Part shown: one piece after another, positions 1 to 64,000 of the stretch
Layout: each line of letters begins with the position of its first letter
How positions within the stretch are numbered: position 1 is the first letter of the stretch
From: a virus
DNA length: 64,000 bases
IMG/VR virus record: IMGVR_UViG_3300025015_000011
Coordinates: 102,690 to 166,689 of that record
Direction: 5' to 3' (one strand)
The notes under the pieces: generated by a model
Database searches by the model: none
What the model was told of the DNA's origin: nothing
What the model saw: only the letters and a program-made list of their open reading frames with translations
Position numbers and translations under genes: made by a program

Positions 1-315
1 ACCTGAAGTAGCTACTGAAGTTGTAATATCAATTTCAGCATTCTTTGCAGTTGCTTTATCTACTACCCTTACAAAATAAAGGGTATTACCAAACATAAGG
101 TAACCAGCAGCAGTGAAGAAGTCCTCATAAGTATTTTCTGTTGGTTCTCCAAATAGTTCCGAGAAATACCTTTCATTTGTAACTAAAGTTCTTTGCCAAA
201 CTGGCCCTTTCTTTGCTGTACCTACATATCCTGCTATGCTTGTGGCAACTGCAGGTATATAAGTGCTCAGATCTCTTTCCAGGACATATTGCCCTGGGCT
301 CAAGTAGAATCCCAT
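1..315 (-). CDS. gp18: Tail sheath protein, N-terminal part (runs off window)
   Basis: Not in ORF track. Manual translation from ATG at 315: MGFYLSPGQYVLERDLSTYIPAVATSIAGYVGTAKKGPVWQRTLVTNERYFSELFGEP...FFTAAGYLMFGNTLYFVRVVD, a typical T4-like sheath N-terminus; AGGAG RBS upstream. Confidence 0.93.
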   Translation of the reverse strand, partial: MGFYLSPGQYVLERDLSTYIPAVATSIAGYVGTAKKGPVWQRTLVTNERYFSELFGEPTENTYEDFFTAAGYLMFGNTLYFVRVVDKATAKNAEIDITTSVATSG

Positions 316-371
316 GTTTTCTCCTTTAAACTTTGTTGTTATTTGGAACGGTTAATAATTCATGTTACAAG

Positions 372-379
372 TATTTATA
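372..379 (-). promoter_or_regulatory. T4-type late promoter TATAAATA upstream of the sheath gene
   Basis: Exact TATAAATA on the minus strand. Confidence 0.75.
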
Positions 380-980
380 TTTTATGCCAAAGTTCATCAA
401 GGTCTATTTTAGTATTTACTCTGATTCCATAATATTCTGTGCAGATTAACATTATTTCAGACCTTGAACGAAATCCATCTACTAAATTTTTATTGGTGTA
501 TTCACCAGATTCAACAAATTCTTCCATAGAACCATCAGGATATTCATCTTTAAGGATATCTTTAGCATAATCATTGGCATATAAGAAATCTTTAAATTCA
601 ACAAATACATCTGATATATGAGGGCTCCACCAATATGTATAACCATCTACTGGGAAGATTATATAAGGTTCTTTGCCTTTAGCATAAAATTGAGTATCCA
701 TTTCAGACCCAGTTGAAAATACTGCTTTAGCCCTTATATTAGATTCACCATACAATTTTTCAAAAGCAGCATTAAAATCTTCCTGCATTTCAGGACGGGA
801 GTTTTTAGGCTTTCTATCAATCCTTGGTACTAATTTTATAAATTCATCTGTTTGATTAGGTATGCCTCTATAAAGATAATATTGTTTTGACTCTTTTAAG
901 AATTGTGAACAGTCCTGTTTGATTAATTCAATAATATTCTCTTGATTTAGATCTTCTGTTAAAAATCTTTTAAAGTTCAT
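375..980 (-). CDS. Putative virion-internal ADP-ribosyltransferase-like protein (family A paralog)
   Basis: N-term MNFKRFLTE; YLYRG...AVFSTGS...YIIFP..Y.YWWSP...SEIML; paralog of the five genes at 20781-25292. Confidence 0.55.
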   Translation of the reverse strand: MNFKRFLTEDLNQENIIELIKQDCSQFLKESKQYYLYRGIPNQTDEFIKLVPRIDRKPKNSRPEMQEDFNAAFEKLYGESNIRAKAVFSTGSEMDTQFYAKGKEPYIIFPVDGYTYWWSPHISDVFVEFKDFLYANDYAKDILKDEYPDGSMEEFVESGEYTNKNLVDGFRSRSEIMLICTEYYGIRVNTKIDLDELWHKI

Positions 981-2581
981 TATGACCTCATTAGTTCCCT
1001 TTCAAATATTGCTATATCGCTAAAATCTTCATCTGAATAAACATCAAGAGGTTCTTCATAAACTTCTTCATCTTCTTCTTTTGTTTTAGTTCTAATATTT
1101 GTAAAATCTTCTTGGTCATAATATTGAGGAAGTGTTGTTATGTAAAGACCCCAATAAAGAGAAGTCACATAATCATCATGTTCGTTATCATCGGCCTGAA
1201 ATCTACCAGGAGCTGTTTCAATGAATCTAGCAAGTTCATATATAGTATTATTATCAACAATATTAACAGCATTATCTTCGAGCATATCTTTTAATGTAGT
1301 AACAGCTCGAGATTTTGTTTTAGTAGTGGCTCTGATACCAATATCTTTTTTACCTGTATCAACATCTACTAGGTTATCATATTCCTCTTCATTCCAAATA
1401 GTTTGAGCGGCTGCATAGCCTTCAGCATTATTTTCAATCATTATAAAGGCATTATTATACATCTTGGCGACTTTAACTACATACTTTCCAAACTTTCTTG
1501 GGTTGAGATTATTGTCTCCAAAAACAGCAACTTGTTGAATAGGTGTTACACTAAGGTCAAGAACTTGAATAACAGAATTATCACCTTGAACACCTTTACC
1601 CACATCTACACCAAGGACATATTTATGACCAGCTTTTGGTGTTTCATAAATATGTAGACCTTCAGGTGTGATACTTATAGGAGATTCAGAATCAAAAGCT
1701 TCTAAAGTCTTGGCATTAATTAAAGTTCTGGAACTTCCTAAGAATTCACAAAGGTACTCAGAATTGACTCGAACCTCCCCAATATCTAGTTTCATTTGTT
1801 CAAGCCAATTATCATCTCTACCAGGAACATCTCTCCAATGGACTTTAAATGGTTTAAAAGAATTCCGCCCTTTCTCTGCCTTCTTCCAAATATTATAAAA
1901 ATGGTTCATACCATTGGGAGTACTAACCATAATAATTTTAGCTTCTTCTGAAGATGATATAGTCGGAAAAACAGAAGATATAAAATCATCTGCTATATTA
2001 ATAGGAAGAAAAGCAAATTCATCACATAAACATATTCCAGAAACTGTAATACCCCTTATTGCTGAAGCACTTGATGAACAACAAGAAATATCACTTCCAT
2101 TCTCTAATGAGAAAGAAGTGGCGTTCCATTCTTTAACTCCTGGTTGCATCCAGTGAGGTAAATTTTCATATAAAACTTTTGTTTTATAAAATATTTCTTT
2201 TGATATTTTCTCTTTATTTGCAAGTATAACACTTTTCTTTGAAGAATGAAAAATAGTATACCAAGTCATATAAATGGCGGAGATAGTCGATTTTCCACTC
2301 TGTCTGCCTGAGAGGATACAAGAGTGTCTGTTTTCATGTATATGATTAAGTAAATTTTTTTGGTAATCCCTCAGCTCTACTATCACTTTGCCTTTATCTG
2401 CACTTAGGATATAAGCATAATGCTCAGCAAAGTACTGAGGGTTTTTGGCACATCTTACTAGCTCTTCAATTTGCTCTTCTGAGTATTCTGACTTTATGAA
2501 AGCTCTCTTTAAGTTGGGATTGCCTTCATATCTTGCAAATCTTGGTAATTCAGTATCAGTTAGTCTAATTATTTGTTCCAT
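980..2581 (-). CDS. gp17: Terminase large subunit
   Basis: LRDYQ adenine-binding motif, GRQSGKST Walker A, LCDEFAF Walker B, VSTPNGMNHFY, LGVDVGKG nuclease, HDDYV. Confidence 0.97.
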   Translation of the reverse strand: MEQIIRLTDTELPRFARYEGNPNLKRAFIKSEYSEEQIEELVRCAKNPQYFAEHYAYILSADKGKVIVELRDYQKNLLNHIHENRHSCILSGRQSGKSTISAIYMTWYTIFHSSKKSVILANKEKISKEIFYKTKVLYENLPHWMQPGVKEWNATSFSLENGSDISCCSSSASAIRGITVSGICLCDEFAFLPINIADDFISSVFPTISSSEEAKIIMVSTPNGMNHFYNIWKKAEKGRNSFKPFKVHWRDVPGRDDNWLEQMKLDIGEVRVNSEYLCEFLGSSRTLINAKTLEAFDSESPISITPEGLHIYETPKAGHKYVLGVDVGKGVQGDNSVIQVLDLSVTPIQQVAVFGDNNLNPRKFGKYVVKVAKMYNNAFIMIENNAEGYAAAQTIWNEEEYDNLVDVDTGKKDIGIRATTKTKSRAVTTLKDMLEDNAVNIVDNNTIYELARFIETAPGRFQADDNEHDDYVTSLYWGLYITTLPQYYDQEDFTNIRTKTKEEDEEVYEEPLDVYSDEDFSDIAIFERELMRS

Positions 2582-3008
2582 TATTTTTGTTTAAAATTTT
2601 ATCTAAAATATCACTAGTTGAATATACATTAAGTTGGTTTGTAACATTTCTTACATTTCCATTACTATCTTTATTTAACTGTATTTCAAATTTCTTCTCT
2701 TCTGTATTTAAACTTAATAAAATATCAGTTAATTTAGCAACAGAATCAATTAGCTTAGCTACACTTTCTGTTGCTTTTGCATCTGGGGCTGAATTATGAA
2801 CATCAAGAGCAGCATCAAGAGCAGTATGAGCTTTTTCTAAAGTAGTCTTCAATTGTTTCCTTATTGCTTTTGAATCTTTAACTGTATCCTTTATATTTGC
2901 TGATGGTTTTTCTTCAGTAAATTCTATCTTGGTTGGTTCAGAAACTACCATTGCTACTTCTTCTACATTGAATACTTCATTTAATTTTCTTGTCATTATT
3001 CTACCCAC
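2565..3008 (-). CDS. gp16: Probable terminase small subunit
   Basis: Lies between gp15 and gp17; helical, C-terminal NVTNQLNVYSTSDIL resembles T4-like gp16. Confidence 0.7.
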   Translation of the reverse strand: MGRIMTRKLNEVFNVEEVAMVVSEPTKIEFTEEKPSANIKDTVKDSKAIRKQLKTTLEKAHTALDAALDVHNSAPDAKATESVAKLIDSVAKLTDILLSLNTEEKKFEIQLNKDSNGNVRNVTNQLNVYSTSDILDKILNKNNGTNN

Positions 3009-3760
3009 CCATCTTCTATAACTGTATAATCATCTTGAGACCCAGATACTGAATATGTATGAGTTGCCAGTAAATCATTGCCTGATGGTGTAAGTGTTGT
3101 CATATCAAGAAGCTCAGTATAAACATTCTTAATGATATTACTCACAAGAACTGGTTTATAAATAAAACAATCACAAGTAAAGTTTAAATCCCAAGATATT
3201 TTCCTTATATCAGTTTCATCAATATCATCCATAAAATTAGGTACTGTATTTACAAGATTGATTTTTATATCCCTTGTAAGGCTTGGAATCATATCAAACT
3301 CTTGTATGGTCAATGTCTTGCACGGATTAAAGTATGGAAGTATCTGCTCAAGAATTTGATTGACTTCTGTTATATGTAAAGATATTAAAGTAACAGTAAA
3401 ATCTAAAGTATATGCTGAAGGTCTGTAAATAGCATCAAACTGTTCTGAATTTATAGAATTTCTAAATATTTGCTGTATCTCACTTCCTTGAACTTTTACT
3501 GAAGTAGGATTCAACCCAGTAATTATCACTGCTATCTTTGGTAGATAAGTACTAAAATCCATTTGTGAAGACTTTTTAATGGATGTTATAAATTTCTGTT
3601 TCTGTCCGAAAACTACAGGAACATTCCTATAATTAATAAGAGTACCATCAGTATCAAATTTACCAATACGAATATCAGTAAATAAAGACATGAAAGCCGT
3701 AGTGACCTTTTTAATTATATTTGGGAAATAAAATTTTCTATCGTTATCAGTATAAGACAT
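2996..3760 (-). CDS. gp15: Tail sheath stabilizer / tail completion protein
   Basis: FY..IIKK...AFMSLF.DI, VPVVFGQKQKF, QILEQILPYFNP. Confidence 0.92.
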   Translation of the reverse strand: MSYTDNDRKFYFPNIIKKVTTAFMSLFTDIRIGKFDTDGTLINYRNVPVVFGQKQKFITSIKKSSQMDFSTYLPKIAVIITGLNPTSVKVQGSEIQQIFRNSINSEQFDAIYRPSAYTLDFTVTLISLHITEVNQILEQILPYFNPCKTLTIQEFDMIPSLTRDIKINLVNTVPNFMDDIDETDIRKISWDLNFTCDCFIYKPVLVSNIIKNVYTELLDMTTLTPSGNDLLATHTYSVSGSQDDYTVIEDGWVE

Positions 3761-3761
3761 A

Positions 3762-5318
3762 TTAGCTTAGCCTATGAATACTCATATAAGTCACACTAGT
3801 GCCATTCACAATGTTCTGCAGGGAAACAGCATCATGATATACGAATAATTCAATATATTGTGCAGTATCTGTTATTTCTATAATATCATTAATAGGCACA
3901 TCTATTGTGGATGAACTTACTGAAGAAATAACTCTAGATGATGCCCAGATGGTGCTTGATAACTGAAGGGCCACTATATATTGTTTATCTTGTTCTGTGC
4001 TATTAATTTGTACTTTTCCAGAAATAGAATAAAATCCTTTAATACCTGGTTGAAATCTAAAATTAGTAACATTATCAAATTTACTAGCAGAATCAAATGT
4101 CTCACCATTCAATTCTACTTTGGTCCATTGTGAACCACTAACAGATTGTGTTGTGGCATCTAAAAATGCTCTGCATCTTAAATAATTAAATGTTGGCTTA
4201 TAAACTATAGTGGAGCCAGTACCTGAATAAATTATCTGGTCTGAATATTCTGTGTTAATATACAATTTACTATCAACTGGTAATGATATAGTTCCATCAT
4301 TACCAGTTGAGTCCCATTTACCACCATCTATATTTATTTGAGCATTAACATTAGTAAAATCTAATAAAGCAGAACCTAAGGTATGTAAATGGCAATTTTT
4401 AAAATAAATAGGACTGCAATTAGCAGTACCACTAGGAGTATCAGGCCTTTTAAAGATTGCTGATGTTGAATTTTCAAACCAGCAAGAGTCAAAACCATAT
4501 TCAGCTATAGTATCATTTCCAGAATATTTTATATCAATACTATTTCCAGTAAATATAACACCTGAACAGTTAGCACTTGAGGAAGCCTTTGTTTTAATAC
4601 CAGCTTCAGTACAGCCTGCAATAGTACCTCTATTAATTTTCATTGCTTGTGCTCCAATATTAATACCTACAGCTGCTGTTTCAATTATAATATCTTCAAT
4701 TACAGAATCTGCTATAGCTTGATATCCTGTAGTCGAACCTGTATCTATTGCAGTTCCTGTAATATTTTGAACAGTGACTCTTTTTATAAAAATATGAGTG
4801 GGATGAAATGCACCAGAAGTAAAGCCCATTTTGATTCCATTAACTGCTAAAGCGTCGCCATCAAATCCCATGTCTTCTATTTCATAAAAATCACTACCTT
4901 CAAAATTAAAAAAACTATTAATAGTACTTGAGGCTTTTAAAGTTGAGCCTCTCCATATAGAATCTCTTCTACGGTGCCCAACTATTCTAAAATTAGCCTG
5001 ACCAGAATATACTATTGGTGCAGTAATCTTATAATCACCAGCAGGGAAGTAAATGGTTACTCCTCTTCCTCCAGTAGGTATTGTATTAAAAACTAATTGT
5101 AAAGCAACAGTATCATCAGTTACACCATCACCAACAGCTCCATATGCTTTAACATCAAACCAGGGACCAGATTTTAAAATTAAATCATTAGCAGTGATTT
5201 CATCATGTGTGCCATCAATATTATGTTCAGACATCATTAAACGATTGAGCGTATCCTCTCGGGTAGGATGATTAGCACCTACCATCCGTTCTATATGTTG
5301 TATCCTTTTATCTTCCAT
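3762..5318 (-). CDS. Beta-helix (pectate lyase-like) spike/depolymerase with C-terminal C1q-like domain
   Basis: VKAYGAVGDGVTDDTVALQ...IYFPAGDY motif; beta-helix-like composition; C-terminal FQPGIKGFYSISGKV. Confidence 0.75.
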   Translation of the reverse strand: MEDKRIQHIERMVGANHPTREDTLNRLMMSEHNIDGTHDEITANDLILKSGPWFDVKAYGAVGDGVTDDTVALQLVFNTIPTGGRGVTIYFPAGDYKITAPIVYSGQANFRIVGHRRRDSIWRGSTLKASSTINSFFNFEGSDFYEIEDMGFDGDALAVNGIKMGFTSGAFHPTHIFIKRVTVQNITGTAIDTGSTTGYQAIADSVIEDIIIETAAVGINIGAQAMKINRGTIAGCTEAGIKTKASSSANCSGVIFTGNSIDIKYSGNDTIAEYGFDSCWFENSTSAIFKRPDTPSGTANCSPIYFKNCHLHTLGSALLDFTNVNAQINIDGGKWDSTGNDGTISLPVDSKLYINTEYSDQIIYSGTGSTIVYKPTFNYLRCRAFLDATTQSVSGSQWTKVELNGETFDSASKFDNVTNFRFQPGIKGFYSISGKVQINSTEQDKQYIVALQLSSTIWASSRVISSVSSSTIDVPINDIIEITDTAQYIELFVYHDAVSLQNIVNGTSVTYMSIHRLS

Positions 5319-5332
5319 TATATCTCATCTCC

Positions 5333-5911
5333 TTAAATGTTCCCATCTGCTAATATACCTAATGGTAAACCAGCATAAAAATATCCATACGCTGTATATT
5401 CTATAATATTGTACATTGAACCTGTTGCTAGAATTAATGTTGGATATCCAGCAAAATAATCACCATTAGCAATATAATCAACAATTACTTCTGTGGTCAC
5501 ATTGTCATTATCTAATGATATTGGTATACCACCACAATATATTTTAGGACTAATTGTAAGATATTGACCTGCTTCTAATGTTATAGTATCTGGAAATTTT
5601 ACTATTTCAATTAATTTATTTGAATTACATAAAAAATATCCCGAAATATTCCAGTTCTGAAGTAAAGGATTGAAATATAATATTCTATTCAAATAAGCTG
5701 ACATTTCAAGGTCATCTATTATCCAATCATATTTTGGAATAGAAATTCTTTCATATTCAGAATAAGTTAATTCATAATCAGTAAATGAAGACAAAACTTC
5801 ATTTTCAGTGAGGACAGTATTAGAATACCACAAACCAAGATAGAGAGTATTCTTTGGAAAATACTCTTCTAATAATTTAATTCTAAATTCAGTATTTAAT
5901 ATAGTTTGCAT
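5333..5911 (-). CDS. Putative structural protein (paralog of 5911-6303)
   Basis: Shares LYLGLW..LSSF..YEL...EY.RI.IPK..W and GYF motifs with its neighbour; located in the neck cluster. Confidence 0.5.
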   Translation of the reverse strand: MQTILNTEFRIKLLEEYFPKNTLYLGLWYSNTVLTENEVLSSFTDYELTYSEYERISIPKYDWIIDDLEMSAYLNRILYFNPLLQNWNISGYFLCNSNKLIEIVKFPDTITLEAGQYLTISPKIYCGGIPISLDNDNVTTEVIVDYIANGDYFAGYPTLILATGSMYNIIEYTAYGYFYAGLPLGILADGNI

Positions 5912-6303
5912 TAAACCATCTTAATCTTTGGTTGGATTGTCAAAACTGCTATTCCTTTTGTCAAAATTTGAGAAGAATCATATTGAGTTATACTTAAAAG
6001 AATTCCTGAATTATCATAACTTGAGGAAATAAAATACCCATATATATCAGTCCAATCTTGATATATGGGAGAAAAGGTAATATCACTGGCAGTATAAATT
6101 AAATCATCTCCAAGTACCCAAGTTCCCTTTGGTATAACAATTCTTTTATATTCCTTTAAATTCTTCAATTCATAAAAATTAAATGAACTTAAAGTAAAAT
6201 TATTCTCTCTTATCTTGCCTGTACTTGTCCAAAGACCTAACCACAAGTCATAGGTATTCAGATAATTCTCTAATATTTCTTTTTTACCTTCATTTATCAA
6301 CAT
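5911..6303 (-). CDS. Putative structural protein (paralog of 5333-5911)
   Basis: MLINEGK..IL, LWLGLW, YKRIVIPKGTW, DWTDIYGYF. Confidence 0.5.
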   Translation of the reverse strand: MLINEGKKEILENYLNTYDLWLGLWTSTGKIRENNFTLSSFNFYELKNLKEYKRIVIPKGTWVLGDDLIYTASDITFSPIYQDWTDIYGYFISSSYDNSGILLSITQYDSSQILTKGIAVLTIQPKIKMV

Positions 6304-6878
6304 TATTCAAATGCTCCAAAAATTGACTCATCACCTATTTTTTCCACTACTATACCACTGACTGCTTGTGATATAGCACTGTTATCATTTATGTTATCTG
6401 TAATATTTTCATAATTAGTTATGGTGTTCAATGTATTGAGAAATTCCTCTCCAGAAATATCTGCTGCTTTTAATTTAATTTCCCACACAAATTTCTTTTG
6501 AAGGAATATAGCATTCTCTTTATCTATATCTGTAACGATGAATAACCGTGACATATAATCAACCCAAACATAATCACCAGCCTTTGGGTCTACACCAACA
6601 GAATCTGAAAATTCTTTAACATCAATACTTATTGAAAGAATATCATTTGAACCTAAACCAAAACGAGTCAAAATCCAGTCTTCTTGGATTGTCTCTGTGT
6701 ATGCTTTTAATTTATATTCTGCTTCAATTAAAGGTTTAGAATCTTCACTATAGATAGGTTCTTTACTTTCATTAAAACTAGTAATATAGTATTTAATGTT
6801 AATCCCAAAGATTTGAATTGCTTCTCTGGTGACAGCTTCAAAAAGAGCTCTATCTGGGTTATTAGTGAAGTTAAACAT
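6303..6878 (-). CDS. gp14: Neck protein
   Basis: EAIQIFGINIKY, EPIYSED, TRFGL, PKAGDYV; follows gp13. Confidence 0.88.
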   Translation of the reverse strand: MFNFTNNPDRALFEAVTREAIQIFGINIKYYITSFNESKEPIYSEDSKPLIEAEYKLKAYTETIQEDWILTRFGLGSNDILSISIDVKEFSDSVGVDPKAGDYVWVDYMSRLFIVTDIDKENAIFLQKKFVWEIKLKAADISGEEFLNTLNTITNYENITDNINDNSAISQAVSGIVVEKIGDESIFGAFE

Positions 6879-6909
6879 TATTTCCTTTTAAATATTTATG
6901 ATGAATGTA

Positions 6910-7647
6910 CTATCCAATTAGAAATCCAAGGGGTTCTGACTCATAATTTATCATTTCATTCATCCAATATTCTCTTTCTTGTATACCTTCATTCTTTAAA
7001 GAATCCCCATTTAAAGTTCCACCTCCAGGAAGAGGTATACCATTATACTTGCCCCAAATTGTACCAAGGACTATTTTAGTATAAGCAAGAGCTAAATTCT
7101 TAACTACTGGTTCATCAAATATAGTTGTTTTAACATTATGTTCCCAGAAAGAATAAACAGTTAAGATACCAGTTAAGGCCTTTGTTGGTTTAGGTGTTAG
7201 TTTTAATTCTCTCGTATATTTGTTATAATTGACAAAGAACCTTGCTGCTAATTTATCTTTCATCAATTCAATATATTCTTGAGCTAATTCCCATGTAACC
7301 ATTTCCATAGGAGCATGACCTGCAAGCATGCCTTCATTGTAAAGTATATTCTCTACTGTAAATAATTGAGTAATTGAACCACCAAAAGAATAGGAAGTAT
7401 CAAAATCTATTATGCTAGCAACATTTTCATTTAAAGTATAAGTATCTATACCAGGAGCTAAATCTATAATAAGAGCATTTTGGTAAGTTACACCACCAGA
7501 ATATCTCTGAAACCATTGAATAGCATCATTGATATTATCTAAGATGACAGAATCATCTATCTCCAGGTTAATCGTAGGATAGCCTAATTTCCTTTTAATC
7601 CAAGAGCATAGTTTGATACTACTATCAATCTCTGTCCTTATTGACAT
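6910..7647 (-). CDS. gp13: Neck protein
   Basis: RKLGYPTINLEID...INDAIQWF; KYNGIPLPGGGTLNG. Confidence 0.93.
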   Translation of the reverse strand: MSIRTEIDSSIKLCSWIKRKLGYPTINLEIDDSVILDNINDAIQWFQRYSGGVTYQNALIIDLAPGIDTYTLNENVASIIDFDTSYSFGGSITQLFTVENILYNEGMLAGHAPMEMVTWELAQEYIELMKDKLAARFFVNYNKYTRELKLTPKPTKALTGILTVYSFWEHNVKTTIFDEPVVKNLALAYTKIVLGTIWGKYNGIPLPGGGTLNGDSLKNEGIQEREYWMNEMINYESEPLGFLIG

Positions 7648-7922
7648 TTTTCTTCCTCTAGTTTTTGTATAAATTTAAATCCATCAACTTTATTTTTTAT
7701 TGATTTATGAATTAAATAAGCAGTAATGTTTTCTTTTTGAACAGCATCTTTTATACAACCATAAGCATTACCATTAACTAATACTTTTATAGCTTTACCA
7801 TGACCTGGCCCTTTATTTGCATCACTAATCTTTTTTCTAACTTCAGGTCTTTTATTAGGATTTTTCTCACTTTTCATTATTTTACTTAATTTTTCACGAG
7901 TTATTTCTGTTCTTACACCCAT
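7638..7922 (-). pseudogene. Homing endonuclease remnant (NUMOD3-type DNA-binding motifs only) fused to a gp13-like start
   Basis: NPNKRPEVRKKISDANKG motif; no GIY-YIG/HNH domain; starts MGVRTEIT, compared with gp13 MSIRTEID. Confidence 0.6.
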
Positions 7923-7924
7923 TA

Positions 7925-8236
7925 TTAATCCTTTTTATAGATAGAGTCTAATTTCTGCTCTAACACTTCTTTTTCTTTGAGAGACCTTCTATACTCAGCT
8001 TTCATCTCAGATGGCATTGTTTTATTTTGATATCTATCCTCAATGCTCCAAATTCTATTTTGTAAATGAGTTATATTATCTTCAAGTATTTTAATGTCAA
8101 GGCGCTTTTCAATCATTTTGACTTCTTCTGCATGAGCATACTTCAAGTCAAGAAAAGAATAAGCACCCCAGGTAATACCAATTATGGTTGCTAATGTTCC
8201 TAGAACTCCAATAGCTTGTTTCCAATATTTAGACAT
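7925..8236 (-). CDS. Small membrane-anchored coiled-coil protein
   Basis: One N-terminal hydrophobic segment followed by a charged helix. Confidence 0.55.
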   Translation of the reverse strand: MSKYWKQAIGVLGTLATIIGITWGAYSFLDLKYAHAEEVKMIEKRLDIKILEDNITHLQNRIWSIEDRYQNKTMPSEMKAEYRRSLKEKEVLEQKLDSIYKKD

Positions 8237-8707
8237 TTACTTACCCTTTAAGAATTGTAACATCTCATTCGTATCGACTTCAGGGACGTCATTTGGTTTA
8301 AATTCTAAATCAGCTTTAGTTGGCCAATACTCTTTAGGAAAGTAATTTTTATCAGCCAAGGACTTACTATCAAGGTCTACTTTCCTTATATAAAGGGCTT
8401 GTGGATTTGCTTTGGCTAAATTGATTAATAATTCGACTACCTCACCAGTGACAGGTTGACCAGCTGGGATGAGAACAAATCTACCAGTGTAATCTATTAC
8501 TTCAAAATTGCTAGCATTATCCTTTTCAAATTCCTTCTGAACCTTTTCTGGGGTTAAGAATTCAGCACCAGGTCCTGGCTTCATAGAAGTCTTTTCTCTT
8601 GATTTCTGCCCTACTTGACTTATTAACTGATTTAACCTGGATTTAATTTTTGAATTAAGCCCTGATTTTTGAACTGTTACTGATATTGATTTGAGTGTAT
8701 CTGTCAT
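8237..8707 (-). CDS. Hypothetical late protein
   Basis: ORF with AGGAG RBS and late promoter at 8741-8748. Confidence 0.65.
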   Translation of the reverse strand: MTDTLKSISVTVQKSGLNSKIKSRLNQLISQVGQKSREKTSMKPGPGAEFLTPEKVQKEFEKDNASNFEVIDYTGRFVLIPAGQPVTGEVVELLINLAKANPQALYIRKVDLDSKSLADKNYFPKEYWPTKADLEFKPNDVPEVDTNEMLQFLKGK

Positions 8708-8740
8708 GTTAAACTCCTTAGTTATTTAACCTCTTGCAAA

Positions 8741-8748
8741 TATTTATA
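8741..8748 (-). promoter_or_regulatory. Late promoter TATAAATA
   Basis: Exact motif heading the neck/terminase operon. Confidence 0.75.
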
Positions 8749-8802
8749 ATTCTATGCCATAATAATGATAGAAATTGAACATTTTGAGGAAGAATAATGT
8801 TC

Positions 8803-8831
8803 TTGACAAACAATTCTTCTTGTATTATAAT
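8803..8831 (+). promoter_or_regulatory. Sigma70-consensus early promoter
   Basis: TTGACA-17 bp-TATAAT, perfect consensus. Confidence 0.85.
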
Positions 8832-8858
8832 GTATATAAATAAATTGATAAAGGAGAA

Positions 8859-9269
8859 GTGAAAATGATATTCCACCCATCAGATATTTGTACATGTGGT
8901 CATTCACAAATGGTTCATATTGGTCGCTGTTGTGGTAAAAAAGAAGGTAAGGGTTGTAACTGTAAAAAATTTGAATTGAGGCCAGACCCCGAGAAAGGTC
9001 CAATTGAGCCTATGACATATGATTTCATGTATGAAAAAGTAATCAATAAAGAATATGACACCATACCATCCCCCAGCCAGCAGTTTCGCTCAGATCTCAG
9101 AAGTATGCTTGAACATGAGTCAAGACATTTATTGACAGACGAACAATTTAGTGTAATCTTTGAGAATGTATTTGAGAATGTATGGCCCTTGGGGCATTCC
9201 TCTGGATTTAGCGAAGTACTGAATTATGCTGTTGATTTTATAGAACTAATCAAAGTCTTCAAGGACTGA
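8859..9269 (+). CDS. Hypothetical early protein, Cys/His-rich N-terminus
   Basis: CTCGH...H...C...CNC; AGGAG RBS. Confidence 0.65.
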   Translation: MKMIFHPSDICTCGHSQMVHIGRCCGKKEGKGCNCKKFELRPDPEKGPIEPMTYDFMYEKVINKEYDTIPSPSQQFRSDLRSMLEHESRHLLTDEQFSVIFENVFENVWPLGHSSGFSEVLNYAVDFIELIKVFKD

Positions 9270-9342
9270 TTATTGAAGAGGAAAAAGGGAAATCCAGCGG
9301 TTGCAACTTGGGTGATTAAAAACAAATAACAGGGGCCTGATT

Positions 9343-9528
9343 ATGAAAACTGCCATTGTTCTCTATCCACAGGATTTAAAGATTCTAAAACTCACAGAAG
9401 ACCAGATAAATGGGAAGTCTTCCTTTGTTTCTGACCTTCTCGATATAGGCTATTTTCATCCAAAGGAATACAAAGTTGTTGCAAAGCGAATAATAGATGG
9501 GGCCCTCATTGTTGAATCTGTGAGGTGA
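9343..9528 (+). CDS. Hypothetical early protein
   Basis: ORF track; co-oriented with island. Confidence 0.5.
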   Translation: MKTAIVLYPQDLKILKLTEDQINGKSSFVSDLLDIGYFHPKEYKVVAKRIIDGALIVESVR

Positions 9529-9548
9529 GATATGTATATATGACCTTA

Positions 9549-9577
9549 TTGACAATAAGAAATATTTGTGATAAAAT
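9549..9577 (+). promoter_or_regulatory. Sigma70-type early promoter
   Basis: TTGACA-17 bp-TAAAAT with TG extension. Confidence 0.75.
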
Positions 9578-9606
9578 ATCTTTATTAAATTTGAGGAGGT
9601 CATTAT

Positions 9607-9807
9607 ATGCTTAAACTTGTCCTTGAAACCCAATCTGAAACCAAAGAATTTTCAGTCACAGAAGCCCAAAGAGATATAATCAATGACTGCACTAGTGCAG
9701 AAGCTGAAATAAAAGGGGTAAATCTCTTCAAAGAAATCACAGGCAAAAATATCAATTATTTTGTCTGTATAGATAAAGGTAACTGGTTCTTCTGGGAAGG
9801 CGAATGA
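9607..9807 (+). CDS. Hypothetical early protein
   Basis: GAGGAGG RBS. Confidence 0.6.
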   Translation: MLKLVLETQSETKEFSVTEAQRDIINDCTSAEAEIKGVNLFKEITGKNINYFVCIDKGNWFFWEGE

Positions 9808-10046
9808 TGGAAAGAAAAATATATGAAGTTATATTTCCTGCAAAATATACCAAAAGGGATAAAGTCAATGACCTTCTAAATTCATTCAAACCATTTTTCA
9901 AGGTTAATAAAGAAGAGAAAGAAATACGGATAGAAACACCAAATTCTTACTCCGCGAAAAGTATTCAAGAAGCATTGTCTAGTGCTTCTATCCCTTTTAC
10001 TGAAATTACAGTTGATGTTTTTTATATACTTGGAGGTAATATATGA
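9804..10046 (+). CDS. Hypothetical early protein
   Basis: ATGA overlap with upstream gene. Confidence 0.55.
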   Translation: MMERKIYEVIFPAKYTKRDKVNDLLNSFKPFFKVNKEEKEIRIETPNSYSAKSIQEALSSASIPFTEITVDVFYILGGNI

Positions 10047-10237
10047 GTGTGAAACCTAAATATATCCATATACCAGCAGTTATTATTGCAGAGGTTGGCC
10101 GGATGGATAATCGAAAAGAATTAGAAAAAGAACTAGTCAATTGCATGATAGGTGTTGGAATAGTATGTGAAGCTGGGAACATTGGTGTTCATGAAATAAA
10201 AATTTTAAGGAGGTCATATGCTAAAACTAATTGTTGA
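10043..10237 (+). CDS. Hypothetical early protein
   Basis: GGAGG RBS, ATGA overlap. Confidence 0.55.
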   Translation: MSVKPKYIHIPAVIIAEVGRMDNRKELEKELVNCMIGVGIVCEAGNIGVHEIKILRRSYAKTNC

Positions 10238-10449
10238 GCACCCATTTATCATATTGATGGTCTTCTTTGGAGTATGTGTAATAGCAGAAGTTATATTGCA
10301 GATAGCAAGGATTAAATAGGAAAATTAAATGGTCAGTGAAGTCAAACTAACTAAACTCAGGATATATTGTCCAAATCAGAAAAGAGAAGTCAATATCAAA
10401 ATGTAAATGTGGTAAAGCACATATTATAATCCTTTATAGGAGAAAGTAA

Positions 10450-10641
10450 ATGTCTGACATTAAAATTTTAATATTAAATAATGAAGTATCTCTTGACCAT
10501 GTTTGTTGGGATTGTCAAGGGGATGGATATGAAGAAATAACTTCTTCAGATAAAATACCATGTGAAACCTGCTCAGGCAAAGGATATCAATTAACTGCCG
10601 CAGGGCGGTCAATAATAGACCTGGTAAGAAGGCATGGATAA
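10450..10641 (+). CDS. Small zinc-finger protein (anti-TRAP/DnaJ-type CxxCxGxG)
   Basis: CWDCQGDG...CETCSGKGYQLTAAG. Confidence 0.6.
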   Translation: MSDIKILILNNEVSLDHVCWDCQGDGYEEITSSDKIPCETCSGKGYQLTAAGRSIIDLVRRHG

Positions 10642-10900
10642 AATTCAAGAAATTGAAAATGATATTATTTTACCCAATCATATAGATGAACAGGGGAATA
10701 AGTTCTATATAGATAAAATTTCAACTGATTATGCAAAATCAAAACGATTGAGTGATGTATATGGTTTGTTTATCAAGAAACCAAATGGTTATATAAGCCG
10801 CTGCATTGTTGATTATAATGAAATAGTGTTCGAATCTACCAGTCTTGAAGAAATTGGTACTTATATTGATATGATTGCATTATCAAAAAAGTTTGAATAG
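10634..10900 (+). CDS. Hypothetical early protein
   Basis: ORF track; overlapping operon. Confidence 0.55.
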   Translation: MDKIQEIENDIILPNHIDEQGNKFYIDKISTDYAKSKRLSDVYGLFIKKPNGYISRCIVDYNEIVFESTSLEEIGTYIDMIALSKKFE

Positions 10901-11053
10901 GAGAAGAAATGACCATAATCTGCAGTTCTTGCGAGAAAGAAGCGCATGATGTTAACCTTGGGGACTCTTTAGAAGGTTGGTCTATGTACTTAGGCCATGT
11001 TAGGTGCCCTGATTGCACAATCAAATATTTACTTGAACGAGGGTTTACTGTAA

Positions 11054-11719
11054 ATGAGTATGGTCATTGATACTAACTACCAACTATTCCTTAAAGAGAT
11101 AAATAAATATCCAATCCTCTCAGCAAATGAAGAATTTACTGTAGCTAAGAGATATTATGAACATAAGAAAGAGGAAGATGCTTATATCCTTGTTACTTCC
11201 AATCTTCGTTATGTTTTAAGAATAGCTCTTGAATTTAGAGATTATGGATTTAACATTCAAGACCTTTTTCAAGAAGGTTGTATAGGTTTAATGAAAGCTA
11301 TAAAGAAATTCAATCCTTTAAAGGGATTTAAACTCATTACATATGCTACTTGGTGGATTAAAGCTCAGATTCAATCCTTTATTCAGAAAAATAAATCCAT
11401 TGTTAGTAGAAGTGATAAAGCTCTAAGAAGACAGTTATTTTATAAAGGGAATAATGAAGATAAGAGTATTGTAGTAGAATTTGATGATACATTTATGCTT
11501 GAAGCAGATAGTGAAATATCACCTGATACTAAACATATCAATGGATTACTTTTAAATCTCAATGACAAGGAAAGATTCCTTGTCGAGAAAAGGATAATGA
11601 CAGATGAACCAATGACCTATAAAGAAATAGGTGAAAGATTGAATATATCTAAACAGAGAGCAAATCAGATTGAGAAAGAAGCTTTAGAGAAATTAAGGAG
11701 GAAGTACATTGAAGAATGA
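11054..11719 (+). CDS. Sigma70-family sigma factor, RpoH (sigma32)-like
   Basis: Region 1.2 YPILSANEE; region 2 LVTSNLRYV..DLFQEGCIGLMKAIKKFNP.KGFKLITYATWWIKA; RRQLFYK resembles the RpoH box; region 4 TYKEIGERLNISKQRANQIEKEALEKLR. Confidence 0.9.
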   Translation: MSMVIDTNYQLFLKEINKYPILSANEEFTVAKRYYEHKKEEDAYILVTSNLRYVLRIALEFRDYGFNIQDLFQEGCIGLMKAIKKFNPLKGFKLITYATWWIKAQIQSFIQKNKSIVSRSDKALRRQLFYKGNNEDKSIVVEFDDTFMLEADSEISPDTKHINGLLLNLNDKERFLVEKRIMTDEPMTYKEIGERLNISKQRANQIEKEALEKLRRKYIEE

Positions 11720-11936
11720 AAAGAAAATAACAAGAGAAGAGTTTAAAACACTTCTTAAAGAACTGAATCCTGCTCTTGCCACTTATTGGAGTGCTGGACT
11801 TGACCTACCAAGAGCCACATGGGATACTGCTGCATATTGTTTTATACATAAAATTAATCATAAAGGAACAAAAGAAGTAAGAAGACAACTGTTAGAACTA
11901 AATAAAAAGGGATTATTTGATTTTAAAGATGAGTGA
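11709..11936 (+). CDS. Hypothetical protein
   Basis: ORF track. Confidence 0.5.
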   Translation: MKNEKKITREEFKTLLKELNPALATYWSAGLDLPRATWDTAAYCFIHKINHKGTKEVRRQLLELNKKGLFDFKDE

Positions 11937-12273
11937 GAAATCTAATTATCTTACATATCGAGGAAAATGTAAAGAGCTTAGTGAAATAGCGGTAACTAAT
12001 GACCCATCATTGAAACTAATAAGAGGGCATTATTATTGCCCATTATGGAATAGAAATGAACCACATTGGTGGACAGAGAGACCAGATGGTACAATTTTTG
12101 ACCCTTCTAGCCTTCAGTTCCCATCAAATGGTTCAGGTATATACACTCCATTTAATGGAACAGTAGAATGTTCAGAATGCGGAAAGAAAATATTAGAAAA
12201 TGAGGCTCAGTTTGCAGGTAACTATGCTCTGTGTTCTTATGAGTGTTATGGTAGATTAGTCGGTATTATATAA
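11917..12273 (+). CDS. Hypothetical protein with HWW motif and C-terminal Zn finger
   Basis: GKC...RGHY...EPHWW...DP (permuted papain/transglutaminase-like pattern); CSECG...CSYEC. Confidence 0.55.
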   Translation: MILKMSEKSNYLTYRGKCKELSEIAVTNDPSLKLIRGHYYCPLWNRNEPHWWTERPDGTIFDPSSLQFPSNGSGIYTPFNGTVECSECGKKILENEAQFAGNYALCSYECYGRLVGII

Positions 12274-12290
12274 TAAAGGAGAATAATATA

Positions 12291-12422
12291 ATGGAAGAAA
12301 CAGTCACAATTTCGAAGAAGGAATATGAGAAGTTATTAAAGGATAGCAGATTTCTTCAAGCTCTAGAAGCTGCTGGTGTTGATAACTGGGAAGGTTATGA
12401 ATTTGCTTTTGAATCTGATTAG
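12291..12422 (+). CDS. 43-aa conserved phage protein (LEAAGVDNWEGY family)
   Basis: Below ORF-track cutoff; MEETVTISKKEYEKLLKDSRFLQALEAAGVDNWEGYEFAFESD, AAGGAG RBS. Confidence 0.75.
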   Translation: MEETVTISKKEYEKLLKDSRFLQALEAAGVDNWEGYEFAFESD

Positions 12423-14062
12423 ATAGTAATAGATATCCTCATCTCATATCTATTACTACCACAATCATATATCTTTCTAACTCCACATTTCTCAGTTAAT
12501 TCCTTTTCAGACAAACCATCTTGAGCTCTATATTTAAATCTACCTTCCCTGATTGTTCCGCCAGTATAAAAATAGTTAGGTTTGGTACTACCTATAAATT
12601 CAAAGCCATTAGTTGAATATACTAATCCCTCACCAAATCTTAAATCTGCATATGTTAATAAAGATTTAAATCCTTCTTTTTTACTCCACTCTAAAGCATA
12701 TTTAAGTAACTTTGAAAATCCCCCAACTACAGAAGTATTTAATTTGGAACAGAACCTAGCAATCTCTATAACCCTTGATTTACCTTTAGTAAATGGTTTC
12801 CTGAGAGTTAAAGTAGAAACAGTTTCATTCTCATCATTTACAAGAGAAAATGATTTAAGATAATTAGTATGCCCTGATATATGATTTGTATCTGTGAATT
12901 CTTTAACCTTTAGATCTTCTACTACTTTTAATTTTCTGGCAAATAATTTAGTTGGTGTAATACCCATTGAATTAATAATCATAGATTTGATTATTTCAGG
13001 TTTGAATTTCCATTCATCTTCAAATATTTGAATTAATTTTATTCCCCTTTCTTTTGCTAACAAATATTTATTAAGATGATAATTTTCATCATTGAAACTA
13101 TGCCAGTATAGGCCATGATATTCTATGCCTAATTTTAATTCTGGTATGTAAATATCTAATTCAAGTGGAGAAATAATCTTCTTAGTATTACTTAATACTT
13201 CTCCAGTATAAACACTTTGAACAAATTCTAATACTTCTTTCTCAGCTCGTGATATATTTCCACTTTGACATTTAGGGCAGAGATGGTTAGTTGTCCCTAA
13301 CATATTAACGAATTGAGAAATACAAACATTAGTGAGAGTACCATGTTTTAAACATTTTAACGGATACACTTCCAGTAACTGATTTATTCTTCCAAGTTCT
13401 TTTCTTTGTTGTGTTCTCAAATCACAAAATTCTTGCTCTGAAAGTAATAGCCCATATTCATTCTTTTCTTGTAGATATTCAATTATACGAGTATAGTATT
13501 CTTTATCCCCTTTAAGTATCTTATCAGGACATTGTCCAAAATTTTTGATGGTCATATTCCATTTTTTACTTAAAGTGAGAAGACCTTTCTCATGTATCCT
13601 TGCTTTTTCTTCAGGTGTTCTATTCGCATGAATATCTTTGAATTTATTTCTTACTTCAATAGTCTGAGATGTATAATCAACATTATATTTTTCTTTTACT
13701 GTTTTATGATAAGTTTTCTGTGCTTTCTCTCTTGAACCAGGAACTTGACTGGGATTAGTCACTTCATATTTTTCAAGTAAAGTTTTCTCCATACTTTTCA
13801 TTCTTTTAGAAATAATACCAGGGTCATTAGTAGCACATTTTTCACTGCAGTATTTTCTGAATCCATGTACTATATTTTCAAAAGTAGTATCTTTACCACA
13901 TAAACATTTACCTGCGGTAGAATCAATATAAAGTTTATAATAGTCTCCAACTGAATTGATATTTGGATGGACCTTCTTGAGATGTGATTTAAAATTGTAA
14001 ACTTCTTTTTGGCAAATTTGACAAAAAGAATAAGGTCTGCTGTGAGGTGTTTTACTTGACAT
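12419..14062 (-). mobile_element. Hef-like free-standing homing endonuclease
   Basis: N-terminal Zn motifs, KYEVTNPSQ repeats, ELDIYIPELKLGIEYHGLYWHS...LIQIFEDEW nuclease core, ARFCSKLN..VVGGFSKLL...IYDCG C-terminus; immediately downstream of gp23. Confidence 0.82.
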
Positions 14063-14073
14063 TATTAACTCCT

Positions 14074-14170
14074 ATATAAATATTTTTAAGGGAAGACAGC
14101 CTGATTGAACTCCTCAGGTTTCCATTTAATTAGAGGTTAAATGGATTATTCCCTATACAAATATTTATAT
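14074..14170 (-). promoter_or_regulatory. Structured leader of the Hef-like gene, bounded by inverted TATAAATA motifs
   Basis: ATATAAATATTT/AAATATTTATAT and AGGGAA/TTCCCT outer pairing; inner hairpins CCATTTAA/TTAAATGG and CCTGA/TCAGG. Confidence 0.55.
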
Positions 14171-14218
14171 CCACTTCCATTAAAATCTCATTAATTTTCC
14201 ATTAAAATTTTAGATAGT

Positions 14219-14252
14219 GAAACAGCCAAGATTTTTAGGTCTTGGCTGTTTC
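14219..14252 (-). terminator. Hairpin downstream of the major capsid gene
   Basis: AAACAGCCAAGA / TCTTGGCTGTTT 12-bp stem. Confidence 0.7.
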
Positions 14253-14281
14253 TTTATGGCTAATTTACTTTATATTATCTA

Positions 14282-15457
14282 TTAAAATATACCTGTGAAA
14301 TCAACATTTACTTGGCGGAAATAATTAGCTGCGCCGAATAAATTGTCAGTGATAGCATATCTGCTCATTATACCAACGACTGGGTAGAAGCTTTGGACTT
14401 CCATAGTCTTGGAAATTACAACTGGAACATAAGGGCTGTATATAATACCAGCATCAGCAGCTCCAGGCCCTTTGTAACCAACCAAGGCATAATCTGAAGT
14501 TGCAAATGTATCCCTATAAACATCAAACCTACCTTCAATGCTACCAACCTTTGCTATACCAGGAGCTAACTCCATTGGTGAGCTATTGGTAGGTGAAAGC
14601 AAGAAGTTGCCTATGGCATCAAGAGCTGTTACAACATTTGAAGAAGCTATGATGAAGTTACCAGGGCCTCTCCTAGATGTAATAGCTATTTGGTTTGCTT
14701 CCTTTACTAACCTTGTGTAGAGAGTTCTGAACTTCTCCTGCTCCCACTGACCATCGCTGGAATTGACAACATAAGTTGAAAGGTTGCCATTACCAACTGT
14801 GCAAAGGCCCTTCATCTTATTGACAAGTTCCCTGTCGATCTCAGCAGAGATTTCATACTGAAGCATGGTGATAAGCTCAGATTCAATATCAACACCGTGC
14901 ATGTTCTTGAGGTCCTGTGCAGACTCAAGTGACCACCTGCTCTTTAACTTCCTGGTCTTGGCTGTAACTGTGGTTGACTCAATTGACAGACCTGCTTCAA
15001 GAATTTCAGCAGTAGCTGTTGGGTCAACAGAGCTTAAACGCTCACCAGCTGAGGTTGCAACACCACCAGCACCAGAAGCTGGGTTGGCTGTAGCATCACC
15101 AGAATAACCCTGAACAACTGAGTTATAACCGATTTCAGTACCATCAGAAGCACCACTCTTATACTTAAACCTTAAAGCATATGCAAGACCAACAGGGCCA
15201 GTCATAGGCTGAACTGAAACAAGGTTGTTAGCTATAAGATTTGGGAAAATCCTACGAGTTAAAGGCATTACTATTTTCTTGAAATCAGCTACGTCAGTTG
15301 AAAGAGTGGAACCAGCTTCAGTTATATACCTGGCTTCATTCTCTAATAGCATAGCAGTATTCCTTGCAACATTCACATCGGATATCTCAGAGATTTTAAA
15401 CCCCTTCTTATCCCATTTCTCGACCAGTTGATCGAGCTCCGGTTTCCTAAGATTCAT
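14282..15457 (-). CDS. gp23: Major capsid protein
   Basis: RRIFPNLIANNLVSVQPMTGPVGLAYALR, TAKTRKLKSRWSLESAQDLKNMHGVD, DAGIIYSPYVP; probable maturation site YITE47|A. Confidence 0.98.
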   Translation of the reverse strand: MNLRKPELDQLVEKWDKKGFKISEISDVNVARNTAMLLENEARYITEAGSTLSTDVADFKKIVMPLTRRIFPNLIANNLVSVQPMTGPVGLAYALRFKYKSGASDGTEIGYNSVVQGYSGDATANPASGAGGVATSAGERLSSVDPTATAEILEAGLSIESTTVTAKTRKLKSRWSLESAQDLKNMHGVDIESELITMLQYEISAEIDRELVNKMKGLCTVGNGNLSTYVVNSSDGQWEQEKFRTLYTRLVKEANQIAITSRRGPGNFIIASSNVVTALDAIGNFLLSPTNSSPMELAPGIAKVGSIEGRFDVYRDTFATSDYALVGYKGPGAADAGIIYSPYVPVVISKTMEVQSFYPVVGIMSRYAITDNLFGAANYFRQVNVDFTGIF

Positions 15458-15492
15458 TTTATTTCTTTATCCTCCTAATTCTTTATTATAAG

Positions 15493-15500
15493 TATTTATA
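15493..15500 (-). promoter_or_regulatory. Late promoter TATAAATA for gp23
   Basis: Exact motif. Confidence 0.8.
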
Positions 15501-15520
15501 GTTCTTGACTTTTTAAGAAA

Positions 15521-16318
15521 TTAAACTAATCTTGCCCATTCTTTTTCAAGTTCATCAGTTATGTGACCTGAACCAGTTGGGGAATAATCTTCTACAATTT
15601 GCTTCTTCTTTATAGAAACAACCTTATCAGACTTCTTAGGTTCAACTACTTCATCTTCAGTAAGAACAAGTTCCCTGACTGACTTAAATCTCTTCTCGAT
15701 ATCTTCATAAGAAGCACCTTCAAAGATTTTGGTAACTTTCTTCTTCTGGTCAAGTGTTAAGCCATTGCACTTCTCATTTAAGAGATACTTACCAAGAAGC
15801 TGTTCAGTCTTTGCTTCAAGAGCCATTTTCTCTGCTACTGCTTCATCCAGTTTCTTCCTGGAAGAAACAATTTCATTCCTGGCATCCTTGAGGAGACCAA
15901 AACCCTTATCATCTATCTTAAGACCTTTCTCATTGAAAGTCCTCTTGATGGATTCAACTAAGGGCTCATACACTTCTAGTTTGGCTTGGGCTTCAACTAA
16001 GTGCTGAGGAATGGCTTTGTTGATTGCAAAATCAAGATACTTGGATAGTTTGTCAACCATCTTCTCTTCAAACAGTTTAACCTGCTTGGCAACTTCAGTC
16101 TTCTTAGTAGTCCTAAGAGCTTTTATTTCCTCAGCAGCTTCCTTGAGAATACCCTTTAGTTCATCAACCTGAGCTTTAACAGAAGTTACTTCTGAACTTA
16201 CTTCAGAAGTCTTCTCTGTTACTGCTATGTTGAATGACTCAGTAATAGTATTCTTAAGGTCTTCATTTAACACGACTTTATTCTTTTCAAGAAATTTAAT
16301 CATTTTAGAAACAGACAC
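15521..16318 (-). CDS. gp22: Prohead core scaffold protein
   Basis: Coiled-coil with MVDKLSKYLDF, LTLDQKKKV; directly upstream of gp23. Confidence 0.85.
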   Translation of the reverse strand: MSVSKMIKFLEKNKVVLNEDLKNTITESFNIAVTEKTSEVSSEVTSVKAQVDELKGILKEAAEEIKALRTTKKTEVAKQVKLFEEKMVDKLSKYLDFAINKAIPQHLVEAQAKLEVYEPLVESIKRTFNEKGLKIDDKGFGLLKDARNEIVSSRKKLDEAVAEKMALEAKTEQLLGKYLLNEKCNGLTLDQKKKVTKIFEGASYEDIEKRFKSVRELVLTEDEVVEPKKSDKVVSIKKKQIVEDYSPTGSGHITDELEKEWARLV

Positions 16319-16350
16319 TATTTGTTTCCTCCTCTCATTTGTATTATAAG

Positions 16351-16358
16351 TATTTATA
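16351..16358 (-). promoter_or_regulatory. Late promoter TATAAATA for gp22
   Basis: Exact motif. Confidence 0.8.
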
Positions 16359-16376
16359 AAAGTTAACTTTTTAAGA

Positions 16377-16694
16377 TTATGCTTTTTCTATCATTCTTCT
16401 TATTGCTGCCATTGAACCAGGCTGGTTGGTATCTTCCATGAATTTTCTAATCCAAGGAATAAAATATGACTTGAGCTGACCTTCAGCAGGATTTCCCCCA
16501 TATATATCCATTTTTGAAAGTTGTCTTGCTAAATTTATAGCTTCCCAGAGGTGATTTTCTATTTCTTCAATCATTTCTATAGCATCATCAACTGGTCCAT
16601 TCCTGGCTTCATCCAGATTACCAGCTATTGATTCTAGCTCTTCAAAGTCTTCCTTTACCAGAATTCTGCCCAATCTCTTTAAAATGTCACTCAC
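16377..16694 (-). CDS. Small acidic head-cluster protein
   Basis: Between gp21 and gp22; N-term MSDILKRLGRILVKE. Confidence 0.6.
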   Translation of the reverse strand: MSDILKRLGRILVKEDFEELESIAGNLDEARNGPVDDAIEMIEEIENHLWEAINLARQLSKMDIYGGNPAEGQLKSYFIPWIRKFMEDTNQPGSMAAIRRMIEKA

Positions 16695-17005
16695 TTGTTC
16701 ATCCCCTTTCCTAATTTAGTTATTAACTTTCTCAATTGGTATTTATGAGATCTTTCATCTTCTCTAATCTCTTCTAAAACTTTGACAATCTCAGACCAGA
16801 ATTCTTTTGTTATCCTACCATTATTAAACATTTTATCTATTTGTTTAATAGAATCAGTATAAGAATATTCAGCAGTATCTTCTTCAGCCATTAGCTTATT
16901 TAAGACTAGGTCTAATCTACGTAAGCTTCTATCATCTGGATGAGATACCTCTTGCTCAATTGGAGTTTCTTCTAAGAAGTTATTTAGTTCGTTTAAGATA
17001 TCCAT
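16691..17005 (-). CDS. Small acidic head-cluster protein
   Basis: N-term MDILNELNNFLEE. Confidence 0.6.
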   Translation of the reverse strand: MDILNELNNFLEETPIEQEVSHPDDRSLRRLDLVLNKLMAEEDTAEYSYTDSIKQIDKMFNNGRITKEFWSEIVKVLEEIREDERSHKYQLRKLITKLGKGMNK

Positions 17006-17283
17006 TATTTTTTATCCCACCCTAAAATTTTAACCTTAACAGAATATTCATCTCCTGTGGCAATTGAAATAATATCATCACCTAAATCTCTTACTAGTGC
17101 TCTACCTTTCATTGTTTGTATAAGAGCCTTTTTAGCATCTTGTACATCATCACCCTCTTCAATTGGCTCAATATCTACATCAAATTCATCAGGAACTTCC
17201 GATGTTCCTACTCCTGAATCTAATGATGGAAGAGTAGCAAGGTCTTCATTTAGAATTTTATCTATTCTATCTATTAATTTCAC
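17005..17283 (-). CDS. Small acidic head-cluster protein
   Basis: N-term MKLIDRIDKILNE. Confidence 0.6.
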   Translation of the reverse strand: MKLIDRIDKILNEDLATLPSLDSGVGTSEVPDEFDVDIEPIEEGDDVQDAKKALIQTMKGRALVRDLGDDIISIATGDEYSVKVKILGWDKK

Positions 17284-17960
17284 TTACTTTTAATCTCCTT
17301 AATGAATTCTTGTATAGCTTCAATTAAATATAACTGAGCATTATCTTTTGGAATCTTTTTAAATCTCTTCTCTAGACCTTTGACTGGAGCTTCAAAGACT
17401 TCTCCCTTTTCATTCATCAACCATTTTCTGTTCTCATATAAGGCTTCCATAAATGCGCCTGGGGCACTTGGGTCTGCAACTATATCCACAGTTATAAGTT
17501 TAAAGTCTTCTGAAACCTCTCCATCTTCTGCTACATCACCCAAGCCTCTTGAAGAAACTCCAAGTTGATAACCATCTTTGACGAGAGTCTGAGCAACAAG
17601 ACCCATCGGTGTATTAGCTAACTTGGCTTTACCATAAAACACATCACCTTCACATCTAAGTTCTTTTATATAGTGAGATATCCTATCAAGATTGACAGTT
17701 GGTGATTCTGGATGGTTAAGCTCTCCGCCAGCTCTGTTATTCTTTATCTTATCTGAGGTAAAGGACTGAACTTCCCTTTCAATTACATTCTTCTTATAGA
17801 CCCTGCCATTCTTATTTCTTTGTTCTGAAACCATGAATGGTCCTGCGAGATAAATAGATTTAGATTGTGCCCCAGTCCCATCAGATTCCATTATAGTTTC
17901 AGCTTTTAATAGCTTAGGGTCCATTATCTCAGACAGAAGTCTGAGAGGCTTAGATATCAT
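17280..17960 (-). CDS. gp21: Prohead protease
   Basis: NKNGRVY, GELNHP, LGVSSRGLG, VDIVADPSAPGA. Confidence 0.97.
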   Translation of the reverse strand: MISKPLRLLSEIMDPKLLKAETIMESDGTGAQSKSIYLAGPFMVSEQRNKNGRVYKKNVIEREVQSFTSDKIKNNRAGGELNHPESPTVNLDRISHYIKELRCEGDVFYGKAKLANTPMGLVAQTLVKDGYQLGVSSRGLGDVAEDGEVSEDFKLITVDIVADPSAPGAFMEALYENRKWLMNEKGEVFEAPVKGLEKRFKKIPKDNAQLYLIEAIQEFIKEIKSK

Positions 17961-17986
17961 AAATTCTCCTTGATAAACCTTTTAAA

Positions 17987-17994
17987 TATTTATA
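17987..17994 (-). promoter_or_regulatory. Late promoter TATAAATA for gp21
   Basis: Exact motif. Confidence 0.75.
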
Positions 17995-17998
17995 CAAC

Positions 17999-18169
17999 TT
18001 ACTTTTTTAAGGGCTGGGTAGGGAATTTCTCAGCCTTGACAGTTTCGAGCTTCTTTCTGAGCTTACCCTTTACAACCTGTTCTAATACATCATTAGCATC
18101 TGAGAACTTACCTTCAGATATACTACCATATACTTTTGTTAGCAATTCACGTGTTTTAACTTTAGCCAT
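17999..18169 (-). CDS. 56-aa gp67-like prohead core protein
   Basis: Below ORF cutoff; MAKVKTRELLTKVYGSISEGKFSDANDVLEQVVKGKLRKKLETVKAEKFPTQPLKK; AGGAG RBS; upstream of gp21 as in T4. Confidence 0.6.
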   Translation of the reverse strand: MAKVKTRELLTKVYGSISEGKFSDANDVLEQVVKGKLRKKLETVKAEKFPTQPLKK

Positions 18170-18243
18170 TTTGTGATTCTCCTGTTATAGTTTATTAAAA
18201 ATATTTATGTTAGATGTTGACGTTGTTACTGTCCTCACCTTTA

Positions 18244-19998
18244 TTAAGCTGTCACTGCTCCAAAAGTCTTCCATGTGCCAGGGCTTCCGGCCGTGGTACA
18301 GACCCATCCAATGTAACCACCAGCTGTGGGCCACGGGTGACTGACCCTATTCCCTACCTTCCAAGAACCTGCGGTAGGGGCAGATGTATCTATTGTGGTT
18401 TTCTGGTAAGTGCCGGTGCTGTTATAGACAACATATTGGCCAGCCCACGGGCTCATGTTCTCAAGGCTCTCGTATATTTCACTCGTTGTCCCATCGTATA
18501 TTCTTATAAAGCCCGTGTATGACGCAGCCTCTGGGTATTCGTATGTATTATTTTTAAGTTTGGTGTTGTATATCTTCAGAATGTAGTAGCCTGCCGCCCC
18601 CGTTGCAGTGCCAATGAACCTGTTATTCACAGCCGTCACATTATGTAGAAATATCTCGTCAGCATCCGACGCTGAGGCGTAAATCGTATTCCTTTCTAAA
18701 ATGAGAGGCCCTGCCGATGCCGCAGTAGTGTTTCTGTATCTGGTAATCGTGCCTTCTTTTACTCGCACACCGCTCGCGCTGGTGTGCATATAGTTGTATA
18801 TCTCACCATGCCAGTCAGTCACCTCAACATTGGTCAGGACGCCGTAGGTCGTTCCATAGCTTAATCCAAGGACGAGAGCAGCGGTAGACAAACCACCTCG
18901 CATACTTGTTATATTGAGACCATTACTGTTTTTAGTATAGGCCCCTCGAACATAAGAGATAATAGCCCAATTGTTGTATGTATAATTCCCCACGGCTGAC
19001 GAATTAACACAACCCTGGAATTGAAGGCTGGTAATGTTTCCAACATTCCCGCCGCAGACATTACCATTGAACATGCTATCTTCGAGGTAAACGACTGATA
19101 TGGCGGAAGAGTGGTCTACAACACTATTCGCTCCGACCTTTCTAACGACGTTATTAGAGACGCTCGCATTCCTCGCGCCTTGTATCTTGTAGGCTACGCC
19201 ATGATAGTCCTGAGTTGAGCAGTCTATAATAAACTGGTTGCTCTCGAATATAAGCCCGTCAATCAGCGACCTTGTAGGAGTACCACCACCCTCATCATAA
19301 ACAATATCTACGCCGGCCTGTATTCCCTGTTGTGAGCCATACGTTGGCAGAGTGGTTAAGGCTCCTCCACTCAAAAAGAATTTATTATGTGAGATATCCC
19401 AGTCCTGTCCACCGAGGCATTGCCCTGTTATTCCAAATCTTGAGATATTGGTAAATGTACAGAAGTTTATAAAAAGTCCATCAGTCCCGACCGTTGAAGG
19501 GCCACTCGTATATGGATAATCAATGTAAATGGCACTACAACTCACGCTACCAGACGCATCAGAATTCCCTGTGAACTTAACACAATGAAAGCCACAGTTC
19601 TGGAGACTCTGTACCCTAAAGGCCGCTACAATAGGGTAGTTGTCTGCTGTGTACGCGCCTGTCAGGTCGCCCACTATATCATCGACGTAGATGGTACCGT
19701 TTGTTAGGAAGACATTCGACTTAAGGTCGACGGTTTTAGTAATTCTCCAAGTTTTACCATTAAGGTCTATCAACCATTTCCCTGAAGTATTGGCAGCGTT
19801 TATAGCGTCTTGCATTGCTTGTGAGTCATCAATTACTCCATCCCCAATACCAGCATACTGCTCAACATAAACCACACCATACTTGTGCGTCCCGTCGTTG
19901 TTGTGCTCGGCAAGTATGAGCCTGTTCAAGGTATCTGCCTTCGTGGGATGGTCAGAACCTATCATCAATTCTGTTGCTTTTATTCTTAAGTCAGTCAT
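18244..19998 (-). CDS. Beta-helix tailspike/depolymerase-like protein, GC-richer than flanks
   Basis: GDGVIDDSQAMQDAINA; beta-helix-like repeats; C-term PTAGSWKVG...GWVCTTAGSPGTW; N-term shared with 3762-5318. Confidence 0.75.
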   Translation of the reverse strand: MTDLRIKATELMIGSDHPTKADTLNRLILAEHNNDGTHKYGVVYVEQYAGIGDGVIDDSQAMQDAINAANTSGKWLIDLNGKTWRITKTVDLKSNVFLTNGTIYVDDIVGDLTGAYTADNYPIVAAFRVQSLQNCGFHCVKFTGNSDASGSVSCSAIYIDYPYTSGPSTVGTDGLFINFCTFTNISRFGITGQCLGGQDWDISHNKFFLSGGALTTLPTYGSQQGIQAGVDIVYDEGGGTPTRSLIDGLIFESNQFIIDCSTQDYHGVAYKIQGARNASVSNNVVRKVGANSVVDHSSAISVVYLEDSMFNGNVCGGNVGNITSLQFQGCVNSSAVGNYTYNNWAIISYVRGAYTKNSNGLNITSMRGGLSTAALVLGLSYGTTYGVLTNVEVTDWHGEIYNYMHTSASGVRVKEGTITRYRNTTAASAGPLILERNTIYASASDADEIFLHNVTAVNNRFIGTATGAAGYYILKIYNTKLKNNTYEYPEAASYTGFIRIYDGTTSEIYESLENMSPWAGQYVVYNSTGTYQKTTIDTSAPTAGSWKVGNRVSHPWPTAGGYIGWVCTTAGSPGTWKTFGAVTA

Positions 19999-20014
19999 AT
20001 TAGTCCTTTTTATT

Positions 20015-20175
20015 TTAGAATATTAAATATTTAAATAATTTATCTGCTTCTTTAGCTTCTTGACTATTATACCCAAAGGCTATTTCTATTGCAGTACTTG
20101 CATCTAATAATCTTTTAACAGGAACAGTTGTTCCTTTTGGTAGCCCTCAATTATTAAAAATAATTGAAAATTCAT
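20015..20175 (-). pseudogene. Frameshifted remnant of a tagged array gene
   Basis: AAGGA RBS, MNFQLFLIIE..., stop at 20104; a second frame continues LPKGTTVPVKRLLDASTAIEIAFG... to 20015. Confidence 0.45.
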
Positions 20176-20184
20176 TTCTTTTCC

Positions 20185-20631
20185 TTATTTTAAATTAGTT
20201 AACTTGAAGCCAAAAGCTCCCTTTTCTCTCCAACCTATATAGAACTTAAACTTCCCTTGCCATGATATAAATGGTCTGAATAAGAAAACAACAAATATTA
20301 AAGCCCATATAATAGACCCATACCATAATGTATTTGCAAGTAGTAAAGCTAATATGATACTTTGTAACCTATCTGGAATATAAAAGAACCAAGTAAGATT
20401 GAGGCCTCCGCCTGTTTTAAATACTTCTCCAGGGGCAATTCCAAGTTGAGTCTTATCTTCTATATCTCTTATACCTATTATATAATTAGTGAAGTTATGA
20501 AGAGGATTCCTTAAATACATCCAATAGAATTGACGCTTCCGAAGTGGCCAAGTTTTCTCATACCAGTCTGGAGCCACTGGGTCATCATTTTTAAACCACC
20601 AGATAGGGTTAAGCTTCTGATACCATTTCAT
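20185..20631 (-). CDS. Trp-rich membrane-associated hypothetical protein (likely start MKWYQ)
   Basis: AAGGAG before ATG at 20631; WMYLRNPLHNF motif; hydrophobic segment. Confidence 0.6.
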   Translation of the reverse strand: MKWYQKLNPIWWFKNDDPVAPDWYEKTWPLRKRQFYWMYLRNPLHNFTNYIIGIRDIEDKTQLGIAPGEVFKTGGGLNLTWFFYIPDRLQSIILALLLANTLWYGSIIWALIFVVFLFRPFISWQGKFKFYIGWREKGAFGFKLTNLK

Positions 20632-20737
20632 GTGTGTCTCCTTAATGTTCAAATAATTTGAACATACTTTAATCCTGAACAAACTCTTTCAAATATTTAT
20701 TGTTTCTTTAAGTCTCTTAATCTTGAACCATTAGGAC

Positions 20738-20791
20738 TTATACTAAGATATCTTGTGTTCCTTCTGTTATTATATATTGCTTAAAGGTCAT
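20738..20791 (-). pseudogene. 17-codon tag-only remnant MTFKQYIITEGTQDILV
   Basis: Same N-terminal tag and same 11-nt overlap with the upstream gene as intact array members. Confidence 0.5.
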
Positions 20792-21368
20792 CTATTTGAC
20801 CTTTTCGTAATTCCACACTAGAATATATACGGTCTATCCAGTCCAAGACGACATAGTGATTATTACGCACAGCATAATACTTGTCACAAAGAAGCATTAT
20901 TTCATTACCAGAACTAATAGCCTTTAGTAAATCTGTATTAATAAAAGTATGACTATTAATAATATCTGCTACAATATAATCAGACATGTCTTCTAGCTCT
21001 CCATAAAGGTCGTCAATGGTTGGACTCCACCAATAAGAATAATCACCAATTGGAAATATATTATATAGGGTTCCAAATGCTATAGCATTATCAGTGTGAC
21101 CTGTGCAAAATACAGCTCTAGATCTTATGTTGTCAACATTATACTTCTTAGCAAATTCTACATTAATAATATCATGATGTGACTTTTTCGTGTCTAGTGG
21201 TTTTCTATTACTACGAGGACTTATCTGTTTAACAGAATCTACTAGGCCTTTCATACCTCTATATAAAGATCTATTTTCAGATTCCTTAAGGAAAGGCATA
21301 CACTCTTTTACAATATCTACAGCGATTTGCCTATTATAATCTTCTGTTATAAATGATTTAAAGTTCAC
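20781..21368 (-). CDS. Family A ART-like virion protein
   Basis: MNFKSFITE; SLYRG, AVFCTGH, YWWSP, GNEIML. Confidence 0.55.
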   Translation of the reverse strand: MNFKSFITEDYNRQIAVDIVKECMPFLKESENRSLYRGMKGLVDSVKQISPRSNRKPLDTKKSHHDIINVEFAKKYNVDNIRSRAVFCTGHTDNAIAFGTLYNIFPIGDYSYWWSPTIDDLYGELEDMSDYIVADIINSHTFINTDLLKAISSGNEIMLLCDKYYAVRNNHYVVLDWIDRIYSSVELRKGQIDDL

Positions 21369-21940
21369 CAGAATTTCCTTCCTATATATTTTAAAATATC
21401 ATGAGCTTCATAATGAACTACATAATATTCCTTACATAGAAGCATTATTTCATTACCAGTATCCAGTGCTTCTTCTAAGTTAGTATTAATATACCCATTC
21501 GTTGGTAATTTTATAAAATTATAAAGGATTTCTGGAGTGACAAGATCTAACTGCTGTACTGTCATAGTTAAATCTGGAATTCCTTTTGACCACCAATATG
21601 AATAACCATCTACTGGGAAAACCTCATAAACAAAATTACTATTAGCAAAATAATTGGCATCTCCATAATTACCAGTGCAGAATACAGCCCTGCTCCTTAT
21701 ATCCTTAACTCCATAAGCCTTTTCAAAAGCTAAATTATAATAATCATGTACCCTTTCTTCTGTATCCCGAGGGGTTCTATCTGACCTTGGAACCATCAGA
21801 TTTATCTGGCCTTTGTTGGATTTAAGGCCTCTATACATTTTACCAGCAGAAGAAAGTCCTTTTAGAAATTGAGAACAATTCTTTATTATATCGTCTGCTA
21901 TAGGGGTTATAGCTTCATTTGTATATTCTTTAAAGTTCAT
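21365..21940 (-). CDS. Family A ART-like virion protein
   Basis: MNFKEYTNE; KMYRG, AVFCTGN, YWWS, GNEIML. Confidence 0.55.
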   Translation of the reverse strand: MNFKEYTNEAITPIADDIIKNCSQFLKGLSSAGKMYRGLKSNKGQINLMVPRSDRTPRDTEERVHDYYNLAFEKAYGVKDIRSRAVFCTGNYGDANYFANSNFVYEVFPVDGYSYWWSKGIPDLTMTVQQLDLVTPEILYNFIKLPTNGYINTNLEEALDTGNEIMLLCKEYYVVHYEAHDILKYIGRKFW

Positions 21941-23405
21941 TATTTTCTATATAGCTTTTTAATTTAATATTAATAGCTTCAATGACCTCAGGTCCATTAT
22001 TGAATCCATATTGATATAATTGTTTTCTAAATGTTAAATTATCTTCTAAATCAAAAATGGTATCTTCCAGGCCAGGTAAATTATCTAGCCAATGTTGTAT
22101 GTCGTCTTTACCATAATGAGAATTATTATAAGTACCACTTAAAGGATTATTAATAGTATCAAATATATTATTTACTAAGGTTAAAGATTCTTTAACTACT
22201 TTGCTACCTTCTTTTGGATTAACCTTAGTTGGGAATGTATATTCAATCCCTCTTATGTCAGCACTGAACTTACCACCAACCCACTTAGCGGTTTCTGGCC
22301 AGGCAGAATAACCACCATCCCCTAAAGAGAATATTCCACCCTTGAAAGTACCATTCTTAAACCTAGCACCAGGCTTAAAGATACCATTTTCAAAGGTTCC
22401 TCCATTAAATACCCCATCTTGGAATATACCATTTTTGAATGTTCCGGCTAAGAATATTCCTTTGAAGTTTCCATCATACCATTCTCCTGTAAAGCCTACA
22501 TAATAACCCTGGTCCTTCAACTTAGTAAAGGTCCCTGAGAACTTACACTGGTCGATATGAGGGAAGTTCTTTCCCAGCTCAGCTAAGGTCAGTCCACCGT
22601 CAAGTCCTTTTATCATATCCTTTATCTTATCATAGTTTATTGCAATAGAGTCTATAGAATCATCATCATAAAGTCTAGGGTGTTTATCGAAAGTTCCAAA
22701 CAGTCCTTCTTGCTTCTCATCTATCCAATCCTGTACAGCTTCTTTAAATCCAGGAACAGTAGTACCATAAACCTTTCTTTCTGGAACTAGATAGACTTCT
22801 TCATTGTCATTTATAAATGGTTTAATAAGGAATCGTCCTATAGGATAATTAATATTCTTATCATCAGCATTAATGAGATATGCTATCAAAGAACCTTCTT
22901 TTATATCATATGCACAAAACTTGGATAAAGACCCAGACTTTAAATCCATACAAGAAGTCCAACCTCTATCAGTACTCATTCCAGCTATGTCATATGGATG
23001 TCTGGATATAGCTACTATAGCTGTTTGTAATCTTGATGTTCTTCTGACTGGGTCTGATATGAACTTCTGATAAGCTTCTTTATAATAATTATCCGCTTCA
23101 AACTTCTTCATAGCCTTTTGAAGTATAGAACCTATCTTGAAGACTCTCTTATCATCACCATCTGTCTTCTTGGCTAAGCCATTACCATAATCAACTACTT
23201 CAAAACCTTCATAATATAAAACAGAATTGACATTATTTGGAATTGGTAGTTCAAATTTATCATCCATCTTCTTCTTTAAAGGTAAATAGATTCTATACTT
23301 ACCACCAAACCACTCAGAGTATCTAGTCTTATCCCAGTTCTTAGCATACCTCTTGGCCGAGGATAAGCTTAATTTTTCATTAAGTAAAAAAGTTTTAAAG
23401 CTCAT
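21930..23405 (-). CDS. Family B tagged protein (SRHPYDIAGMSTDRGWTSCM domain plus Gly-rich pentapeptide-like repeats)
   Basis: MSFKTFLLNE; paralog of 26353-28074; GTFKNGIFQDGVFNGGTFENGIF repeats. Confidence 0.6.
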   Translation of the reverse strand: MSFKTFLLNEKLSLSSAKRYAKNWDKTRYSEWFGGKYRIYLPLKKKMDDKFELPIPNNVNSVLYYEGFEVVDYGNGLAKKTDGDDKRVFKIGSILQKAMKKFEADNYYKEAYQKFISDPVRRTSRLQTAIVAISRHPYDIAGMSTDRGWTSCMDLKSGSLSKFCAYDIKEGSLIAYLINADDKNINYPIGRFLIKPFINDNEEVYLVPERKVYGTTVPGFKEAVQDWIDEKQEGLFGTFDKHPRLYDDDSIDSIAINYDKIKDMIKGLDGGLTLAELGKNFPHIDQCKFSGTFTKLKDQGYYVGFTGEWYDGNFKGIFLAGTFKNGIFQDGVFNGGTFENGIFKPGARFKNGTFKGGIFSLGDGGYSAWPETAKWVGGKFSADIRGIEYTFPTKVNPKEGSKVVKESLTLVNNIFDTINNPLSGTYNNSHYGKDDIQHWLDNLPGLEDTIFDLEDNLTFRKQLYQYGFNNGPEVIEAINIKLKSYIENNEL

Positions 23406-23976
23406 TATCTAAATCCTTTAATAATTCATCATTTTCTTTTATAGGTATAGCATAATAAGAATCACACAGTAACATAACTTCAGTATATTCATATTTAGTA
23501 ATAGCCAAGGTCAAGTCTGTGTCAATATAAAGGCCTTTTTTAACAATGTCAACCATATCTGAAAAATCTTCTATTCCAAGGGTTCTTTCTGATAACCATT
23601 CAAACAAATCATTAATCTTTTTAGACCACCAATATTCATAATGCCCTATTGGGAATATCCTGAACATTTTACCATAATAATTATTATCTTTAGTTCCAGC
23701 ACAGAATACAGCCTGACTTCTAATATTATCTACACCATGAATCTCCTTAAAGGCTTGATTGAAAGAATTATGAAAGGATAGCCTAGTATGTTTTGGATAT
23801 CTATCAGACCTTGATACTATCTTATTCAGAAGTTTTCCTGGATGAGGACTTTTAATCCCTCTATATAGACCTAGATTACCTACTTCATTAATGAACATAG
23901 TACAATCCCTTTGAAGTGTAGAAAGGATTTGTTCTTGAGTAATCTCTTCTGTTATAAAGGATTTAAAGTTCATCAT
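23395..23976 (-). CDS. Family A ART-like virion protein
   Basis: MNFKSFITE; GLYRG, AVFCAGT, YWWS, YTEVML. Confidence 0.55.
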   Translation of the reverse strand: MMNFKSFITEEITQEQILSTLQRDCTMFINEVGNLGLYRGIKSPHPGKLLNKIVSRSDRYPKHTRLSFHNSFNQAFKEIHGVDNIRSQAVFCAGTKDNNYYGKMFRIFPIGHYEYWWSKKINDLFEWLSERTLGIEDFSDMVDIVKKGLYIDTDLTLAITKYEYTEVMLLCDSYYAIPIKENDELLKDLDNEL

Positions 23977-24076
23977 ATATTAATTATTTATGCAAGTCCT
24001 TCTTCTATTGAACATGTTTCATCAAGTAATATAAGTCCTTCCAAGCACGAAGGTCCTGTGCAGTCTGAGCAAGGTT

Positions 24077-24718
24077 TTAATGACTATCAGGAACTGCCCA
24101 ATAAGAATTACAAATGAACATTATCTCCACACCAGACTTAATAGCTGATACCAAGTCAATATTCTTATAGTTAGCCCATTTTATAAATTCCACTATGGAA
24201 GGATATATTAATTCATCTACTTCAGGGCTTTTAAACAAACCTTCAGCCCATTTATAGTAGACCCAGAAAGAGCCAGCCTTAGGATATAACGGAAACCATA
24301 TGTCTTCTGCATCCTTATCAAAGAATCTGGACTTAGTATGGTCAGCCCACTTCCTAGAATAGTTAATGTCTAACACAGCATCAGACCACCAATAAGAATA
24401 ATCACCAATTGGATATATTTTGAATGGTTGGCCAAATTGGTTAGTAGACCCTTTGTCTCCTGTAGCAAATACACATGAAGATCTCAAGTCCATAACACTA
24501 TGGACTTCTTCAAAGGCTTTATTGAATAAGCGCATTATGTGGTTGCCCATACCTTTGGGCTTCCTATCTTTCCTCACTGGTAGCTTGACTGGTTGGTTTA
24601 ACCCATCTTCAATCCCCCTGTACACTGCATAGCCGTGCGTCTCTTCAATGAACTTAGCTGAGTCATGATTTATTGTAGCATCATATAGTCCTTCTGTTAT
24701 AAATGATTTAAAGTCCAT
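24077..24718 (-). CDS. Family A ART-like virion protein
   Basis: MDFKSFITE; AVYRG, CVFATGD, YWWS, GVEIMF. Confidence 0.55.
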   Translation of the reverse strand: MDFKSFITEGLYDATINHDSAKFIEETHGYAVYRGIEDGLNQPVKLPVRKDRKPKGMGNHIMRLFNKAFEEVHSVMDLRSSCVFATGDKGSTNQFGQPFKIYPIGDYSYWWSDAVLDINYSRKWADHTKSRFFDKDAEDIWFPLYPKAGSFWVYYKWAEGLFKSPEVDELIYPSIVEFIKWANYKNIDLVSAIKSGVEIMFICNSYWAVPDSH

Positions 24719-25292
24719 CTAAGCCCTCAGCCACAGCGTAATATTCTTCACATTGAAAAAGGATTTCATTTCCACTTCTAAGACCCTTAGCTAAATCTTT
24801 CATCTTATAAGATGAGACTAATTTCTTCATGGCCTTTTGTTTATCACTCAGTTCAGGCCCGGCACCCTTATATTCTAATTCAGTCATAACAGCATCCCAT
24901 TCTATATAAGCATCTTCTACTTTAGGACTCCATATATAAGAGAAGTATCCAATTGGATATATTTTATAAACATCTCCATAATCATTAGCAACATCTATAT
25001 TACCAGAACTGACTACAGATATAGATCTTATCTTTGGAATATGGAACTTCTCCTCAAAAGCTTTATTGAATAAATTAAAGTATTCATTATTGCCCAACAA
25101 GGGCTTTCTATTCTTAATAACCTTAATCTTATATAGCCCAGGTATAACCCTTTTAAAGTATTTGGTATTAGCATAGCCTTTATATAACTCCAGGGCGTGG
25201 GACTCTTTTAGAAAAGGATAACAATCAGCTGATATTATCTTATTAATCTTATCAGGCTCATTATCTTCGGCTACATATGATTTAAAGTCCAT
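24708..25292 (-). CDS. Family A ART-like virion protein
   Basis: MDFKSYVAE; ELYKG, SVVSSGN, YIWSP, GNEILF. Confidence 0.55.
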   Translation of the reverse strand: MDFKSYVAEDNEPDKINKIISADCYPFLKESHALELYKGYANTKYFKRVIPGLYKIKVIKNRKPLLGNNEYFNLFNKAFEEKFHIPKIRSISVVSSGNIDVANDYGDVYKIYPIGYFSYIWSPKVEDAYIEWDAVMTELEYKGAGPELSDKQKAMKKLVSSYKMKDLAKGLRSGNEILFQCEEYYAVAEGLDGL

Positions 25293-26363
25293 CTAATCCA
25301 CCTTTATATTTATCTTAATACCATTCTTCTTCATCCATGTAGCAAAGTCCTTTTCAATCCATACATCTTCTATTACAGCTGGCACTGCACCAGTATCTAC
25401 TATAACTTCATTCTGAGCAAAGAATCTAAATTGTTTCTTGAACTTCATAGGGAATTCAGTAAAGTCTATTATGATATTATCGACTGGGACTTCTGCTCGT
25501 ACTACAAAGTTTATACTAGCTTCAGCTTGACCCTTAGTAAAGTTCTGAGCTATCTCTTTATGAGTAGACCAAGACGATTCTTTTCCTCTTTTAACAATTA
25601 CCTTTCCAGCTGGCACTTGGCCAAGTGTAATGCCAGCATATCTCTTTAACTTATCATTGACATCTTTAAATGTAACTTTGGAGTAATCACCCCAATCATC
25701 AAATTGAATTGAGAACCCTCTATAGAGAATCTTAAACTTATATGGTTTGGTTAAGGACTTCCAGTACTCTTTATGTTTAAGTCTCTTACCTGGGTCTTCA
25801 GTATATCTTATTAAGTCCTCTATATAATGCTCAGGTATATCAAATGTAAGGTCTGGTTTATCTCCAGTATGATACCTCTTAGCATTACCATCTACTAACT
25901 TAGCCTTTAACATAGTAGCAAATGGAATGTGGACTTCTCCTTTATATTCAGAAGCCAGGCCATCATATAGTTTAAAGAACTTGTCAGTATCTATTAGATG
26001 ACCCAGCATATAAGCAGACTTATCCTTTTTAAAGTATTTAGATAAGTCCCCAGCATCTACAGGCTTCCCAAAGTATTCATTAGCTTTAGCTATATCCAAT
26101 ACTTTATTCTTAATGAGTAAAGTAAAATCTTCTACACTCCAAGTAAATATCCTTTTAGCGTCTACCTCATATATGTAATTGTATCTAGAAGAAGCATTAG
26201 CAGAATGACCAAGTAAGGACTTATAGCTCTTTAAGGTATCTGCATATACTAGTATAATATGAGTATTCCCTAATTTAGCTAATCTTCTTGGTTCTATCTC
26301 GTCTACTTCTATATCTGAGGCTAAGTAATATTCCTCATTGAGTATAAATGATTTAAAGTTCAT
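25293..26363 (-). CDS. Tagged protein with C-terminal R-S-E ADP-ribosyltransferase domain (Alt/Mod-like)
   Basis: True start MNFKSFILNE at 26363; ILYRG...ESSWSTHKEIAQNF...AQNEVIV. Confidence 0.7.
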   Translation of the reverse strand: MNFKSFILNEEYYLASDIEVDEIEPRRLAKLGNTHIILVYADTLKSYKSLLGHSANASSRYNYIYEVDAKRIFTWSVEDFTLLIKNKVLDIAKANEYFGKPVDAGDLSKYFKKDKSAYMLGHLIDTDKFFKLYDGLASEYKGEVHIPFATMLKAKLVDGNAKRYHTGDKPDLTFDIPEHYIEDLIRYTEDPGKRLKHKEYWKSLTKPYKFKILYRGFSIQFDDWGDYSKVTFKDVNDKLKRYAGITLGQVPAGKVIVKRGKESSWSTHKEIAQNFTKGQAEASINFVVRAEVPVDNIIIDFTEFPMKFKKQFRFFAQNEVIVDTGAVPAVIEDVWIEKDFATWMKKNGIKINIKVD

Positions 26364-28074
26364 GGTCCTCTTTCCACTTAGCAAAATCAGTATAGGCCAA
26401 GTCCTTCTTAAGTAGTTTTTCAACATTAGTATGTAAATCACTTTCTTTTTCTACCCATTCAGAATACAGCTTAGTACTTTCAACATCATAAATGACCTTC
26501 ACATCATCCATCTTCACTTCATACTCACTACGAAAATCTTGGGTATCTTTCAGGAATTGGACCAGCAATGGATGTTTTAAATTAGCAGTCTCTTCATCCA
26601 TCTTATCAGACTCAGCATTTACTATCTTCTGTCTCTCAGACCAAGACATTCCATCTTTAATAAGGTCTTCTAGTCTCTTTTCAAACTTAAGCTCCTGTTG
26701 GGCTAATAGTTCTGTCAGGTCTTGGTCATACTTCTTCTTAAATGGGGCTATCTGTTTTTCATACTCAGCCGTCAGCTCATCAGTAGTACTTTTAAAGTCT
26801 TCTTTAAGATCGGAATTTAATTCAGTCTGCGCAGAAGTCAGCGTTCTTAGCTTCTGCGTTGCATCTGACTTATGATAATTTACTATCGCTCCAGCCTCTT
26901 GGGGATGGAGCTTGGTAGGGATAGTAAAATACTTAGACCCAACGACGACCTCAACCTTACCACTTATCCACTTAGCATCTGGATGGAAGTAAACTTCTTT
27001 AAGAACTATAGTAGCTCCATCTACAGTGCCACTAAGGAACTCCGCTTTTTGAATAATTCCACCACTGAAAGTCCCTCCTATTATTTGGCCACTGAAGTCC
27101 CCAGCCAGCCATTCCCCATCATAGAACTTAAGTGACTGTGTAACTTTGTTCCAGCCTATGACTGCATCTTGGAACTTAGCCTCTGCAGATAGTTGTTGGC
27201 CTAGTATCTCAAGACTAAGTCCATCTCTTAGTTCTCTCACTGACTTCTTAAGCTCATCCAGGTTTCTAATTATTATTGAATTCTTTTTTGAATCTTGATA
27301 GAGGTCAGGATGTATAGTAAACTTACCAAAGATTCCCTTCTGCTTCTCATCTAACCAATCCTGTACTACTTCAGCGAACCCTGGCATATCTGTACCATAG
27401 ACTTTAGGCTCTGGGACTAAGTAGACCTGTCCCTCATCTGAGATGAAAGGCTTGATAGCTATCCTTCCAATAGGGTGGTTGATATTCTTATCTTCTTTGT
27501 TGACTAAGTACGCTACTATGGTACCTTCCTTGACATCGTAAGCACAGATATGTCTGAACGTTCCATGATGGAGGTTCATGCAGCTTGTCCAACCTCGGTC
27601 AGTGCTCATTCCAGCTATGTCATATGGGTGGCGACTTAGTACTACCATCGCTGAGGTCTTCTTGCCACTTCTCTGAGGGTCTGACTGGAAGTTCTTAAGC
27701 TCTTTCTCAACCTTAGTCTTGAATCTAGAGTCTTGAGTCTTCTTAGCTGCTTGCTGAAGAACTGAGCCTATCTTCAAGACTCTCCTATCTTTGCCACTGG
27801 CGCCTGACCTCTTAGCGGTTCCAGCTCCATAGTCTACTACCTCATAGCCTAAGTAAGTAAGTATTTCTTCTAAGTCGGCTGGGACAATGGCTGCTTTCTT
27901 CTGAGCCTCTGCTGGAAGTTCCAAGTAGATGCGGTACTTACCACCAAACCACTCTGAATAGCGCTCCTTAGCCCAGTTCTTAGCATACTTCTTGGCAGTA
28001 CTGAGGGCTAACCGTTCTAGTACTAGCCAGTCCTTGAATGCTAGCCTCTCACTTAAGGAAGGACTTTTACTCAT
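26353..28074 (-). CDS. Family B tagged protein with C-terminal coiled coil
   Basis: AFKDWLVLE tag; RYSEWFGGKYRIYL and SRHPYDIAGMSTDRGWTSCM identical to 21930-23405. Confidence 0.6.
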   Translation of the reverse strand: MSKSPSLSERLAFKDWLVLERLALSTAKKYAKNWAKERYSEWFGGKYRIYLELPAEAQKKAAIVPADLEEILTYLGYEVVDYGAGTAKRSGASGKDRRVLKIGSVLQQAAKKTQDSRFKTKVEKELKNFQSDPQRSGKKTSAMVVLSRHPYDIAGMSTDRGWTSCMNLHHGTFRHICAYDVKEGTIVAYLVNKEDKNINHPIGRIAIKPFISDEGQVYLVPEPKVYGTDMPGFAEVVQDWLDEKQKGIFGKFTIHPDLYQDSKKNSIIIRNLDELKKSVRELRDGLSLEILGQQLSAEAKFQDAVIGWNKVTQSLKFYDGEWLAGDFSGQIIGGTFSGGIIQKAEFLSGTVDGATIVLKEVYFHPDAKWISGKVEVVVGSKYFTIPTKLHPQEAGAIVNYHKSDATQKLRTLTSAQTELNSDLKEDFKSTTDELTAEYEKQIAPFKKKYDQDLTELLAQQELKFEKRLEDLIKDGMSWSERQKIVNAESDKMDEETANLKHPLLVQFLKDTQDFRSEYEVKMDDVKVIYDVESTKLYSEWVEKESDLHTNVEKLLKKDLAYTDFAKWKEDHEL

Positions 28075-28330
28075 ATTTCTTCATTAACTTCCTTACTTCA
28101 TCTCTTACATGGCCATCAAATGTTGTTGTTATTACTTTACCACTCTGTAGGGCTTTTGCTAGGTCTGCATCTATTTTCTTTACTTCTCTTATAAATCCTC
28201 TCCATGAATCTTCATCTAGGTCTGGTGCTATCCCTGCTACTTCTAACTGGTTCTTTATTGACTTAACCCAAGATGTTGCGTCTGATGCTTCTTCATTTAG
28301 GACTTTGTTAATCTTCTCTAAGATATTCAT
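28067..28330 (-). CDS. Small head-cluster protein
   Basis: N-term MNILEKINKVLNE. Confidence 0.6.
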   Translation of the reverse strand: MNILEKINKVLNEEASDATSWVKSIKNQLEVAGIAPDLDEDSWRGFIREVKKIDADLAKALQSGKVITTTFDGHVRDEVRKLMKKYE

Positions 28331-28570
28331 TTATATCTTCTCCGGGAATTTTGTTTTAAGTAACCATTGTGCTTGCCAATCTGATATATCATATTCTTTA
28401 TTCAACTTCTTTATTATATCTTCATCTGGAACTGAGTTCTTTCTCCAGCCCTTTATTTCCAGTTCAATAGTCCTTTTAAGAAATAAGTCCAGTTCATCCC
28501 AGAACTTCTTACCAGCCCAGATAGATGAATCTGTTGATAAGGTCTTTTCAATTTTCTCTAGGATATCCAC
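28331..28570 (-). CDS. Small head-cluster protein
   Basis: N-term MDILEKIEKTL. Confidence 0.55.
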   Translation of the reverse strand: MDILEKIEKTLSTDSSIWAGKKFWDELDLFLKRTIELEIKGWRKNSVPDEDIIKKLNKEYDISDWQAQWLLKTKFPEKI

Positions 28571-29088
28571 TACTTGCTGTGCTCCTTATGTTTGATAAAG
28601 TCCTTTTTATATTCTTTTATGATACATGAGTTCTTCTTTATGACCATAAGATTCTCACCATTATTATATTCAGCATTGTTTGAGAAGTTAAATGACCCAG
28701 TAATTAATGTTGTATCATCAATAATTATAACCTTATTATGCTGAAGACCTGAGTGGAAGGAATCTATCTTTGTTACTTCTTTCAGGTCTGTATATGCTGA
28801 GCCTCTGGATGTAAGTTGAGTATCATCCATTACTACTTCTACATTTACTCCACGAGACTTCGCATTGAGGAGAGCATATGTTATTGGGTCTGAGGTAAAG
28901 CTATATGCTAGAACTAGAACTTCTTTCTTGGCTGAGTTTATCTCAGTGACTATTGCTTGAGTTGCTCCACCTCTGGGACTGAAATAAATAGAAGTTCTAG
29001 TCCTAGAATTAGACCCACAAGTTGCTGCAAGTACTGAATAAGAACTGAGAAGTAAGAAAAGGAAGGCTAAGAATAATTTAATTTTCAT
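28570..29088 (-). CDS. PLD-superfamily (Nuc-like) nuclease with signal peptide
   Basis: YFSPRGG, AYSFT, HNKVIIID...ITGSFNFS..AE..N.EN (single HKD); hydrophobic N-terminus ending VLA. Confidence 0.9.
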   Translation of the reverse strand: MKIKLFLAFLFLLLSSYSVLAATCGSNSRTRTSIYFSPRGGATQAIVTEINSAKKEVLVLAYSFTSDPITYALLNAKSRGVNVEVVMDDTQLTSRGSAYTDLKEVTKIDSFHSGLQHNKVIIIDDTTLITGSFNFSNNAEYNNGENLMVIKKNSCIIKEYKKDFIKHKEHSK

Positions 29089-29091
29089 TTA

Positions 29092-30630
29092 TTATTGTAT
29101 CTTTTCCTTTTCTATGTTCGGATTCCCTGTGAGTAGAGGTTTGTTTTTCTTGGCCTCTTTATCTTCTTCTGGTGATTCTTCCTCTTCTTCAGCATCTGGG
29201 GCTTTGCCTGTTGCTTGGTTCTTGAGCATTTCCTTTACCTCTTTAACCTTGTCATCTGAGAACTTCATTATATCTCTATAAAGGAATTCTACTGGGAATA
29301 TATCATCCTTGAACTCAATCAAGTCCTTCATTATATCTATACGGGCTCTATACATTTCAAGGTCTTTCAGTTCTTTCCAGGCATTGTTCTCATTGAACTG
29401 AATAGATATCTTAGTCCTGTTAAGGTTATATTGTTTGTACAGTCCTTTTAATTGAAGGTGAGTAAAGAATACTTGATAAATGAATTCTAAGAATCTGCCA
29501 CGGATTTTATCTACCCACTTGGCAAATTTAACTTCTTCCCTTGATACTTCATTAGACCTACCAGGGTTATATGGTGTTTCAGGTGTAAGTCTCAGCTGAG
29601 GAATCTTTAGAGCTTTATAAAGCTTCTTGAGAAAATATGTTATATCTTCTATTTGTCCAAGATTATCTGCACCTGGAAGAGTTTCTACCCTTGAGCCTTG
29701 ACCATTATCTCTTGTAGGGAAGTAAAAAGATTCTTCCATGTTCATCACATCTTTACCTGAGTCAATGTCACCAGTAGAGGGATTGTATATTTTCTTATTC
29801 CTCGTCCTCGCTATTAGTGATTTGATATATTCATCTGCTTTATTCTTCGGAAGCTTACCCACATCTATATAGAATACTCTACGTTCTGGTGCCCTGGTTA
29901 TCCTGTAAACAAGTAAAGCATTCTCCATCCACTTTAACTGACGATAAGCTACCTTAGCTCTTTCAAGATATGAATAAGCCAAGTTCTTTTGGAAGTCTAC
30001 TATCCCTGAATTGATATAAGCTATCTGAGCTGGTTCAAATACTATTTCATTTCCTGACCTTCTCGCCTTTTGTGGTGATTGTGAAACTATTGATGTTAAG
30101 TCCTGAGTGAACTTGATTGGGTCTTGGTTATCATCCCAATCAACTTTCATTGTGTATGCTGGTAAATACTGAACACCTTGAAGTCCTTTTTCTTTCTTTT
30201 CAGGATTGACCATGAGCTCAGCATATAGTTCACCTTCTATATAGAACTTCCTGAACAAGTCACTGGCTGTAGTATCAAAGTCAAGAACTTTATTGATAAC
30301 ATAATCAAATTCCTTTTGAAGATTTTGAACAACATTTTCATTCTCAGCCAAGTCTGTATCATTTATTCTTAATGAAAGAATCTGATTATCTTCATCAGGC
30401 GATATTGCTTCAAATACAATTTCATCTACAGCATCACCTATCTCCGGGAATTGGCTCATTTCTTTATACTCTTGATGAAGAGAGCGTTTTTCAGATGTGA
30501 TTGCATAAATGGTGTTGGAAAGATACTCGTACCCAGTTGCGCTTATTTCTGAGACGCCTTGAGCCTCTCCTTCATTCTTGTGATAGGGGGTCAGGCTTTT
30601 GAAAATCTTTGATAATAAACCTTCACTCAT
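29092..30630 (-). CDS. gp20: Portal vertex protein
   Basis: YRITRAPERRVFYIDVGKLPK, ETLPG..NLGQIEDI.YF.KKLYKAL.IP, REEVKFAK. Confidence 0.97.
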   Translation of the reverse strand: MSEGLLSKIFKSLTPYHKNEGEAQGVSEISATGYEYLSNTIYAITSEKRSLHQEYKEMSQFPEIGDAVDEIVFEAISPDEDNQILSLRINDTDLAENENVVQNLQKEFDYVINKVLDFDTTASDLFRKFYIEGELYAELMVNPEKKEKGLQGVQYLPAYTMKVDWDDNQDPIKFTQDLTSIVSQSPQKARRSGNEIVFEPAQIAYINSGIVDFQKNLAYSYLERAKVAYRQLKWMENALLVYRITRAPERRVFYIDVGKLPKNKADEYIKSLIARTRNKKIYNPSTGDIDSGKDVMNMEESFYFPTRDNGQGSRVETLPGADNLGQIEDITYFLKKLYKALKIPQLRLTPETPYNPGRSNEVSREEVKFAKWVDKIRGRFLEFIYQVFFTHLQLKGLYKQYNLNRTKISIQFNENNAWKELKDLEMYRARIDIMKDLIEFKDDIFPVEFLYRDIMKFSDDKVKEVKEMLKNQATGKAPDAEEEEESPEEDKEAKKNKPLLTGNPNIEKEKIQ

Positions 30631-30663
30631 ATTCGATAAATATCCTTTTATTTATTTACTGCT

Positions 30664-30677
30664 TATAAATATTTATA
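30664..30677. promoter_or_regulatory. Palindromic bidirectional late promoter TATAAATATTTATA
   Basis: Overlapping TATAAATA on both strands between divergent gp20 and gp4. Confidence 0.75.
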
Positions 30678-30684
30678 TAAAGTC

Positions 30685-31140
30685 ATGGCTAAAAACAAAT
30701 ACAAAAATGGAATTTTTTTCCCAAAAAACAAGGATAAGTGGGTCAATACTCGAATGGGGGTGTCCATAACTTATAGGTCTGGGTGGGAACGGCAGTTTAT
30801 GGTTTGGGCAGATAACAATCCAAGTATACTTGAAGTTGGATCTGAAACCATAATTGTTCCATATTTTCATCCGATAAAGAAAAGATGGGTGAGATACTTC
30901 CCTGACTTTTATATGAAGGTAAAAGAGAAAGATGGTGTATTAATTACCTACCTCATAGAAATAAAGCCCTCAAAAGAAACAAAGCTCTCCTCTACAAGTA
31001 GAAAGAGAGCTAAGACTATTCTTTATGAAAGAGCTTTGTATCTTCAAAATCTGAGTAAATGGTGTGCTGCCAAAAAATATTGTGAAACTAAAGGATGGGT
31101 ATTCCGATTAATCACTGAGGCTGAACTGGGCTTGAAATGA
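30685..31140 (+). CDS. gp4: Head completion nuclease (TnsA-like)
   Basis: YRSGWE..FM.W.D.NP, RYFPDF, IEIKP, N..KW.AA..YC...GW.F..ITE. Confidence 0.93.
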   Translation: MAKNKYKNGIFFPKNKDKWVNTRMGVSITYRSGWERQFMVWADNNPSILEVGSETIIVPYFHPIKKRWVRYFPDFYMKVKEKDGVLITYLIEIKPSKETKLSSTSRKRAKTILYERALYLQNLSKWCAAKKYCETKGWVFRLITEAELGLK

Positions 31141-31467
31141 TTTTAGTAGATGTTCAGCTATTGCTTTTTCTAACTTAAACATCAATTCATTAGATAGCAT
31201 CCTTTCAGAATATTGATATAATATAGCATCTCCTCTTTTAAAAGTCCCATGTTTTAGCCAAGCATAATACTTACTAGCATTCCAAAAATCTGCTCTTACT
31301 CCATTGTGAAAGAGAATTTCTAGATGGAATTCTGTAGTACCAACTTCTTTAATTCCTGAGTTAAGACAACAAATGATAATATCACATAAGGTTTTATCAA
31401 CTGGATAATTTTTCATCCAACAACCCAGCCTGATACCATAATAGATTTCTTTTATTATCTTGAACAT
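31108..31467 (-). CDS. Hypothetical protein
   Basis: GAGGTG RBS. Confidence 0.6.
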   Translation of the reverse strand: MFKIIKEIYYGIRLGCWMKNYPVDKTLCDIIICCLNSGIKEVGTTEFHLEILFHNGVRADFWNASKYYAWLKHGTFKRGDAILYQYSERMLSNELMFKLEKAIAEHLLKSFQAQFSLSD

Positions 31468-31490
31468 AACGTTATTTCACCTCAACGATA

Positions 31491-31742
31491 CTAAATGAAA
31501 CATGATGGTTCTATTTGACTTCTTTGCCTCAGGCTTTGGTAATAAGCAGCAGAGCTACAAGTATCTATCACTTCAGACCAGTCATTATAATGAACATTCT
31601 CTGGTCCTTTTGGGATACGTTCAAGACATTCGTAAAAAATCTTATTACGTAAACATTGGTCAATGCCCAAATCTGTTGGTTTGTCTGCACATCCTGTTAG
31701 TAATATAGCTGTTATTATCAGAATACTTCCTACTTTGAACAT
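31491..31742 (-). CDS. Putative lipoprotein
   Basis: Lipobox LLTGC. Confidence 0.6.
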   Translation of the reverse strand: MFKVGSILIITAILLTGCADKPTDLGIDQCLRNKIFYECLERIPKGPENVHYNDWSEVIDTCSSAAYYQSLRQRSQIEPSCFI

Positions 31743-32242
31743 CTACACTCATGCTCCTTTGATATTAAGAATTCTATATGGTCTTTATCAGTCATTGTAT
31801 TTATATGAGGACATTTATTGATAACAAAATTTGTTATCTTTGTTTTGATTGTGAGATATTTAACTGGATATCTCTTAAGTAGCCACTCAGGAAAGAATCT
31901 TTCCTTGACTGCTTCCCACCAATCTGCAGGAAAGCCATCAGTTTCGACTTTACAAGTAGAGTGTTCTTTCTGATAAAAAAATCCATCTAATCTTATTATT
32001 AAATCATTTGAGATTTGGTCTATATATGATGATACTTTCAAATCTTTCAATAAGGCAGGAGATATCCTATTTGATATACCAAATTTAACTTTATCTAAAA
32101 TAACCTTTTCAAATTGTACGAAGGGCTTTTCATTAAAAGTATCAAAACTTATACTATCCTTCTTCTTAATACACATCTCCGTTCTCCTCAATCTTTTTAT
32201 CTTCATTTGGGGTTGATATAACCTTATTGAGGATGTTATCAA
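31730..32242 (-). CDS. Hypothetical protein (start probably downstream of the ORF-track start)
   Basis: PADWWEAVKERFFP.W motif. Confidence 0.55.
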   Translation of the reverse strand: MITSSIRLYQPQMKIKRLRRTEMCIKKKDSISFDTFNEKPFVQFEKVILDKVKFGISNRISPALLKDLKVSSYIDQISNDLIIRLDGFFYQKEHSTCKVETDGFPADWWEAVKERFFPEWLLKRYPVKYLTIKTKITNFVINKCPHINTMTDKDHIEFLISKEHECRCSK

Positions 32243-32447
32243 TATCAGCAGACTCTGTCAAGTACTGTGCCTTATCCTTCTCATATTTAATATATTCTGA
32301 TATAGCCTTACGTAGAACTTTCTTATCTACACCATGCTCTTCTGATGCTGCTTCAATCCTTTCCTTAATATCTCCCCTGAGGTCTGCCATCTCATCTTTA
32401 ATATTCATTATTGCCCTTGCAAGTGTTAGAAAATTTTCTCTTTCCAT
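32166..32447 (-). CDS. DsbA/GapR-like dsDNA-binding protein
   Basis: DIKERIEAASEEHGVDKKVLRKAI pattern. Confidence 0.6.
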   Translation of the reverse strand: MERENFLTLARAIMNIKDEMADLRGDIKERIEAASEEHGVDKKVLRKAISEYIKYEKDKAQYLTESADIDNILNKVISTPNEDKKIEENGDVY

Positions 32448-32791
32448 TTTATATCTCCTTGTTATAATGTTGTAATGCTTTTTTTGCTATATCAGAATAA
32501 TCTCCTGGATATCTTTGATTAGTATCAGGTAGGTTGAGTATTTCCACAAGAGCTTTTTTATATGTTTTAATTTCATCAGACATTAAATCTATTAGAACTT
32601 CATTACTCATTATGACTCCTTGTTATTCATTTTAATAAAACCAATATATTGCTCTAGTTGAATACAATAAGCAGTGACAGGGAAAGATATACAGTAACAC
32701 GTAAAAGGAACTTTCTTTGGACAATCAAAATCACATGTACTTGCTTCTTCACATACTATTTTTATTCCGAAATATCCCATTAGTTTTTCTC

Positions 32792-33199
32792 CTATTCAAA
32801 AACCACATATGGAAATTTACCAACTATTGAATATTGTTCTTCTCTTTTAGCTCTGAATGTTCGCCAAGCACAATTTCTTTCTTTTACTTTCTTAACATAT
32901 TCCTTCTTTACTTTACGATTAATAAAGGGCCAACCAGTTTTTATATCAACTAAAACTATCTCAATAGCAGACTTATGAGCTCTTTCAATTGCAGAAAGGC
33001 TAAATACTGTTTCATTTTCTTCCAGATAAGAATAAAAAATTCGGGTACCTTCAATTGATATAATATCAAGGTTATCTGCATTGAAGGAAACATTTTCTAG
33101 TATAACAATGTTACCAAAAATATTTTCACTATCTGGATAAATTTCCAACACACCATTATTCCAACTAAGTACTACCCTTTTAAATGTTTTAAACATCAT
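32792..33199 (-). CDS. Hypothetical protein
   Basis: ORF track, AGGTG RBS. Confidence 0.5.
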   Translation of the reverse strand: MMFKTFKRVVLSWNNGVLEIYPDSENIFGNIVILENVSFNADNLDIISIEGTRIFYSYLEENETVFSLSAIERAHKSAIEIVLVDIKTGWPFINRKVKKEYVKKVKERNCAWRTFRAKREEQYSIVGKFPYVVFE

Positions 33200-33216
33200 T
33201 CACCTATATTTAAATT

Positions 33217-33300
33217 TGGTGCCAGGAGCTAGATTTAAACTAGCGAAGCTCCGAAGAGCGGCAGATTTACAGTCTGCCGGTTTTAGTCACTCACCCTGGC
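33217..33300 (-). tRNA. Degenerate tRNA-Tyr(GUA)
   Basis: GCCAGGG/TCCTGGC acceptor plus ACCA; GGCAGA CTGTAAA TCTGCC anticodon arm; long variable arm; D-arm 5' strand missing and T-loop TTTAAAT. Confidence 0.7.
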
Positions 33301-33494
33301 AAAAAAATTTGCTTCAATCATCTAATCTAAGAATATCTCAATATGGCTTAATGTTGTATCATTATTAAATATCCATTTTATTTCTTTAACTACACTATCA
33401 TGGTTTCTTATATTGATTCTTTCACCTACTCTGGGAATACTAATCAAATCATAACTAGTATCTATCCAATTATCTTTATAATAAAAAGTTACTA

Positions 33495-34859
33495 TCATTT
33501 GTTAAACTCCTTATCTATCTCTTTCAATTCCTTTATGTAAATATCTTTCTGTTTCTTATCATCTTTGATTATATCATCATATTCAATCAAAGTCTTTTTA
33601 TTCTCTTTTATCTGACCTGTTAAATCTTCAATGTTGTCCTCAGTAAACACACTAATACTCAGGCTCAGCATATCATTTATTCTTGGGAAATCTTTCTGAA
33701 GGTCTTTTCTAATTGCTTCCCTTGATAGCTTAGTCATCTTTTTAACATAATCATTTTTAACTACAAAGGTTATGAATCTGAGTAGTTCTTCCTTCTTATC
33801 ATTTTCTTCATAAAGGTCTTTGTATAACTTTTCATATCTCTTCTTATAGAACTTGAAGCGCCACTTTGTAAATTCTTCTATTACTTCAAATATGTTATCA
33901 TATATCTTTAATTTATCATTTGTATCAAGCAATGTCAAGTTTTCATTTAACGAAGCCGTCAACCTAAACATCTTTACTAATTCAGGCTGTTCTATTTCTT
34001 TTAGTTGTCTGCTTCTAAAGAAAACTCTAAAATCATATTCATCCTTACTATAATCTTCATAATCTCTTATCTTTTCCTTTTCAATCAACCCATCAAGGAC
34101 TTTGATAAAGGCTTCCCTATTCATTCCAATAGGAAGTTCAATTACTCGAACAAAGTCCTTTTCTTTGTTGACTACACCTTCAGTTTCAAACTTTTCAATT
34201 AACGGATTCCATATTATCTTACCTTTGAAACCTTTATAGAATGGTTTAACATCATCAAGGCTATCAAAATCTATCTTACCCTTCTTGAGAATTTCTATCT
34301 GTGATTTGATTATATCAGATATATGAAAGGGTAATATTTCTGTTGCAAAGCCCACAGCTATACCTGATACACCATTTAAAAGAACTAGTGGTATCAAAGG
34401 CAAAAATGTTTTACATTCAGTATATTCCCCATCATAGTTTGGTATTTCTTCTATGAGGTCAAAATCTTTGTACACTACTTCCTTTGCAAATTTACTGAGC
34501 TTAACAGACACATATCTAGCAGCCCCAATACCTTTACCTGAACCAAGAATCTTACAACCAAAAGCTCCCTTTCCGTCTAAGAGAGATATATTGTTCGCCC
34601 CACAAAAATCCTGTGCCATATTACCAATAGCACCTTCAAGTGCAGCATTACCATGGGGGTGAATTTTCATGCACTGGCCTGCAAGATTAGAAATTTTTAT
34701 ATAATCTTTGGCTTCTTTCTTTGCAATCCAAAAGACCCTTCTTTGAACTGGTTTAAGGCCATCTGATAAGGATGGTATAGCCCGATTATGTAGAGTATAT
34801 AAAGCATATTCACGATATTTAGAATCAAGAAAATCAGTTATAAAAATATTATTATTCAC
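33495..34859 (-). CDS. gp52: Type II topoisomerase, GyrA-like subunit
   Basis: RAIPSLSDGLKPVQRR, HPHG, GAARY catalytic Tyr, LLNGVSGIAVGF. Confidence 0.95.
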   Translation of the reverse strand: MNNNIFITDFLDSKYREYALYTLHNRAIPSLSDGLKPVQRRVFWIAKKEAKDYIKISNLAGQCMKIHPHGNAALEGAIGNMAQDFCGANNISLLDGKGAFGCKILGSGKGIGAARYVSVKLSKFAKEVVYKDFDLIEEIPNYDGEYTECKTFLPLIPLVLLNGVSGIAVGFATEILPFHISDIIKSQIEILKKGKIDFDSLDDVKPFYKGFKGKIIWNPLIEKFETEGVVNKEKDFVRVIELPIGMNREAFIKVLDGLIEKEKIRDYEDYSKDEYDFRVFFRSRQLKEIEQPELVKMFRLTASLNENLTLLDTNDKLKIYDNIFEVIEEFTKWRFKFYKKRYEKLYKDLYEENDKKEELLRFITFVVKNDYVKKMTKLSREAIRKDLQKDFPRINDMLSLSISVFTEDNIEDLTGQIKENKKTLIEYDDIIKDDKKQKDIYIKELKEIDKEFNK

Positions 34860-34894
34860 AATGTGACCTTTCCATATCCTTTATGATGAAATCA

Positions 34895-34923
34895 ATATTA
34901 TCATAAGGAATGCAACTTGTCAA
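34895..34923 (-). promoter_or_regulatory. Sigma70-type promoter
   Basis: TTGACA-17 bp-TAATAT with TG extension. Confidence 0.55.
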
Positions 34924-34976
34924 GAAGTGTAAAACAAAAACTAATATTAAACTATAACCAAGAACTTTTTCAATGT

Positions 34977-35177
34977 TCATTTTTGACTCTCTTTTATTTT
35001 ATTAATAGACCTTTGATGGCTTCTCCACTCTAGGCCTCTCTTTGCTTCCCAGTACAAAAATACATAATCCCAATCAGGTCTATAAAGCCCTAACGTGATA
35101 ATTTTAATAATAGCTACAACTAATTCCACCCAAGCTCTGCACCATCTTATTAGATGATAAAAAGGAGGCAGCATCAT
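34977..35177 (-). CDS. Hypothetical protein
   Basis: ORF track, overlapping operon. Confidence 0.45.
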   Translation of the reverse strand: MMLPPFYHLIRWCRAWVELVVAIIKIITLGLYRPDWDYVFLYWEAKRGLEWRSHQRSINKIKESQK

Positions 35178-35449
35178 CTCTCCGTCTCCCTCCCCTCCCT
35201 CCTGCGGATGTCAAAAACTTCGAGGAGGCGGGTGGATAGCTTCAGCCTGAAATCTTCTACTGAATCCATGACTGTCCATTCTATGCCCTTAAGTGCCAAG
35301 GCTATCTCCTCCAGTGCCTTCCTGTACCTGTCACGCTCGGACTCCAGAGTGGAGACATCCACAGCAATAAAGCTGTTAGTGCCTTCAGCCCCAGAATAGA
35401 TTGGCATGTTGCTCCCGCAACATGGGCAAACTCCATACTTGCTCATCAC
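35174..35449 (-). CDS. Hypothetical protein with CPCCG motif (GC-richer segment)
   Basis: GGAGG RBS. Confidence 0.55.
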   Translation of the reverse strand: MMSKYGVCPCCGSNMPIYSGAEGTNSFIAVDVSTLESERDRYRKALEEIALALKGIEWTVMDSVEDFRLKLSTRLLEVFDIRRREGRETER

Positions 35450-35934
35450 TTCGCCTCCTTAACGGCCTTGTTGAGTCTGCGGACATCACCAACCGTAATT
35501 GATGTCTTGTCCGAATCGTAGTAGATGATGAAGTCATCAGGAAGACTGTAATCGCCTTTGCACATCAGACTTACGAACGGTTCAGCCGCCTTCTCTATGG
35601 CATCGAGGCGGGATTGAAGTTCCTGAATCATTATATAGGACTCACCCCAATGAGCTTGCGTGTTGTCTGCAATCGCAGTAATATCTTTTTTGTCATCCTT
35701 CAGCTCCTCGTTCTCCTTCACCAGAAGGTCAATTTCCTCAAATAGCCTTTCAATATATTTCTTACCTATTGTACCTACCCATCTATGGTAGTCGTTTCTT
35801 ATTTTATTTAACTCTTCACTCAGCATCTTCCTCTCCTCCCAAAGTCTACTCTTGACAATTTCTGCGTTCGTCTTTAATGGAGGTGTGTATATCTTCAGTG
35901 GGCCAAAACTGATTTGCCGTTTCCATGATTGCAT
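35446..35934 (-). CDS. Hypothetical coiled-coil protein
   Basis: ORF track; C-term ITVGDVRR. Confidence 0.55.
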   Translation of the reverse strand: MQSWKRQISFGPLKIYTPPLKTNAEIVKSRLWEERKMLSEELNKIRNDYHRWVGTIGKKYIERLFEEIDLLVKENEELKDDKKDITAIADNTQAHWGESYIMIQELQSRLDAIEKAAEPFVSLMCKGDYSLPDDFIIYYDSDKTSITVGDVRRLNKAVKEAK

Positions 35935-36193
35935 TTACAAGTCTTAATTCTATATCTCTCCAATCAAACGCTTCGGCCTTTTGAACACTAAAACTATATT
36001 TATCTAGGCCAAGTTCCTGCACACCATCGATTCGATGTATCTGAGAAACAATGTCTTGACCAAAATCAGTCACACCCTCAAACTTTGTTCCGGGCCAGAA
36101 TGGAGAACGATAATTCCATTTAGTGCAAACCAGCTTTGTTACATTAAATGTCCTATAAGATTCATTTGGATGATAGACAGTTACAATTTTCAT
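35846..36193 (-). CDS. Hypothetical protein, possibly NifU-N-like scaffold fold
   Basis: HPN...F.V...IHRIDGVQEL...FSVQKAEAFDW. Confidence 0.45.
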   Translation of the reverse strand: MKIVTVYHPNESYRTFNVTKLVCTKWNYRSPFWPGTKFEGVTDFGQDIVSQIHRIDGVQELGLDKYSFSVQKAEAFDWRDIELRLVNAIMETANQFWPTEDIHTSIKDERRNCQE

Positions 36194-36275
36194 TTTTATT
36201 CTCCTTTAGTTTGTGCCTGCATTTTGCCACAAAGAACCACAACAACTTTGACATCCTCCCCAACTGGTTCAGGGG

Positions 36276-37166
36276 TTACTTCTCCGCTATCATCTTGGTG
36301 AAGTTCTTCTGAGCATTGACCTGCTTTGCATAATTTTTAATTAAAAACGTTGTATAATAAGTAAGGATATTGAAAGCGACCCAGCTTGAGAATTGCTTCT
36401 TGAGCGCAAACCTTTCATTCTCTTCTAGCTCTTTACCTACTCTCTTGCCAAGGTTCTGTTCCATGAACTTGACAAAGGTATCTTTCTTCATCTGCTTCTT
36501 TTCATACACTGAGAAGATATTATCCATGAACCTCTTCTCAAATATCTTCATCAGGAATTTACCTGTCTCTTCATTGAACCTTTCAGTAACATCACCAAAA
36601 TGTCTGAATGAAAGCTTTTCTCTCAGGACTTCACCAAACAACATACCATTGGAACATATAAGCCTGAAAAGGTTGAATGATACTTCTGAACACCCTAGGA
36701 AGCTGTTTGTTACTGTTATCATGGGATAAAACTTATCATCCTTCCACTTATTAGAATCAACATATGATGGTGTCTGTGGCATATTCAATTCAAAAGGAAC
36801 CTGCTCCATTGTAAAGGGCTTGTCCAAGATGATTGAAGTCCTGAGCACTGAGTGCTCAGCATTAGCTGTATAGCTCTGTATCTTGAGGTTTTCATTGAAA
36901 GACTTTAGTTCATCTATAACCCTTGTAAGGGTGGCTCGGTGGTCAAGCTCTTGATATCTGTCTGACTTTACCTGCTTGATGGGAATGATTCTGCCATCAT
37001 CAAACTTGTTTACATAGCCATGAAAAGGTGTCTCAATTTTTTGAGCTGATGGAAGCTCAAACAAAACCTTAGTTTTTTCTATTACAGGAACATTGACAAG
37101 GACTTCATCTGGGGTTATAGCTGTATTAAAATTAAATACCTGGCGATTTAAACGGCTCATATTCAA
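36276..37166 (-). CDS. DUF932/DUF945-like protein
   Basis: KSDRYQELDH, NSF.G, FRLICSNGM, RH, WVAFNILT. Confidence 0.7.
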   Translation of the reverse strand: MNMSRLNRQVFNFNTAITPDEVLVNVPVIEKTKVLFELPSAQKIETPFHGYVNKFDDGRIIPIKQVKSDRYQELDHRATLTRVIDELKSFNENLKIQSYTANAEHSVLRTSIILDKPFTMEQVPFELNMPQTPSYVDSNKWKDDKFYPMITVTNSFLGCSEVSFNLFRLICSNGMLFGEVLREKLSFRHFGDVTERFNEETGKFLMKIFEKRFMDNIFSVYEKKQMKKDTFVKFMEQNLGKRVGKELEENERFALKKQFSSWVAFNILTYYTTFLIKNYAKQVNAQKNFTKMIAEK

Positions 37167-37190
37167 TCTCCTTCACAATTTGATTGTTTT

Positions 37191-37218
37191 ATTATATCAG
37201 AAAAAAATTATTTGTCAA
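37191..37218 (-). promoter_or_regulatory. Sigma70-type early promoter
   Basis: TTGACA-16 bp-TATAAT with TG extension. Confidence 0.65.
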
Positions 37219-37421
37219 GTATTTTCATCAAGGTTTATTATCACTGTTTTGAGGACTTCTTCATTTTTAATGGCGGCTCTTTCTTTCGGCCATATATCAA
37301 ATATCAGCTTCAGACCATCATCATGTTCTTCCAAGGATACTATGATAAATCGGTCTCCCCCACTTTTGTGAGTGAAATGATATTCCCCTTCAATTGCTTT
37401 AAGGTCTTTAATACTCATCAT
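37215..37421 (-). CDS. Hypothetical protein
   Basis: AGGAG RBS; N-terminus duplicated in upstream ORF. Confidence 0.55.
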   Translation of the reverse strand: MMSIKDLKAIEGEYHFTHKSGGDRFIIVSLEEHDDGLKLIFDIWPKERAAIKNEEVLKTVIINLDENT

Positions 37422-37438
37422 ATTATCTCCTTTTAAAT

Positions 37439-37654
37439 TTAATACAAATCCTCATCAAGATTGATTGGCCAATCAAATGATTTATCAAACCATAACTTCC
37501 AATATGCTGCTTTTTGCCGACCTGTGCTAACAGTGACCCGACCCTTCAAGCACCATGAAAAAATTAAGCTCGCTTGAAAACTGTTAATATCACAGACATA
37601 TTCATTCCTCTCCTCAATTGCTTTAGGGTCTCTAATACTCATCATATTTATCAT
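37439..37654 (-). CDS. Hypothetical protein
   Basis: Shares MMSI[KR]D.KAIE with the downstream ORF. Confidence 0.5.
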   Translation of the reverse strand: MINMMSIRDPKAIEERNEYVCDINSFQASLIFSWCLKGRVTVSTGRQKAAYWKLWFDKSFDWPINLDEDLY

Positions 37655-38508
37655 TACTTTTCCTCCTTCATCAGTTCTTCCATGAAATCACCCAGCTTTT
37701 TTGTCTGCTCTGCTGTTAAGGACCTTCTAATGGAAACATTGTAATCCTCCCCATTATGACTCTTGAACCCTATGCCTTTATATATGAAGGAACAATTGGT
37801 TATATCATACTCATCTTCAGCCATCATTTTGGCTGTCCGACCTTGATAATATTCAGCATCACCAAAATTCTCTAATATAAGCGTACTAGCTGATTTTTTG
37901 GCATTGGCCTCTTTAATTCTTTCTTCTTTTTCTGTTTTTATTGCTGTAAAGATTTCTGTACATTTCTTGTGCAGGCCTTTAGCAAGACCATTTACACCAA
38001 AATCCTTCTTCAGGCGATTAGCATTATGTATGTAATTTGAAGATGATATCCTGAGAGCATATGTTGAATTTCTGCCCCAGGCTGACACAGCCGACTTAGA
38101 AATTACTTCCCTGAAAATCTCAACTTCTTCATTTCCATCTTTCCTGAGAATTCTGATATAAATATCACCACCCCAACTTTTTTCAGTAATCCTAAGGACA
38201 TAAACATTTTCAAGTGCATTAAGGTCTGCTAACAGATTGTACCACTTGTTGAGAAGGCTGTCTGTTGCTATCCTTTCACCTACAAGCATATGACATTCCG
38301 GACAAATAGCTTCATTATTCTTGAGCTTCATCCAATTTGTTTCTTTACTGCAAACTACACAATATTGAGTATTAAGAGCTTTGATGTATTCTGCTTCATC
38401 AATCTTCTTCTGTTCATATGTGAGCATCTTCTCATGAAGGGCTTTGATAGCAGGTCTGTTTAATTCCTTTACAGCCTTTTCAACCTGTTCTATTGATATA
38501 AGGGTCAT
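37654..38508 (-). CDS. Hypothetical early protein with Zn ribbon
   Basis: CVVC...CPEC; GGAGG RBS; strong promoter upstream. Confidence 0.7.
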   Translation of the reverse strand: MTLISIEQVEKAVKELNRPAIKALHEKMLTYEQKKIDEAEYIKALNTQYCVVCSKETNWMKLKNNEAICPECHMLVGERIATDSLLNKWYNLLADLNALENVYVLRITEKSWGGDIYIRILRKDGNEEVEIFREVISKSAVSAWGRNSTYALRISSSNYIHNANRLKKDFGVNGLAKGLHKKCTEIFTAIKTEKEERIKEANAKKSASTLILENFGDAEYYQGRTAKMMAEDEYDITNCSFIYKGIGFKSHNGEDYNVSIRRSLTAEQTKKLGDFMEELMKEEK

Positions 38509-38542
38509 TTTATTCCTCCTTCAATCATCAATTTATGTATTA

Positions 38543-38571
38543 ATTATATCATCTTAGGAATTGTTTGTCAA
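38543..38571 (-). promoter_or_regulatory. Sigma70-consensus early promoter
   Basis: TTGACA-17 bp-TATAAT; shares TTCTTGACAAACAATTC with the 8803 promoter. Confidence 0.85.
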
Positions 38572-38595
38572 GAATAATTTGTACTAAATAGTACA

Positions 38596-38627
38596 AAAAT
38601 CTGCTACCTGGAATAATAGCAGATTTT
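38596..38627 (-). terminator. Probable intrinsic terminator
   Basis: AAAATCTGCTA/TAGCAGATTTT stem downstream of the resolvase. Confidence 0.55.
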
Positions 38628-38642
38628 CATTTGTCAAGCAAA

Positions 38643-39164
38643 TTATACCTTAAATTTCCATAATAAATCTATATCAGTTACTACCAATGTTTCCCATTTT
38701 ATATTATGTATCATCAATTTGTTCATGCCTGAAAAATCACTACAGCTAAGGATATCTTTATTTGTTAAATCAGAAAGAACATCATCACTGGTGCAAAGGA
38801 AATCCCCTTTCCTATTTATCCTGAAAATAATCAAAGGATGTCTATTTGACCTTAAAGCATCATCACTGGCTTGCTTCCACCAATCATATAGAATAAACTT
38901 CTCTTTATTGAAATGTAAAAAATCAATAGCTTTATAATTTTTCAGTTCAAGAGAAAATGTTGAAAAGAACTTTTCTGCTTCAGGCCTTGTAGCACATAAG
39001 TCACCACAATGAGTATCACTTTTATTTACTGTGGCTCGGCCACCACTATTGCTTGTGCGCCAGCAGGCGTCTGTTCTTTGACCACCTGTCAAAAACAAAC
39101 TAATTTTCTTTGCATATTCTCGCTCAAAGGAATTACCTTTAGATTTTCCCCCACCTCTTTTCAT
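38643..39164 (-). CDS. Holliday junction resolvase-like PD-(D/E)xK nuclease
   Basis: KSKGNSFERE...SGG...GDL...LELKNY. Confidence 0.8.
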   Translation of the reverse strand: MKRGGGKSKGNSFEREYAKKISLFLTGGQRTDACWRTSNSGGRATVNKSDTHCGDLCATRPEAEKFFSTFSLELKNYKAIDFLHFNKEKFILYDWWKQASDDALRSNRHPLIIFRINRKGDFLCTSDDVLSDLTNKDILSCSDFSGMNKLMIHNIKWETLVVTDIDLLWKFKV

Positions 39165-39784
39165 GGCTTAACACCCACAGCCCAAAGTGTAGCAAATCCA
39201 GATATATTCGCAAAAGACATTTCTACTTCATCAAAACCAGTTCGTATTAAAGTATTATAAAGGTCTGAACCAGTCCAAGAATAATAATGATGTTTATGTT
39301 TACTTTTACAATCATTAGAAGGTATATACATTTGAAAAGGTAAAGCAGTTGATTCTAAATGACCACCATCAGGCACACAAAGGATAATTCTATCGCCTGA
39401 TTTTAAATTTTCAAATAAATCAAGTAACACTTCTTTTGGATATTGCAAATGTTCTAATACATGAGATAATATAAAAGTATTACCCTTTAAATGTAAATCA
39501 TACAAATTCATTAAATCAAATACTTCTACTTCATTAAATGATTTGATATAATCATAAAAGTATTTAGCCCCCAACTTCTTACCTATATAGCCATTACCAC
39601 ATCCCAGGTCTGTTATCTCACCAAAACATCTTTGTTTAGCCCAAGCACTAAAAGCATCATAAGATGGTTCAACATACTTCCAAATGTCTTCCATCCAATC
39701 ATAATAATTTGAATCTACTGCTAAGTCTTTCTTAGGTAAATCTTTAATACGATGATATAAGTTAGGCAAAATAAATGGTATCAT
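39161..39784 (-). CDS. Class I SAM-dependent methyltransferase
   Basis: DLGCGNG, SHVLEHLQYP, LKSG..IILCVP. Confidence 0.85.
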   Translation of the reverse strand: MIPFILPNLYHRIKDLPKKDLAVDSNYYDWMEDIWKYVEPSYDAFSAWAKQRCFGEITDLGCGNGYIGKKLGAKYFYDYIKSFNEVEVFDLMNLYDLHLKGNTFILSHVLEHLQYPKEVLLDLFENLKSGDRIILCVPDGGHLESTALPFQMYIPSNDCKSKHKHHYYSWTGSDLYNTLIRTGFDEVEMSFANISGFATLWAVGVKP

Positions 39785-40137
39785 GGTTTCCAGTTCTTTA
39801 ATTTTTCTCGACCTTCTTGCAGTGCTTCAATAAAATCATCAATTGACTTTGTATCAGCCCAAAGGAAATCTGTTTGGGTTTCTATTTTACCAAACACTAA
39901 CATTCTTACTGCTTTCTTAATTCTGAACCATGGCTTTTCCCACCAAGGCATAGCAGTATAATAATCATCTAATTGCAAGTCAGCATAAAATATCATTTGG
40001 ACAGTTCTTGTTTCTTCATCATATTCCAGTTCAACTGTCTTGGTATGTTCATCCTCCATACAGTCACAACCTATCTTATAGAAGATAGAATTATCAAATT
40101 CTCTGCTTAGCATTACATTCTTATAAATTCTATTCAT
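39781..40137 (-). CDS. Hypothetical protein
   Basis: CDC...H; W..RIKKA motif. Confidence 0.6.
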   Translation of the reverse strand: MNRIYKNVMLSREFDNSIFYKIGCDCMEDEHTKTVELEYDEETRTVQMIFYADLQLDDYYTAMPWWEKPWFRIKKAVRMLVFGKIETQTDFLWADTKSIDDFIEALQEGREKLKNWKP

Positions 40138-40139
40138 GT

Positions 40140-40865
40140 TTATTCACTAACCACAGTAGGGGCAATATAATACCTGAGAAGTTCCATATTTGGATCTTGA
40201 ACATTAAACTCAAACATCTTCTCATGGATGTTTATTATAAGTTCTTCCCCCTCTGGGATTATATTCAACTTATCTATGTTAAGACAAACACTGAAATCTT
40301 CAACACCTGACTTAAGAAGTTCTTCCTTAACCATGTGAGAATGAAAATGTTTATCACTAACTATATATGATACTACACCATCCTTACCTTCAAACTTAAG
40401 AACCTTAACACTAAGAGAAGATGCTATTGTTTTAATCTTCTTCAGGAAGTCCTTATCTAACTTAAGTGATATTAAAAATTCAACCTTTGACTTTGGGCCC
40501 TCTGGACCTTCTGCAATCAGCGCCATATCTGAAAGGTTATATTTTACTTCAACCTTGGGATTGGCAACATAATTAATAGACATTTTGTTATCTTCTATAT
40601 CACATTTGACACCATCTTTTGAACCAAACATTTCAAGGGTGGTCAGGAATTCTGATAGCTTATATATTCCAAACTTTTCCTGTTCCTTAGGAATTGAAAC
40701 TATCTCAGAATTCCACTTCATATTAACAATCTGTGTCCCATCTGCCTGCTTCACATTAACAGCCATCTTACCTGCACTGTTTGAAAATATTACAGACTCA
40801 ATCCCACCATTCTTCAAAGCCTTTAGTGCATAAGTAAAACCATCAAGATTCTTAACTTCTATCAT
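40140..40865 (-). CDS. gp45: Sliding clamp
   Basis: FGIYKLSEFL, C-terminal YYIA; size and context. Confidence 0.8.
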   Translation of the reverse strand: MIEVKNLDGFTYALKALKNGGIESVIFSNSAGKMAVNVKQADGTQIVNMKWNSEIVSIPKEQEKFGIYKLSEFLTTLEMFGSKDGVKCDIEDNKMSINYVANPKVEVKYNLSDMALIAEGPEGPKSKVEFLISLKLDKDFLKKIKTIASSLSVKVLKFEGKDGVVSYIVSDKHFHSHMVKEELLKSGVEDFSVCLNIDKLNIIPEGEELIINIHEKMFEFNVQDPNMELLRYYIAPTVVSE

Positions 40866-40975
40866 TTCATTTCTCCTTTATTATAATACTGCCTTTTCGA
40901 TTAGTTCTACATAAATATAATCAAGGTTATCTATTTCAAAATATTCTTCCCCAAACCCATTATCTCTTAATTCAT

Positions 40976-42007
40976 TTAACCCCTCAGTTTTAGTTTGATT
41001 AAATCTGATGCTTTATCTATTATATTATTTAATATCACTTCTGTTATTTGTTCTGAGGTCAGACCTTTTTTCATAACAACATCATTTATATCTTTGCAGT
41101 CAGACCAATCTGATACCCAATTAAAACATTTTTCCCCAGCTTTTACAAATTTAAATATGTTTCTCTTTCCGGCCTCATCTTTATAATAATTATCAAACAC
41201 CCATATTCTATTTGAAAATTTATTCTTTATCAGCTTAGCAGCATCACTTGATGCTGATATAGTACCAGAGGTTGCTATTGCATTAGGTAAAAAGAAACTA
41301 TCAATGGGGCCTTCTAAAATAAATACCAATTCATTCTTCTTAGTTGAGAAGTAATTGTATATTTTTGTTTTATTCTCTTCTTTTATAGTTATATACTTTG
41401 GTTCATGCCCTTCTTGTAATGCTCTGGCTTGAAAGGTATATACTTTATCTCCACAAAAATATGGTATGATTATTCTGTTTTTTAAATAATACTTTGGTAT
41501 TAATGTTTGTGGGTCTAAATAATTCCCAAAGCAAACACTCATTTCTTTTATCTTCTCGATAGGAATACTCCTACTCTTCAAATACCTTAGTGCTTTAAGT
41601 TGAAGGGTTTTCTTTACTATACCATTAACTGTACTATATATGGGGAAGGAAATATTTTCATAAATGTATTTTAAATCCTGAACTATCAGGTCTTCATCAT
41701 TTGGTAATTCAGTAGCTTTAGTAGCACCAAGAACTGATTTAAACATCTTTGAACCAAATGTTTTTATATATTTAAAATACACTTCTGAATAATATTCCTT
41801 TAAGAATTTCTGAAAGCTCATGTTAGCAGAGCAATTGAAACAATAATATTGAGCCCTATCTTCTGATAACAAAACCCAGCCTCTTTTCTTCTTAATGGAC
41901 CGTTTAGAATCTCCACAAATAAGACAAGAAAAATTTACCCCTTTAGAAGATTCCTTAAAAGAAACCCCAATCTCAGTGAGAATATCAAGAGCTATTTGTT
42001 TATCCAT
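40976..42007 (-). CDS. gp61: DNA primase
   Basis: CLICGDS...YCFNC Zn finger; RIIIP, FQAR, EGPIDS, FDN, KDIND. Confidence 0.95.
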   Translation of the reverse strand: MDKQIALDILTEIGVSFKESSKGVNFSCLICGDSKRSIKKKRGWVLLSEDRAQYYCFNCSANMSFQKFLKEYYSEVYFKYIKTFGSKMFKSVLGATKATELPNDEDLIVQDLKYIYENISFPIYSTVNGIVKKTLQLKALRYLKSRSIPIEKIKEMSVCFGNYLDPQTLIPKYYLKNRIIIPYFCGDKVYTFQARALQEGHEPKYITIKEENKTKIYNYFSTKKNELVFILEGPIDSFFLPNAIATSGTISASSDAAKLIKNKFSNRIWVFDNYYKDEAGKRNIFKFVKAGEKCFNWVSDWSDCKDINDVVMKKGLTSEQITEVILNNIIDKASDLIKLKLRG

Positions 42008-42453
42008 TAACGAATATAATCTTTATTATAATGCTCTTTTATTTCCTGTGTTTCGTTTATAACTTCTTTTTCATAAGGGAAAACAATCCAATCATCTGTT
42101 TCTAATACCCTTTGAACATAATCAGGATTAAACTTAGAAGAATGTCTTCTGTACAAACAACCAAACCTTATTTGATATGGTCTGTACTGTTCAGAAAGAA
42201 TTGAAAATGTACTGCCACTCTCACATACATCATCAACGACAAGAAGCCAGTTTTTATCTTCCCAATATGAAAGGAAAGGTGGATTATGAAGATATGGTAA
42301 ATCTAGTTTATGTGAAACAACTTGAGCTAAAAACAATCCACCTCTTGGCTTGCCGTGAACACCAGCACACTTTCCAAAATAGAAATGATTTTTCAGTCCT
42401 TCAACAAACTTTTCAATATCATTATAATATTCCTCAATGGATAATTTTATCAT
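42007..42453 (-). CDS. Type I phosphoribosyltransferase (purine PRT-like)
   Basis: PRGG, LVVDDVCESGST PRPP loop, WIVFPYE. Confidence 0.88.
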   Translation of the reverse strand: MIKLSIEEYYNDIEKFVEGLKNHFYFGKCAGVHGKPRGGLFLAQVVSHKLDLPYLHNPPFLSYWEDKNWLLVVDDVCESGSTFSILSEQYRPYQIRFGCLYRRHSSKFNPDYVQRVLETDDWIVFPYEKEVINETQEIKEHYNKDYIR

Positions 42454-42842
42454 TTGTAACCCTCTTCTTTTAATTCATTAAGCCTTTCCTTTAAACCATA
42501 CCTTTCAACATAATCCGATAAATATGGTCTTGAGATAAGAGCTTCTATCGTTGTTTCTTCTGGTTGCCATTGACTGTTTCCATCATCTCCCCAGCTGCTA
42601 CTACCTAAACCATAACAAGAACAATGAGAACCATTTACTTCGTATAATTTACCTTTCCTTTCAAAAAGAACAAATGCAGTCCCTTGATAATCCTCAGAAT
42701 TATATGAAGCAAACAATATTTTACAACCTCTCAATGCTGTTGAAGATATATCAAAATCTCCAATGATACCTTCTTTATTTGACCATTCACCATGGAATAT
42801 TTTATTTTCCATTATTCTTCTCCCACTCAAGTATTTTTTCAA
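42450..42842 (-). CDS. Conserved hypothetical phage protein
   Basis: ILFASY...Y.G.AFVLF...LYEVNGSHCSCYGL. Confidence 0.65.
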   Translation of the reverse strand: MKKYLSGRRIMENKIFHGEWSNKEGIIGDFDISSTALRGCKILFASYNSEDYQGTAFVLFERKGKLYEVNGSHCSCYGLGSSSWGDDGNSQWQPEETTIEALISRPYLSDYVERYGLKERLNELKEEGYK

Positions 42843-43437
42843 GCTCTGACTGTATTATTGATTTTAGTTTAACCAACCTTTGTTCATGTACTTTCATTTC
42901 TATATACTCTTTATGAAGTAACATTTTTAATTTCTTATTATCAATATCACATCTGTCTAATGCTTTCAAGTATAATATAACCTCAAAGGGTATTTCTTTA
43001 TCAGCTATATAATGTTGTATGATTAAAGGAACATATCTTTTCTGAAGGGCCAAATACTGTTTAAAGCTAATACCATTTTCTTTTAAATATGATATTACCT
43101 TATTAGCAAAAAGGTATTGTAATTCAACCTTAGATCCCTTCATTTTGTACTTCTTCCAAGATTCTATATGTTGTCCAAGGTTATTAAAATAAATAGGATA
43201 ATTATTAGTGAAACAATAACTAAAATATTCATTTATCTCTCCAATATTATCATTGAAATTAATATATCTATTCTTATTTAAAAATTGCTCTATAGATATT
43301 TCTATTGACTTATCTTTTATTTGCTTTGCTGTTTTCCAGATAAAATTAGAAAAGTGATTTGGTTTATACAAAGATTGAACTTTATAATATAGTTTAAATA
43401 TTGATAAAGGTCCTATTCCTGTTTTTCTGTAAACCAT
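42802..43437 (-). CDS. Possible helicase loader (gp59-like)
   Basis: Size ~210 aa, aromatic/basic composition, I.FE motif, replication context. Confidence 0.45.
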   Translation of the reverse strand: MVYRKTGIGPLSIFKLYYKVQSLYKPNHFSNFIWKTAKQIKDKSIEISIEQFLNKNRYINFNDNIGEINEYFSYCFTNNYPIYFNNLGQHIESWKKYKMKGSKVELQYLFANKVISYLKENGISFKQYLALQKRYVPLIIQHYIADKEIPFEVILYLKALDRCDIDNKKLKMLLHKEYIEMKVHEQRLVKLKSIIQSELEKILEWEKNNGK

Positions 43438-43763
43438 TAAAAGAACTCATTAAAGGATTCAGAATTACTTTCTTTATCAATAGAACTTTTAATTTTCTTC
43501 CAAACATCTGTTTTCTTCAACACAGGTACCATAGTTAATATATCAAGATTGAAAGCCTTACTCAATTCAATTACTGCAGTCCACACAGAACCCACTCTGG
43601 CTGAAAGCTTCTCGAAAAAGTATTCCACTACTTCTATAGAACTTTCATCAATTTCTTCTGAAGTAAGAATAACCATAATATCAAAAATTTCTTTTTCTGT
43701 AAAGATCTTCTTCAGTGTAGCTAAAAATAAAACATCAATATCTGGTTTCTTTTGTAACATCAT
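43437..43763 (-). CDS. Hypothetical protein (possibly gp33-like by position)
   Basis: Upstream of gp59-like gene; acidic C-term ..NEFF. Confidence 0.35.
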   Translation of the reverse strand: MMLQKKPDIDVLFLATLKKIFTEKEIFDIMVILTSEEIDESSIEVVEYFFEKLSARVGSVWTAVIELSKAFNLDILTMVPVLKKTDVWKKIKSSIDKESNSESFNEFF

Positions 43764-43793
43764 TTGGACCTAAACCTCTTTTGAAAATAAAAT

Positions 43794-43990
43794 TTAACAA
43801 GGGCAGGGATTTGACAGGAGGGTCGTTAACCGCTATCCCATGGTTCATAAAGCTGTTTACCTGTATAGTCACCCTGCATTGAGGAGTGAGCTGGCTATTT
43901 TAAGGAGACCTCCATCACTGGATTAACCCGAACTTAACGTTGCTCCTCTGCGTATCCTCTTTGCGTCTACCTATTCCGCCACCTTGTTAA
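43794..43990 (-). ncRNA. tRNA-Leu(UAA)-like RNA with multiple insertions
   Basis: Acceptor AACAAGG/CCTTGTT; D-arm GCGGAATAGGTAGACGC; GAGGA...CTTAAAA...TCCTC; GCAGGGT[56 nt]TCAAATCCCTGC; GC-rich intergenic. Confidence 0.65.
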
Positions 43991-43998
43991 TTTACTAC

Positions 43999-44196
43999 TT
44001 AGATTGCTGTCCTGAAATCTCCACCCTGGAGGGTCTTGACTGAGAACTTAATCTTTTCTTCGGTAACTACATTCTTGACCTTTGCTGAACCAGCTCGGAC
44101 ACCTTCAACAACAAAAACATTAGTGCCAGACTTCTTTTCCTTTGGTGTTACTCCTCTGACCTTTTCAAGCTTCATACCCTTTTCTACCTTACGCAT
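43999..44196 (-). CDS. Small basic protein
   Basis: AGGAG RBS. Confidence 0.55.
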   Translation of the reverse strand: MRKVEKGMKLEKVRGVTPKEKKSGTNVFVVEGVRAGSAKVKNVVTEEKIKFSVKTLQGGDFRTAI

Positions 44197-44221
44197 TTTG
44201 GACCATCTCCTTTTTTAATTT

Positions 44222-44548
44222 TTACTCGTCACACTCAATTAAATTGTAATACATTTCACCAGAATTTATCATTTCCTGATAACAGTTTTTATCTCTATCT
44301 TTTACTTTGACTGCACTTTCATCAATATCTTCCCACGACATATTATTACTAAACCAGTCTATTAGCTCACTTATCGACCCTAAACAATATGTATATTCAT
44401 CTTGCCATTCTTTTGTATCTTTATCAAAACCATCTATCTTTGTAGCATAATACATAGTCCTATCTTCTGCAATTATTTCTGCAGGAACATGGAATATTTC
44501 ACCATTTGGAAATTTAAATACTAAATACTTAACCCGTCTGCTTGACAT
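44222..44548 (-). CDS. Hypothetical protein
   Basis: VPAEIIAEDR..YY...DW..NNMSWED. Confidence 0.65.
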   Translation of the reverse strand: MSSRRVKYLVFKFPNGEIFHVPAEIIAEDRTMYYATKIDGFDKDTKEWQDEYTYCLGSISELIDWFSNNMSWEDIDESAVKVKDRDKNCYQEMINSGEMYYNLIECDE

Positions 44549-45408
44549 AGTTTATCTCTCTCCTCTACATAAGATTCTATGACTTTTTCCAAATCACTCA
44601 TTAATGTAACTTTGAGACCAGCAGCTTCTTTATGTCCTCCTCCACCAAATTGTTTCAGAAACTGACCATAATCAACACCATTATACTTACCTCTTAGACT
44701 TAAACTTTTTGATGCTGTATTATAAATGAAAACAGTATCTACACCTTGATTGAACTTGAGCAGATAATCACCTATCTCATCTATATTACCTTCACTTGTA
44801 TGAGTCACAATAAGGTAATCAGTCAATTTAACATATTCCAGGTTCTTAATTACATTTTTTAAATATTCATTGTTCTTCTTTATGAATTGCATTTCTTCAT
44901 CATTGAAGGTATCAAACCCATCTTTAAATCTTTCAATGAACTTATCAAAATTATAGTAATAATAAACTCTATTCAGGATTTTAGACAATCCATATTGGTG
45001 TATCCAAAGGTCAAAATCATTACCAAACTTAACCAGATTGCCCATCTTCTTATCAAATTCAATTCCATACTTTCGCGAAAGAAAGGCTCTTGTTAAGAGA
45101 CACCCAGAAAAATTGGTATTATGTAATTGAGATTTTATTATGGATTTCACTTCTCTTGGATGATGGTCAATGAAATGTATGTTACTACTTTCATTTATAA
45201 AATCCTTGAATCTTTCTTCATCTATTGAAATGTCTGTAATAAAGATGTTATCATACTTAACTGAGCTCTTCAAGATATTTTCATCAAACAACTCATTTAT
45301 TTTCGCATAAGTGGTTGCTATTACTTTAATATCAGGAAAGACCTTTCTAAGAAGAATAGCACAGACAGCCCCATCAAGGTCCCGATGCACTAGAGAGAGA
45401 TTCCTCAC
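44521..45408 (-). CDS. DHH-family phosphoesterase
   Basis: HRDLDG, ITDIS, IDHH, DLW, GGGGHKEAAG. Confidence 0.92.
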   Translation of the reverse strand: MRNLSLVHRDLDGAVCAILLRKVFPDIKVIATTYAKINELFDENILKSSVKYDNIFITDISIDEERFKDFINESSNIHFIDHHPREVKSIIKSQLHNTNFSGCLLTRAFLSRKYGIEFDKKMGNLVKFGNDFDLWIHQYGLSKILNRVYYYYNFDKFIERFKDGFDTFNDEEMQFIKKNNEYLKNVIKNLEYVKLTDYLIVTHTSEGNIDEIGDYLLKFNQGVDTVFIYNTASKSLSLRGKYNGVDYGQFLKQFGGGGHKEAAGLKVTLMSDLEKVIESYVEERDKLCQADGLSI

Positions 45409-45623
45409 TTGAATACTCTCTTAAGAGTTTCTTTGAAAGCATAAAAGGTTGCATACAGTAGACAAATAACTACTGTTAATACCACTGCTGATAAAAATAA
45501 TTGTATACCTATCATGAATATTTGCTCAAGCAAGACATGGAAGGTTGCCACAAAGAATATCAAGAAGGAAATTAATCCTATAGTACCTAATACTGATAAA
45601 GAATTTAAAGTTAAAGCTTTCAC
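45405..45623 (-). CDS. Small two-TM membrane protein
   Basis: Two hydrophobic segments. Confidence 0.55.
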   Translation of the reverse strand: MKALTLNSLSVLGTIGLISFLIFFVATFHVLLEQIFMIGIQLFLSAVVLTVVICLLYATFYAFKETLKRVFK

Positions 45624-46024
45624 TTGATTAAATGAAGTCCTTTGGAGTTAGTTGGAATATCTGTAGCTATTTCAATTCCTGAATTTGATACTTCGCTGAA
45701 ATACCAGTCAATCATTTGCTTCTTCAACTGGTCTTCTGAATAAGCATACCTGATGTCTGATTTATCTATATTAACAAATTCAGGCTCATTAATCAAGAAC
45801 ATCTCAGCAAGAGGTAAAGGAAATGGAGCTGAAACAGGTGCCACTTTATTACCATCCTGCATAAGCTGAACCATCACTGGCTTCTTTACATTATAATCAT
45901 TTTCAAACTTATCACAGACTTCACCCATTACAAGTGAACGGTCCTTCATCAAAAATAAATGCACGTTAGCCATAAAATTCCCCAACCCTCCGTTGTTCTT
46001 TTTGTATTTCTTCAAGCCTTGCAT
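45620..46024 (-). CDS. Hypothetical protein (Sm-like fold possible)
   Basis: LVMGEV...VKKP...; C-term SGIEIA. Confidence 0.5.
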   Translation of the reverse strand: MQGLKKYKKNNGGLGNFMANVHLFLMKDRSLVMGEVCDKFENDYNVKKPVMVQLMQDGNKVAPVSAPFPLPLAEMFLINEPEFVNIDKSDIRYAYSEDQLKKQMIDWYFSEVSNSGIEIATDIPTNSKGLHLIK

Positions 46025-46099
46025 TAGTATTAACAGAACTCATAAAACATAAAACAGTTGCAACAATATTCAAAATTGTTAAAATTAAAAGGATATACA

Positions 46100-46309
46100 T
46101 CATTTTCTTATATTATTCCTTTCTCTTTCTATTATTTTAATTACATCTTCTATAGCAATCTTAACTTTAATTAAGGTTTGATAATCACATGATTGAAATA
46201 ATGGTGTATTTAAAATCCTCAGCTCATTATTGACAATCTTTGCATTGTAACAATGGCCGAGTTCTTTTGTCCAATCGATATTAATTACTGCTTCTTTTGA
46301 TTCTACCAT
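46100..46309 (-). CDS. Hypothetical protein
   Basis: ORF track. Confidence 0.45.
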   Translation of the reverse strand: MVESKEAVINIDWTKELGHCYNAKIVNNELRILNTPLFQSCDYQTLIKVKIAIEDVIKIIERERNNIRK

Positions 46310-46364
46310 TCCAATTTTCTCCTTTTTTCAATATTATCTATTATATAATGTTCTTTAGAGAACA

Positions 46365-47720
46365 TCAAGAAAAATCTGAGAAAGAATCTGAAGAACTATC
46401 ATTATTTTTTATAAGAGAGCTCAGCTCTGATAACTCATCTTCTTTTGTTTCATCAATAATAGGACCAGAATTACTTTGTGATAAAAGAATCCTATCATCA
46501 CTGGTTATTATCTCATTGACTTTCAATATTTCTGGGTCAAATTGTGTTTCCATTTTGCCACTTCTTCTGCCAAGTCTATTCTTGACAATTTTCCAAGTAA
46601 TCAGATTCTCTGGTGCTTGAGATTCTACTTGAGTTAAAGCAATAACAAGGTCTGAGTTTTCCATAATACCCATAGAACCTCGAGCATGTTCCAGACCTAC
46701 ATGTTCAGCTCCATATGCTTCTCTTTGAACCTGCGTAGCAGTTAGTACAGCTATATCCATTTCAATTGCAATTTCTCTGAGTTCTTTTGATACCTCAAAA
46801 TAAATTTGATACATATTATCATTTTTACCTTGAGCATTAGGTCTCATCAAGTTGATATAATCAACTACCAGAAAATCTGGTTTGAACTTATCATGAATTT
46901 CAAGTTCTTTTAGATAAGTTCTGATATTGATAGCACATGCCTTAGAAGGAGGATAATCTTTTACATAAGTATTCTTACCTTTATTAGTTTTAAACCAATT
47001 CATAACTCTTTGTTTATTTTGAAGTAAACTAAAGTATGGTATCTGTGTGTTAATACTATCCATTCTTCTTGCAATAGTATCTCTGTCAAGCTCCAAAGAT
47101 AAATAAATACCTTGAAAGCCAGCAGCATTTAAATTACAAGCAAGGTTACAAAGGGCTACTGTTTTACCTAGCCCACTACTACCCAATATAGTGAAAAGTA
47201 TTTTTGTTTTCAGCCCACCATTTGTAAAATAATCCAACATTCGATAACCAGTGGGCATTTGACGGCTATTCTCTTTATATCTTTCAAGTCTTTGTTCAAT
47301 ATCTCTGATATAGTTCAATCCAAGGTCTTTATCAAAGGATACTGCTAAAGCATCTCGGATAAGAGTATCAATGACATTTACATCTTTTTTATCTGCAATA
47401 ATATCTGCAGAAGCCATCACAGCTTCTTTTAATGCTTGTTCTTTTGCCCAGGCTTCAGTTTCTCTGATGAGATAGTCAATATTTTCATTTGGGAAATCTA
47501 TTTCAAACAACTCATCAATTACATCTGTTTTACTATATTGAGTGGATAATGTTTGTTTATCAAATACCGTTACTTTATTTTGTGATAATTTTTCAAGAAC
47601 TTGAAATACTCTACTGTAATCATCACCATCAAAATAAAGAGACTTGAGATAAGGGAAAGTTTTATCTCGAAAATAAACATTTTTAATTAAGGTGGATAGT
47701 ATAAGATTTTCTTTTATCAT
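46365..47720 (-). CDS. gp41: Replicative helicase
   Basis: GSSGLGKT Walker A, LVVDYINLM, LTATQVQR, KNRLG. Confidence 0.95.
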   Translation of the reverse strand: MIKENLILSTLIKNVYFRDKTFPYLKSLYFDGDDYSRVFQVLEKLSQNKVTVFDKQTLSTQYSKTDVIDELFEIDFPNENIDYLIRETEAWAKEQALKEAVMASADIIADKKDVNVIDTLIRDALAVSFDKDLGLNYIRDIEQRLERYKENSRQMPTGYRMLDYFTNGGLKTKILFTILGSSGLGKTVALCNLACNLNAAGFQGIYLSLELDRDTIARRMDSINTQIPYFSLLQNKQRVMNWFKTNKGKNTYVKDYPPSKACAINIRTYLKELEIHDKFKPDFLVVDYINLMRPNAQGKNDNMYQIYFEVSKELREIAIEMDIAVLTATQVQREAYGAEHVGLEHARGSMGIMENSDLVIALTQVESQAPENLITWKIVKNRLGRRSGKMETQFDPEILKVNEIITSDDRILLSQSNSGPIIDETKEDELSELSSLIKNNDSSSDSFSDFS

Positions 47721-47760
47721 TCAGTCATTATATAGGAACTTGGATTTTTAAACAAGTATA

Positions 47761-48195
47761 TTACTTAGAACAAACTATGAATCTATCATCAAAATACTTT
47801 TCAAGAATAGGTTTCACAACATCCCAGCTTAATTGACCATTACCACAACCAGGCCTGGGTAGGACTATCTTTTTATAAGTTGTACAGTCAATCCATTCCT
47901 TTAATTCTTTACATGATTGTTCTATGAGGTCAATATCTGATTTCTCCCACCAATTATGTTTAGTGGGAAATGAAACTATTTTAGGCTTAGAAAAATTAAT
48001 CAGAACTGTGGGATAATTGCCTACCCCAATAATAACTTCGCCTAGAATCTGGTCAATACCTTTATATTTCTTTTTAGCTTCAAGAGCGCATCCTTTACCC
48101 ATAACTGCTCTACCATTAGCTTTGACAGTTCCATTAGTTGTTATGAGTATGATATCTGCTTCTTGGTCCCAAATATTACCTTTGAGTTCTATCAC
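47761..48195 (-). CDS. Macrodomain (ADP-ribose binding/hydrolase) protein
   Basis: GNIW, ITTNG, VMGKGCA, SFPTK.NW, LPRPGCGNGQLSW. Confidence 0.9.
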   Translation of the reverse strand: MIELKGNIWDQEADIILITTNGTVKANGRAVMGKGCALEAKKKYKGIDQILGEVIIGVGNYPTVLINFSKPKIVSFPTKHNWWEKSDIDLIEQSCKELKEWIDCTTYKKIVLPRPGCGNGQLSWDVVKPILEKYFDDRFIVCSK

Positions 48196-48374
48196 TTAAT
48201 TATCCTTGAAGTATATGAGTTTGATACTTCCCAACAAGGAGAAACATGCCGCATACTACTTGCTATCGTTATACAAGTATCACTAGACATGAATGGACTC
48301 ACTATCATAGGTCCATTACTTCCATAATACCAAAAATACCAAACAAAAGATAAACTGAGTAATATTTTCTTCAT
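48192..48374 (-). CDS. Small hypothetical secreted protein
   Basis: ORF track; hydrophobic N-terminus. Confidence 0.45.
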   Translation of the reverse strand: MKKILLSLSFVWYFWYYGSNGPMIVSPFMSSDTCITIASSMRHVSPCWEVSNSYTSRIIK

Positions 48375-49069
48375 CCTTTAATCACCAAATCATCAAAAAG
48401 TACTGGTATCATTTTCTTCACATCTTCAAGTAGAGGTATCATCAGTTCTTTCATTTGTGAATGAGCAGCACCTGTTTTATCAATAGCTCTAAGATTGAAT
48501 ATATGACGCCATTCCCTAATATTAGCAGTTACAAATATTTCTGTCTTGAGAGAATTAGGTAGTACTGAACGAGCTTGACCAGGAATCCATCCTTCTTTCC
48601 TTAACCTCTTATACAACAATTCATCTTTAGCTACAGACAAAAACCAACAGTAATCACCACAACTAAACGGGCTCTTATTTATTTGCATATTAAGTATAGT
48701 TTCCTCGCTATACTCTCCTTCTTTAATATCAACCCAATGAGGAATTATAAAAGTTACATGACCAGCATCGTAATCGCAATATCTAGTAGATTCCTGACAG
48801 AATGAAGCAATTCTATGACGGACTAGTTCATGTGATATTCCACGGTCACACACAAACTTAACTGTTAATTTCTCATGCTCAAGAACAGCCTCATGCCCTC
48901 TTGAAATAATACCCTTTACAAACTTCTTAGTCTTTTCAAAATCAAGGTTAGGATTCTTATCCTCTGACTTATAACAAACACGACCAGCTCTTTCGATCGA
49001 CTGAAGTATATCTATTGCACAAATATTACCTTGTATCTGATATGATGGTTTGACCAATCTCATTTCCAA
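48371..49069 (-). CDS. thyX: Flavin-dependent thymidylate synthase
   Basis: GHEAVLEH, SHELVRHRIASFCQESTRY, ARSVLPN. Confidence 0.96.
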   Translation of the reverse strand: MEMRLVKPSYQIQGNICAIDILQSIERAGRVCYKSEDKNPNLDFEKTKKFVKGIISRGHEAVLEHEKLTVKFVCDRGISHELVRHRIASFCQESTRYCDYDAGHVTFIIPHWVDIKEGEYSEETILNMQINKSPFSCGDYCWFLSVAKDELLYKRLRKEGWIPGQARSVLPNSLKTEIFVTANIREWRHIFNLRAIDKTGAAHSQMKELMIPLLEDVKKMIPVLFDDLVIKG

Positions 49070-49302
49070 TCACCTCTTTCTTTATTTATTTCATCAGTAA
49101 ATTCTTTTATGACTTGATTTAGCTCATCAACTAAAACTCTTGTTACTGCTTTAACTTGTTCAGATTCTATCTTTGGAATAGATTGAGCTAAATATCTAGC
49201 GTCTTTAAGTGTCATAGCTTTTTGCGCTAACTTTTCAGATGCATATAAAGTATTTGCTCTTTCTAAAACAGAATTATAATTAATCCTTTTCATCTTCACC
49301 AA
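49060..49302 (-). CDS. Hypothetical protein
   Basis: ORF track. Confidence 0.5.
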   Translation of the reverse strand: MVKMKRINYNSVLERANTLYASEKLAQKAMTLKDARYLAQSIPKIESEQVKAVTRVLVDELNQVIKEFTDEINKERGDWK

Positions 49303-49305
49303 CTT

Positions 49306-49755
49306 TTATAGTAAATAACTTAAATAGTCAATTGCATCATCCATTGAAGGAATAATCTTAGCAGCTATGGCGTTAACCCAAGGGTGGTAAATTACTGCTG
49401 GGTTAGTTGAAACAACTATTATCATTTTCTGTCTCTGCCAAGCATACATAATTTCACATGAAGAACCTATACTTGGAGCTTTCATTTCCATGAGAAGAAT
49501 ATCAGCTCTAGTTATATCATTCAAGTCCCTTGCCATAATTTCATTAGGGGTAAAATTCCCAGAAGCATATATCATTTCAGTAGTAGTGTCACCACCAACT
49601 ACAAGGTTAGAAGCCTTACCTCTCAGTGGGTCAAGGACTGTAAAAACATCAGGATAAGTTTCATAAATCTTATTCTTAACTTTCAGTCTTTCATGATAAA
49701 GATTAAAGACATTCTGAGCAGCAAAAGTCCCACCAAAATAGATAACCCTTTTCAT
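49306..49755 (-). CDS. Nucleoside 2-deoxyribosyltransferase-like protein
   Basis: IYFGG, LDPLRGK, RDLNDITRADILL, SIGSSCEIMYA. Confidence 0.8.
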   Translation of the reverse strand: MKRVIYFGGTFAAQNVFNLYHERLKVKNKIYETYPDVFTVLDPLRGKASNLVVGGDTTTEMIYASGNFTPNEIMARDLNDITRADILLMEMKAPSIGSSCEIMYAWQRQKMIIVVSTNPAVIYHPWVNAIAAKIIPSMDDAIDYLSYLL

Positions 49756-50366
49756 ACTAATTCTCCATTAATCCTGTTAGTAAGTTGTAATTGCCCTTCT
49801 TTACTTTGTATAAATTTTACCAAGTTATTTATACGGACAAATAAACTTTCTAATGTTCCATCATTCATTAAAACAAAATCAGCCTTAATATCATCTACTG
49901 CCACTTCAGATATATGATTGCTTGTTTTAATATAGGACTGGTCTGGTCTGATTATCCTTATTATAATTCCAGTCTGACCTTTTACAAAATCTACTTCATT
50001 TGGAAATCTAACATCTGATATAACTAATCCCTTCCTTGTACGAACTGCGCTGCTTTTCAAAACATTATAAAGAGCATCTACCCAATAATTTTGATATATT
50101 GTTCTATACCATTCAGTTCCCATTATCTGAAGTATTTGTCTTGCTGACTTCATATACTTTGGTATTAGTTTTTCTTTTTCTTCACCATGTACTTGTTCAT
50201 AAGTCAAACCAAAATCATCCATTGCTTTCCTTTTTAGTTCATCTGCAAAGGCTACTCTTGTTATTCCATAATTGGTTTGAAGATAATTAGCAACAGTATC
50301 TTTACCACATCCAGCTTTACCAATTAATCCTATAAATGGTTTAATGTTTAACATTCTGACTCCCAC
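49752..50366 (-). CDS. gp1: Deoxynucleoside monophosphate kinase
   Basis: GKAGCGKDT, FADELK, RQILQIMGTE, ISDVRFPNE. Confidence 0.92.
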   Translation of the reverse strand: MGVRMLNIKPFIGLIGKAGCGKDTVANYLQTNYGITRVAFADELKRKAMDDFGLTYEQVHGEEKEKLIPKYMKSARQILQIMGTEWYRTIYQNYWVDALYNVLKSSAVRTRKGLVISDVRFPNEVDFVKGQTGIIIRIIRPDQSYIKTSNHISEVAVDDIKADFVLMNDGTLESLFVRINNLVKFIQSKEGQLQLTNRINGELV

Positions 50367-50602
50367 TTAGTTCTTACTGTTTGAATATACGGAGCCAGAA
50401 AATTTCCTATTATTAATGTACCATTAATATTTTTATCATAGTCTATTATTAATGGTGTTGGTATTGACATATTAGCTATTACAGAAATATCTTTACCAAT
50501 AAGAAATCTAATTAAAGTTTGTCTGATAGATACAAACTTTCTAATAAAATAACTCTTTCTTTCCAATAATCGAAGTGGGAAAACAATAATTGCAGCTTGC
50601 AT
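50348..50602 (-). CDS. Hypothetical protein
   Basis: GGAGG RBS. Confidence 0.5.
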   Translation of the reverse strand: MQAAIIVFPLRLLERKSYFIRKFVSIRQTLIRFLIGKDISVIANMSIPTPLIIDYDKNINGTLIIGNFLAPYIQTVRTKWESEC

Positions 50603-50790
50603 TATTCCTCCTTTTTATTTATTATATCAGTTTCTTTTATTTCTAAATGACTGCCTTTCCAAACATGCTTAAATGTTGACTGTCCCGGAGAGATTCTTTC
50701 AGTATGTTGATATTTTCCATCAATATAACTATCAATATCAATTGATTTTTGTTCATTCTCTGGGACTGAAATGTCTATTCTAATTGTCAT
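50602..50790 (-). CDS. Hypothetical protein
   Basis: ORF track. Confidence 0.5.
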   Translation of the reverse strand: MTIRIDISVPENEQKSIDIDSYIDGKYQHTERISPGQSTFKHVWKGSHLEIKETDIINKKEE

Positions 50791-51013
50791 TTTTGCCTTC
50801 CTCTTTCAATTCTGATAATCTAACAGCTTCATATATCATCGCAAATATCAAGTCATTTAAAGGATTGCCACAGCCTGGGTGTAGAATCATTATCTCTTTA
50901 ATATCTTGTGTTTTAGCTTGAAAATTACATAGTGGTCCAGAATTAAATTTAATAGAAATATCAAATATACCATTTTTAGTTTGTATAATTTCGTTAGTAT
51001 CTAAATTCATCAT
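50780..51013 (-). CDS. Hypothetical protein
   Basis: ORF track. Confidence 0.5.
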   Translation of the reverse strand: MMNLDTNEIIQTKNGIFDISIKFNSGPLCNFQAKTQDIKEIMILHPGCGNPLNDLIFAMIYEAVRLSELKEEGKNDN

Positions 51014-52095
51014 TCATCTCCTTTTCTTTTACCATGACTCATATTACCATCTATCTCTCCAACTATATCTTCTATTGGTTCTTCAATAATAATCTCTGTA
51101 CTATACTTATTCTTCTCGGTTAAATACTTATTCAAATCATCAATAATAGGCCCAAAGAATTCTTCTTTATAGATATTCTTTTCCCATTCCAGCTTATCTC
51201 TCTTAACTGTTTTAAATCTCTTACCATCTTTTATAACAAGGCCTGCTTCAAGTGCATCTTCTAATAGACCATAATAAGTATCAAGGCCAGTTTTAAAATC
51301 AATTAAAACTGCCCCTGACATAAAAGGTGGTGCAATTCTATTTTTTCTAGTTTTGGCTTTGAGAATAGTACCAATAACTTGTTTATCTTCATCTTTAACC
51401 ATTGACTTTTTTAGCCCTACAATAATATGAGCATTATAAGTCAGGCCTTCACCACCTGACATCTTTTCCTCAGCATATGGATTGACTGGGTCTGCATAAG
51501 TATGATTTATAACAACAAATGGTATTTTCAGCTTTCCTATTTTATCACCAAGAACTCTAAATAAATCTCTTGATACTTTTGCTCTCTGTCCCATATCAGA
51601 TACTGCCTTACCATTAGTAGCATCATCAAGAGATTTTTGAGAAGCAAGATTACCTAATGAATCCAATACAATCATTATCTTCTTACCTTTATATTTCTCG
51701 CTATATATTTCAATAAGCTTAAAACATTGAAGTTTAAATTCTTCAATTGTAGCCACTGGGAGTTTTATTACTTGAGAAGTGTCAACTCCAAAATTTGCTA
51801 AGAAGGAATGGTCTGTTGAGAACTCCGAATCAAACCAAATTGGTGTGTAACCCTTCTTAATTGCATTAGCTACTATTTTAGCAGCAACAAGACTTTTACC
51901 TGTACCAGAAAGGCCCACAAGCGCAGTTATTCTACCAGCAGGTATACCTTTATTAAAAGAACCTGATATAACTGAATCTAATACAAGAGACCCAGTTGAT
52001 ATATAATCATCAATATTACTTAATGTATCTTTATCAAGTATAGAAGCGAACTCATTAATCTTTTGAATATCCTTTATAAAATCTTTTGCTATCAT
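51010..52095 (-). CDS. uvsX: RecA-like recombinase
   Basis: ISTGS, GLSGTGKS, FDSE, VLDSLGNL, DMGQRAK, INHTY, SGG. Confidence 0.95.
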   Translation of the reverse strand: MIAKDFIKDIQKINEFASILDKDTLSNIDDYISTGSLVLDSVISGSFNKGIPAGRITALVGLSGTGKSLVAAKIVANAIKKGYTPIWFDSEFSTDHSFLANFGVDTSQVIKLPVATIEEFKLQCFKLIEIYSEKYKGKKIMIVLDSLGNLASQKSLDDATNGKAVSDMGQRAKVSRDLFRVLGDKIGKLKIPFVVINHTYADPVNPYAEEKMSGGEGLTYNAHIIVGLKKSMVKDEDKQVIGTILKAKTRKNRIAPPFMSGAVLIDFKTGLDTYYGLLEDALEAGLVIKDGKRFKTVKRDKLEWEKNIYKEEFFGPIIDDLNKYLTEKNKYSTEIIIEEPIEDIVGEIDGNMSHGKRKGDE

Positions 52096-52361
52096 TCTTC
52101 CTCCGAGACTAGTTCATATGTTACTGAAAATATATCTGGCTTACATGGATATTTCTCACCTTTAACACCTGTAATAATCCAATCACCAGGAGAACAAACA
52201 AATGTACCTTCAAGAGTTTGAATTAAACCATATTCTGCAGTTACTGGTTCATCATTCAAATAAGATTTACTAATGAAAGGACCTTTAACACCATCAACTG
52301 TTTTATCAGGAAACCATTGTTCTGCTTCAATCACTACAGGCTTCTTTCTATATTTAGCCAT
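52092..52361 (-). CDS. Conserved phage protein (RKKPVVIEA / PGDW family)
   Basis: KYRKKPVVIEAEQW...TLEG...GDWIITGVKGE.YPCKPDIF. Confidence 0.8.
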   Translation of the reverse strand: MAKYRKKPVVIEAEQWFPDKTVDGVKGPFISKSYLNDEPVTAEYGLIQTLEGTFVCSPGDWIITGVKGEKYPCKPDIFSVTYELVSEEE

Positions 52362-52647
52362 TTAATAATTTATCCTTTTCTTGTTTGCTTTCTGCTTCTA
52401 ATAATAACATCAATTCTTTTTTAGCATTTTCAATTTTATTGAATGATTCTGAACTGTGATATTTTTCGTGACAATGAGAACATTTATATACTTTACAATT
52501 ATGAACTAAAACTTGCCTGCCTTTATATTCAACTGGTTCTGTTATTAAAGAACCTTGATAATTACCTTTATTGCAAATCAAACATAAAGTTCCTTCATTG
52601 ATAGCATCCATATTATGGTTTGCCTTCCTCACCAAAATAAACATCAT
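52354..52647 (-). CDS. YgiT/MqsA-type zinc-finger protein
   Basis: CLIC...YKG...V....YKCSHCHE.Y. Confidence 0.7.
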   Translation of the reverse strand: MMFILVRKANHNMDAINEGTLCLICNKGNYQGSLITEPVEYKGRQVLVHNCKVYKCSHCHEKYHSSESFNKIENAKKELMLLLEAESKQEKDKLLNG

Positions 52648-53176
52648 TCCTTCTTAGGACTTTTTCAAGATCTTCCTGTTTTAATGGAGTATTTAATCCA
52701 GGATATGGAATAGGACCATAAGCTTTATCAGTACTTCCCCAACCACCAGTTCTTTCCTTTTCAACTACTTCTTCAAATGTATGATAAGATTCAAGGATAG
52801 CTTGACAAATAGCTTGACCATTCTCTATTACCAATGGTTCAGTATCTTTATTCCTCAGAGCAATAAATATATGACCTTCATTATCAGGATTATTAAAATA
52901 GTCCTTGTCGATAATCCCAACTGTATTAGGAAGTTCTACATTATTTTTAATACCAAAAGAAGACCTGAGATAAATTTTCAATACCATATTTTCAGGAAAT
53001 TTGCATTTCAGACCTGTTGGTATCTTTGCAATACAGCCAGGTGAGATTATAACCTTACAAGGAACATGAAGGTCATAACCAGCTGAGAACTTTGTTTTTC
53101 TGGTAGGTAGGGTTATATCTTGAGGGACTAACCCAAATTCTGCTAATCTTTCATTGCTTACTCTTTCAAATGCCAT
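52613..53176 (-). CDS. dut: dUTPase
   Basis: SAGYDL, IPTG, RSS, GIIDKDY, RTGGWGST. Confidence 0.95.
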   Translation of the reverse strand: MAFERVSNERLAEFGLVPQDITLPTRKTKFSAGYDLHVPCKVIISPGCIAKIPTGLKCKFPENMVLKIYLRSSFGIKNNVELPNTVGIIDKDYFNNPDNEGHIFIALRNKDTEPLVIENGQAICQAILESYHTFEEVVEKERTGGWGSTDKAYGPIPYPGLNTPLKQEDLEKVLRRNDVYFGEEGKP

Positions 53177-53431
53177 TCTTATATCATATTATCTCCTTAA
53201 GAATTTTTACTTTATTCACTTCTTCCATTTCACCCATTATCCTCTATACATTTTTCTACTCTTCTTCCTAAATAATTTCTATATAAAAAATATCTCTTCA
53301 AACATGAATATGCTGTATACTTCTCATCACTGTCGTCTATACATAAGAATCTACACCCACTACATAACTCTCGATTCTGTAAATCAAAAACTAGTATAGT
53401 CATGCCCGGCTCCTTTCAATCTGATTTGAAT

Positions 53432-53460
53432 ATAATAAAACATCTTCACCTAATTGTCAA
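53432..53460 (-). promoter_or_regulatory. Sigma70-type promoter
   Basis: TTGACA-17 bp-TATTAT. Confidence 0.55.
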
Positions 53461-53468
53461 GTATAGTT

Positions 53469-54398
53469 CTAGAAAAAATCTGAAATATCTTGAGTATCAA
53501 GGGAAAATTTCCAACCCATTGCTTTTGCTATATTCTCAATAGGAGATAAGAAAGACTTCTCAAATTGAAGGTCATAGTCAATATACTTATCAAATCCAAA
53601 TTCCTTTGGAAGCTCATCTTTAAATCCTATAATGTTTTCCTTTAAAGGATTATCTGCTCTGATATAAATAAACTTTATCTTATCACCATCTCTAATCTTT
53701 TCATATTTATTTTCAAGTTTATGAAGAACTAATAATTTATTATAAATAGAAGCAGCTCTGACATGGATAGGACAGCCCTTCCCTGCATTGCCATTCTTAT
53801 CAATATATTTCTCTAAGTCATTAACTCCCCTTGGGAATGCTATATCACTTATCAATTGCTTTTCAAAATCCTTTTTAAGTAATTTCACTCTTTCAGTTGT
53901 TTTGGTTAGACTATTCTCAATAAAAATATCCTCAACTACTTCTTTGAGTTTAGTCCTACAATAACCAGGGGTGGAACTCCTGACAATTTCAATTCCTTTG
54001 ACTTTCAACTTTGGTTTCTCAAGTGTTATTCCTTCTTCATCTATGACATATAAAGCATATTTCTTTTTCTGTATAAAAATAGAACCTATTGTTATAACTT
54101 CTCTTTTTAAGTCAAAATAATTTTTATCTATACCATGTAGATTTTTACTGAAATAAACAAAGTTTTCTTCAAGATACAGTGATAGATACTTTTCATTAAA
54201 TGTATTAACAAAATCAATATATTTTTTATTATCTGATATTTTTAATTTATTGAGAACTCTTGTGAAGTCAACATAGACCGAATTATGAACTAAAATATCA
54301 TTAGCAAAAAAATTGTGATTATCTTCCACTTCAATGTCATATACATCTATTTCTTGTTCACCCAAACAAGAAACTTCAAAATTTTCAATAAATTCCAT
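53469..54398 (-). CDS. gp43: DNA polymerase B C-terminal fragment with N-terminal split-intein IntC (39 aa)
   Basis: VYDIEVEDNHNFFANDILVHN|SVY intein blocks F/G; then KKKYAL, KVKGIEIVRSSTP, PIHVRA, YIDYDLQFEKSF. Confidence 0.95.
   Translation of the reverse strand: MEFIENFEVSCLGEQEIDVYDIEVEDNHNFFANDILVHNSVYVDFTRVLNKLKISDNKKYIDFVNTFNEKYLSLYLEENFVYFSKNLHGIDKNYFDLKREVITIGSIFIQKKKYALYVIDEEGITLEKPKLKVKGIEIVRSSTPGYCRTKLKEVVEDIFIENSLTKTTERVKLLKKDFEKQLISDIAFPRGVNDLEKYIDKNGNAGKGCPIHVRAASIYNKLLVLHKLENKYEKIRDGDKIKFIYIRADNPLKENIIGFKDELPKEFGFDKYIDYDLQFEKSFLSPIENIAKAMGWKFSLDTQDISDFF
54282..54398 (-). mobile_element. Split intein C-half
   Basis: Ends His-Asn, followed by Ser+1. Confidence 0.9.
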
Positions 54399-55554
54399 TA
54401 TTTTCTCCTAAAAAATTTAAACATTTTTGTATTGTATCATTCTTATCACTTCTATATTCAACTTCCCATATAATCAATATATCAAATCCATGAGACTTTG
54501 CAATATCAATTTTAACCTTATCTTTTTCCCATACTTCTTTAACTTTTTTTTCTTTGATTGGATATTTAATCCAATCATCCTCTTCATACATTATTGGATT
54601 TGCATGCCAATAATCACCATTAAATTCTATTATCTTTTTAGAATCAAGACAAGTAAAATCATATTTAAAATAATTAAATGGTTTGGGTGCTAATTTACCA
54701 TATTCATTGTTTAATTCACCAAAATAGATTTTCTCATATTTATTTTTTATTTTATTATATAATACCCAAAATAATTCTTGTGATAATTTAGAATAAAAAA
54801 TAGGTGATGATTCTATACTTATCTCAAATCTTCTTTTCCCCTCATCATCTCCATACTTTTTGATAAAGTTTTCAAGAGTTTTTCCTTTACTTTTACATAC
54901 TTCCTCATACTTTAACAGTCCATATTCTTTACCATATTTTTCAATAAAATATTCTTCTGAACATCCAACATATTTTTGCTTTTCACAATACTCTTCCCAT
55001 TTTTTCTTTCCTTCAACTTCTCCATATCTATTAATACAATTTTCTAGAGTTTGTGCTCGACCTTTATTATATTCATTAAACTGTTTTTCATCCCAATTAT
55101 GTTTTTCTTTTTTATATTCAAAAGTATTTGAAGCTGCTTGCTTTTCACAATACTCTTCCCATTTTTTCTTTCCTTCAACTTCTCCATATCTATTAATACA
55201 ATTTTCTAGAGTTTGTGCTCTTTTCCTATTACAGACTTTTAAAATACTAATATCAATATCAAATAAAAAAGCTAAATCATATGATATAGCATTTAACTTT
55301 TTAGGTTTCCTGTTATACTTTTTCTCAAAACAATTAAAACATCGTTTCCTGTAATACTCAATAGACTCTATTCTTTTTGGAGAATATACACAACCTGTAT
55401 TTCCTGGATTGATATTTCTTAATAACAATTTTATCATTTTTTCTGATAATAAAATATCACCACATTCTAAACAAAAAAAATCACTTACCTCACGGGTTTT
55501 AGCACATTTTAAACTGTCAAACTTTTCACAGAATTGTTTAATTAAATCTAGCAT
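54385..55554 (-). mobile_element. Free-standing endonuclease (Vsr/DUF559-like C-terminus) between the intein halves
   Basis: YDF...KIIEFNGDYWHANP...D..K...A...GF..LIIWE; KYGE.EGKK.WEE repeats; paralog of 59956-61314. Confidence 0.85.
54976..55220. repeat. Perfect 83-bp direct repeat (54976-55058 and 55138-55220)
   Basis: Both copies encode RAQTLENCINRYGEVEGKKKWEEYCEKQ. Confidence 0.9.
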
Positions 55555-55599
55555 AAAATACCCTCCTATAAGTATTTATACATTTAGGTATTTTATGCT
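55550..55599 (-). promoter_or_regulatory. Start-codon-sequestering hairpin with late promoter in its loop
   Basis: AGCATAAAATACC/GGTATTTTATGCT 13-bp stem; TATAAATA at 55573-55580. Confidence 0.8.
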
Positions 55600-55609
55600 G
55601 ATACTGCCC

Positions 55610-55957
55610 TTACAATATAATAATCTTATCTCCTTTTTGAAGATTATTAGGTGAAATCTCTAATAATTCATCCTGACGAAGAATTATTAGAGAATGGTCC
55701 TCTGTCAAAATTACAATTTTATCATGATAAGAAATTTTATACATATTCTTTTTTACTTTATGTTTCATGACATATTTGATATTTTTTTCTTCTACTAATT
55801 TAGTATTAACATTTAATGATAATGAGGTTAAATTCTTTATTTCCTTAATATATTTTCCTTCTTGATATTCTTTTACATCACCTTCAAATACATTGAAAAT
55901 ATCTTCAATTTTTATATCTCCGTGGTTTGTTTTGATAATAGAATCCCCAACTACTGA
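55610..55957 (-). mobile_element. Split intein N-half
   Basis: Starts Ser1 after YSDTD; TEDH block B; ends LQKGDKIIIL. Confidence 0.9.
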
Positions 55958-57655
55958 GTCAGTATCAGAGTATATACTAACATTATTTATTTTGAATTTT
56001 TCATCAAAAAAATCATCAATCTTAGTCCCAGTGAACTGAACAACCTTCTGTCCTGTTAATGTTATAGCAGAAGCAAAATCAATATTAAATAACCTAAAAT
56101 GAGCATTAGCTAAAGCACCAAAAAGACTATTGGCTAATATTTTTGTAGAATATTGAAAAGAATCATAAGTCGATTTTTCTATATTATACTTTTCATCTTT
56201 TGTTTGTTGATATAATCTTTCAGCATCTTGCATCTTATTCTTATATTCTTTTCTTTTTGCATATATATGCTTAATAACCTTAGGGATAAATCCTTCTTCT
56301 GGTCTAAAAAGAACTCCATTAGGAGTGAGTATTAGATTATTTTGATTAATAAACTCTTTTAGTCTTTCTCCAGTAACTTTCTTACCAGCTACCTCATATG
56401 TTTCTGTTGATTTAATTTTCTCTAAATCAAAATCAGTAAAATTACCTTTAATCTTTCCTACTAATCTTTCTGGAGAAATATTCATTGCCATTATAATATG
56501 TGGATAAAGAGAAGTGAAGTCATAACTCACTACATTTTTATAATAACCCACTTTTGGTTCTGAAACATATCCTCCAGGAATCTCCATTGCTGAACTATGC
56601 TTAGTTGTGGGTAAAACTATCTTCTTCTCTTTTAATGTTGAAAGAAGATAATTATCATGTTTCTTAAGAGTGGACCCATACTTTTCAAATGAACACCGGC
56701 ACATATAACTCTGAGCTTGAACTAATTTTAAGTAACCTAATTTTGCTTCAAGGTCAAGAAGAAGCTGAACATCTTGTAAGTTATATCTACAAAACTTATT
56801 CCAATCTTCTTTCCATAAATCATTCAAGGAACCATCATACTTGACCTTTTCTTTATTCAATTCAACCTGAGATATATAATTTAAAGAATAGGATTCCCTT
56901 TCATTAATAGAAAAAGTCTTATACAAATCCATATAGTCAAGGATATTAATACCAGCTATTGAATAAGATTTATAATTCTGACCTTTATCTGCTCTGACCT
57001 GAATTTCTCTTATAACCCCTATAGGAGAATACTTCTTAACCACGGATTCTGATAAAAGGTATCTTGCCCTATTAATAATGTATGGAATATCAAACCCGCG
57101 AATATTCCAACCACTTAGGACTGATGGGTAGTAATCTTTATGCCAGCGAAAATACTTCTTAAGAAGTTCTTCTTCTGTTTCACAATAATTAAATTCTACA
57201 TTCTTACTTTCTGGGGTATAATCTTTCAAACCAAACATATGAAACTTTTTTGTTTGAGTTGAATAAACTGTTAGGAGGTTGATTTCATTTCTTGGATTTT
57301 CTATATCAGGGAAGCCATTTTCTGTTTCTGTTTCAATATCAATAAAATGAATATCTAAAGTTGGGACTTCAGTAAATTCTTTTATGTGAGCATATCTATC
57401 AATGAGAAAACGGTCTTCTGGATTCACATCACCTTCAAGGGTTTCACATTTCTCAAGGAAATTTCTTTGGTCAAACCAATTATTAAATTCTTTTCTTTTA
57501 CACTTCTTACCAGTTAAATCTGTATATTCTCCATTGTTATCATAGATATAGCAATATGAGACATAATCATATTCACCATAAGTCTTCTGACCATTGATGA
57601 ATTCCCATAAGTGAATTTTATTAGCCTTAGCATCATAATATATGGAACTAAACAT
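55610..57655 (-). CDS. gp43: DNA polymerase B N-terminal fragment with C-terminal split-intein IntN (115 aa)
   Basis: DIET, GWNIRGFDIPY exonuclease; YDFTSLYP, KILANSLFG, YSDTD|SVVGDS...LTEDHSL intein blocks A/B. Confidence 0.96.
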   Translation of the reverse strand: MFSSIYYDAKANKIHLWEFINGQKTYGEYDYVSYCYIYDNNGEYTDLTGKKCKRKEFNNWFDQRNFLEKCETLEGDVNPEDRFLIDRYAHIKEFTEVPTLDIHFIDIETETENGFPDIENPRNEINLLTVYSTQTKKFHMFGLKDYTPESKNVEFNYCETEEELLKKYFRWHKDYYPSVLSGWNIRGFDIPYIINRARYLLSESVVKKYSPIGVIREIQVRADKGQNYKSYSIAGINILDYMDLYKTFSINERESYSLNYISQVELNKEKVKYDGSLNDLWKEDWNKFCRYNLQDVQLLLDLEAKLGYLKLVQAQSYMCRCSFEKYGSTLKKHDNYLLSTLKEKKIVLPTTKHSSAMEIPGGYVSEPKVGYYKNVVSYDFTSLYPHIIMAMNISPERLVGKIKGNFTDFDLEKIKSTETYEVAGKKVTGERLKEFINQNNLILTPNGVLFRPEEGFIPKVIKHIYAKRKEYKNKMQDAERLYQQTKDEKYNIEKSTYDSFQYSTKILANSLFGALANAHFRLFNIDFASAITLTGQKVVQFTGTKIDDFFDEKFKINNVSIYSDTDSVVGDSIIKTNHGDIKIEDIFNVFEGDVKEYQEGKYIKEIKNLTSLSLNVNTKLVEEKNIKYVMKHKVKKNMYKISYHDKIVILTEDHSLIILRQDELLEISPNNLQKGDKIIIL

Positions 57656-58117
57656 TTGACCTTCCTTAATAAGTTAATCTTTCTAGGCTAGATTATTCCA
57701 TTGCCACTCCCAAGTTACAATACCTTCTTTTACATAAATCCTCCAAGTAAAACCACCAATGCAATTAATTCCTTGATGTTGCCAACGAAGTCTATAATAT
57801 TCTTCCCATGCTCTTCTACCGGGGTTTATCTCATCTTGAATCCAAGTCATTTAATATCCTCTCCGGTTCTCTTTCAATATAGGTATAGGTACATTTATTT
57901 AATATATGAACTTTTTAAGAACAAAATACTCTCTTCTCATTAAAACCCACTTAAGTATTTAATCTTCTAACTCAAATTCATCTGCATTGAAACTATAATT
58001 ATTTTGCTTGTAAAGTTCTTCTACTTTCCTATCACAGCCAGTTTCTGTTTTATGTACTGAGATAGGACGTTCCAGAGTGATATCCCAAATAATCCATACC
58101 TTCATTTCAATTTACTC

Positions 58118-58537
58118 CTAACAAAGATATTCTTTTTTATGAGTTGCTTCACCTAAAAACTTTTGCTCTTCTAAATATTGTTCAACAAACATCTTTTTAA
58201 GTTCATCTGTAAAACATCTATCTGCTTCCTGACCCCAAATAATATCTTCATCTTTATAATAATAATTCTCCATTACTTCAATAATATCACATATGCTTTC
58301 TAATTGCAAGGCAACATGAGCAGAAGCCGCTGGCTGAATTGATGAAAAGAATGATACTTCTAAAACAGAATATATTGTATTGGTTATTTCCTTTTCTGAT
58401 ATTACACCATTAAAGAAATAGAAACAATCAAAATACATCTGCTTCTCTTCAGCATCATACCATACCCAAATATCCTCTTCTGGGATTTCAAATACTTCAA
58501 TAATCTGTTTCACTATATCATTAAATTTTTTTTCCAT
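58118..58537 (-). CDS. Hypothetical acidic protein
   Basis: ORF track. Confidence 0.55.
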   Translation of the reverse strand: MEKKFNDIVKQIIEVFEIPEEDIWVWYDAEEKQMYFDCFYFFNGVISEKEITNTIYSVLEVSFFSSIQPAASAHVALQLESICDIIEVMENYYYKDEDIIWGQEADRCFTDELKKMFVEQYLEEQKFLGEATHKKEYLC

Positions 58538-58779
58538 TATTTATCTAGTTTCTCCATCAATGATTGTGGAACATGAAACTGTAAAGCCACTAATCTAGAA
58601 GAAACACACCACCAGGATTCAATACTACTAGTTTTACCATAAGGGATACTTCTAACTTTAATACTATTTTCTTTAGTCTCTAGTATCTTACCCAACCTAA
58701 GTTCAGGAGAATTACCTATCTTAAGAACATAAGCAACATACTCACCTACAACTAATCCGCTTCCCATACAATCAACCAT
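58537..58779 (-). CDS. Hypothetical protein
   Basis: D..G..L.VGEYVAY pattern. Confidence 0.55.
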   Translation of the reverse strand: MVDCMGSGLVVGEYVAYVLKIGNSPELRLGKILETKENSIKVRSIPYGKTSSIESWWCVSSRLVALQFHVPQSLMEKLDK

Positions 58780-59963
58780 TAGAATAATTCCTCCATTGAA
58801 GTTCCTGAACTAACTTGTTCATCTTCTCGAATTTCTTTAATAAGATATTCATACCAACCTTCTTTCATATAAAACGCTTTCTCAATGACTTTCATATTTC
58901 TTTTTACATTAGCATCAAAAGCTGTTTCCCAAACTTCAAGCAACCCAAGAGAAACCATCTTTTCTACTATCTTTTTATATTCAAAGAACAAGTACATATT
59001 GTGAGCTGAGATTATATTATAAAAATCTTTTGGGTGACACAGCAAACTTTTAACATCAGTCACAGTACTGCATATATGACAATTACAAGGCATTCTTGCT
59101 TCTTCTGAAAGTGTCTGATACTGTTCTTTAAATTTATTACTGAAATTAACCTGAGTAACACCAGAGAAAGATGGAAACATAAAATAATTACCAAATGCTG
59201 CTGTCTTCAAAGGATAAGAAGAATCATATGATATTACAACATCTATACCAGCTTTATTGAATAGATGCTGAACTAGTTCAATGTATACCATATACGGACA
59301 TTTACTAACACCAAATATGTGATAATATACAGTTGTCTTTCTTGAAAACTCTCCTTTACTCTTTAAAAAGAATAAAGTCCTGAGCATACTAATTATTGAA
59401 TTAGTTCCACCACCAGCCCAGCCATCAAGAGGAATTTTATTAATAAAGGAATACCATAATTCAATATCCTTTATATCTCGACCATGAAGTACATTTAATA
59501 TTTTAGCATCTGGTCTGGTTCTATTATCATGAAAGTACTTTGCTGACATGACAGATTTTCTAAGACAATCTTTAAATCGAGTATGGTCATCTTTTGCTCC
59601 TTGACCAGTTATGTAAGGAGGGACGTCAAGGATAGGAAATATATCAGCATTCTCTTCTGCCCATTTTAAAATTATTTCACTATTAATTTGTTTTTCTGTT
59701 AGCGCTCCTTTAGCCAGCTGGAAGCCGCCACTATCAGCGAAGAACTTACCTTTACCACCAAATGCTGGAAAGTTTATCTTTTCCCTAAACTTTTCTTTCT
59801 TGAAATTATGACCAGCAGAAACAAGTAAATTTGGATAGTAAAAAAAAGAATCTTCATCTTTATTATAAAATCTAAATGACTTTTCATTATACTTTTCATT
59901 TACTAACATTGTAGTTAAGTAGGTCCCAACGGAAATTGCGGGGAAATATATTGTTCTATTCAT
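58779..59963 (-). CDS. dpdA: TGT-fold transglycosylase, DpdA-like (7-deazaguanine insertion)
   Basis: FADSGGFQ, ILDVPP, NVLHG, GWAGGG, HIFG, SYDSS, CNCHIC...HN Zn site. Confidence 0.8.
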   Translation of the reverse strand: MNRTIYFPAISVGTYLTTMLVNEKYNEKSFRFYNKDEDSFFYYPNLLVSAGHNFKKEKFREKINFPAFGGKGKFFADSGGFQLAKGALTEKQINSEIILKWAEENADIFPILDVPPYITGQGAKDDHTRFKDCLRKSVMSAKYFHDNRTRPDAKILNVLHGRDIKDIELWYSFINKIPLDGWAGGGTNSIISMLRTLFFLKSKGEFSRKTTVYYHIFGVSKCPYMVYIELVQHLFNKAGIDVVISYDSSYPLKTAAFGNYFMFPSFSGVTQVNFSNKFKEQYQTLSEEARMPCNCHICSTVTDVKSLLCHPKDFYNIISAHNMYLFFEYKKIVEKMVSLGLLEVWETAFDANVKRNMKVIEKAFYMKEGWYEYLIKEIREDEQVSSGTSMEELF

Positions 59964-61314
59964 TTTGTTTTCCTTTCAAAAAGTTTATACATTTTTGTAT
60001 TATACCCTTTTCATCTTTTGCATATTCTGATTCCCAGATAATTAACACTTCAAACCCTTTAGACTTAGCTAAGCTCAGCTTCATTTCATCTTCAAGCCAA
60101 ATTTCTTTGGCTAATGTCTTTCCTCCGCCAGGAAACCTCAATAAATCTTCTGCTTCATACAATATTGGATTAGCATGCCAAAAATCTCCATTAAACTCTA
60201 TAATCTTCTTTGATTCTAAATCAGTAAAATCATAGAGATAAAATTTACCACCTTTTTGGTTAAGAAAAAACTCACAATTTAAAGTAGCAAAATAAATATT
60301 TTCATTAGTGACATCTATATTACCATAATACACTATTTCATTGAACAATTTCTGAGATATAATTGAGTAAAATTTTATGTTTTCAATTCTTTTTCTACAT
60401 ATAACCTCATATCTCTTTCTACCTTCCTTTTCTCCAAGCTTCTTTATATATTTTTCAATAGTAACTGTAGTTTGTCTTGTCTTTAAGGCTTTTTCTGCTT
60501 CTTCAAAGGATAGCCCATTATTGAGGTAATATTCTATCCTACAAGAACTATTTACTGAAAGTAGTTTTTTCCATTCAGCAAACTTCTTTCTACCTTCTAC
60601 TTCACCATGTCTAGCTATAAAATTTTCTAAAGTGTTTGCTTTTTTACTACAATCTTCCTCATATCTCTTTCTACCTTCTACTTCACCATGTCTAGCTATA
60701 TAACCATCTTTAGTATGGACAAATAATTTCTTTTCAATAAATTCTTTCCATTTTTCATCTGCTTCTTCACCATGTCTTCTAACAAAATTTTCATATGTTT
60801 GAACACAAGCCTTCTTCCACTCTTCCCATTTCTTTTTTCCTTCCTCTTCACCATGTCTTCTAATACAATTCTCTAAAGAATTACCATTCTTATCTAAAAA
60901 TGCTTCCCATTTCTTTTTTCCTTCCTCTTCACCATATTTCTTTATTGTATTTTCATAAGTGTTTACCCTATTTGCAATATATTCTTCTATTTCTTTTTTT
61001 GGAACTTCTAATAAAAATTCCATATCATAATTTACTATATTTAATTTTTTTGGTTTTCTATCAAATTTCTTTATAAAACAATCAAAACATTTAACTCTAT
61101 AATACTCTTTACCTAAAATTATTTTTGGTTTTATTACTAAACCATCACCAGAAGGAATATTTCTATTTTTAATTAAAAATCTAAGAACTTTATCATCTAA
61201 AATCAAAAATTCATTACAATCTTTACAATAAAACTCTTTAATCTCTCGTCCTTTTACTTTTTTAATATTATCAAAATTTTCAATGAAATCCTTTTCTGTA
61301 TATTTTTTCTTCAT
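59956..61314 (-). mobile_element. Free-standing endonuclease (Vsr/DUF559-like) with ~7 [RK]HGE.EG repeats
   Basis: LYDFTD..KKIIEFNGDFWHANP...LIIWESE; paralog of 54385-55554. Confidence 0.85.
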
Positions 61315-61358
61315 ATTAGCTCCTTCTATCCTTTTAAATATTTATAAAAGGAGCTAAT
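61315..61358 (-). promoter_or_regulatory. RBS-sequestering hairpin with late promoter in its loop
   Basis: ATTAGCTCCTT/AAGGAGCTAAT 11-bp stem; TATAAATA at 61339-61346. Confidence 0.8.
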
Positions 61359-61378
61359 TTATTACCCAGCAATATCAA

Positions 61379-61417
61379 TTATACTGAAATGGCTGGGTAA
61401 TATACTGTTCTATTCAT
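61379..61417 (-). pseudogene. Orphaned 12-codon 5' end of dpdA (MNRTVYYPAISV*)
   Basis: 30/36 nt identical to the dpdA start (MNRTIYFPAISV) at 59928-59963. Confidence 0.85.
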
Positions 61418-61419
61418 TA

Positions 61420-62451
61420 TTAACTAACTCCCATCATTGTAATCATGTTTAAAATAGCGCAATGACTACTAAATTTTAATTCTTCTATATTATGACTAAA
61501 ATAAATCTCTCTTCTTATTGTATCATAATTCTTGATAGCATATTTAACTTTCTTTATTGCCTCATAAACCCCATCTTCATACAAAAAGTTCAATCCATAC
61601 ATTTCAGGATAAGATAATCTATTTGGAACTATTGGAATACACCCACTCATAAAAGCTTCTTGTTGTGCAATTCCCCAAGTTTCTTGCTCTGAAAATGATA
61701 GCGCTATCTTTGCTCTTTTCAACAGTTCGTAATATTCTTGTTTTGTTTTACACTTTTCTTTTGTATATATAAATTCCCAATCAGGATATTCACCTTCTAG
61801 GCGGCACTTAAGAATATCGAATTCTTGAGGATTTTTTTCATCATCCAGTCTATGAGGAAACACTACTATATTCTCTTTCTTTTCATAATCATCTTCTGTT
61901 AATTTTATATGCACAGGAAGTGGAAATCCAGTTACATAAACTTTATTTCTTGTATGATAATCAATTCTACCAGTTTTTTCAAGTAAATCTTTATGAAAAT
62001 GAGTGGCAACAAAAATAAAATCAAGGCCTTTGAACCAGCTCTTTTCTAAATCTTCTCCCCATTTTTCCATACCTTCCTGAGCTAAGAAATCATATTCATC
62101 ATAAGTTCCAGCATGAAGCATACCAGCTATTTTAAAGTTAATTCCTAAAGCATCTCTCATATAAAATAACATTTCAATTCCAGGAAACCAAAGGTCATGG
62201 AAAAAGAATATATCACCATCCTTTACTTTACCTTCATTTAGCAGTTGACATATCTCAGTCAACTGCTTTGACTTAAAATAATTAGTCCCAATTATATCAA
62301 GAAATTTCCCAGTATTGATTTTATTATCTAGAGGCTCAGGATAAATTGTGGTGAAATTAATATTTCTTTTTTTAAATTCTTCAGGAAATATTTTATTCCA
62401 CTGAGCAGAATATCTTTCATCGAGGGATTCAATTGGTATATTATAAAGCAT
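61420..62451 (-). CDS. GT-B glycosyltransferase
   Basis: DLWFPG, HAGTYD, VVFPHRLDDEKNP, QETWGIAQQEA...P.VPNRLSYPE. Confidence 0.85.
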   Translation of the reverse strand: MLYNIPIESLDERYSAQWNKIFPEEFKKRNINFTTIYPEPLDNKINTGKFLDIIGTNYFKSKQLTEICQLLNEGKVKDGDIFFFHDLWFPGIEMLFYMRDALGINFKIAGMLHAGTYDEYDFLAQEGMEKWGEDLEKSWFKGLDFIFVATHFHKDLLEKTGRIDYHTRNKVYVTGFPLPVHIKLTEDDYEKKENIVVFPHRLDDEKNPQEFDILKCRLEGEYPDWEFIYTKEKCKTKQEYYELLKRAKIALSFSEQETWGIAQQEAFMSGCIPIVPNRLSYPEMYGLNFLYEDGVYEAIKKVKYAIKNYDTIRREIYFSHNIEELKFSSHCAILNMITMMGVS

Positions 62452-63328
62452 TTAACTTCCTCTTCATTGTATTTTTATATATTTCAAAATGTAACAGGGA
62501 AGGAGAGTGCATGTAGCATTTTGAACATAAATCCCTATATTGCTTTGTCAAATGTTCAGTCCTAATCTTTTGAAGTTCTTCTGAATTCTTCCAGATATTT
62601 TCTAAACTATCATCATTTAGATTGCCTATCACAAGGTCTTTACCAAAGCTGAAGCAACAAGGAACCACATCACCATCACTATGAACTGTAGCAGACATCC
62701 ATGGGTTTAAGCATAGCTCAGTACATGATATTTTCTCTCCACCTTTTGTTCCGAGTGAGCAATCAGGTACTGTTCTGATATTAATATCCCATTTGTTTTC
62801 TTGCACAAATGTCTGAAGAAGCTCTAAATCCTTCTTCCATTGATTACCATAATTATTCAATTCAATAATCTGAAGGTCTATTGATAATGAGCTTGTCCGG
62901 ACTGACAACAGAAGCTCAATATTCTTAACTAGAGTAGAGAATGTGCCTCCTGCCCTGAGGTTCTTATAATCTTCATCATTAAAAGCGTCCACACTCACTG
63001 TTAAGTAGTCCAGTTTGCACAGGGCATCTAATTGCCTATGGATGAGTGAACCATTCGTGCTGAGCCCTGTGAGCACCGTTCCTTTGTAGAAATCAATGAT
63101 GGTTGATAGCTGTGGATGAAGAAGTGGCTCTCCTGATAGCTGAAATTCAACAAAATAACTACCACCAAGGTCTCTCTCAGCTATAGTCCTTGCTAGGTTA
63201 ATATCAATATTCTGGGGCTTTCTATTATATAAGGTCCTAGGACAGAATGGACAGTCAAAATTGCAAGCTGATGAAACTTCAACACTATACAGCTCTGGGA
63301 TACTTGGGTTGAAAGATTGTTTAATCAC
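62441..63328 (-). CDS. Radical SAM protein with SPASM/twitch domain
   Basis: CNFDCPFC, GEPLLHP, STNG; CLNPW...DGDVVPCC...IGNL...CSKC. Confidence 0.92.
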   Translation of the reverse strand: MIKQSFNPSIPELYSVEVSSACNFDCPFCPRTLYNRKPQNIDINLARTIAERDLGGSYFVEFQLSGEPLLHPQLSTIIDFYKGTVLTGLSTNGSLIHRQLDALCKLDYLTVSVDAFNDEDYKNLRAGGTFSTLVKNIELLLSVRTSSLSIDLQIIELNNYGNQWKKDLELLQTFVQENKWDINIRTVPDCSLGTKGGEKISCTELCLNPWMSATVHSDGDVVPCCFSFGKDLVIGNLNDDSLENIWKNSEELQKIRTEHLTKQYRDLCSKCYMHSPSLLHFEIYKNTMKRKLNAL

Positions 63329-63680
63329 TTATCACCTCAGCCCCGTTTTCTCCATCTTCCATTACTGATACATAAAATGTACCGCCTATTAGGTGTTGTC
63401 CATATTGCCATTTAAGCCAGAGTATCAAATCTTCTGCTATTGTTTCACATGAAACACCTTTTAATTCTTTATTGGCAAAATTAAAAGATATATACTCATC
63501 CAATCTTTTCTTGACACAAAAAAATTCTAAATCTCTATCATTATGAATTACTGGAATTTTTATTGTTACATGAAAGATATGCCTGTGCAAGTCCTTAAGA
63601 AACATGACCTCAGGGATATCACAAGTGTCCCATGAATGAAGGGCAGTGAATTGTGTATTGACAATAATATTAACTTTCAT
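63321..63680 (-). CDS. QueD-like T-fold protein with LxxxHRHxF motif (DpdL-like)
   Basis: FTALHSW, LKDLHRHIFHV, HNDRDLEF, SCETIA, EDGENGA. Confidence 0.75.
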   Translation of the reverse strand: MKVNIIVNTQFTALHSWDTCDIPEVMFLKDLHRHIFHVTIKIPVIHNDRDLEFFCVKKRLDEYISFNFANKELKGVSCETIAEDLILWLKWQYGQHLIGGTFYVSVMEDGENGAEVISD

Positions 63681-63707
63681 TTTGATTAGCTCCGAAATGG
63701 GAATAGT

Positions 63708-63737
63708 GAATGACTCGGCATTTCTGCCGAGTCATTC
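63708..63737 (-). other. 13-bp perfect hairpin with GAAA tetraloop
   Basis: GAATGACTCGGCA GAAA TGCCGAGTCATTC. Confidence 0.75.
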
Positions 63738-63772
63738 CAGGATGTATGGCTCTGTTGAGCGCTATCCTGTTG

Positions 63773-64000: not shown

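Follow-up and report, generated by a model that had tools for sequence, protein, structure and literature searches.

Between the portal gene and the prohead protease gene of an uncultured T4 relative from groundwater, the minus strand carries eight genes and two short remnants that bear ten copies of a short leader resembling the capsid-targeting leader (CTS) of T4. We consider it likely that this array is a capsid-cargo locus, expressed late, in a phage distantly related to T4; its enzyme-like proteins would be packaged by way of the leader, cut by the S77 prohead protease and injected into the host. Tagged capsid cargo is already known from T4 as an idea; what is new is the cargo and the layout seen here.

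The array consists of five genes of family A, two of family B and one of family C, three unrelated families tightly packed in the window, by which we mean the whole 64,000-nt stretch analysed (Table 1). Its location between gp20 and gp21, proposed in the sequence-only reading, is confirmed, and in T4 this interval is occupied by the core genes 67 and 68. Two small acidic proteins encoded here may be prohead core proteins of the gp67/gp68 kind, judging from a likeness to T4 gp67 (MEGLIEAIK) seen by eye only. Besides the S77 protease and the T4-type portal, the phage encodes a T4-type scaffold. The GC content of B1 (0.42) lies above that of the neighbouring genes, and the gene for the tailspike-like protein is likely a foreign insert. 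A near-identical sister contig of 166,914 bp exists, and a 7,058-bp contig carries three family A paralogues. No close relative was found by megablast of the phage collection, no match by a portal-based search of viral contigs, and none to the capsid gene among E. coli genomes.

Table 1. Features of the cargo array and related loci (positions within the 64,000-nt window)
Feature	Position	Strand	Remarks
Late-promoter-like TATAAATA, T4-type	30670..30677	-	upstream of portal gene
Portal protein, gp20 type	29092..30630	-	Pfam Portal_T4 3.8e-113; tblastn to cyanophage gp20
Two small acidic proteins, 79 and 87 aa	28067..28570	-	second leader type M-[DN]-I-L-E-K-I-x-K-x-L
B1, 573 aa, family B	26353..28074	-	tag AFKDWLVLE internal, residues 12-20 (28015-28041), after 10-residue extension
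C, 356 aa	25293..26363	-	tag MNFKSFILNE (26334-26363); predicted C-terminal ADP-ribosyltransferase domain
A5, 194 aa, family A	24708..25292	-	tag MDFKSYVAE
A4, 213 aa, family A	24077..24718	-	tag MDFKSFITE
A3, 192 aa, family A	23395..23973	-	tag MNFKSFITE
B2, 491 aa, family B	21930..23405	-	tag MSFKTFLLNE; conserved N-terminal domain, then GxFxx repeats
A2, 191 aa, family A	21365..21940	-	tag MNFKEYTNE
A1, 195 aa, family A	20781..21368	-	GTG start; tag NFKSFITE
Remnant 1, 17-codon ORF	20738..20791	-	tag MTFKQYIITE; resembles family A N-terminus
Untagged 148-aa hydrophobic (membrane) protein	20185..20631	-	comes after remnant 1
Remnant 2, 23-codon ORF	20104..20175	-	tag MNFQLFLIIE; resembles family A N-terminus
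Untagged 584-aa tailspike-like protein, GC 0.46	18244..19998	-	comes after remnant 2
Prohead protease, gp21 type	17280..17960	-	Pfam Peptidase_S77 6.1e-29; phrog_207
Major capsid protein gene	14282-15457	-	Y-I-T-E↓A codons (residues 44-48) at 15314..15328, predicted maturation cut
A6, sixth family A paralogue	375..980	-	tag MNFKRFLTE; outside array, directly after large terminase gene

The late-promoter-like word TATAAATA is absent from the array; the only copy for the locus precedes the portal gene, and the next one on the minus strand (17987-17994) precedes the protease gene. Because the word is not enriched across the whole window (18 versus 13.3), only its positions are informative. The array shows no excess of promoter-like or terminator-like sites over shuffles.

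All ten tags lie on the minus strand where they had been reported, the B1 copy being internal. The eight genes and the remnants carry the pattern M-[NDST]-F-[KQ]-x-[FY]-[ILV]-x-E, with A2 ending T-N-E. Counting ATG starts only, the genome (166,689 bp) contains 14 copies of the strict motif, compared to 0.03 in 30 base shuffles, so the tag is statistically real. The CTS of T4 is MKTYQEFIAE (PMC8442874), in which, by experiment, positions 4 and 7 serve targeting and positions 8 and 10 processing (PMC9026906). Residues F3, F6, I7 and E9 of MNFKSFITE correspond to Y4, F7, I8 and E10 of T4, in agreement with the earlier proposal of a CTS-like tag, and an aliphatic residue stands three places before the Glu in nine of the ten tags; the exception, Thr in A2, weakens our interpretation. 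Some family A relatives begin with MKTFKQFLNE, identical to the T4 CTS at 6/10 positions. The cut site proposed for the capsid also finds a counterpart: the predicted YITE↓A aligns with FLTE↓A of T4 gp23, and the phage encodes both an S77 protease and a matching capsid site, as expected of a gp21-type system.

In this genome the tag stands at the start of six or more unrelated protein families (A, B, C, a P-loop protein, a nucleotidyltransferase-like protein and others), which have no mutual similarity beyond it. Relatives of family C occur both with and without the leader. From both observations it follows that the tag is portable. In families A and C, the majority of metagenomic relatives begin with the leader; for family A, its core falls within the first 14 residues in 29/37 sequences versus 0-3/37 in control windows. 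Among metagenomic relatives of family B, the leader is present in most by eye and in 34/117 by the strict pattern. Two metagenomic arrays use variants of their own throughout, M[KR]IxELxE in L133 and MKSTEFLxE in L134.

Mass spectrometry data for a distant jumbo relative, the Agrobacterium phage Atu_ph07 (490 kb), link two of the families to virions. Its gp394, a relative of family B (40% identity over the N-terminal domain), was represented by 18 virion peptides and its gp408, a relative of family A (40% over residues 19-122), by 6 (PMC6102473 Table S5). We checked the mapping of these proteins by exact molecular weights. Both carry short leaders ending in Glu, as in the array. The genes for the virion proteins gp394, gp407 and gp408 are scattered in Atu_ph07 rather than joined in a tagged array, and PMC6102473 lists the three as hypothetical proteins, with no mention of a leader or processing. 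One caveat here is that these virions were purified by PEG only and that the phage is a distant relative, which reduces the support they lend to packaging in our phage. For RsoM2USA, the published identifications cover just ten abundant bands and were of no use here.

What the cargo might do is clearest for family C. Its C-terminal domain is, on the basis of motifs and a structural model, a predicted ADP-ribosyltransferase of the R-S-E type: R215, S263-S264-W265-S266 and Q317-x-E319, which fit the catalytic motifs Arg, Ser-x-Ser and Gln/Glu-x-Glu, are invariant in 10/10 aligned sequences. All 50 listed structural matches belong to the ADP-ribosyltransferase superfamily, including Tpt1/KptA, Vis, ExoS, C3, VIP2, Iota, cholera toxin A1 and ART2.2, although Z reaches just 3.8-6.0 across 79-146 residues, the list is a re-ranking of Foldseek's own candidates, and the model has a mean pLDDT of 73. 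In this model the tag is set apart from the rest as a low-confidence segment (pLDDT 33). A tblastn search with family C gave no match in 50,697 phage records.

Family A possibly shares the fold, with a weaker match than that of C. The model of A1 is confident (pLDDT 93.7), and in it the tag runs on into helix 3-22. The best structural match, 2aua (BC2332), is modest (Z 6.4, rmsd 3.9, 129 residues), followed by Arr, diphtheria toxin, DarT, exotoxin A and PARPs at Z 3-4.7; Foldseek returned nothing below E 0.1. These modest scores also count against our overall interpretation. The nearest named Atlas cluster, DUF2441 at 0.84, is a lead only. Little or no variation is seen at R37, R55, R82 and E156. 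The family fills Atlas clusters of 806, 114 and 60 members, and tblastn of the phage collection matched only five records, all from jumbo phages. Family B looks like a widespread phage domain, with >427 database relatives of its N-terminal part, joined to a pentapeptide-like solenoid; a PDB sequence search gave a weak pentapeptide-repeat hint (SV2C at E 0.13), and a search of viral contigs with poor patterns found no match. A Pfam search matched none of the three families, and sequence searches of the PDB were uninformative for A and C.

The T4 internal proteins IPI-III are described as small and highly basic. The array proteins are neither: they span 191-573 aa and are near-neutral or acidic (pI 5.5-6.8) except C (8.8), a difference that weakens the case for packaging, and no sequence similarity to T4 internal proteins was seen. 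The cargo is also enzyme-like, and the array lacks internal late promoters. Set against T4 CTS proteins as described in PMC3012670 and PMC9026906, the common points are a leader of about ten residues, here one residue shorter, with aromatics three apart followed by Ile/Leu-x-Glu. Further common points are its presence on otherwise unrelated proteins, a gp21-type protease and the same kind of capsid cut site; the arrangement of eight genes in a single tightly overlapping array, lying among the head genes between gp20 and gp21, is different. Another functional parallel may be Alt, the ADP-ribosyltransferase that T4 packs into its head, trims with gp21 and injects (PMC9026906). Family C, and possibly A, would combine the same fold with a protease-type leader in a T4-like phage, with up to seven such genes in place of one and no detectable sequence similarity to Alt.

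By analogy with T4, the leader would bind the scaffolding core during prohead assembly, the S77 protease would cut after the leader's Glu, and the mature proteins would be kept in the head and enter the host along with the DNA. The locus would then work like Alt, with an internal-protein-type leader. Collectively, our comparisons suggest that the array proteins are probably packaged and injected enzymes.

The genes of the array are joined closely, with 7/8 junctions overlapping or abutting. An 11-nt overlap occurs at five junctions (B1-C, A5-A4, A3-B2, B2-A2 and A1-remnant), where the upstream proteins end in HEL, DGL, NEL, NEL and DDL, respectively, just as had been reported. The remainder comprise a 4-nt GTGA overlap (A2-A1), an abutting TAG-ATG (C-A5) and a 103-nt gap (A4-A3). 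The five overlaps had been described as identical (ATGNNCTTTAA); they do agree in length and frame, but their sequences are of four kinds, beginning ATGAAC (twice), ATGGAC, ATGAGC and ATGACC, each followed by TTTAA. In ATG-AAC-TTT-AA, one alternative frame reads TGA and the other TAA, so that any closely packed upstream gene that is out of frame stops within the tag. The 11-nt overlap is therefore mostly a by-product of tag DNA with stops in both other frames and of genes that are tightly packed and duplicated. The previous gene does share its stop codon with the tag, as claimed; because the tag sequence by itself produces this stop, it is no separate device, and it is in itself of minor interest. 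We also rejected the surplus of 11-nt junctions as strong evidence: 5/7 tight junctions against an expected one in three gives a binomial p of ~0.045, and the junctions would not be independent had they been duplicated along with their genes.

The two remnants had been taken for tag-only relics of breaks at the tag. We rejected this, as they extend into family A sequence, resembling family A N-termini over 17 and 22 residues (at E 0.09 and 0.035, both weak, from a small search space), and break 8-13 codons past the tag. The broader proposal that genes are gained and lost at the tag has partial support only. In its favour, codons at identical residues agree in 71/74 cases (96%) within tags versus 469/845 (56%) in gene bodies, the tag forms a 35-nt direct repeat in five copies, and family C, unrelated to A, has family A's tag DNA; on the other side stand the breaks past the tag and the absence of a tag from both genes that follow the remnants. 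We infer that the array may have grown by tandem duplication and that recombination or gene conversion may have kept the tag block of ~30 nt uniform. Promoter-stem-loop cassettes, to which modular shuffling of T4-type genomes is attributed (PMC2839356), are similar in placing short repeated DNA at gene boundaries as a possible site of cassette recombination; here, in contrast, the repeat is a coding tag with no promoter and stem-loop, and shuffling is suggested by codon homogenisation only. A bolder version makes the block a three-in-one junction that joins a capsid address, an upstream stop with translation restart, and a homology patch for duplication, swap and capture of cargo, so that the locus would be a recombination-driven cargo integron for injected effectors, common to T4-like and jumbo phages. 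We regard this as doubtful.

The near-invariance of tag codons at synonymous sites would also be expected if the tag acted mainly at the level of RNA or translation, as an initiation region that ends the upstream gene and couples translation of the operon, with the peptide secondary. The stops in both alternative frames, the close junctions and Shine-Dalgarno-like runs within the last codons of the upstream genes point the same way. However, tags outside the array spell the same peptide with other codons (TTC, AAG, TCT, GAT), relatives in other phages keep the order aromatic, aromatic, aliphatic, Glu while DNA and letters vary, and L133 and L134 have plain ATGA overlaps with their other leaders. 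Taken together, these observations leave an RNA-level role with little probability.

Somewhat less improbable, though still unlikely, is a leader that is no more than an N-terminal helix or short propeptide on enzymes made late and acting inside the infected cell, with neither packaging nor injection. Several tagged proteins look like ordinary enzymes: the nucleotidyltransferase-like and P-loop proteins here and, in marine viral contigs, DUF6267 and cytidylyltransferase-like proteins, whose sharing of the same leader weakens the capsid-cargo interpretation (DUF6267 relatives are mostly in marine T4-like cyanophage records). The continuation of the tag into a helix in the family A model fits as well. 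Against this, the leader sits on unrelated folds and is detached in family C, its match to the T4 CTS includes the positions with a demonstrated role in targeting, Atu_ph07 virions contained relatives of A and B, and the array lies inside a head-assembly gene block. A recognition leader for a modifying enzyme, with no capsid signal, seems very improbable to us, given that the tag has only 9-10 residues and ends in a protease motif, and that L133 and L134 are contigs of tagged genes end to end without such an enzyme.

Should the tag act as it does in T4, the signal by which this E. coli phage loads its capsid would be conserved far across the T4 superfamily, and may be a portable packaging signal. 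Two large viral protein families without a Pfam entry, A and B, would gain a likely role. The phage would bring a multi-gene ADP-ribosyltransferase-like set to bear on its host in the first seconds of infection, and the injected arsenal of a phage could be read straight from its sequence.

The window takes in bases 102,690–166,689 of a 166,689-bp record that is estimated to be 72% complete, and has a GC content of ∼33%. Its portal protein is ∼35% identical to cyanophage gp20 and matches Portal_T4 of Pfam (3.8e-113); a prohead protease (Peptidase_S77, 6.1e-29), a T4-type scaffold protein (5.5e-17) and a capsid protein of the gp23 type are also present. Judged by its sequence, this is a distant T4-like phage. 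The corresponding gene order in T4 is 20, 67, 68, 21, 22, 23, and comparison of the two orders places the array of tagged genes in the position of the small prohead-core genes of T4. The 8-mer TATAAATA precedes the portal gene on the coding strand and next occurs before the protease gene, with no copy on the coding strand within the array. This arrangement would fit late co-transcription of the array with the head genes, a reading based on an 8-mer that is itself not enriched overall.

Features of the head-gene block in gene order, followed by leader-bearing genes elsewhere and related arrays (window positions unless stated otherwise)
Feature	Position	Strand	Remarks
TATAAATA, first copy	30670–30677	coding	before portal
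Portal	29092–30630	minus	first in gene order
Secreted PLD-type protein	28570–29088	minus	172 aa; directly after portal
Two small acidic proteins	28067–28570	minus	before B1
B1	26353–28074	minus	573 aa
C		minus	356 aa
A5		minus	
A4	24077–24718	minus	
A3		minus	
B2		minus	491 aa
A2		minus	
A1	20781–21368	minus	
Remnant		minus	17 codons
Hydrophobic protein		minus	148 aa; untagged
Remnant		minus	23 codons
Tailspike-like protein	18244–19998	minus	584 aa; untagged
ORF		minus	56 aa
TATAAATA, next copy	17987–17994	coding	before protease
Prohead protease	17280–17960	minus	then three small acidic proteins, scaffold, capsid protein
Second-leader ORFs	16377–17283 and 28067–28570		five, flanking array and protease
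Further second-leader ORFs	15076, 18787, 19029, 19479, 21393 (genome positions)		
A6	375–980		tagged; outside array, directly after large terminase gene
L134	977–4314 (own contig)		five family A genes; leader MKSTEFLxE
L133	267–8826 (own contig)		∼12 genes, several families; leader M[KR]IxELxE

The PLD-type protein, an unusual neighbour for a head-gene block, has a signal-like hydrophobic N-terminal stretch and a complete PLD/Nuc motif, HxK(x)4D(x)6GSxN (Pfam PLDc_2, 4.1e-24). The tailspike-like protein combines a match to an endosialidase N-terminal extension with a phage tail-fibre C-terminus, and its gene looks like a recent foreign insert, because its GC content is 0.46 versus ∼0.33 in the surroundings. 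A second leader, M-[DN]-I-L-x-K-I-x-x-x-L-x-E, starts ∼10 small, mostly acidic ORFs. As this start resembles, by eye, that of T4 gp67 (MEGLIEAIK), the proteins concerned may belong to the prohead core.

All of the tags listed in the sequence-only reading are present. Counted with an ATG start, the strict tag motif has 14 copies in the genome, compared to 0.03 in shuffles, and is nearly restricted to ORF starts. Outside the array, tags are carried by a sixth family A paralogue (A6) and by ORFs of 239, 219, 177 and 92 aa in other parts of the genome. Compared without their tags, the tagged proteins sort into six or more unrelated groups: the six members of family A; the two of family B, which have a repeat region in common with the 219-aa protein; family C; and groups represented by a P-loop protein, by a nucleotidyltransferase-like protein and by the 92-aa protein. 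In B1, GC content is 0.42, versus 0.30–0.38 in the rest of the array, and the tag is preceded by a 10-residue extension, its first position being a Leu codon (CTA) rather than a start codon. Either a more recent acquisition of B1 or a longer propeptide is possible.

The tag had been likened to the capsid targeting sequence (CTS) of T4, MKTYQEFIAE (PMC8442874), and the likeness holds at four key positions. Suppressor experiments in T4 assign targeting to residues 4 and 7 and processing to residues 8 and 10 (PMC9026906); F3, F6, I7 and E9 of M-N-F-K-S-F-I-T-E align with positions 4, 7, 8 and 10, respectively. The array tag is one residue shorter than the T4 CTS. Some metagenomic family A relatives begin MKTFKQFLNE or MKTFKQYLSE and have the T4 length, the former being identical to the T4 CTS at 6 of 10 residues. 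A matching site in the capsid protein was likewise borne out, as YITE|A falls opposite FLTE|A, the known maturation cut of T4 gp23, in a global alignment. That a conserved CTS is found on diverse internal proteins is an established principle in T-even phages (PMC3012670; PMC9026906). Unlike T4 IPI–III, the array proteins are neither small nor basic. T4 Alt is the closest functional analogue of the putative cargo; no sequence similarity between the two was found. The literature searched gives no account of CTS-like leaders on these cargo families in distant T4-like or jumbo phages, nor of tandem overlapping arrays inside the head-gene block, and families A, B and C are not described there as such.

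Comparison with relatives indicates that the leader is portable, acting as a module. Its core lies within the first 14 residues of 29 of 37 family A relatives, versus 0, 0 and 3 in control windows. Groundwater metagenomes from Hainich are the source of the nearest family A relatives. Among the 120 family B relatives listed, most have a short N-terminal leader that runs into E|ALKPSQYR (counted by eye), and a strict leader pattern is found in only 34/117, versus 3, 10 and 1 in control windows. Some family C relatives have a leader (MRLKEYLLME, MRFLEYLNE, MRLINFLNEE) and some do not. The metagenomic loci L133 and L134 are further tandem arrays of this type, with a leader that is uniform within each. 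These sediment or groundwater contigs are packed with leader-bearing genes joined by ATGA overlaps, and contain many family A paralogues as well as a P-loop protein to which the tagged 239-aa ORF is related. In viral contigs, the tag DNA pattern occurs in at least 119 places, 81 of which open an ORF of at least 60 aa; DUF6267 proteins, whose relatives are mostly from T4-like marine myoviruses, cytidylyltransferase-like proteins and others are among the products. Marine viral contigs place a MNFKEFITE-type leader on DUF6267 (∼405 aa) and cytidylyltransferase-like (∼630–645 aa) proteins, a PAP2 protein and small ORFs; loci with this leader type include L013, L016, L021, L042 and others, and L130 of phage C48C1. 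One protein of 1,379 aa has DUF6267, a cytidylyltransferase-like part and DUF5824 fused behind a single leader.

The proposal that cargo genes are gained and lost at the tag is only partly supported. The six family A paralogues are ∼40% identical, and at identical residues the same codon is used in 71/74 cases in the tag versus 469/845 in the bodies. Array tags keep throughout to minority codons, namely AAC, GAC and ACA (usage ∼23%, 25% and 31%), and tags outside the array in the same genome have other synonymous codons. Family C and the unrelated family A have ATG-AAC-TTT-AAA-TCA-TTT-ATA in common, a match with a chance of ∼1% if codons are independent, as estimated from codon usage. Codon identity, minority codons and this common DNA favour, at the sequence level, the tags as sites of recombination or gene conversion. 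The tag forms a 35-nt direct repeat in five copies, and similarity between junctions begins just a few bases 5′ of the ATG.

On the other hand, the two remnants resemble family A over 17 and 22 residues (with weak statistics), which would put the breaks 8–13 codons past the tag, and the genes following them are untagged. Moreover, the database protein P0007 joins A1 residues 19–115 to A4 residues 103–213 as an exact chimera, the join lying not at the tag but at a PIGDYSYWWS motif in the gene body, in a 28-nt block common to the A1 and A4 genes. P0007 comes from a 1,010-bp metagenome contig and may be either a real product of unequal crossover within the population or an assembly artefact.

The 11-nt overlaps at five junctions were confirmed. 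The shared stop codon is real, but it is not a separate device, being a product of the tag sequence, the close spacing of the genes and junction duplication. Read in frame +1, ATG-AAC-TTT-AA yields the stop TGA, and in frame +2 TAA, so a tightly packed, out-of-frame upstream gene terminates inside the tag, which explains the five 11-nt overlaps and one 4-nt overlap. C and A5 abut, because an in-frame neighbour requires its own stop, and the overlaps in L133 and L134 are plain ATGA since leaders there start M-K or M-R. Translational coupling along the array would be a reasonable consequence.

The family A model is confident (pLDDT 93.7), and Foldseek returned no significant match to it. In an all-against-all structural search, BC2332 (2aua) ranked top (Z 6.4), followed by ∼12 proteins of the ADP-ribosyltransferase fold (Z 3–4.7), among them Arr, diphtheria toxin, AvrPphF, DarT, exotoxin A, cholix and PARPs. 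The closest named Atlas cluster, DUF2441 (0.84), is a lead only. On this modelling, family A probably, if not conclusively, has an ADP-ribosyltransferase fold. The assignment is clearer for family C: all 50 chains listed for its C-terminal half (∼169–356) belong to the ADP-ribosyltransferase superfamily, including Tpt1/KptA (Z 3.8–6.0), and R215, S263-S264-W-S266 and Q317-x-E319, the R-S-E signature, are invariant in 10 sequences. The N-terminal domain of family B is widespread in phages (>427 relatives) with many different C-terminal parts; GxFxx repeats follow it, with a weak pentapeptide-repeat match.

For the Agrobacterium jumbo phage Atu_ph07, 131 virion proteins have been identified by ESI-MS/MS (PMC6102473, Table S5), to which we assigned proteins by matching molecular weights computed from the records. 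A family B relative, gp394 (AUZ95153, 55.10 kDa), is represented by 18 unique peptides (coverage 41%), a family A relative, gp408 (AUZ95167, 30.60 kDa), by 6 (25%), and the neighbour of the latter, gp407 (AUZ95166, 39.67 kDa), by 17 (44%). The Atu_ph07 N-termini MQYTDLIEA and MKWHQLTED are leader-like. Allowing that the virions were purified by PEG only and that the phage is distant, these data show that families A and B, two of the three putative cargo families, have relatives that travel in Atu_ph07 virions.

Follow-up and report, generated by a model that had tools for sequence, protein, structure and literature searches.

Why does this virus carry six diverged copies of one small protein, five of them grouped among its head genes, and what would such proteins do? 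We examined these questions in a window of 64,000 nucleotides (positions 102,690 to 166,689 of IMG/VR record IMGVR_UViG_3300025015_000011), combining gene content, family-wide conservation, structure prediction and the published virion proteome of a relative-bearing phage.

Six minus-strand open reading frames of the window, 191–213 amino acids long, belong to a single family. Paralog 1 (20781..21368, 195 aa) has a GTG start that overlaps the upstream TGA, and its leader, MNFKSFITE, is followed by a domain resembling ADP-ribosyltransferases (ARTs). It is joined by paralog 2 (21365..21940, 191 aa, leader MNFKEYTNE), paralog 3 (23395..23973, 192 aa, leader MNFKSFITE), paralog 4 (24077..24718, 213 aa, leader MDFKSFITE), which has the longest strand 4–5 insert of the six, and paralog 5 (24708..25292, 194 aa, leader MDFKSYVAE). 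Paralog 6 (375..980, 201 aa, leader MNFKRFLTE) is flanked by the genes for the large terminase and the tail sheath and lies outside the head module. Pairwise identity among the six is 36–44%, with 24 invariant alignment columns; within the genome they match one another at E 1e-19 to 1e-40, and a search of the whole 166.7-kb record gave no further copy beyond the six. A previous sequence-only reading had described a paralogous family with shared motifs, and indeed all six reading frames exist and every motif is present: [LMV]Y[RK]G, R..R.P, VF[CSA][TAS]G followed by a helix ending in [FY][GA], [FY]P...Y.Y[WI]WS and xE[IV][ML]. Two details of that description needed adjustment. Its range of 20781–25292 does contain five paralogs and also encloses an unrelated 491-aa gene (21930–23405), and the motif set, otherwise conserved, has lost the strand-1 arginine in paralog 5, where YKG stands for YRG.

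The array is embedded in a T4-like head-gene neighborhood. It lies between the minus-strand genes for a gp20-like portal protein (29092..30630), its upstream boundary, and a gp21-type prohead protease (17280..17960), and it is downstream of, and in the same orientation as, a T4-type late promoter motif, TATAAATA (30670..30677, minus strand), just upstream of the portal gene; synteny is the same at locus L007. The protease (Peptidase_S77, 101 bits against a 27-bit cut-off; PHROG 207, head maturation protease, E 4.5e-57) is the presumed cutter of the leaders after Glu, and a gp22-like head scaffolding protein (15521..16318, minus strand) is their presumed docking partner. Other cargo genes, also on the minus strand, share the array. 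Its first large gene encodes a 573-aa protein (26353..28074, PHROG 17056) homologous to the 491-aa protein (21930..23405, leader MSFKTFLLNE, likewise PHROG 17056), which has a pentapeptide-like repeat region and is unrelated to the paralogs. Adjoining paralog 5 is a 356-aa protein (25293..26363, leader MNFKSFILNE) whose C-terminal domain is a classical, textbook R-S-QxE ART, with an invariant R215, ESSWS at 262–266 and Q317-x-E319; its structural matches are almost exclusively R-S-E toxins. This ART had been overlooked in the sequence-only reading.

Packaging of the paralogs into the head is well supported. All six start with a nine-residue leader of the pattern M-[ND]-F-K-x-[FY]-[ILVT]-x-E, comparable to the start of T4 IPII/IPIII (MKTYQEFIAE versus MNFKSFITE here, both aromatic-x-x-F-I-x-E). 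About 10 residues suffice for the T4 CTS, whose processing requires a Glu where the cut is made (PMC9026906); Glu9 is retained in 85% of 131 members of the paralog family. Leaders of the MNFKSFITE type begin at least 13 open reading frames with unrelated bodies in this genome, and in other phages the leader is common to family and non-family genes. Enzyme-like proteins that bear it include a classical ART, a Zeta-like kinase, a nucleotidyltransferase and an HD protein.

Relatives of the paralogs were detected in virions of Agrobacterium phage Atu_ph07. This phage has seven full-length family members (gp54, gp57, gp60, gp61, gp62, gp63 and gp408), which we mapped by the equality of computed masses and those of Table S5, and 7/7 occur in the published proteome of purified virions with 6–15 unique peptides each. 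Some contamination is possible, because the virions had been purified with PEG and the detected proteins number 131. Given the detection of relatives inside another phage's virions, the paralogs are probably injected with the DNA as putative enzymes. Delivery with the DNA had been proposed before, and it is favored by the T4-CTS-like leader, the gp21 protease, the portal-to-protease location and these virion homologs.

The family is very large, one of the larger phage protein families that lack annotation, with 6,315 clusters at 50% identity (4,802 at E ≤ 1e-10). All six paralogs match the PHROG 11975 HMM, of unknown function (E 8.5e-23 to 7.9e-36). Conversely, Pfam, NCBIfam and PDB sequence searches with the six gave no match, Pfam ART models matched 0 of 131 family members, and no profile-level tie of the family to known ART families was found; the family is unnamed and without a curated model, as its earlier description as uncharacterized implied. 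Copy number varies from 1 to ~12 per phage, and leaderless versions of the domain occur in tandem inside giant proteins. In an alignment of the 131 members (mean column identity 19%), the strands are the best-conserved parts of the domain. R55, D120 and E156 are 100% conserved, R82 is 98% conserved, and in the strand-1 YRG the arginine (R37) is kept in 96% and the glycine (G38) in 99%. Position 89 is T or S in 85% (T 62%, S 23%), and a Cys pair is near-invariant (C23 97%, C161 92%). The gap between strands 4 and 5 holds ~16 of the roughly 22 inserted residues per sequence.

Structure prediction suggests a fold for this domain. An AF2 model of paralog 1 (20781–21368; pLDDT 94.1, pTM 0.88) has a core of six strands in ART order, at residues 35–39, 86–89, 100–106, 111–114, 157–160 and 164–168. 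Its best structural match is BC2332 (Z 6.5–6.8, rmsd 3.4–3.9 Å, 122–124 residues aligned), followed by Arr (Z 4.7), exotoxin A, cholix and Spx (Z 3.8) and three DarT entries (Z 2.9–3.4), all modest values given the tool's own caution that Z below 8 may mean a mere common arrangement. Other ARTs matched are PARP1, PARP4, PARP13, tankyrase, SAIP, chelona toxin and AvrPphF. ART-fold proteins make up 15/50 of the best structural matches and all align model residues ~28–172; among these best 50, the beta-core is aligned only by the 15 ARTs, and the non-ART entries cover only terminal helices. A Foldseek search of the PDB with the model returned nothing at E ≤ 0.001. As a positive control, the neighboring ART with its perfect motifs reaches only Z 4–6 with the same structural-comparison tool, so that a known ART falls in the same range as the paralog model. 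The domain (~185 residues) is therefore predicted to adopt an ADP-ribosyltransferase-superfamily fold, and the ART-like fold suggested by the sequence-only reading is supported by both the model and the structural search, with BC2332 on top and ARTs in 15/50 places.

Placement within the superfamily is another matter. In the model, R37, T/S89 and E156 stand on strands 1, 2 and 5, the canonical ART order, and from this strand order we infer that they may cluster in one pocket. The previous assignment of the paralogs to R-S-E ARTs (the cholera toxin/C3/ART2/Alt type) was not supported. No Q/E-x-E motif is present in any of the six: two residues ahead of the invariant Glu stands Gly, Tyr or Arg (GNE, GNE, YTE, GVE, GNE and RSE; family consensus S-x-N-E). 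Strand 2 reads F-x-[TS]-G versus S-T-S, with Ala there in one paralog. By hhalign the family has no link to T4 Alt (probability 0.2%) and no significant link to the neighboring R-S-QxE ART family (5%), the sole local alignment with the neighbor placing LYRG on LYRGF. Pertussis toxin, at Z 2.2, is the only R-S-E toxin among the model's structural matches. Specific R-S-E clade membership is thus not supported, given the missing Q/E-x-E, the weak STS and the absent profile link. The invariant R55 and D120 belong to no canonical ART triad, and the family has a helical insert ahead of strand 5.

We put at about even the chances that the paralogs are leader-targeted, head-packaged and ejected ART-fold effectors that act in the host, a reading in which we infer leader cleavage, ejection, NAD+ use and targets. 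The paralog genes would be expressed late, alongside the head genes, and the leader would dock each paralog on the prohead scaffolding core, as the T4 IPII/IPIII leader does. The gp21-type protease would then cut after Glu9 to leave a ~21-kDa acidic protein within the head, which would be ejected with the DNA and act in the host ahead of any phage gene expression. A substrate of the NAD+ type may be used at a site that combines R37 (strand 1), T/S89 (strand 2) and E156 (strand 5), with the invariant R55 and D120, as well as R82, assisting this putative NAD+ site. The paralogs differ mainly by the variable strand 4–5 insert, which sits where classical ARTs have their target-recognition loop, so their host targets probably differ from one paralog to the next; these might be proteins of host defence, nucleic acids, or immune signals derived from NAD+. 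A broader proposition, to which we give slightly less than even chances, is that the paralogs represent an unrecognised ART-superfamily clade of >6,000 clusters with no Pfam model, and the most frequent cargo carried by a general capsid-targeting system of T4-like and jumbo myoviruses. Such a system would combine 4–12 diversified copies per phage and a portable nine-residue leader into an injected enzymatic first strike, each copy with its own target insert.

Other explanations were weighed. The paralogs could be packaged and ejected without being enzymes, their ART-derived fold only binding, either as stoichiometric inhibitors of defence proteins (as T4 IPI* on GmrSD) or as sponges for NAD+-derived immune signals, with different paralogs covering different targets or ligands. 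T4 internal proteins are a precedent for CTS cargo that acts via binding (PMC9026906), and the high and variable copy number, 4–12 per phage, fits stoichiometric action. The absence of Q/E-x-E and the R37K replacement in one paralog also point this way, and the conserved Arg-rich pocket (R37, R52, R55, R82) would suit a nucleotide ligand as well. However, absolute conservation of R55, D120 and E156 at 19% mean column identity across 131 sequences is more typical of catalysis, and such invariant charged residues are usually missing in inhibitors of fast-evolving host proteins. We consider a purely binding role unlikely. We hold it somewhat less likely still that the paralogs are enzymes whose ART likeness is misleading, the R, D and E residues serving other chemistry in a reaction without NAD+. 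This reading is consistent with Z <7 for every structural match, the lack of a significant Foldseek match in the PDB, the position of R55 and D120 outside canonical ART triads and the near-invariant C23/C161 pair, which the ART reading leaves unaccounted for. It is harder to reconcile with 15/50 best matches having ART folds (both of the top two included), with a core that no other fold aligned, with strand order and R37, T/S89 and E156 placement that fit the ART template, and with the similar Z range of the bona fide ART control.

Finally, the location would suit a structural role. In T4, the portal-to-protease interval carries the core genes 67 and 68, and the array here occupies the same interval and encodes proteins with a core-targeting leader, so the paralogs might be gp67/gp68 analogues, prohead core or assembly components that fill or shape the head and have no role in the host. 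We regard this as improbable: copy number ranges from 1 to ~12 between phages and one copy lies outside the head module, the domain, which is globular and has conserved charged residues in its pocket, also exists leaderless and in tandem within giant proteins, and the same leader is found on obvious enzymes (the classical ART, Zeta-like kinase, nucleotidyltransferase and HD protein).

ART packaging has been proposed as widespread in myoviruses on the basis of a survey (PMC9503650), and head-packaged ARTs are already known (T4 Alt), but the paralog family has no sequence link to described ARTs, and it accounts for a visible part of the virion proteome in at least one jumbo phage, Atu_ph07. If active, the family would be a major addition to the known classes of injected effectors, account for a group of jumbo-phage "hypothetical virion proteins", and offer a portable leader of natural origin with which cargo could be loaded into capsids other than those of T4. 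A direct test is feasible, since Atu_ph07 is cultivable and its host genetically tractable.

Several known systems share features with the paralogs. T4 Alt matches in concept, being an ART that is loaded into the T4 head, undergoes gp21 processing and is injected (PMC9026906, PMC9503650). The likeness is that of a head-loaded, injected ART-fold protein, as predicted for the paralogs; Alt has 682 aa versus ~195 aa, and the paralog family is multi-copy. T4 IPI, IPII and IPIII share with the paralogs the leader's length class and pattern, a gp21-type protease, the use of one leader on unrelated cargo, and occurrence in virions, where paralog homologs are found. The mature proteins are unrelated: T4 IPs are described as basic (PMC9026906), whereas mature paralogs are acidic to neutral (pI 4.8–7.8) and, unlike T4 IPs, have a conserved, enzyme-like pocket. 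The head ejection proteins of giant phages, SPN3US families A and B and the phiKZ inner-body proteins, likewise form expanded virion-internal paralog families in phages with a gp21 protease; their copy number differs from phage to phage, and their N-terminal propeptides are removed by a cut after Glu (PMC5694885). These families are not known to be related to the paralogs, and no enzymatic fold has been proposed for those of SPN3US. The neighboring 356-aa ART, considered together with R-S-E ARTs of the C3/Vis/VIP2 type, resembles the paralogs in its leader, its place in the array and its strand-1 YRG, but has the ESSWS and QxE that they lack. Arr (a rifampicin ART), DarT (an ssDNA ART) and the catalytic domains of diphtheria toxin/exotoxin A, minimal ARTs on the H-Y-E side, align the paralog core (~28–172) with weak scores; strand 1 has H-G in the Arr, DarT and exotoxin A types versus R-G in the paralog family, which, compared with minimal H-Y-E ARTs, has in addition the invariant R55 and D120 and the helical insert that precedes strand 5. 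BC2332 of Bacillus cereus (PDB 2AUA) is classified in the ADP-ribosylation superfamily (SCOP d.166.1.6; PMC3000352), and it has a site like that of diphtheria toxin (PMC3024214). Like the paralogs it is a small single-domain protein, and it aligns the whole beta-core, at 8–9% sequence identity and with no sequence-level relation detected. BC2332 is bacterial and its function is unproven, whereas the paralogs have Arg rather than His on strand 1 and carry a capsid-targeting leader.

The six paralogs belong to a very large protein family that lacks a curated model. Their source, an IMG/VR viral contig of 166.7 kb with an estimated completeness of 72%, is on the evidence of its large terminase (~40% identical to cyanomyovirus terminases) a distant T4-like myovirus. 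All six ORFs named in the sequence-only reading are present on the minus strand (375–980, 20781–21368 with a GTG start, 21365–21940, 23395–23973, 24077–24718, and 24708–25292), and a within-genome search found no seventh copy in the 166.7-kb record. The proteins are 36–44% identical in pairwise comparison, share 24 invariant columns, and match one another at E values of 1e-19 to 1e-40. The range first given for the array, 20781–25292, does hold five paralogs but also includes an unrelated 491-aa gene; likewise, each motif first reported is found in the paralog alignment, yet paralog 5 (24708–25292) reads YKG, not YRG. All six match PHROG 11975 (annotated function: unknown). Pfam gave no matches for the six paralogs or for 131 family members, NCBIfam gave none for the family, and PDB sequence searches with 6- and 131-sequence profiles returned chance-level matches only (xylanase and aIF2-alpha). 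An exhaustive profile search nevertheless recovered 6,315 clusters (50% identity) at E ≤ 0.001 and 4,802 at E ≤ 1e-10.

Among isolated phages, only jumbo myoviruses carry the family (Atu_ph07, SCTP-2, RsoM2USA, and Xoo-sp13). Arrays at loci of other phages hold four (L007), five (L006), or six (L008) copies, and 12 of 13 profile matches in Atu_ph07 lie within one cluster. Megablast of the window region against the phage collection gave no match, and a search for related loci with alignment A1 found two only. The domain also occurs in two to five tandem copies per protein in some metagenomic giant polypeptides (the longest 2,645 aa) that lack the leader, which indicates a self-contained module. 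Such proteins (P0043, at 2,645 aa, P0052, P0066, P0098, and P0114, each with two to five tandem copies and no internal leaders) have an architecture reminiscent of polyvalent virion proteins.

Structure prediction and comparison suggest that the family quite probably has the ART-superfamily fold. An AlphaFold2 model of paralog 1 (20781–21368, 195 aa, whose numbering is used here), built from a 131-sequence alignment, has a pLDDT of 94.1 and a pTM of 0.88. It begins with an N-terminal helical pair, followed by strand 1 (35–39, LYRGM), a short extra strand, a loop bearing R-x-x-R-x-P, and a helix; then come strand 2 (86–89, VFCT) with a helix after it, strand 3 (100–106), strand 4 (111–114), a helical insert (121–153), strand 5 (157–160) with N155-E156 immediately before it, and strand 6 (164–168). 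An exhaustive structural aligner, which cautions on Z values below 8, gave modest values throughout: the best match was BC2332 (2AUA; Z 6.5 over 122 residues, and 6.8 over 124 in a second run), then Arr (4.7), with further matches to exotoxin A, cholix, and Spx (3.8), AvrPphF (3.5), and three DarT entries (2.9–3.4), after which PARP1, PARP4, PARP13, tankyrase, SAIP, and chelona toxin were also listed. BC2332 is classified in the ADP-ribosylation superfamily (SCOP d.166.1.6; PMC3000352), and its site was matched by ProFunc to diphtheria toxin and exotoxin A (PMC3024214). Among the best 50 structural matches, only 15 ART-fold proteins aligned with the core (model residues ~28–172), while the rest aligned over 50–76 residues of the terminal helices. 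As an internal control, a neighboring 356-aa protein with textbook ART motifs reaches only Z 4–6.2 against classical ARTs. The ART fold proposed from sequence is thus supported by structure comparison as an ART-like core, although Foldseek against PDB returned nothing at E ≤ 0.001.

Conservation across the 131 family members is highest in the strands. R55, D120, and E156 are 100% conserved, followed by G38 (99%), R82 and Y164 (98%), P57 (97%), R37 (96%), F87 and Y142 (95%), and T/S89 (85%). Judged by strand order in the model, R37, T/S89, and E156 would correspond to the canonical ART triad (strands 1, 2, and 5), whereas the invariant R55 and D120 are not canonical ART residues. About 16 of the ~22 inserted residues per sequence lie between strands 4 and 5, and classical ARTs have a target-recognition loop at the equivalent position. 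Two further residues, C23 (97%, end of the N-terminal helix) and C161 (92%, end of strand 5), are near-invariant; a disulfide between them is conceivable, as is a role in a metal or catalytic site, and they stay unaccounted for in every reading considered here.

The comparison with R-S-E ARTs made in the sequence-only reading fares less well. The motifs are indeed R-S-E-like, but the six paralogs lack Q/E-x-E (GNE, GNE, YTE, GVE, GNE, and RSE instead) and lack S-T-S on strand 2, and hhalign found no link between the family and either the 356-aa neighbor (0.7% with a single sequence, 5% profile against profile) or T4 Alt (0.2%). R-S-E toxins (C3, iota, VIP2, CT/LT, and ART2) are not among the listed matches of the paralog model, save pertussis toxin (Z 2.2), which does not in itself exclude that clade. 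The missing motifs, the non-canonical invariant R55 and D120, and the hhalign results argue against a strict R-S-E assignment. The family looks R-S-E-like in its motifs, while its structural neighbors are BC2332, Arr, and the diphtheria-toxin type.

All six paralogs begin with a short leader, M-[ND]-F-K-x-[FY]-[ILVT]-x-E, that resembles the T4 capsid-targeting sequence (CTS). In translations of the T4 record, IPII and IPIII start with MKTYQEFIAE, as against MNFKSFITE here, the common pattern being aromatic-x-x-F-I-x-E. In T4, residues 1–10 of IPIII suffice for capsid targeting, targeting depends on CTS positions 4 and 7 and gp21 processing on positions 8 and 10 (Glu), and foreign cargo fused to the leader is packaged and then delivered into the host (PMC9026906). 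Glu9 is retained in 85% of family members, and the phage encodes a gp21-type protease (17280–17960). The portal gene (29092–30630) and the protease gene flank the array, the scaffold and major capsid genes follow, and a close relative (L007) has the identical order of array then protease. The portal, protease, scaffold, capsid, and sheath genes are preceded, at a distance of 20–40 nt, by a late-promoter motif, TATAAATA. A 547-aa HNH/homing-endonuclease gene (12419–14062, minus strand; PHROG 3339/559) lies directly downstream of the major capsid gene. Because the mature proteins have a pI of 4.8–7.8, condensation of DNA, as by the basic T4 IPs, was rejected as their role.

The leader is shared beyond the paralogs: at least 13 ORFs with unrelated bodies start with it in this genome, the six paralogs among them. 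The others include the 356-aa ART, the 491-aa protein, a cytidylyltransferase-like nucleotidyltransferase, and a Zeta-toxin-like kinase; a 573-aa protein has just a leader-like LAFKDWLVLE ~11 residues past its start. The 491- and 573-aa proteins (21930–23405 and 26353–28074, both minus strand; PHROG 17056) have a common N-terminal region with the motif GMSTDRGWTSCM, and the former has a pentapeptide-like repeat that yields a weak match to the SV2 luminal domain. Four more leader ORFs lie outside the window (whole-record coordinates 21390–21923, 21925–22584, 20203–20481, and 99980–100699 of G000:C1); among them are the nucleotidyltransferase (PF01467) and the kinase (Zeta-toxin/AAA_33 P-loop), and they look like further candidate packaged enzymes. 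At four junctions (21930–21940, 23395–23405, 24708–24718, and 26353–26363), the leader codons ATG-AAC/GAC/AGC-TTT-AAA also contain, in another frame, the stop (TAA) of the preceding gene, so that upstream proteins terminate in -EL or -GL. The 12-nt cassette junction is conserved and could favor recombination-driven cassette shuffling.

Other phages have their own versions of the leader, common to family and non-family genes: M[RK][LF]K[QR]Y[IL]xE in L006 and L008, and M[RK]W.QL[TN]E in Atu_ph07. In L006 (8683–14748) and L008 (5096–12070), which are unrelated metagenomic phages, 8–10 consecutive genes all begin with the former version and encode members of the paralog family alongside a Zeta-like kinase, an HD-domain protein, and unknown proteins. 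From these runs, leader-tagged cargo arrays appear to be a general feature.

The 356-aa neighbor (25293–26363, minus strand) is, on its motifs and predicted structure, a classical R-S-E ART with the paralogs' leader. The ORF had been listed at 382 aa, but its actual start is the ATG at 26363, and the protein begins MNFKSFILNE and ends in an R-S-QxE ART domain. R215 (within YRG) is invariant in its family, which also has ESSWS at 262–266 and Q317-x-E319 (QNE here). The model (pLDDT 73) best matches Vis (Z 6.2 over 147 residues), followed by TreX, C3bot2, C2-I, iota-like toxin, VIP2, Certhrax, and others, with ~45 of the 50 best matches being ARTs. Relatives are few (~10 in a set of 5.8 billion proteins, and not one from an isolated phage), Pfam gave no match, and neither did tblastn against the phage collection. 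A leader-bearing ART of this kind points to loading of ART cargo by this system, whatever the paralog family itself is.

Homologs of the paralogs were detected in virions of Atu_ph07. Its profile matches are AUZ94865–94875 and AUZ95167; the computed masses of AUZ94866–94876 equal those of gp54–gp64 in Supplementary Table S5 (PMC6102473) to two decimals, and AUZ95166 and AUZ95167 (39.66 and 30.60 kDa) correspond to gp407 and gp408 (39.67 and 30.60 kDa). ESI-MS/MS of PEG-purified virions, in which 131 proteins were detected, found all the full-length members (gp54, 57, 60, 61, 62, 63, and 408), with 6–15 unique peptides and 25–45% coverage, and likewise four divergent members (gp55, 56, 58, and 59) (PMC6102473). 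With PEG purification and so many proteins detected, some of them may be contaminants.

The best reading of these data combines late expression of the paralog genes, recruitment of the proteins to the scaffolding core by the leader, protease cleavage after Glu9, and ejection alongside the DNA of a ~21-kDa acidic protein that would act enzymatically with an NAD+-type substrate; we give these four steps jointly about an even chance. The variable insert before strand 5 would then determine target specificity. The invariance of charged residues despite deep divergence favors catalysis or ligand binding. Ligand binding could also belong to a packaged, non-catalytic binder or sponge, which we consider unlikely, and catalysis to an enzyme with non-ART chemistry, a distinctly unlikely alternative. 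A prohead core component with no host role would share the leader and the head-module setting, but copy number is variable and the list of cargo sharing the leader is rich in enzymes, both of which count against a purely structural role and make this reading improbable. Ejection of an enzyme acting on an NAD+-type substrate remains our preferred account.

As concepts, packaged ARTs are already known from T4 Alt and a survey (PMC9503650), and CTS cargo from T4 IPs. The Atu_ph07 protein cluster goes uncited in the main text of the jumbo-phage survey, and the link from the paralog family to this block of "hypothetical" virion proteins appears to be new. Also apparently new are a huge unnamed family of ART-like fold that shows no link to known ARTs at the sequence level, its arrangement in multi-copy arrays, and its pairing with a CTS-type leader in phages far removed from the T-even group.
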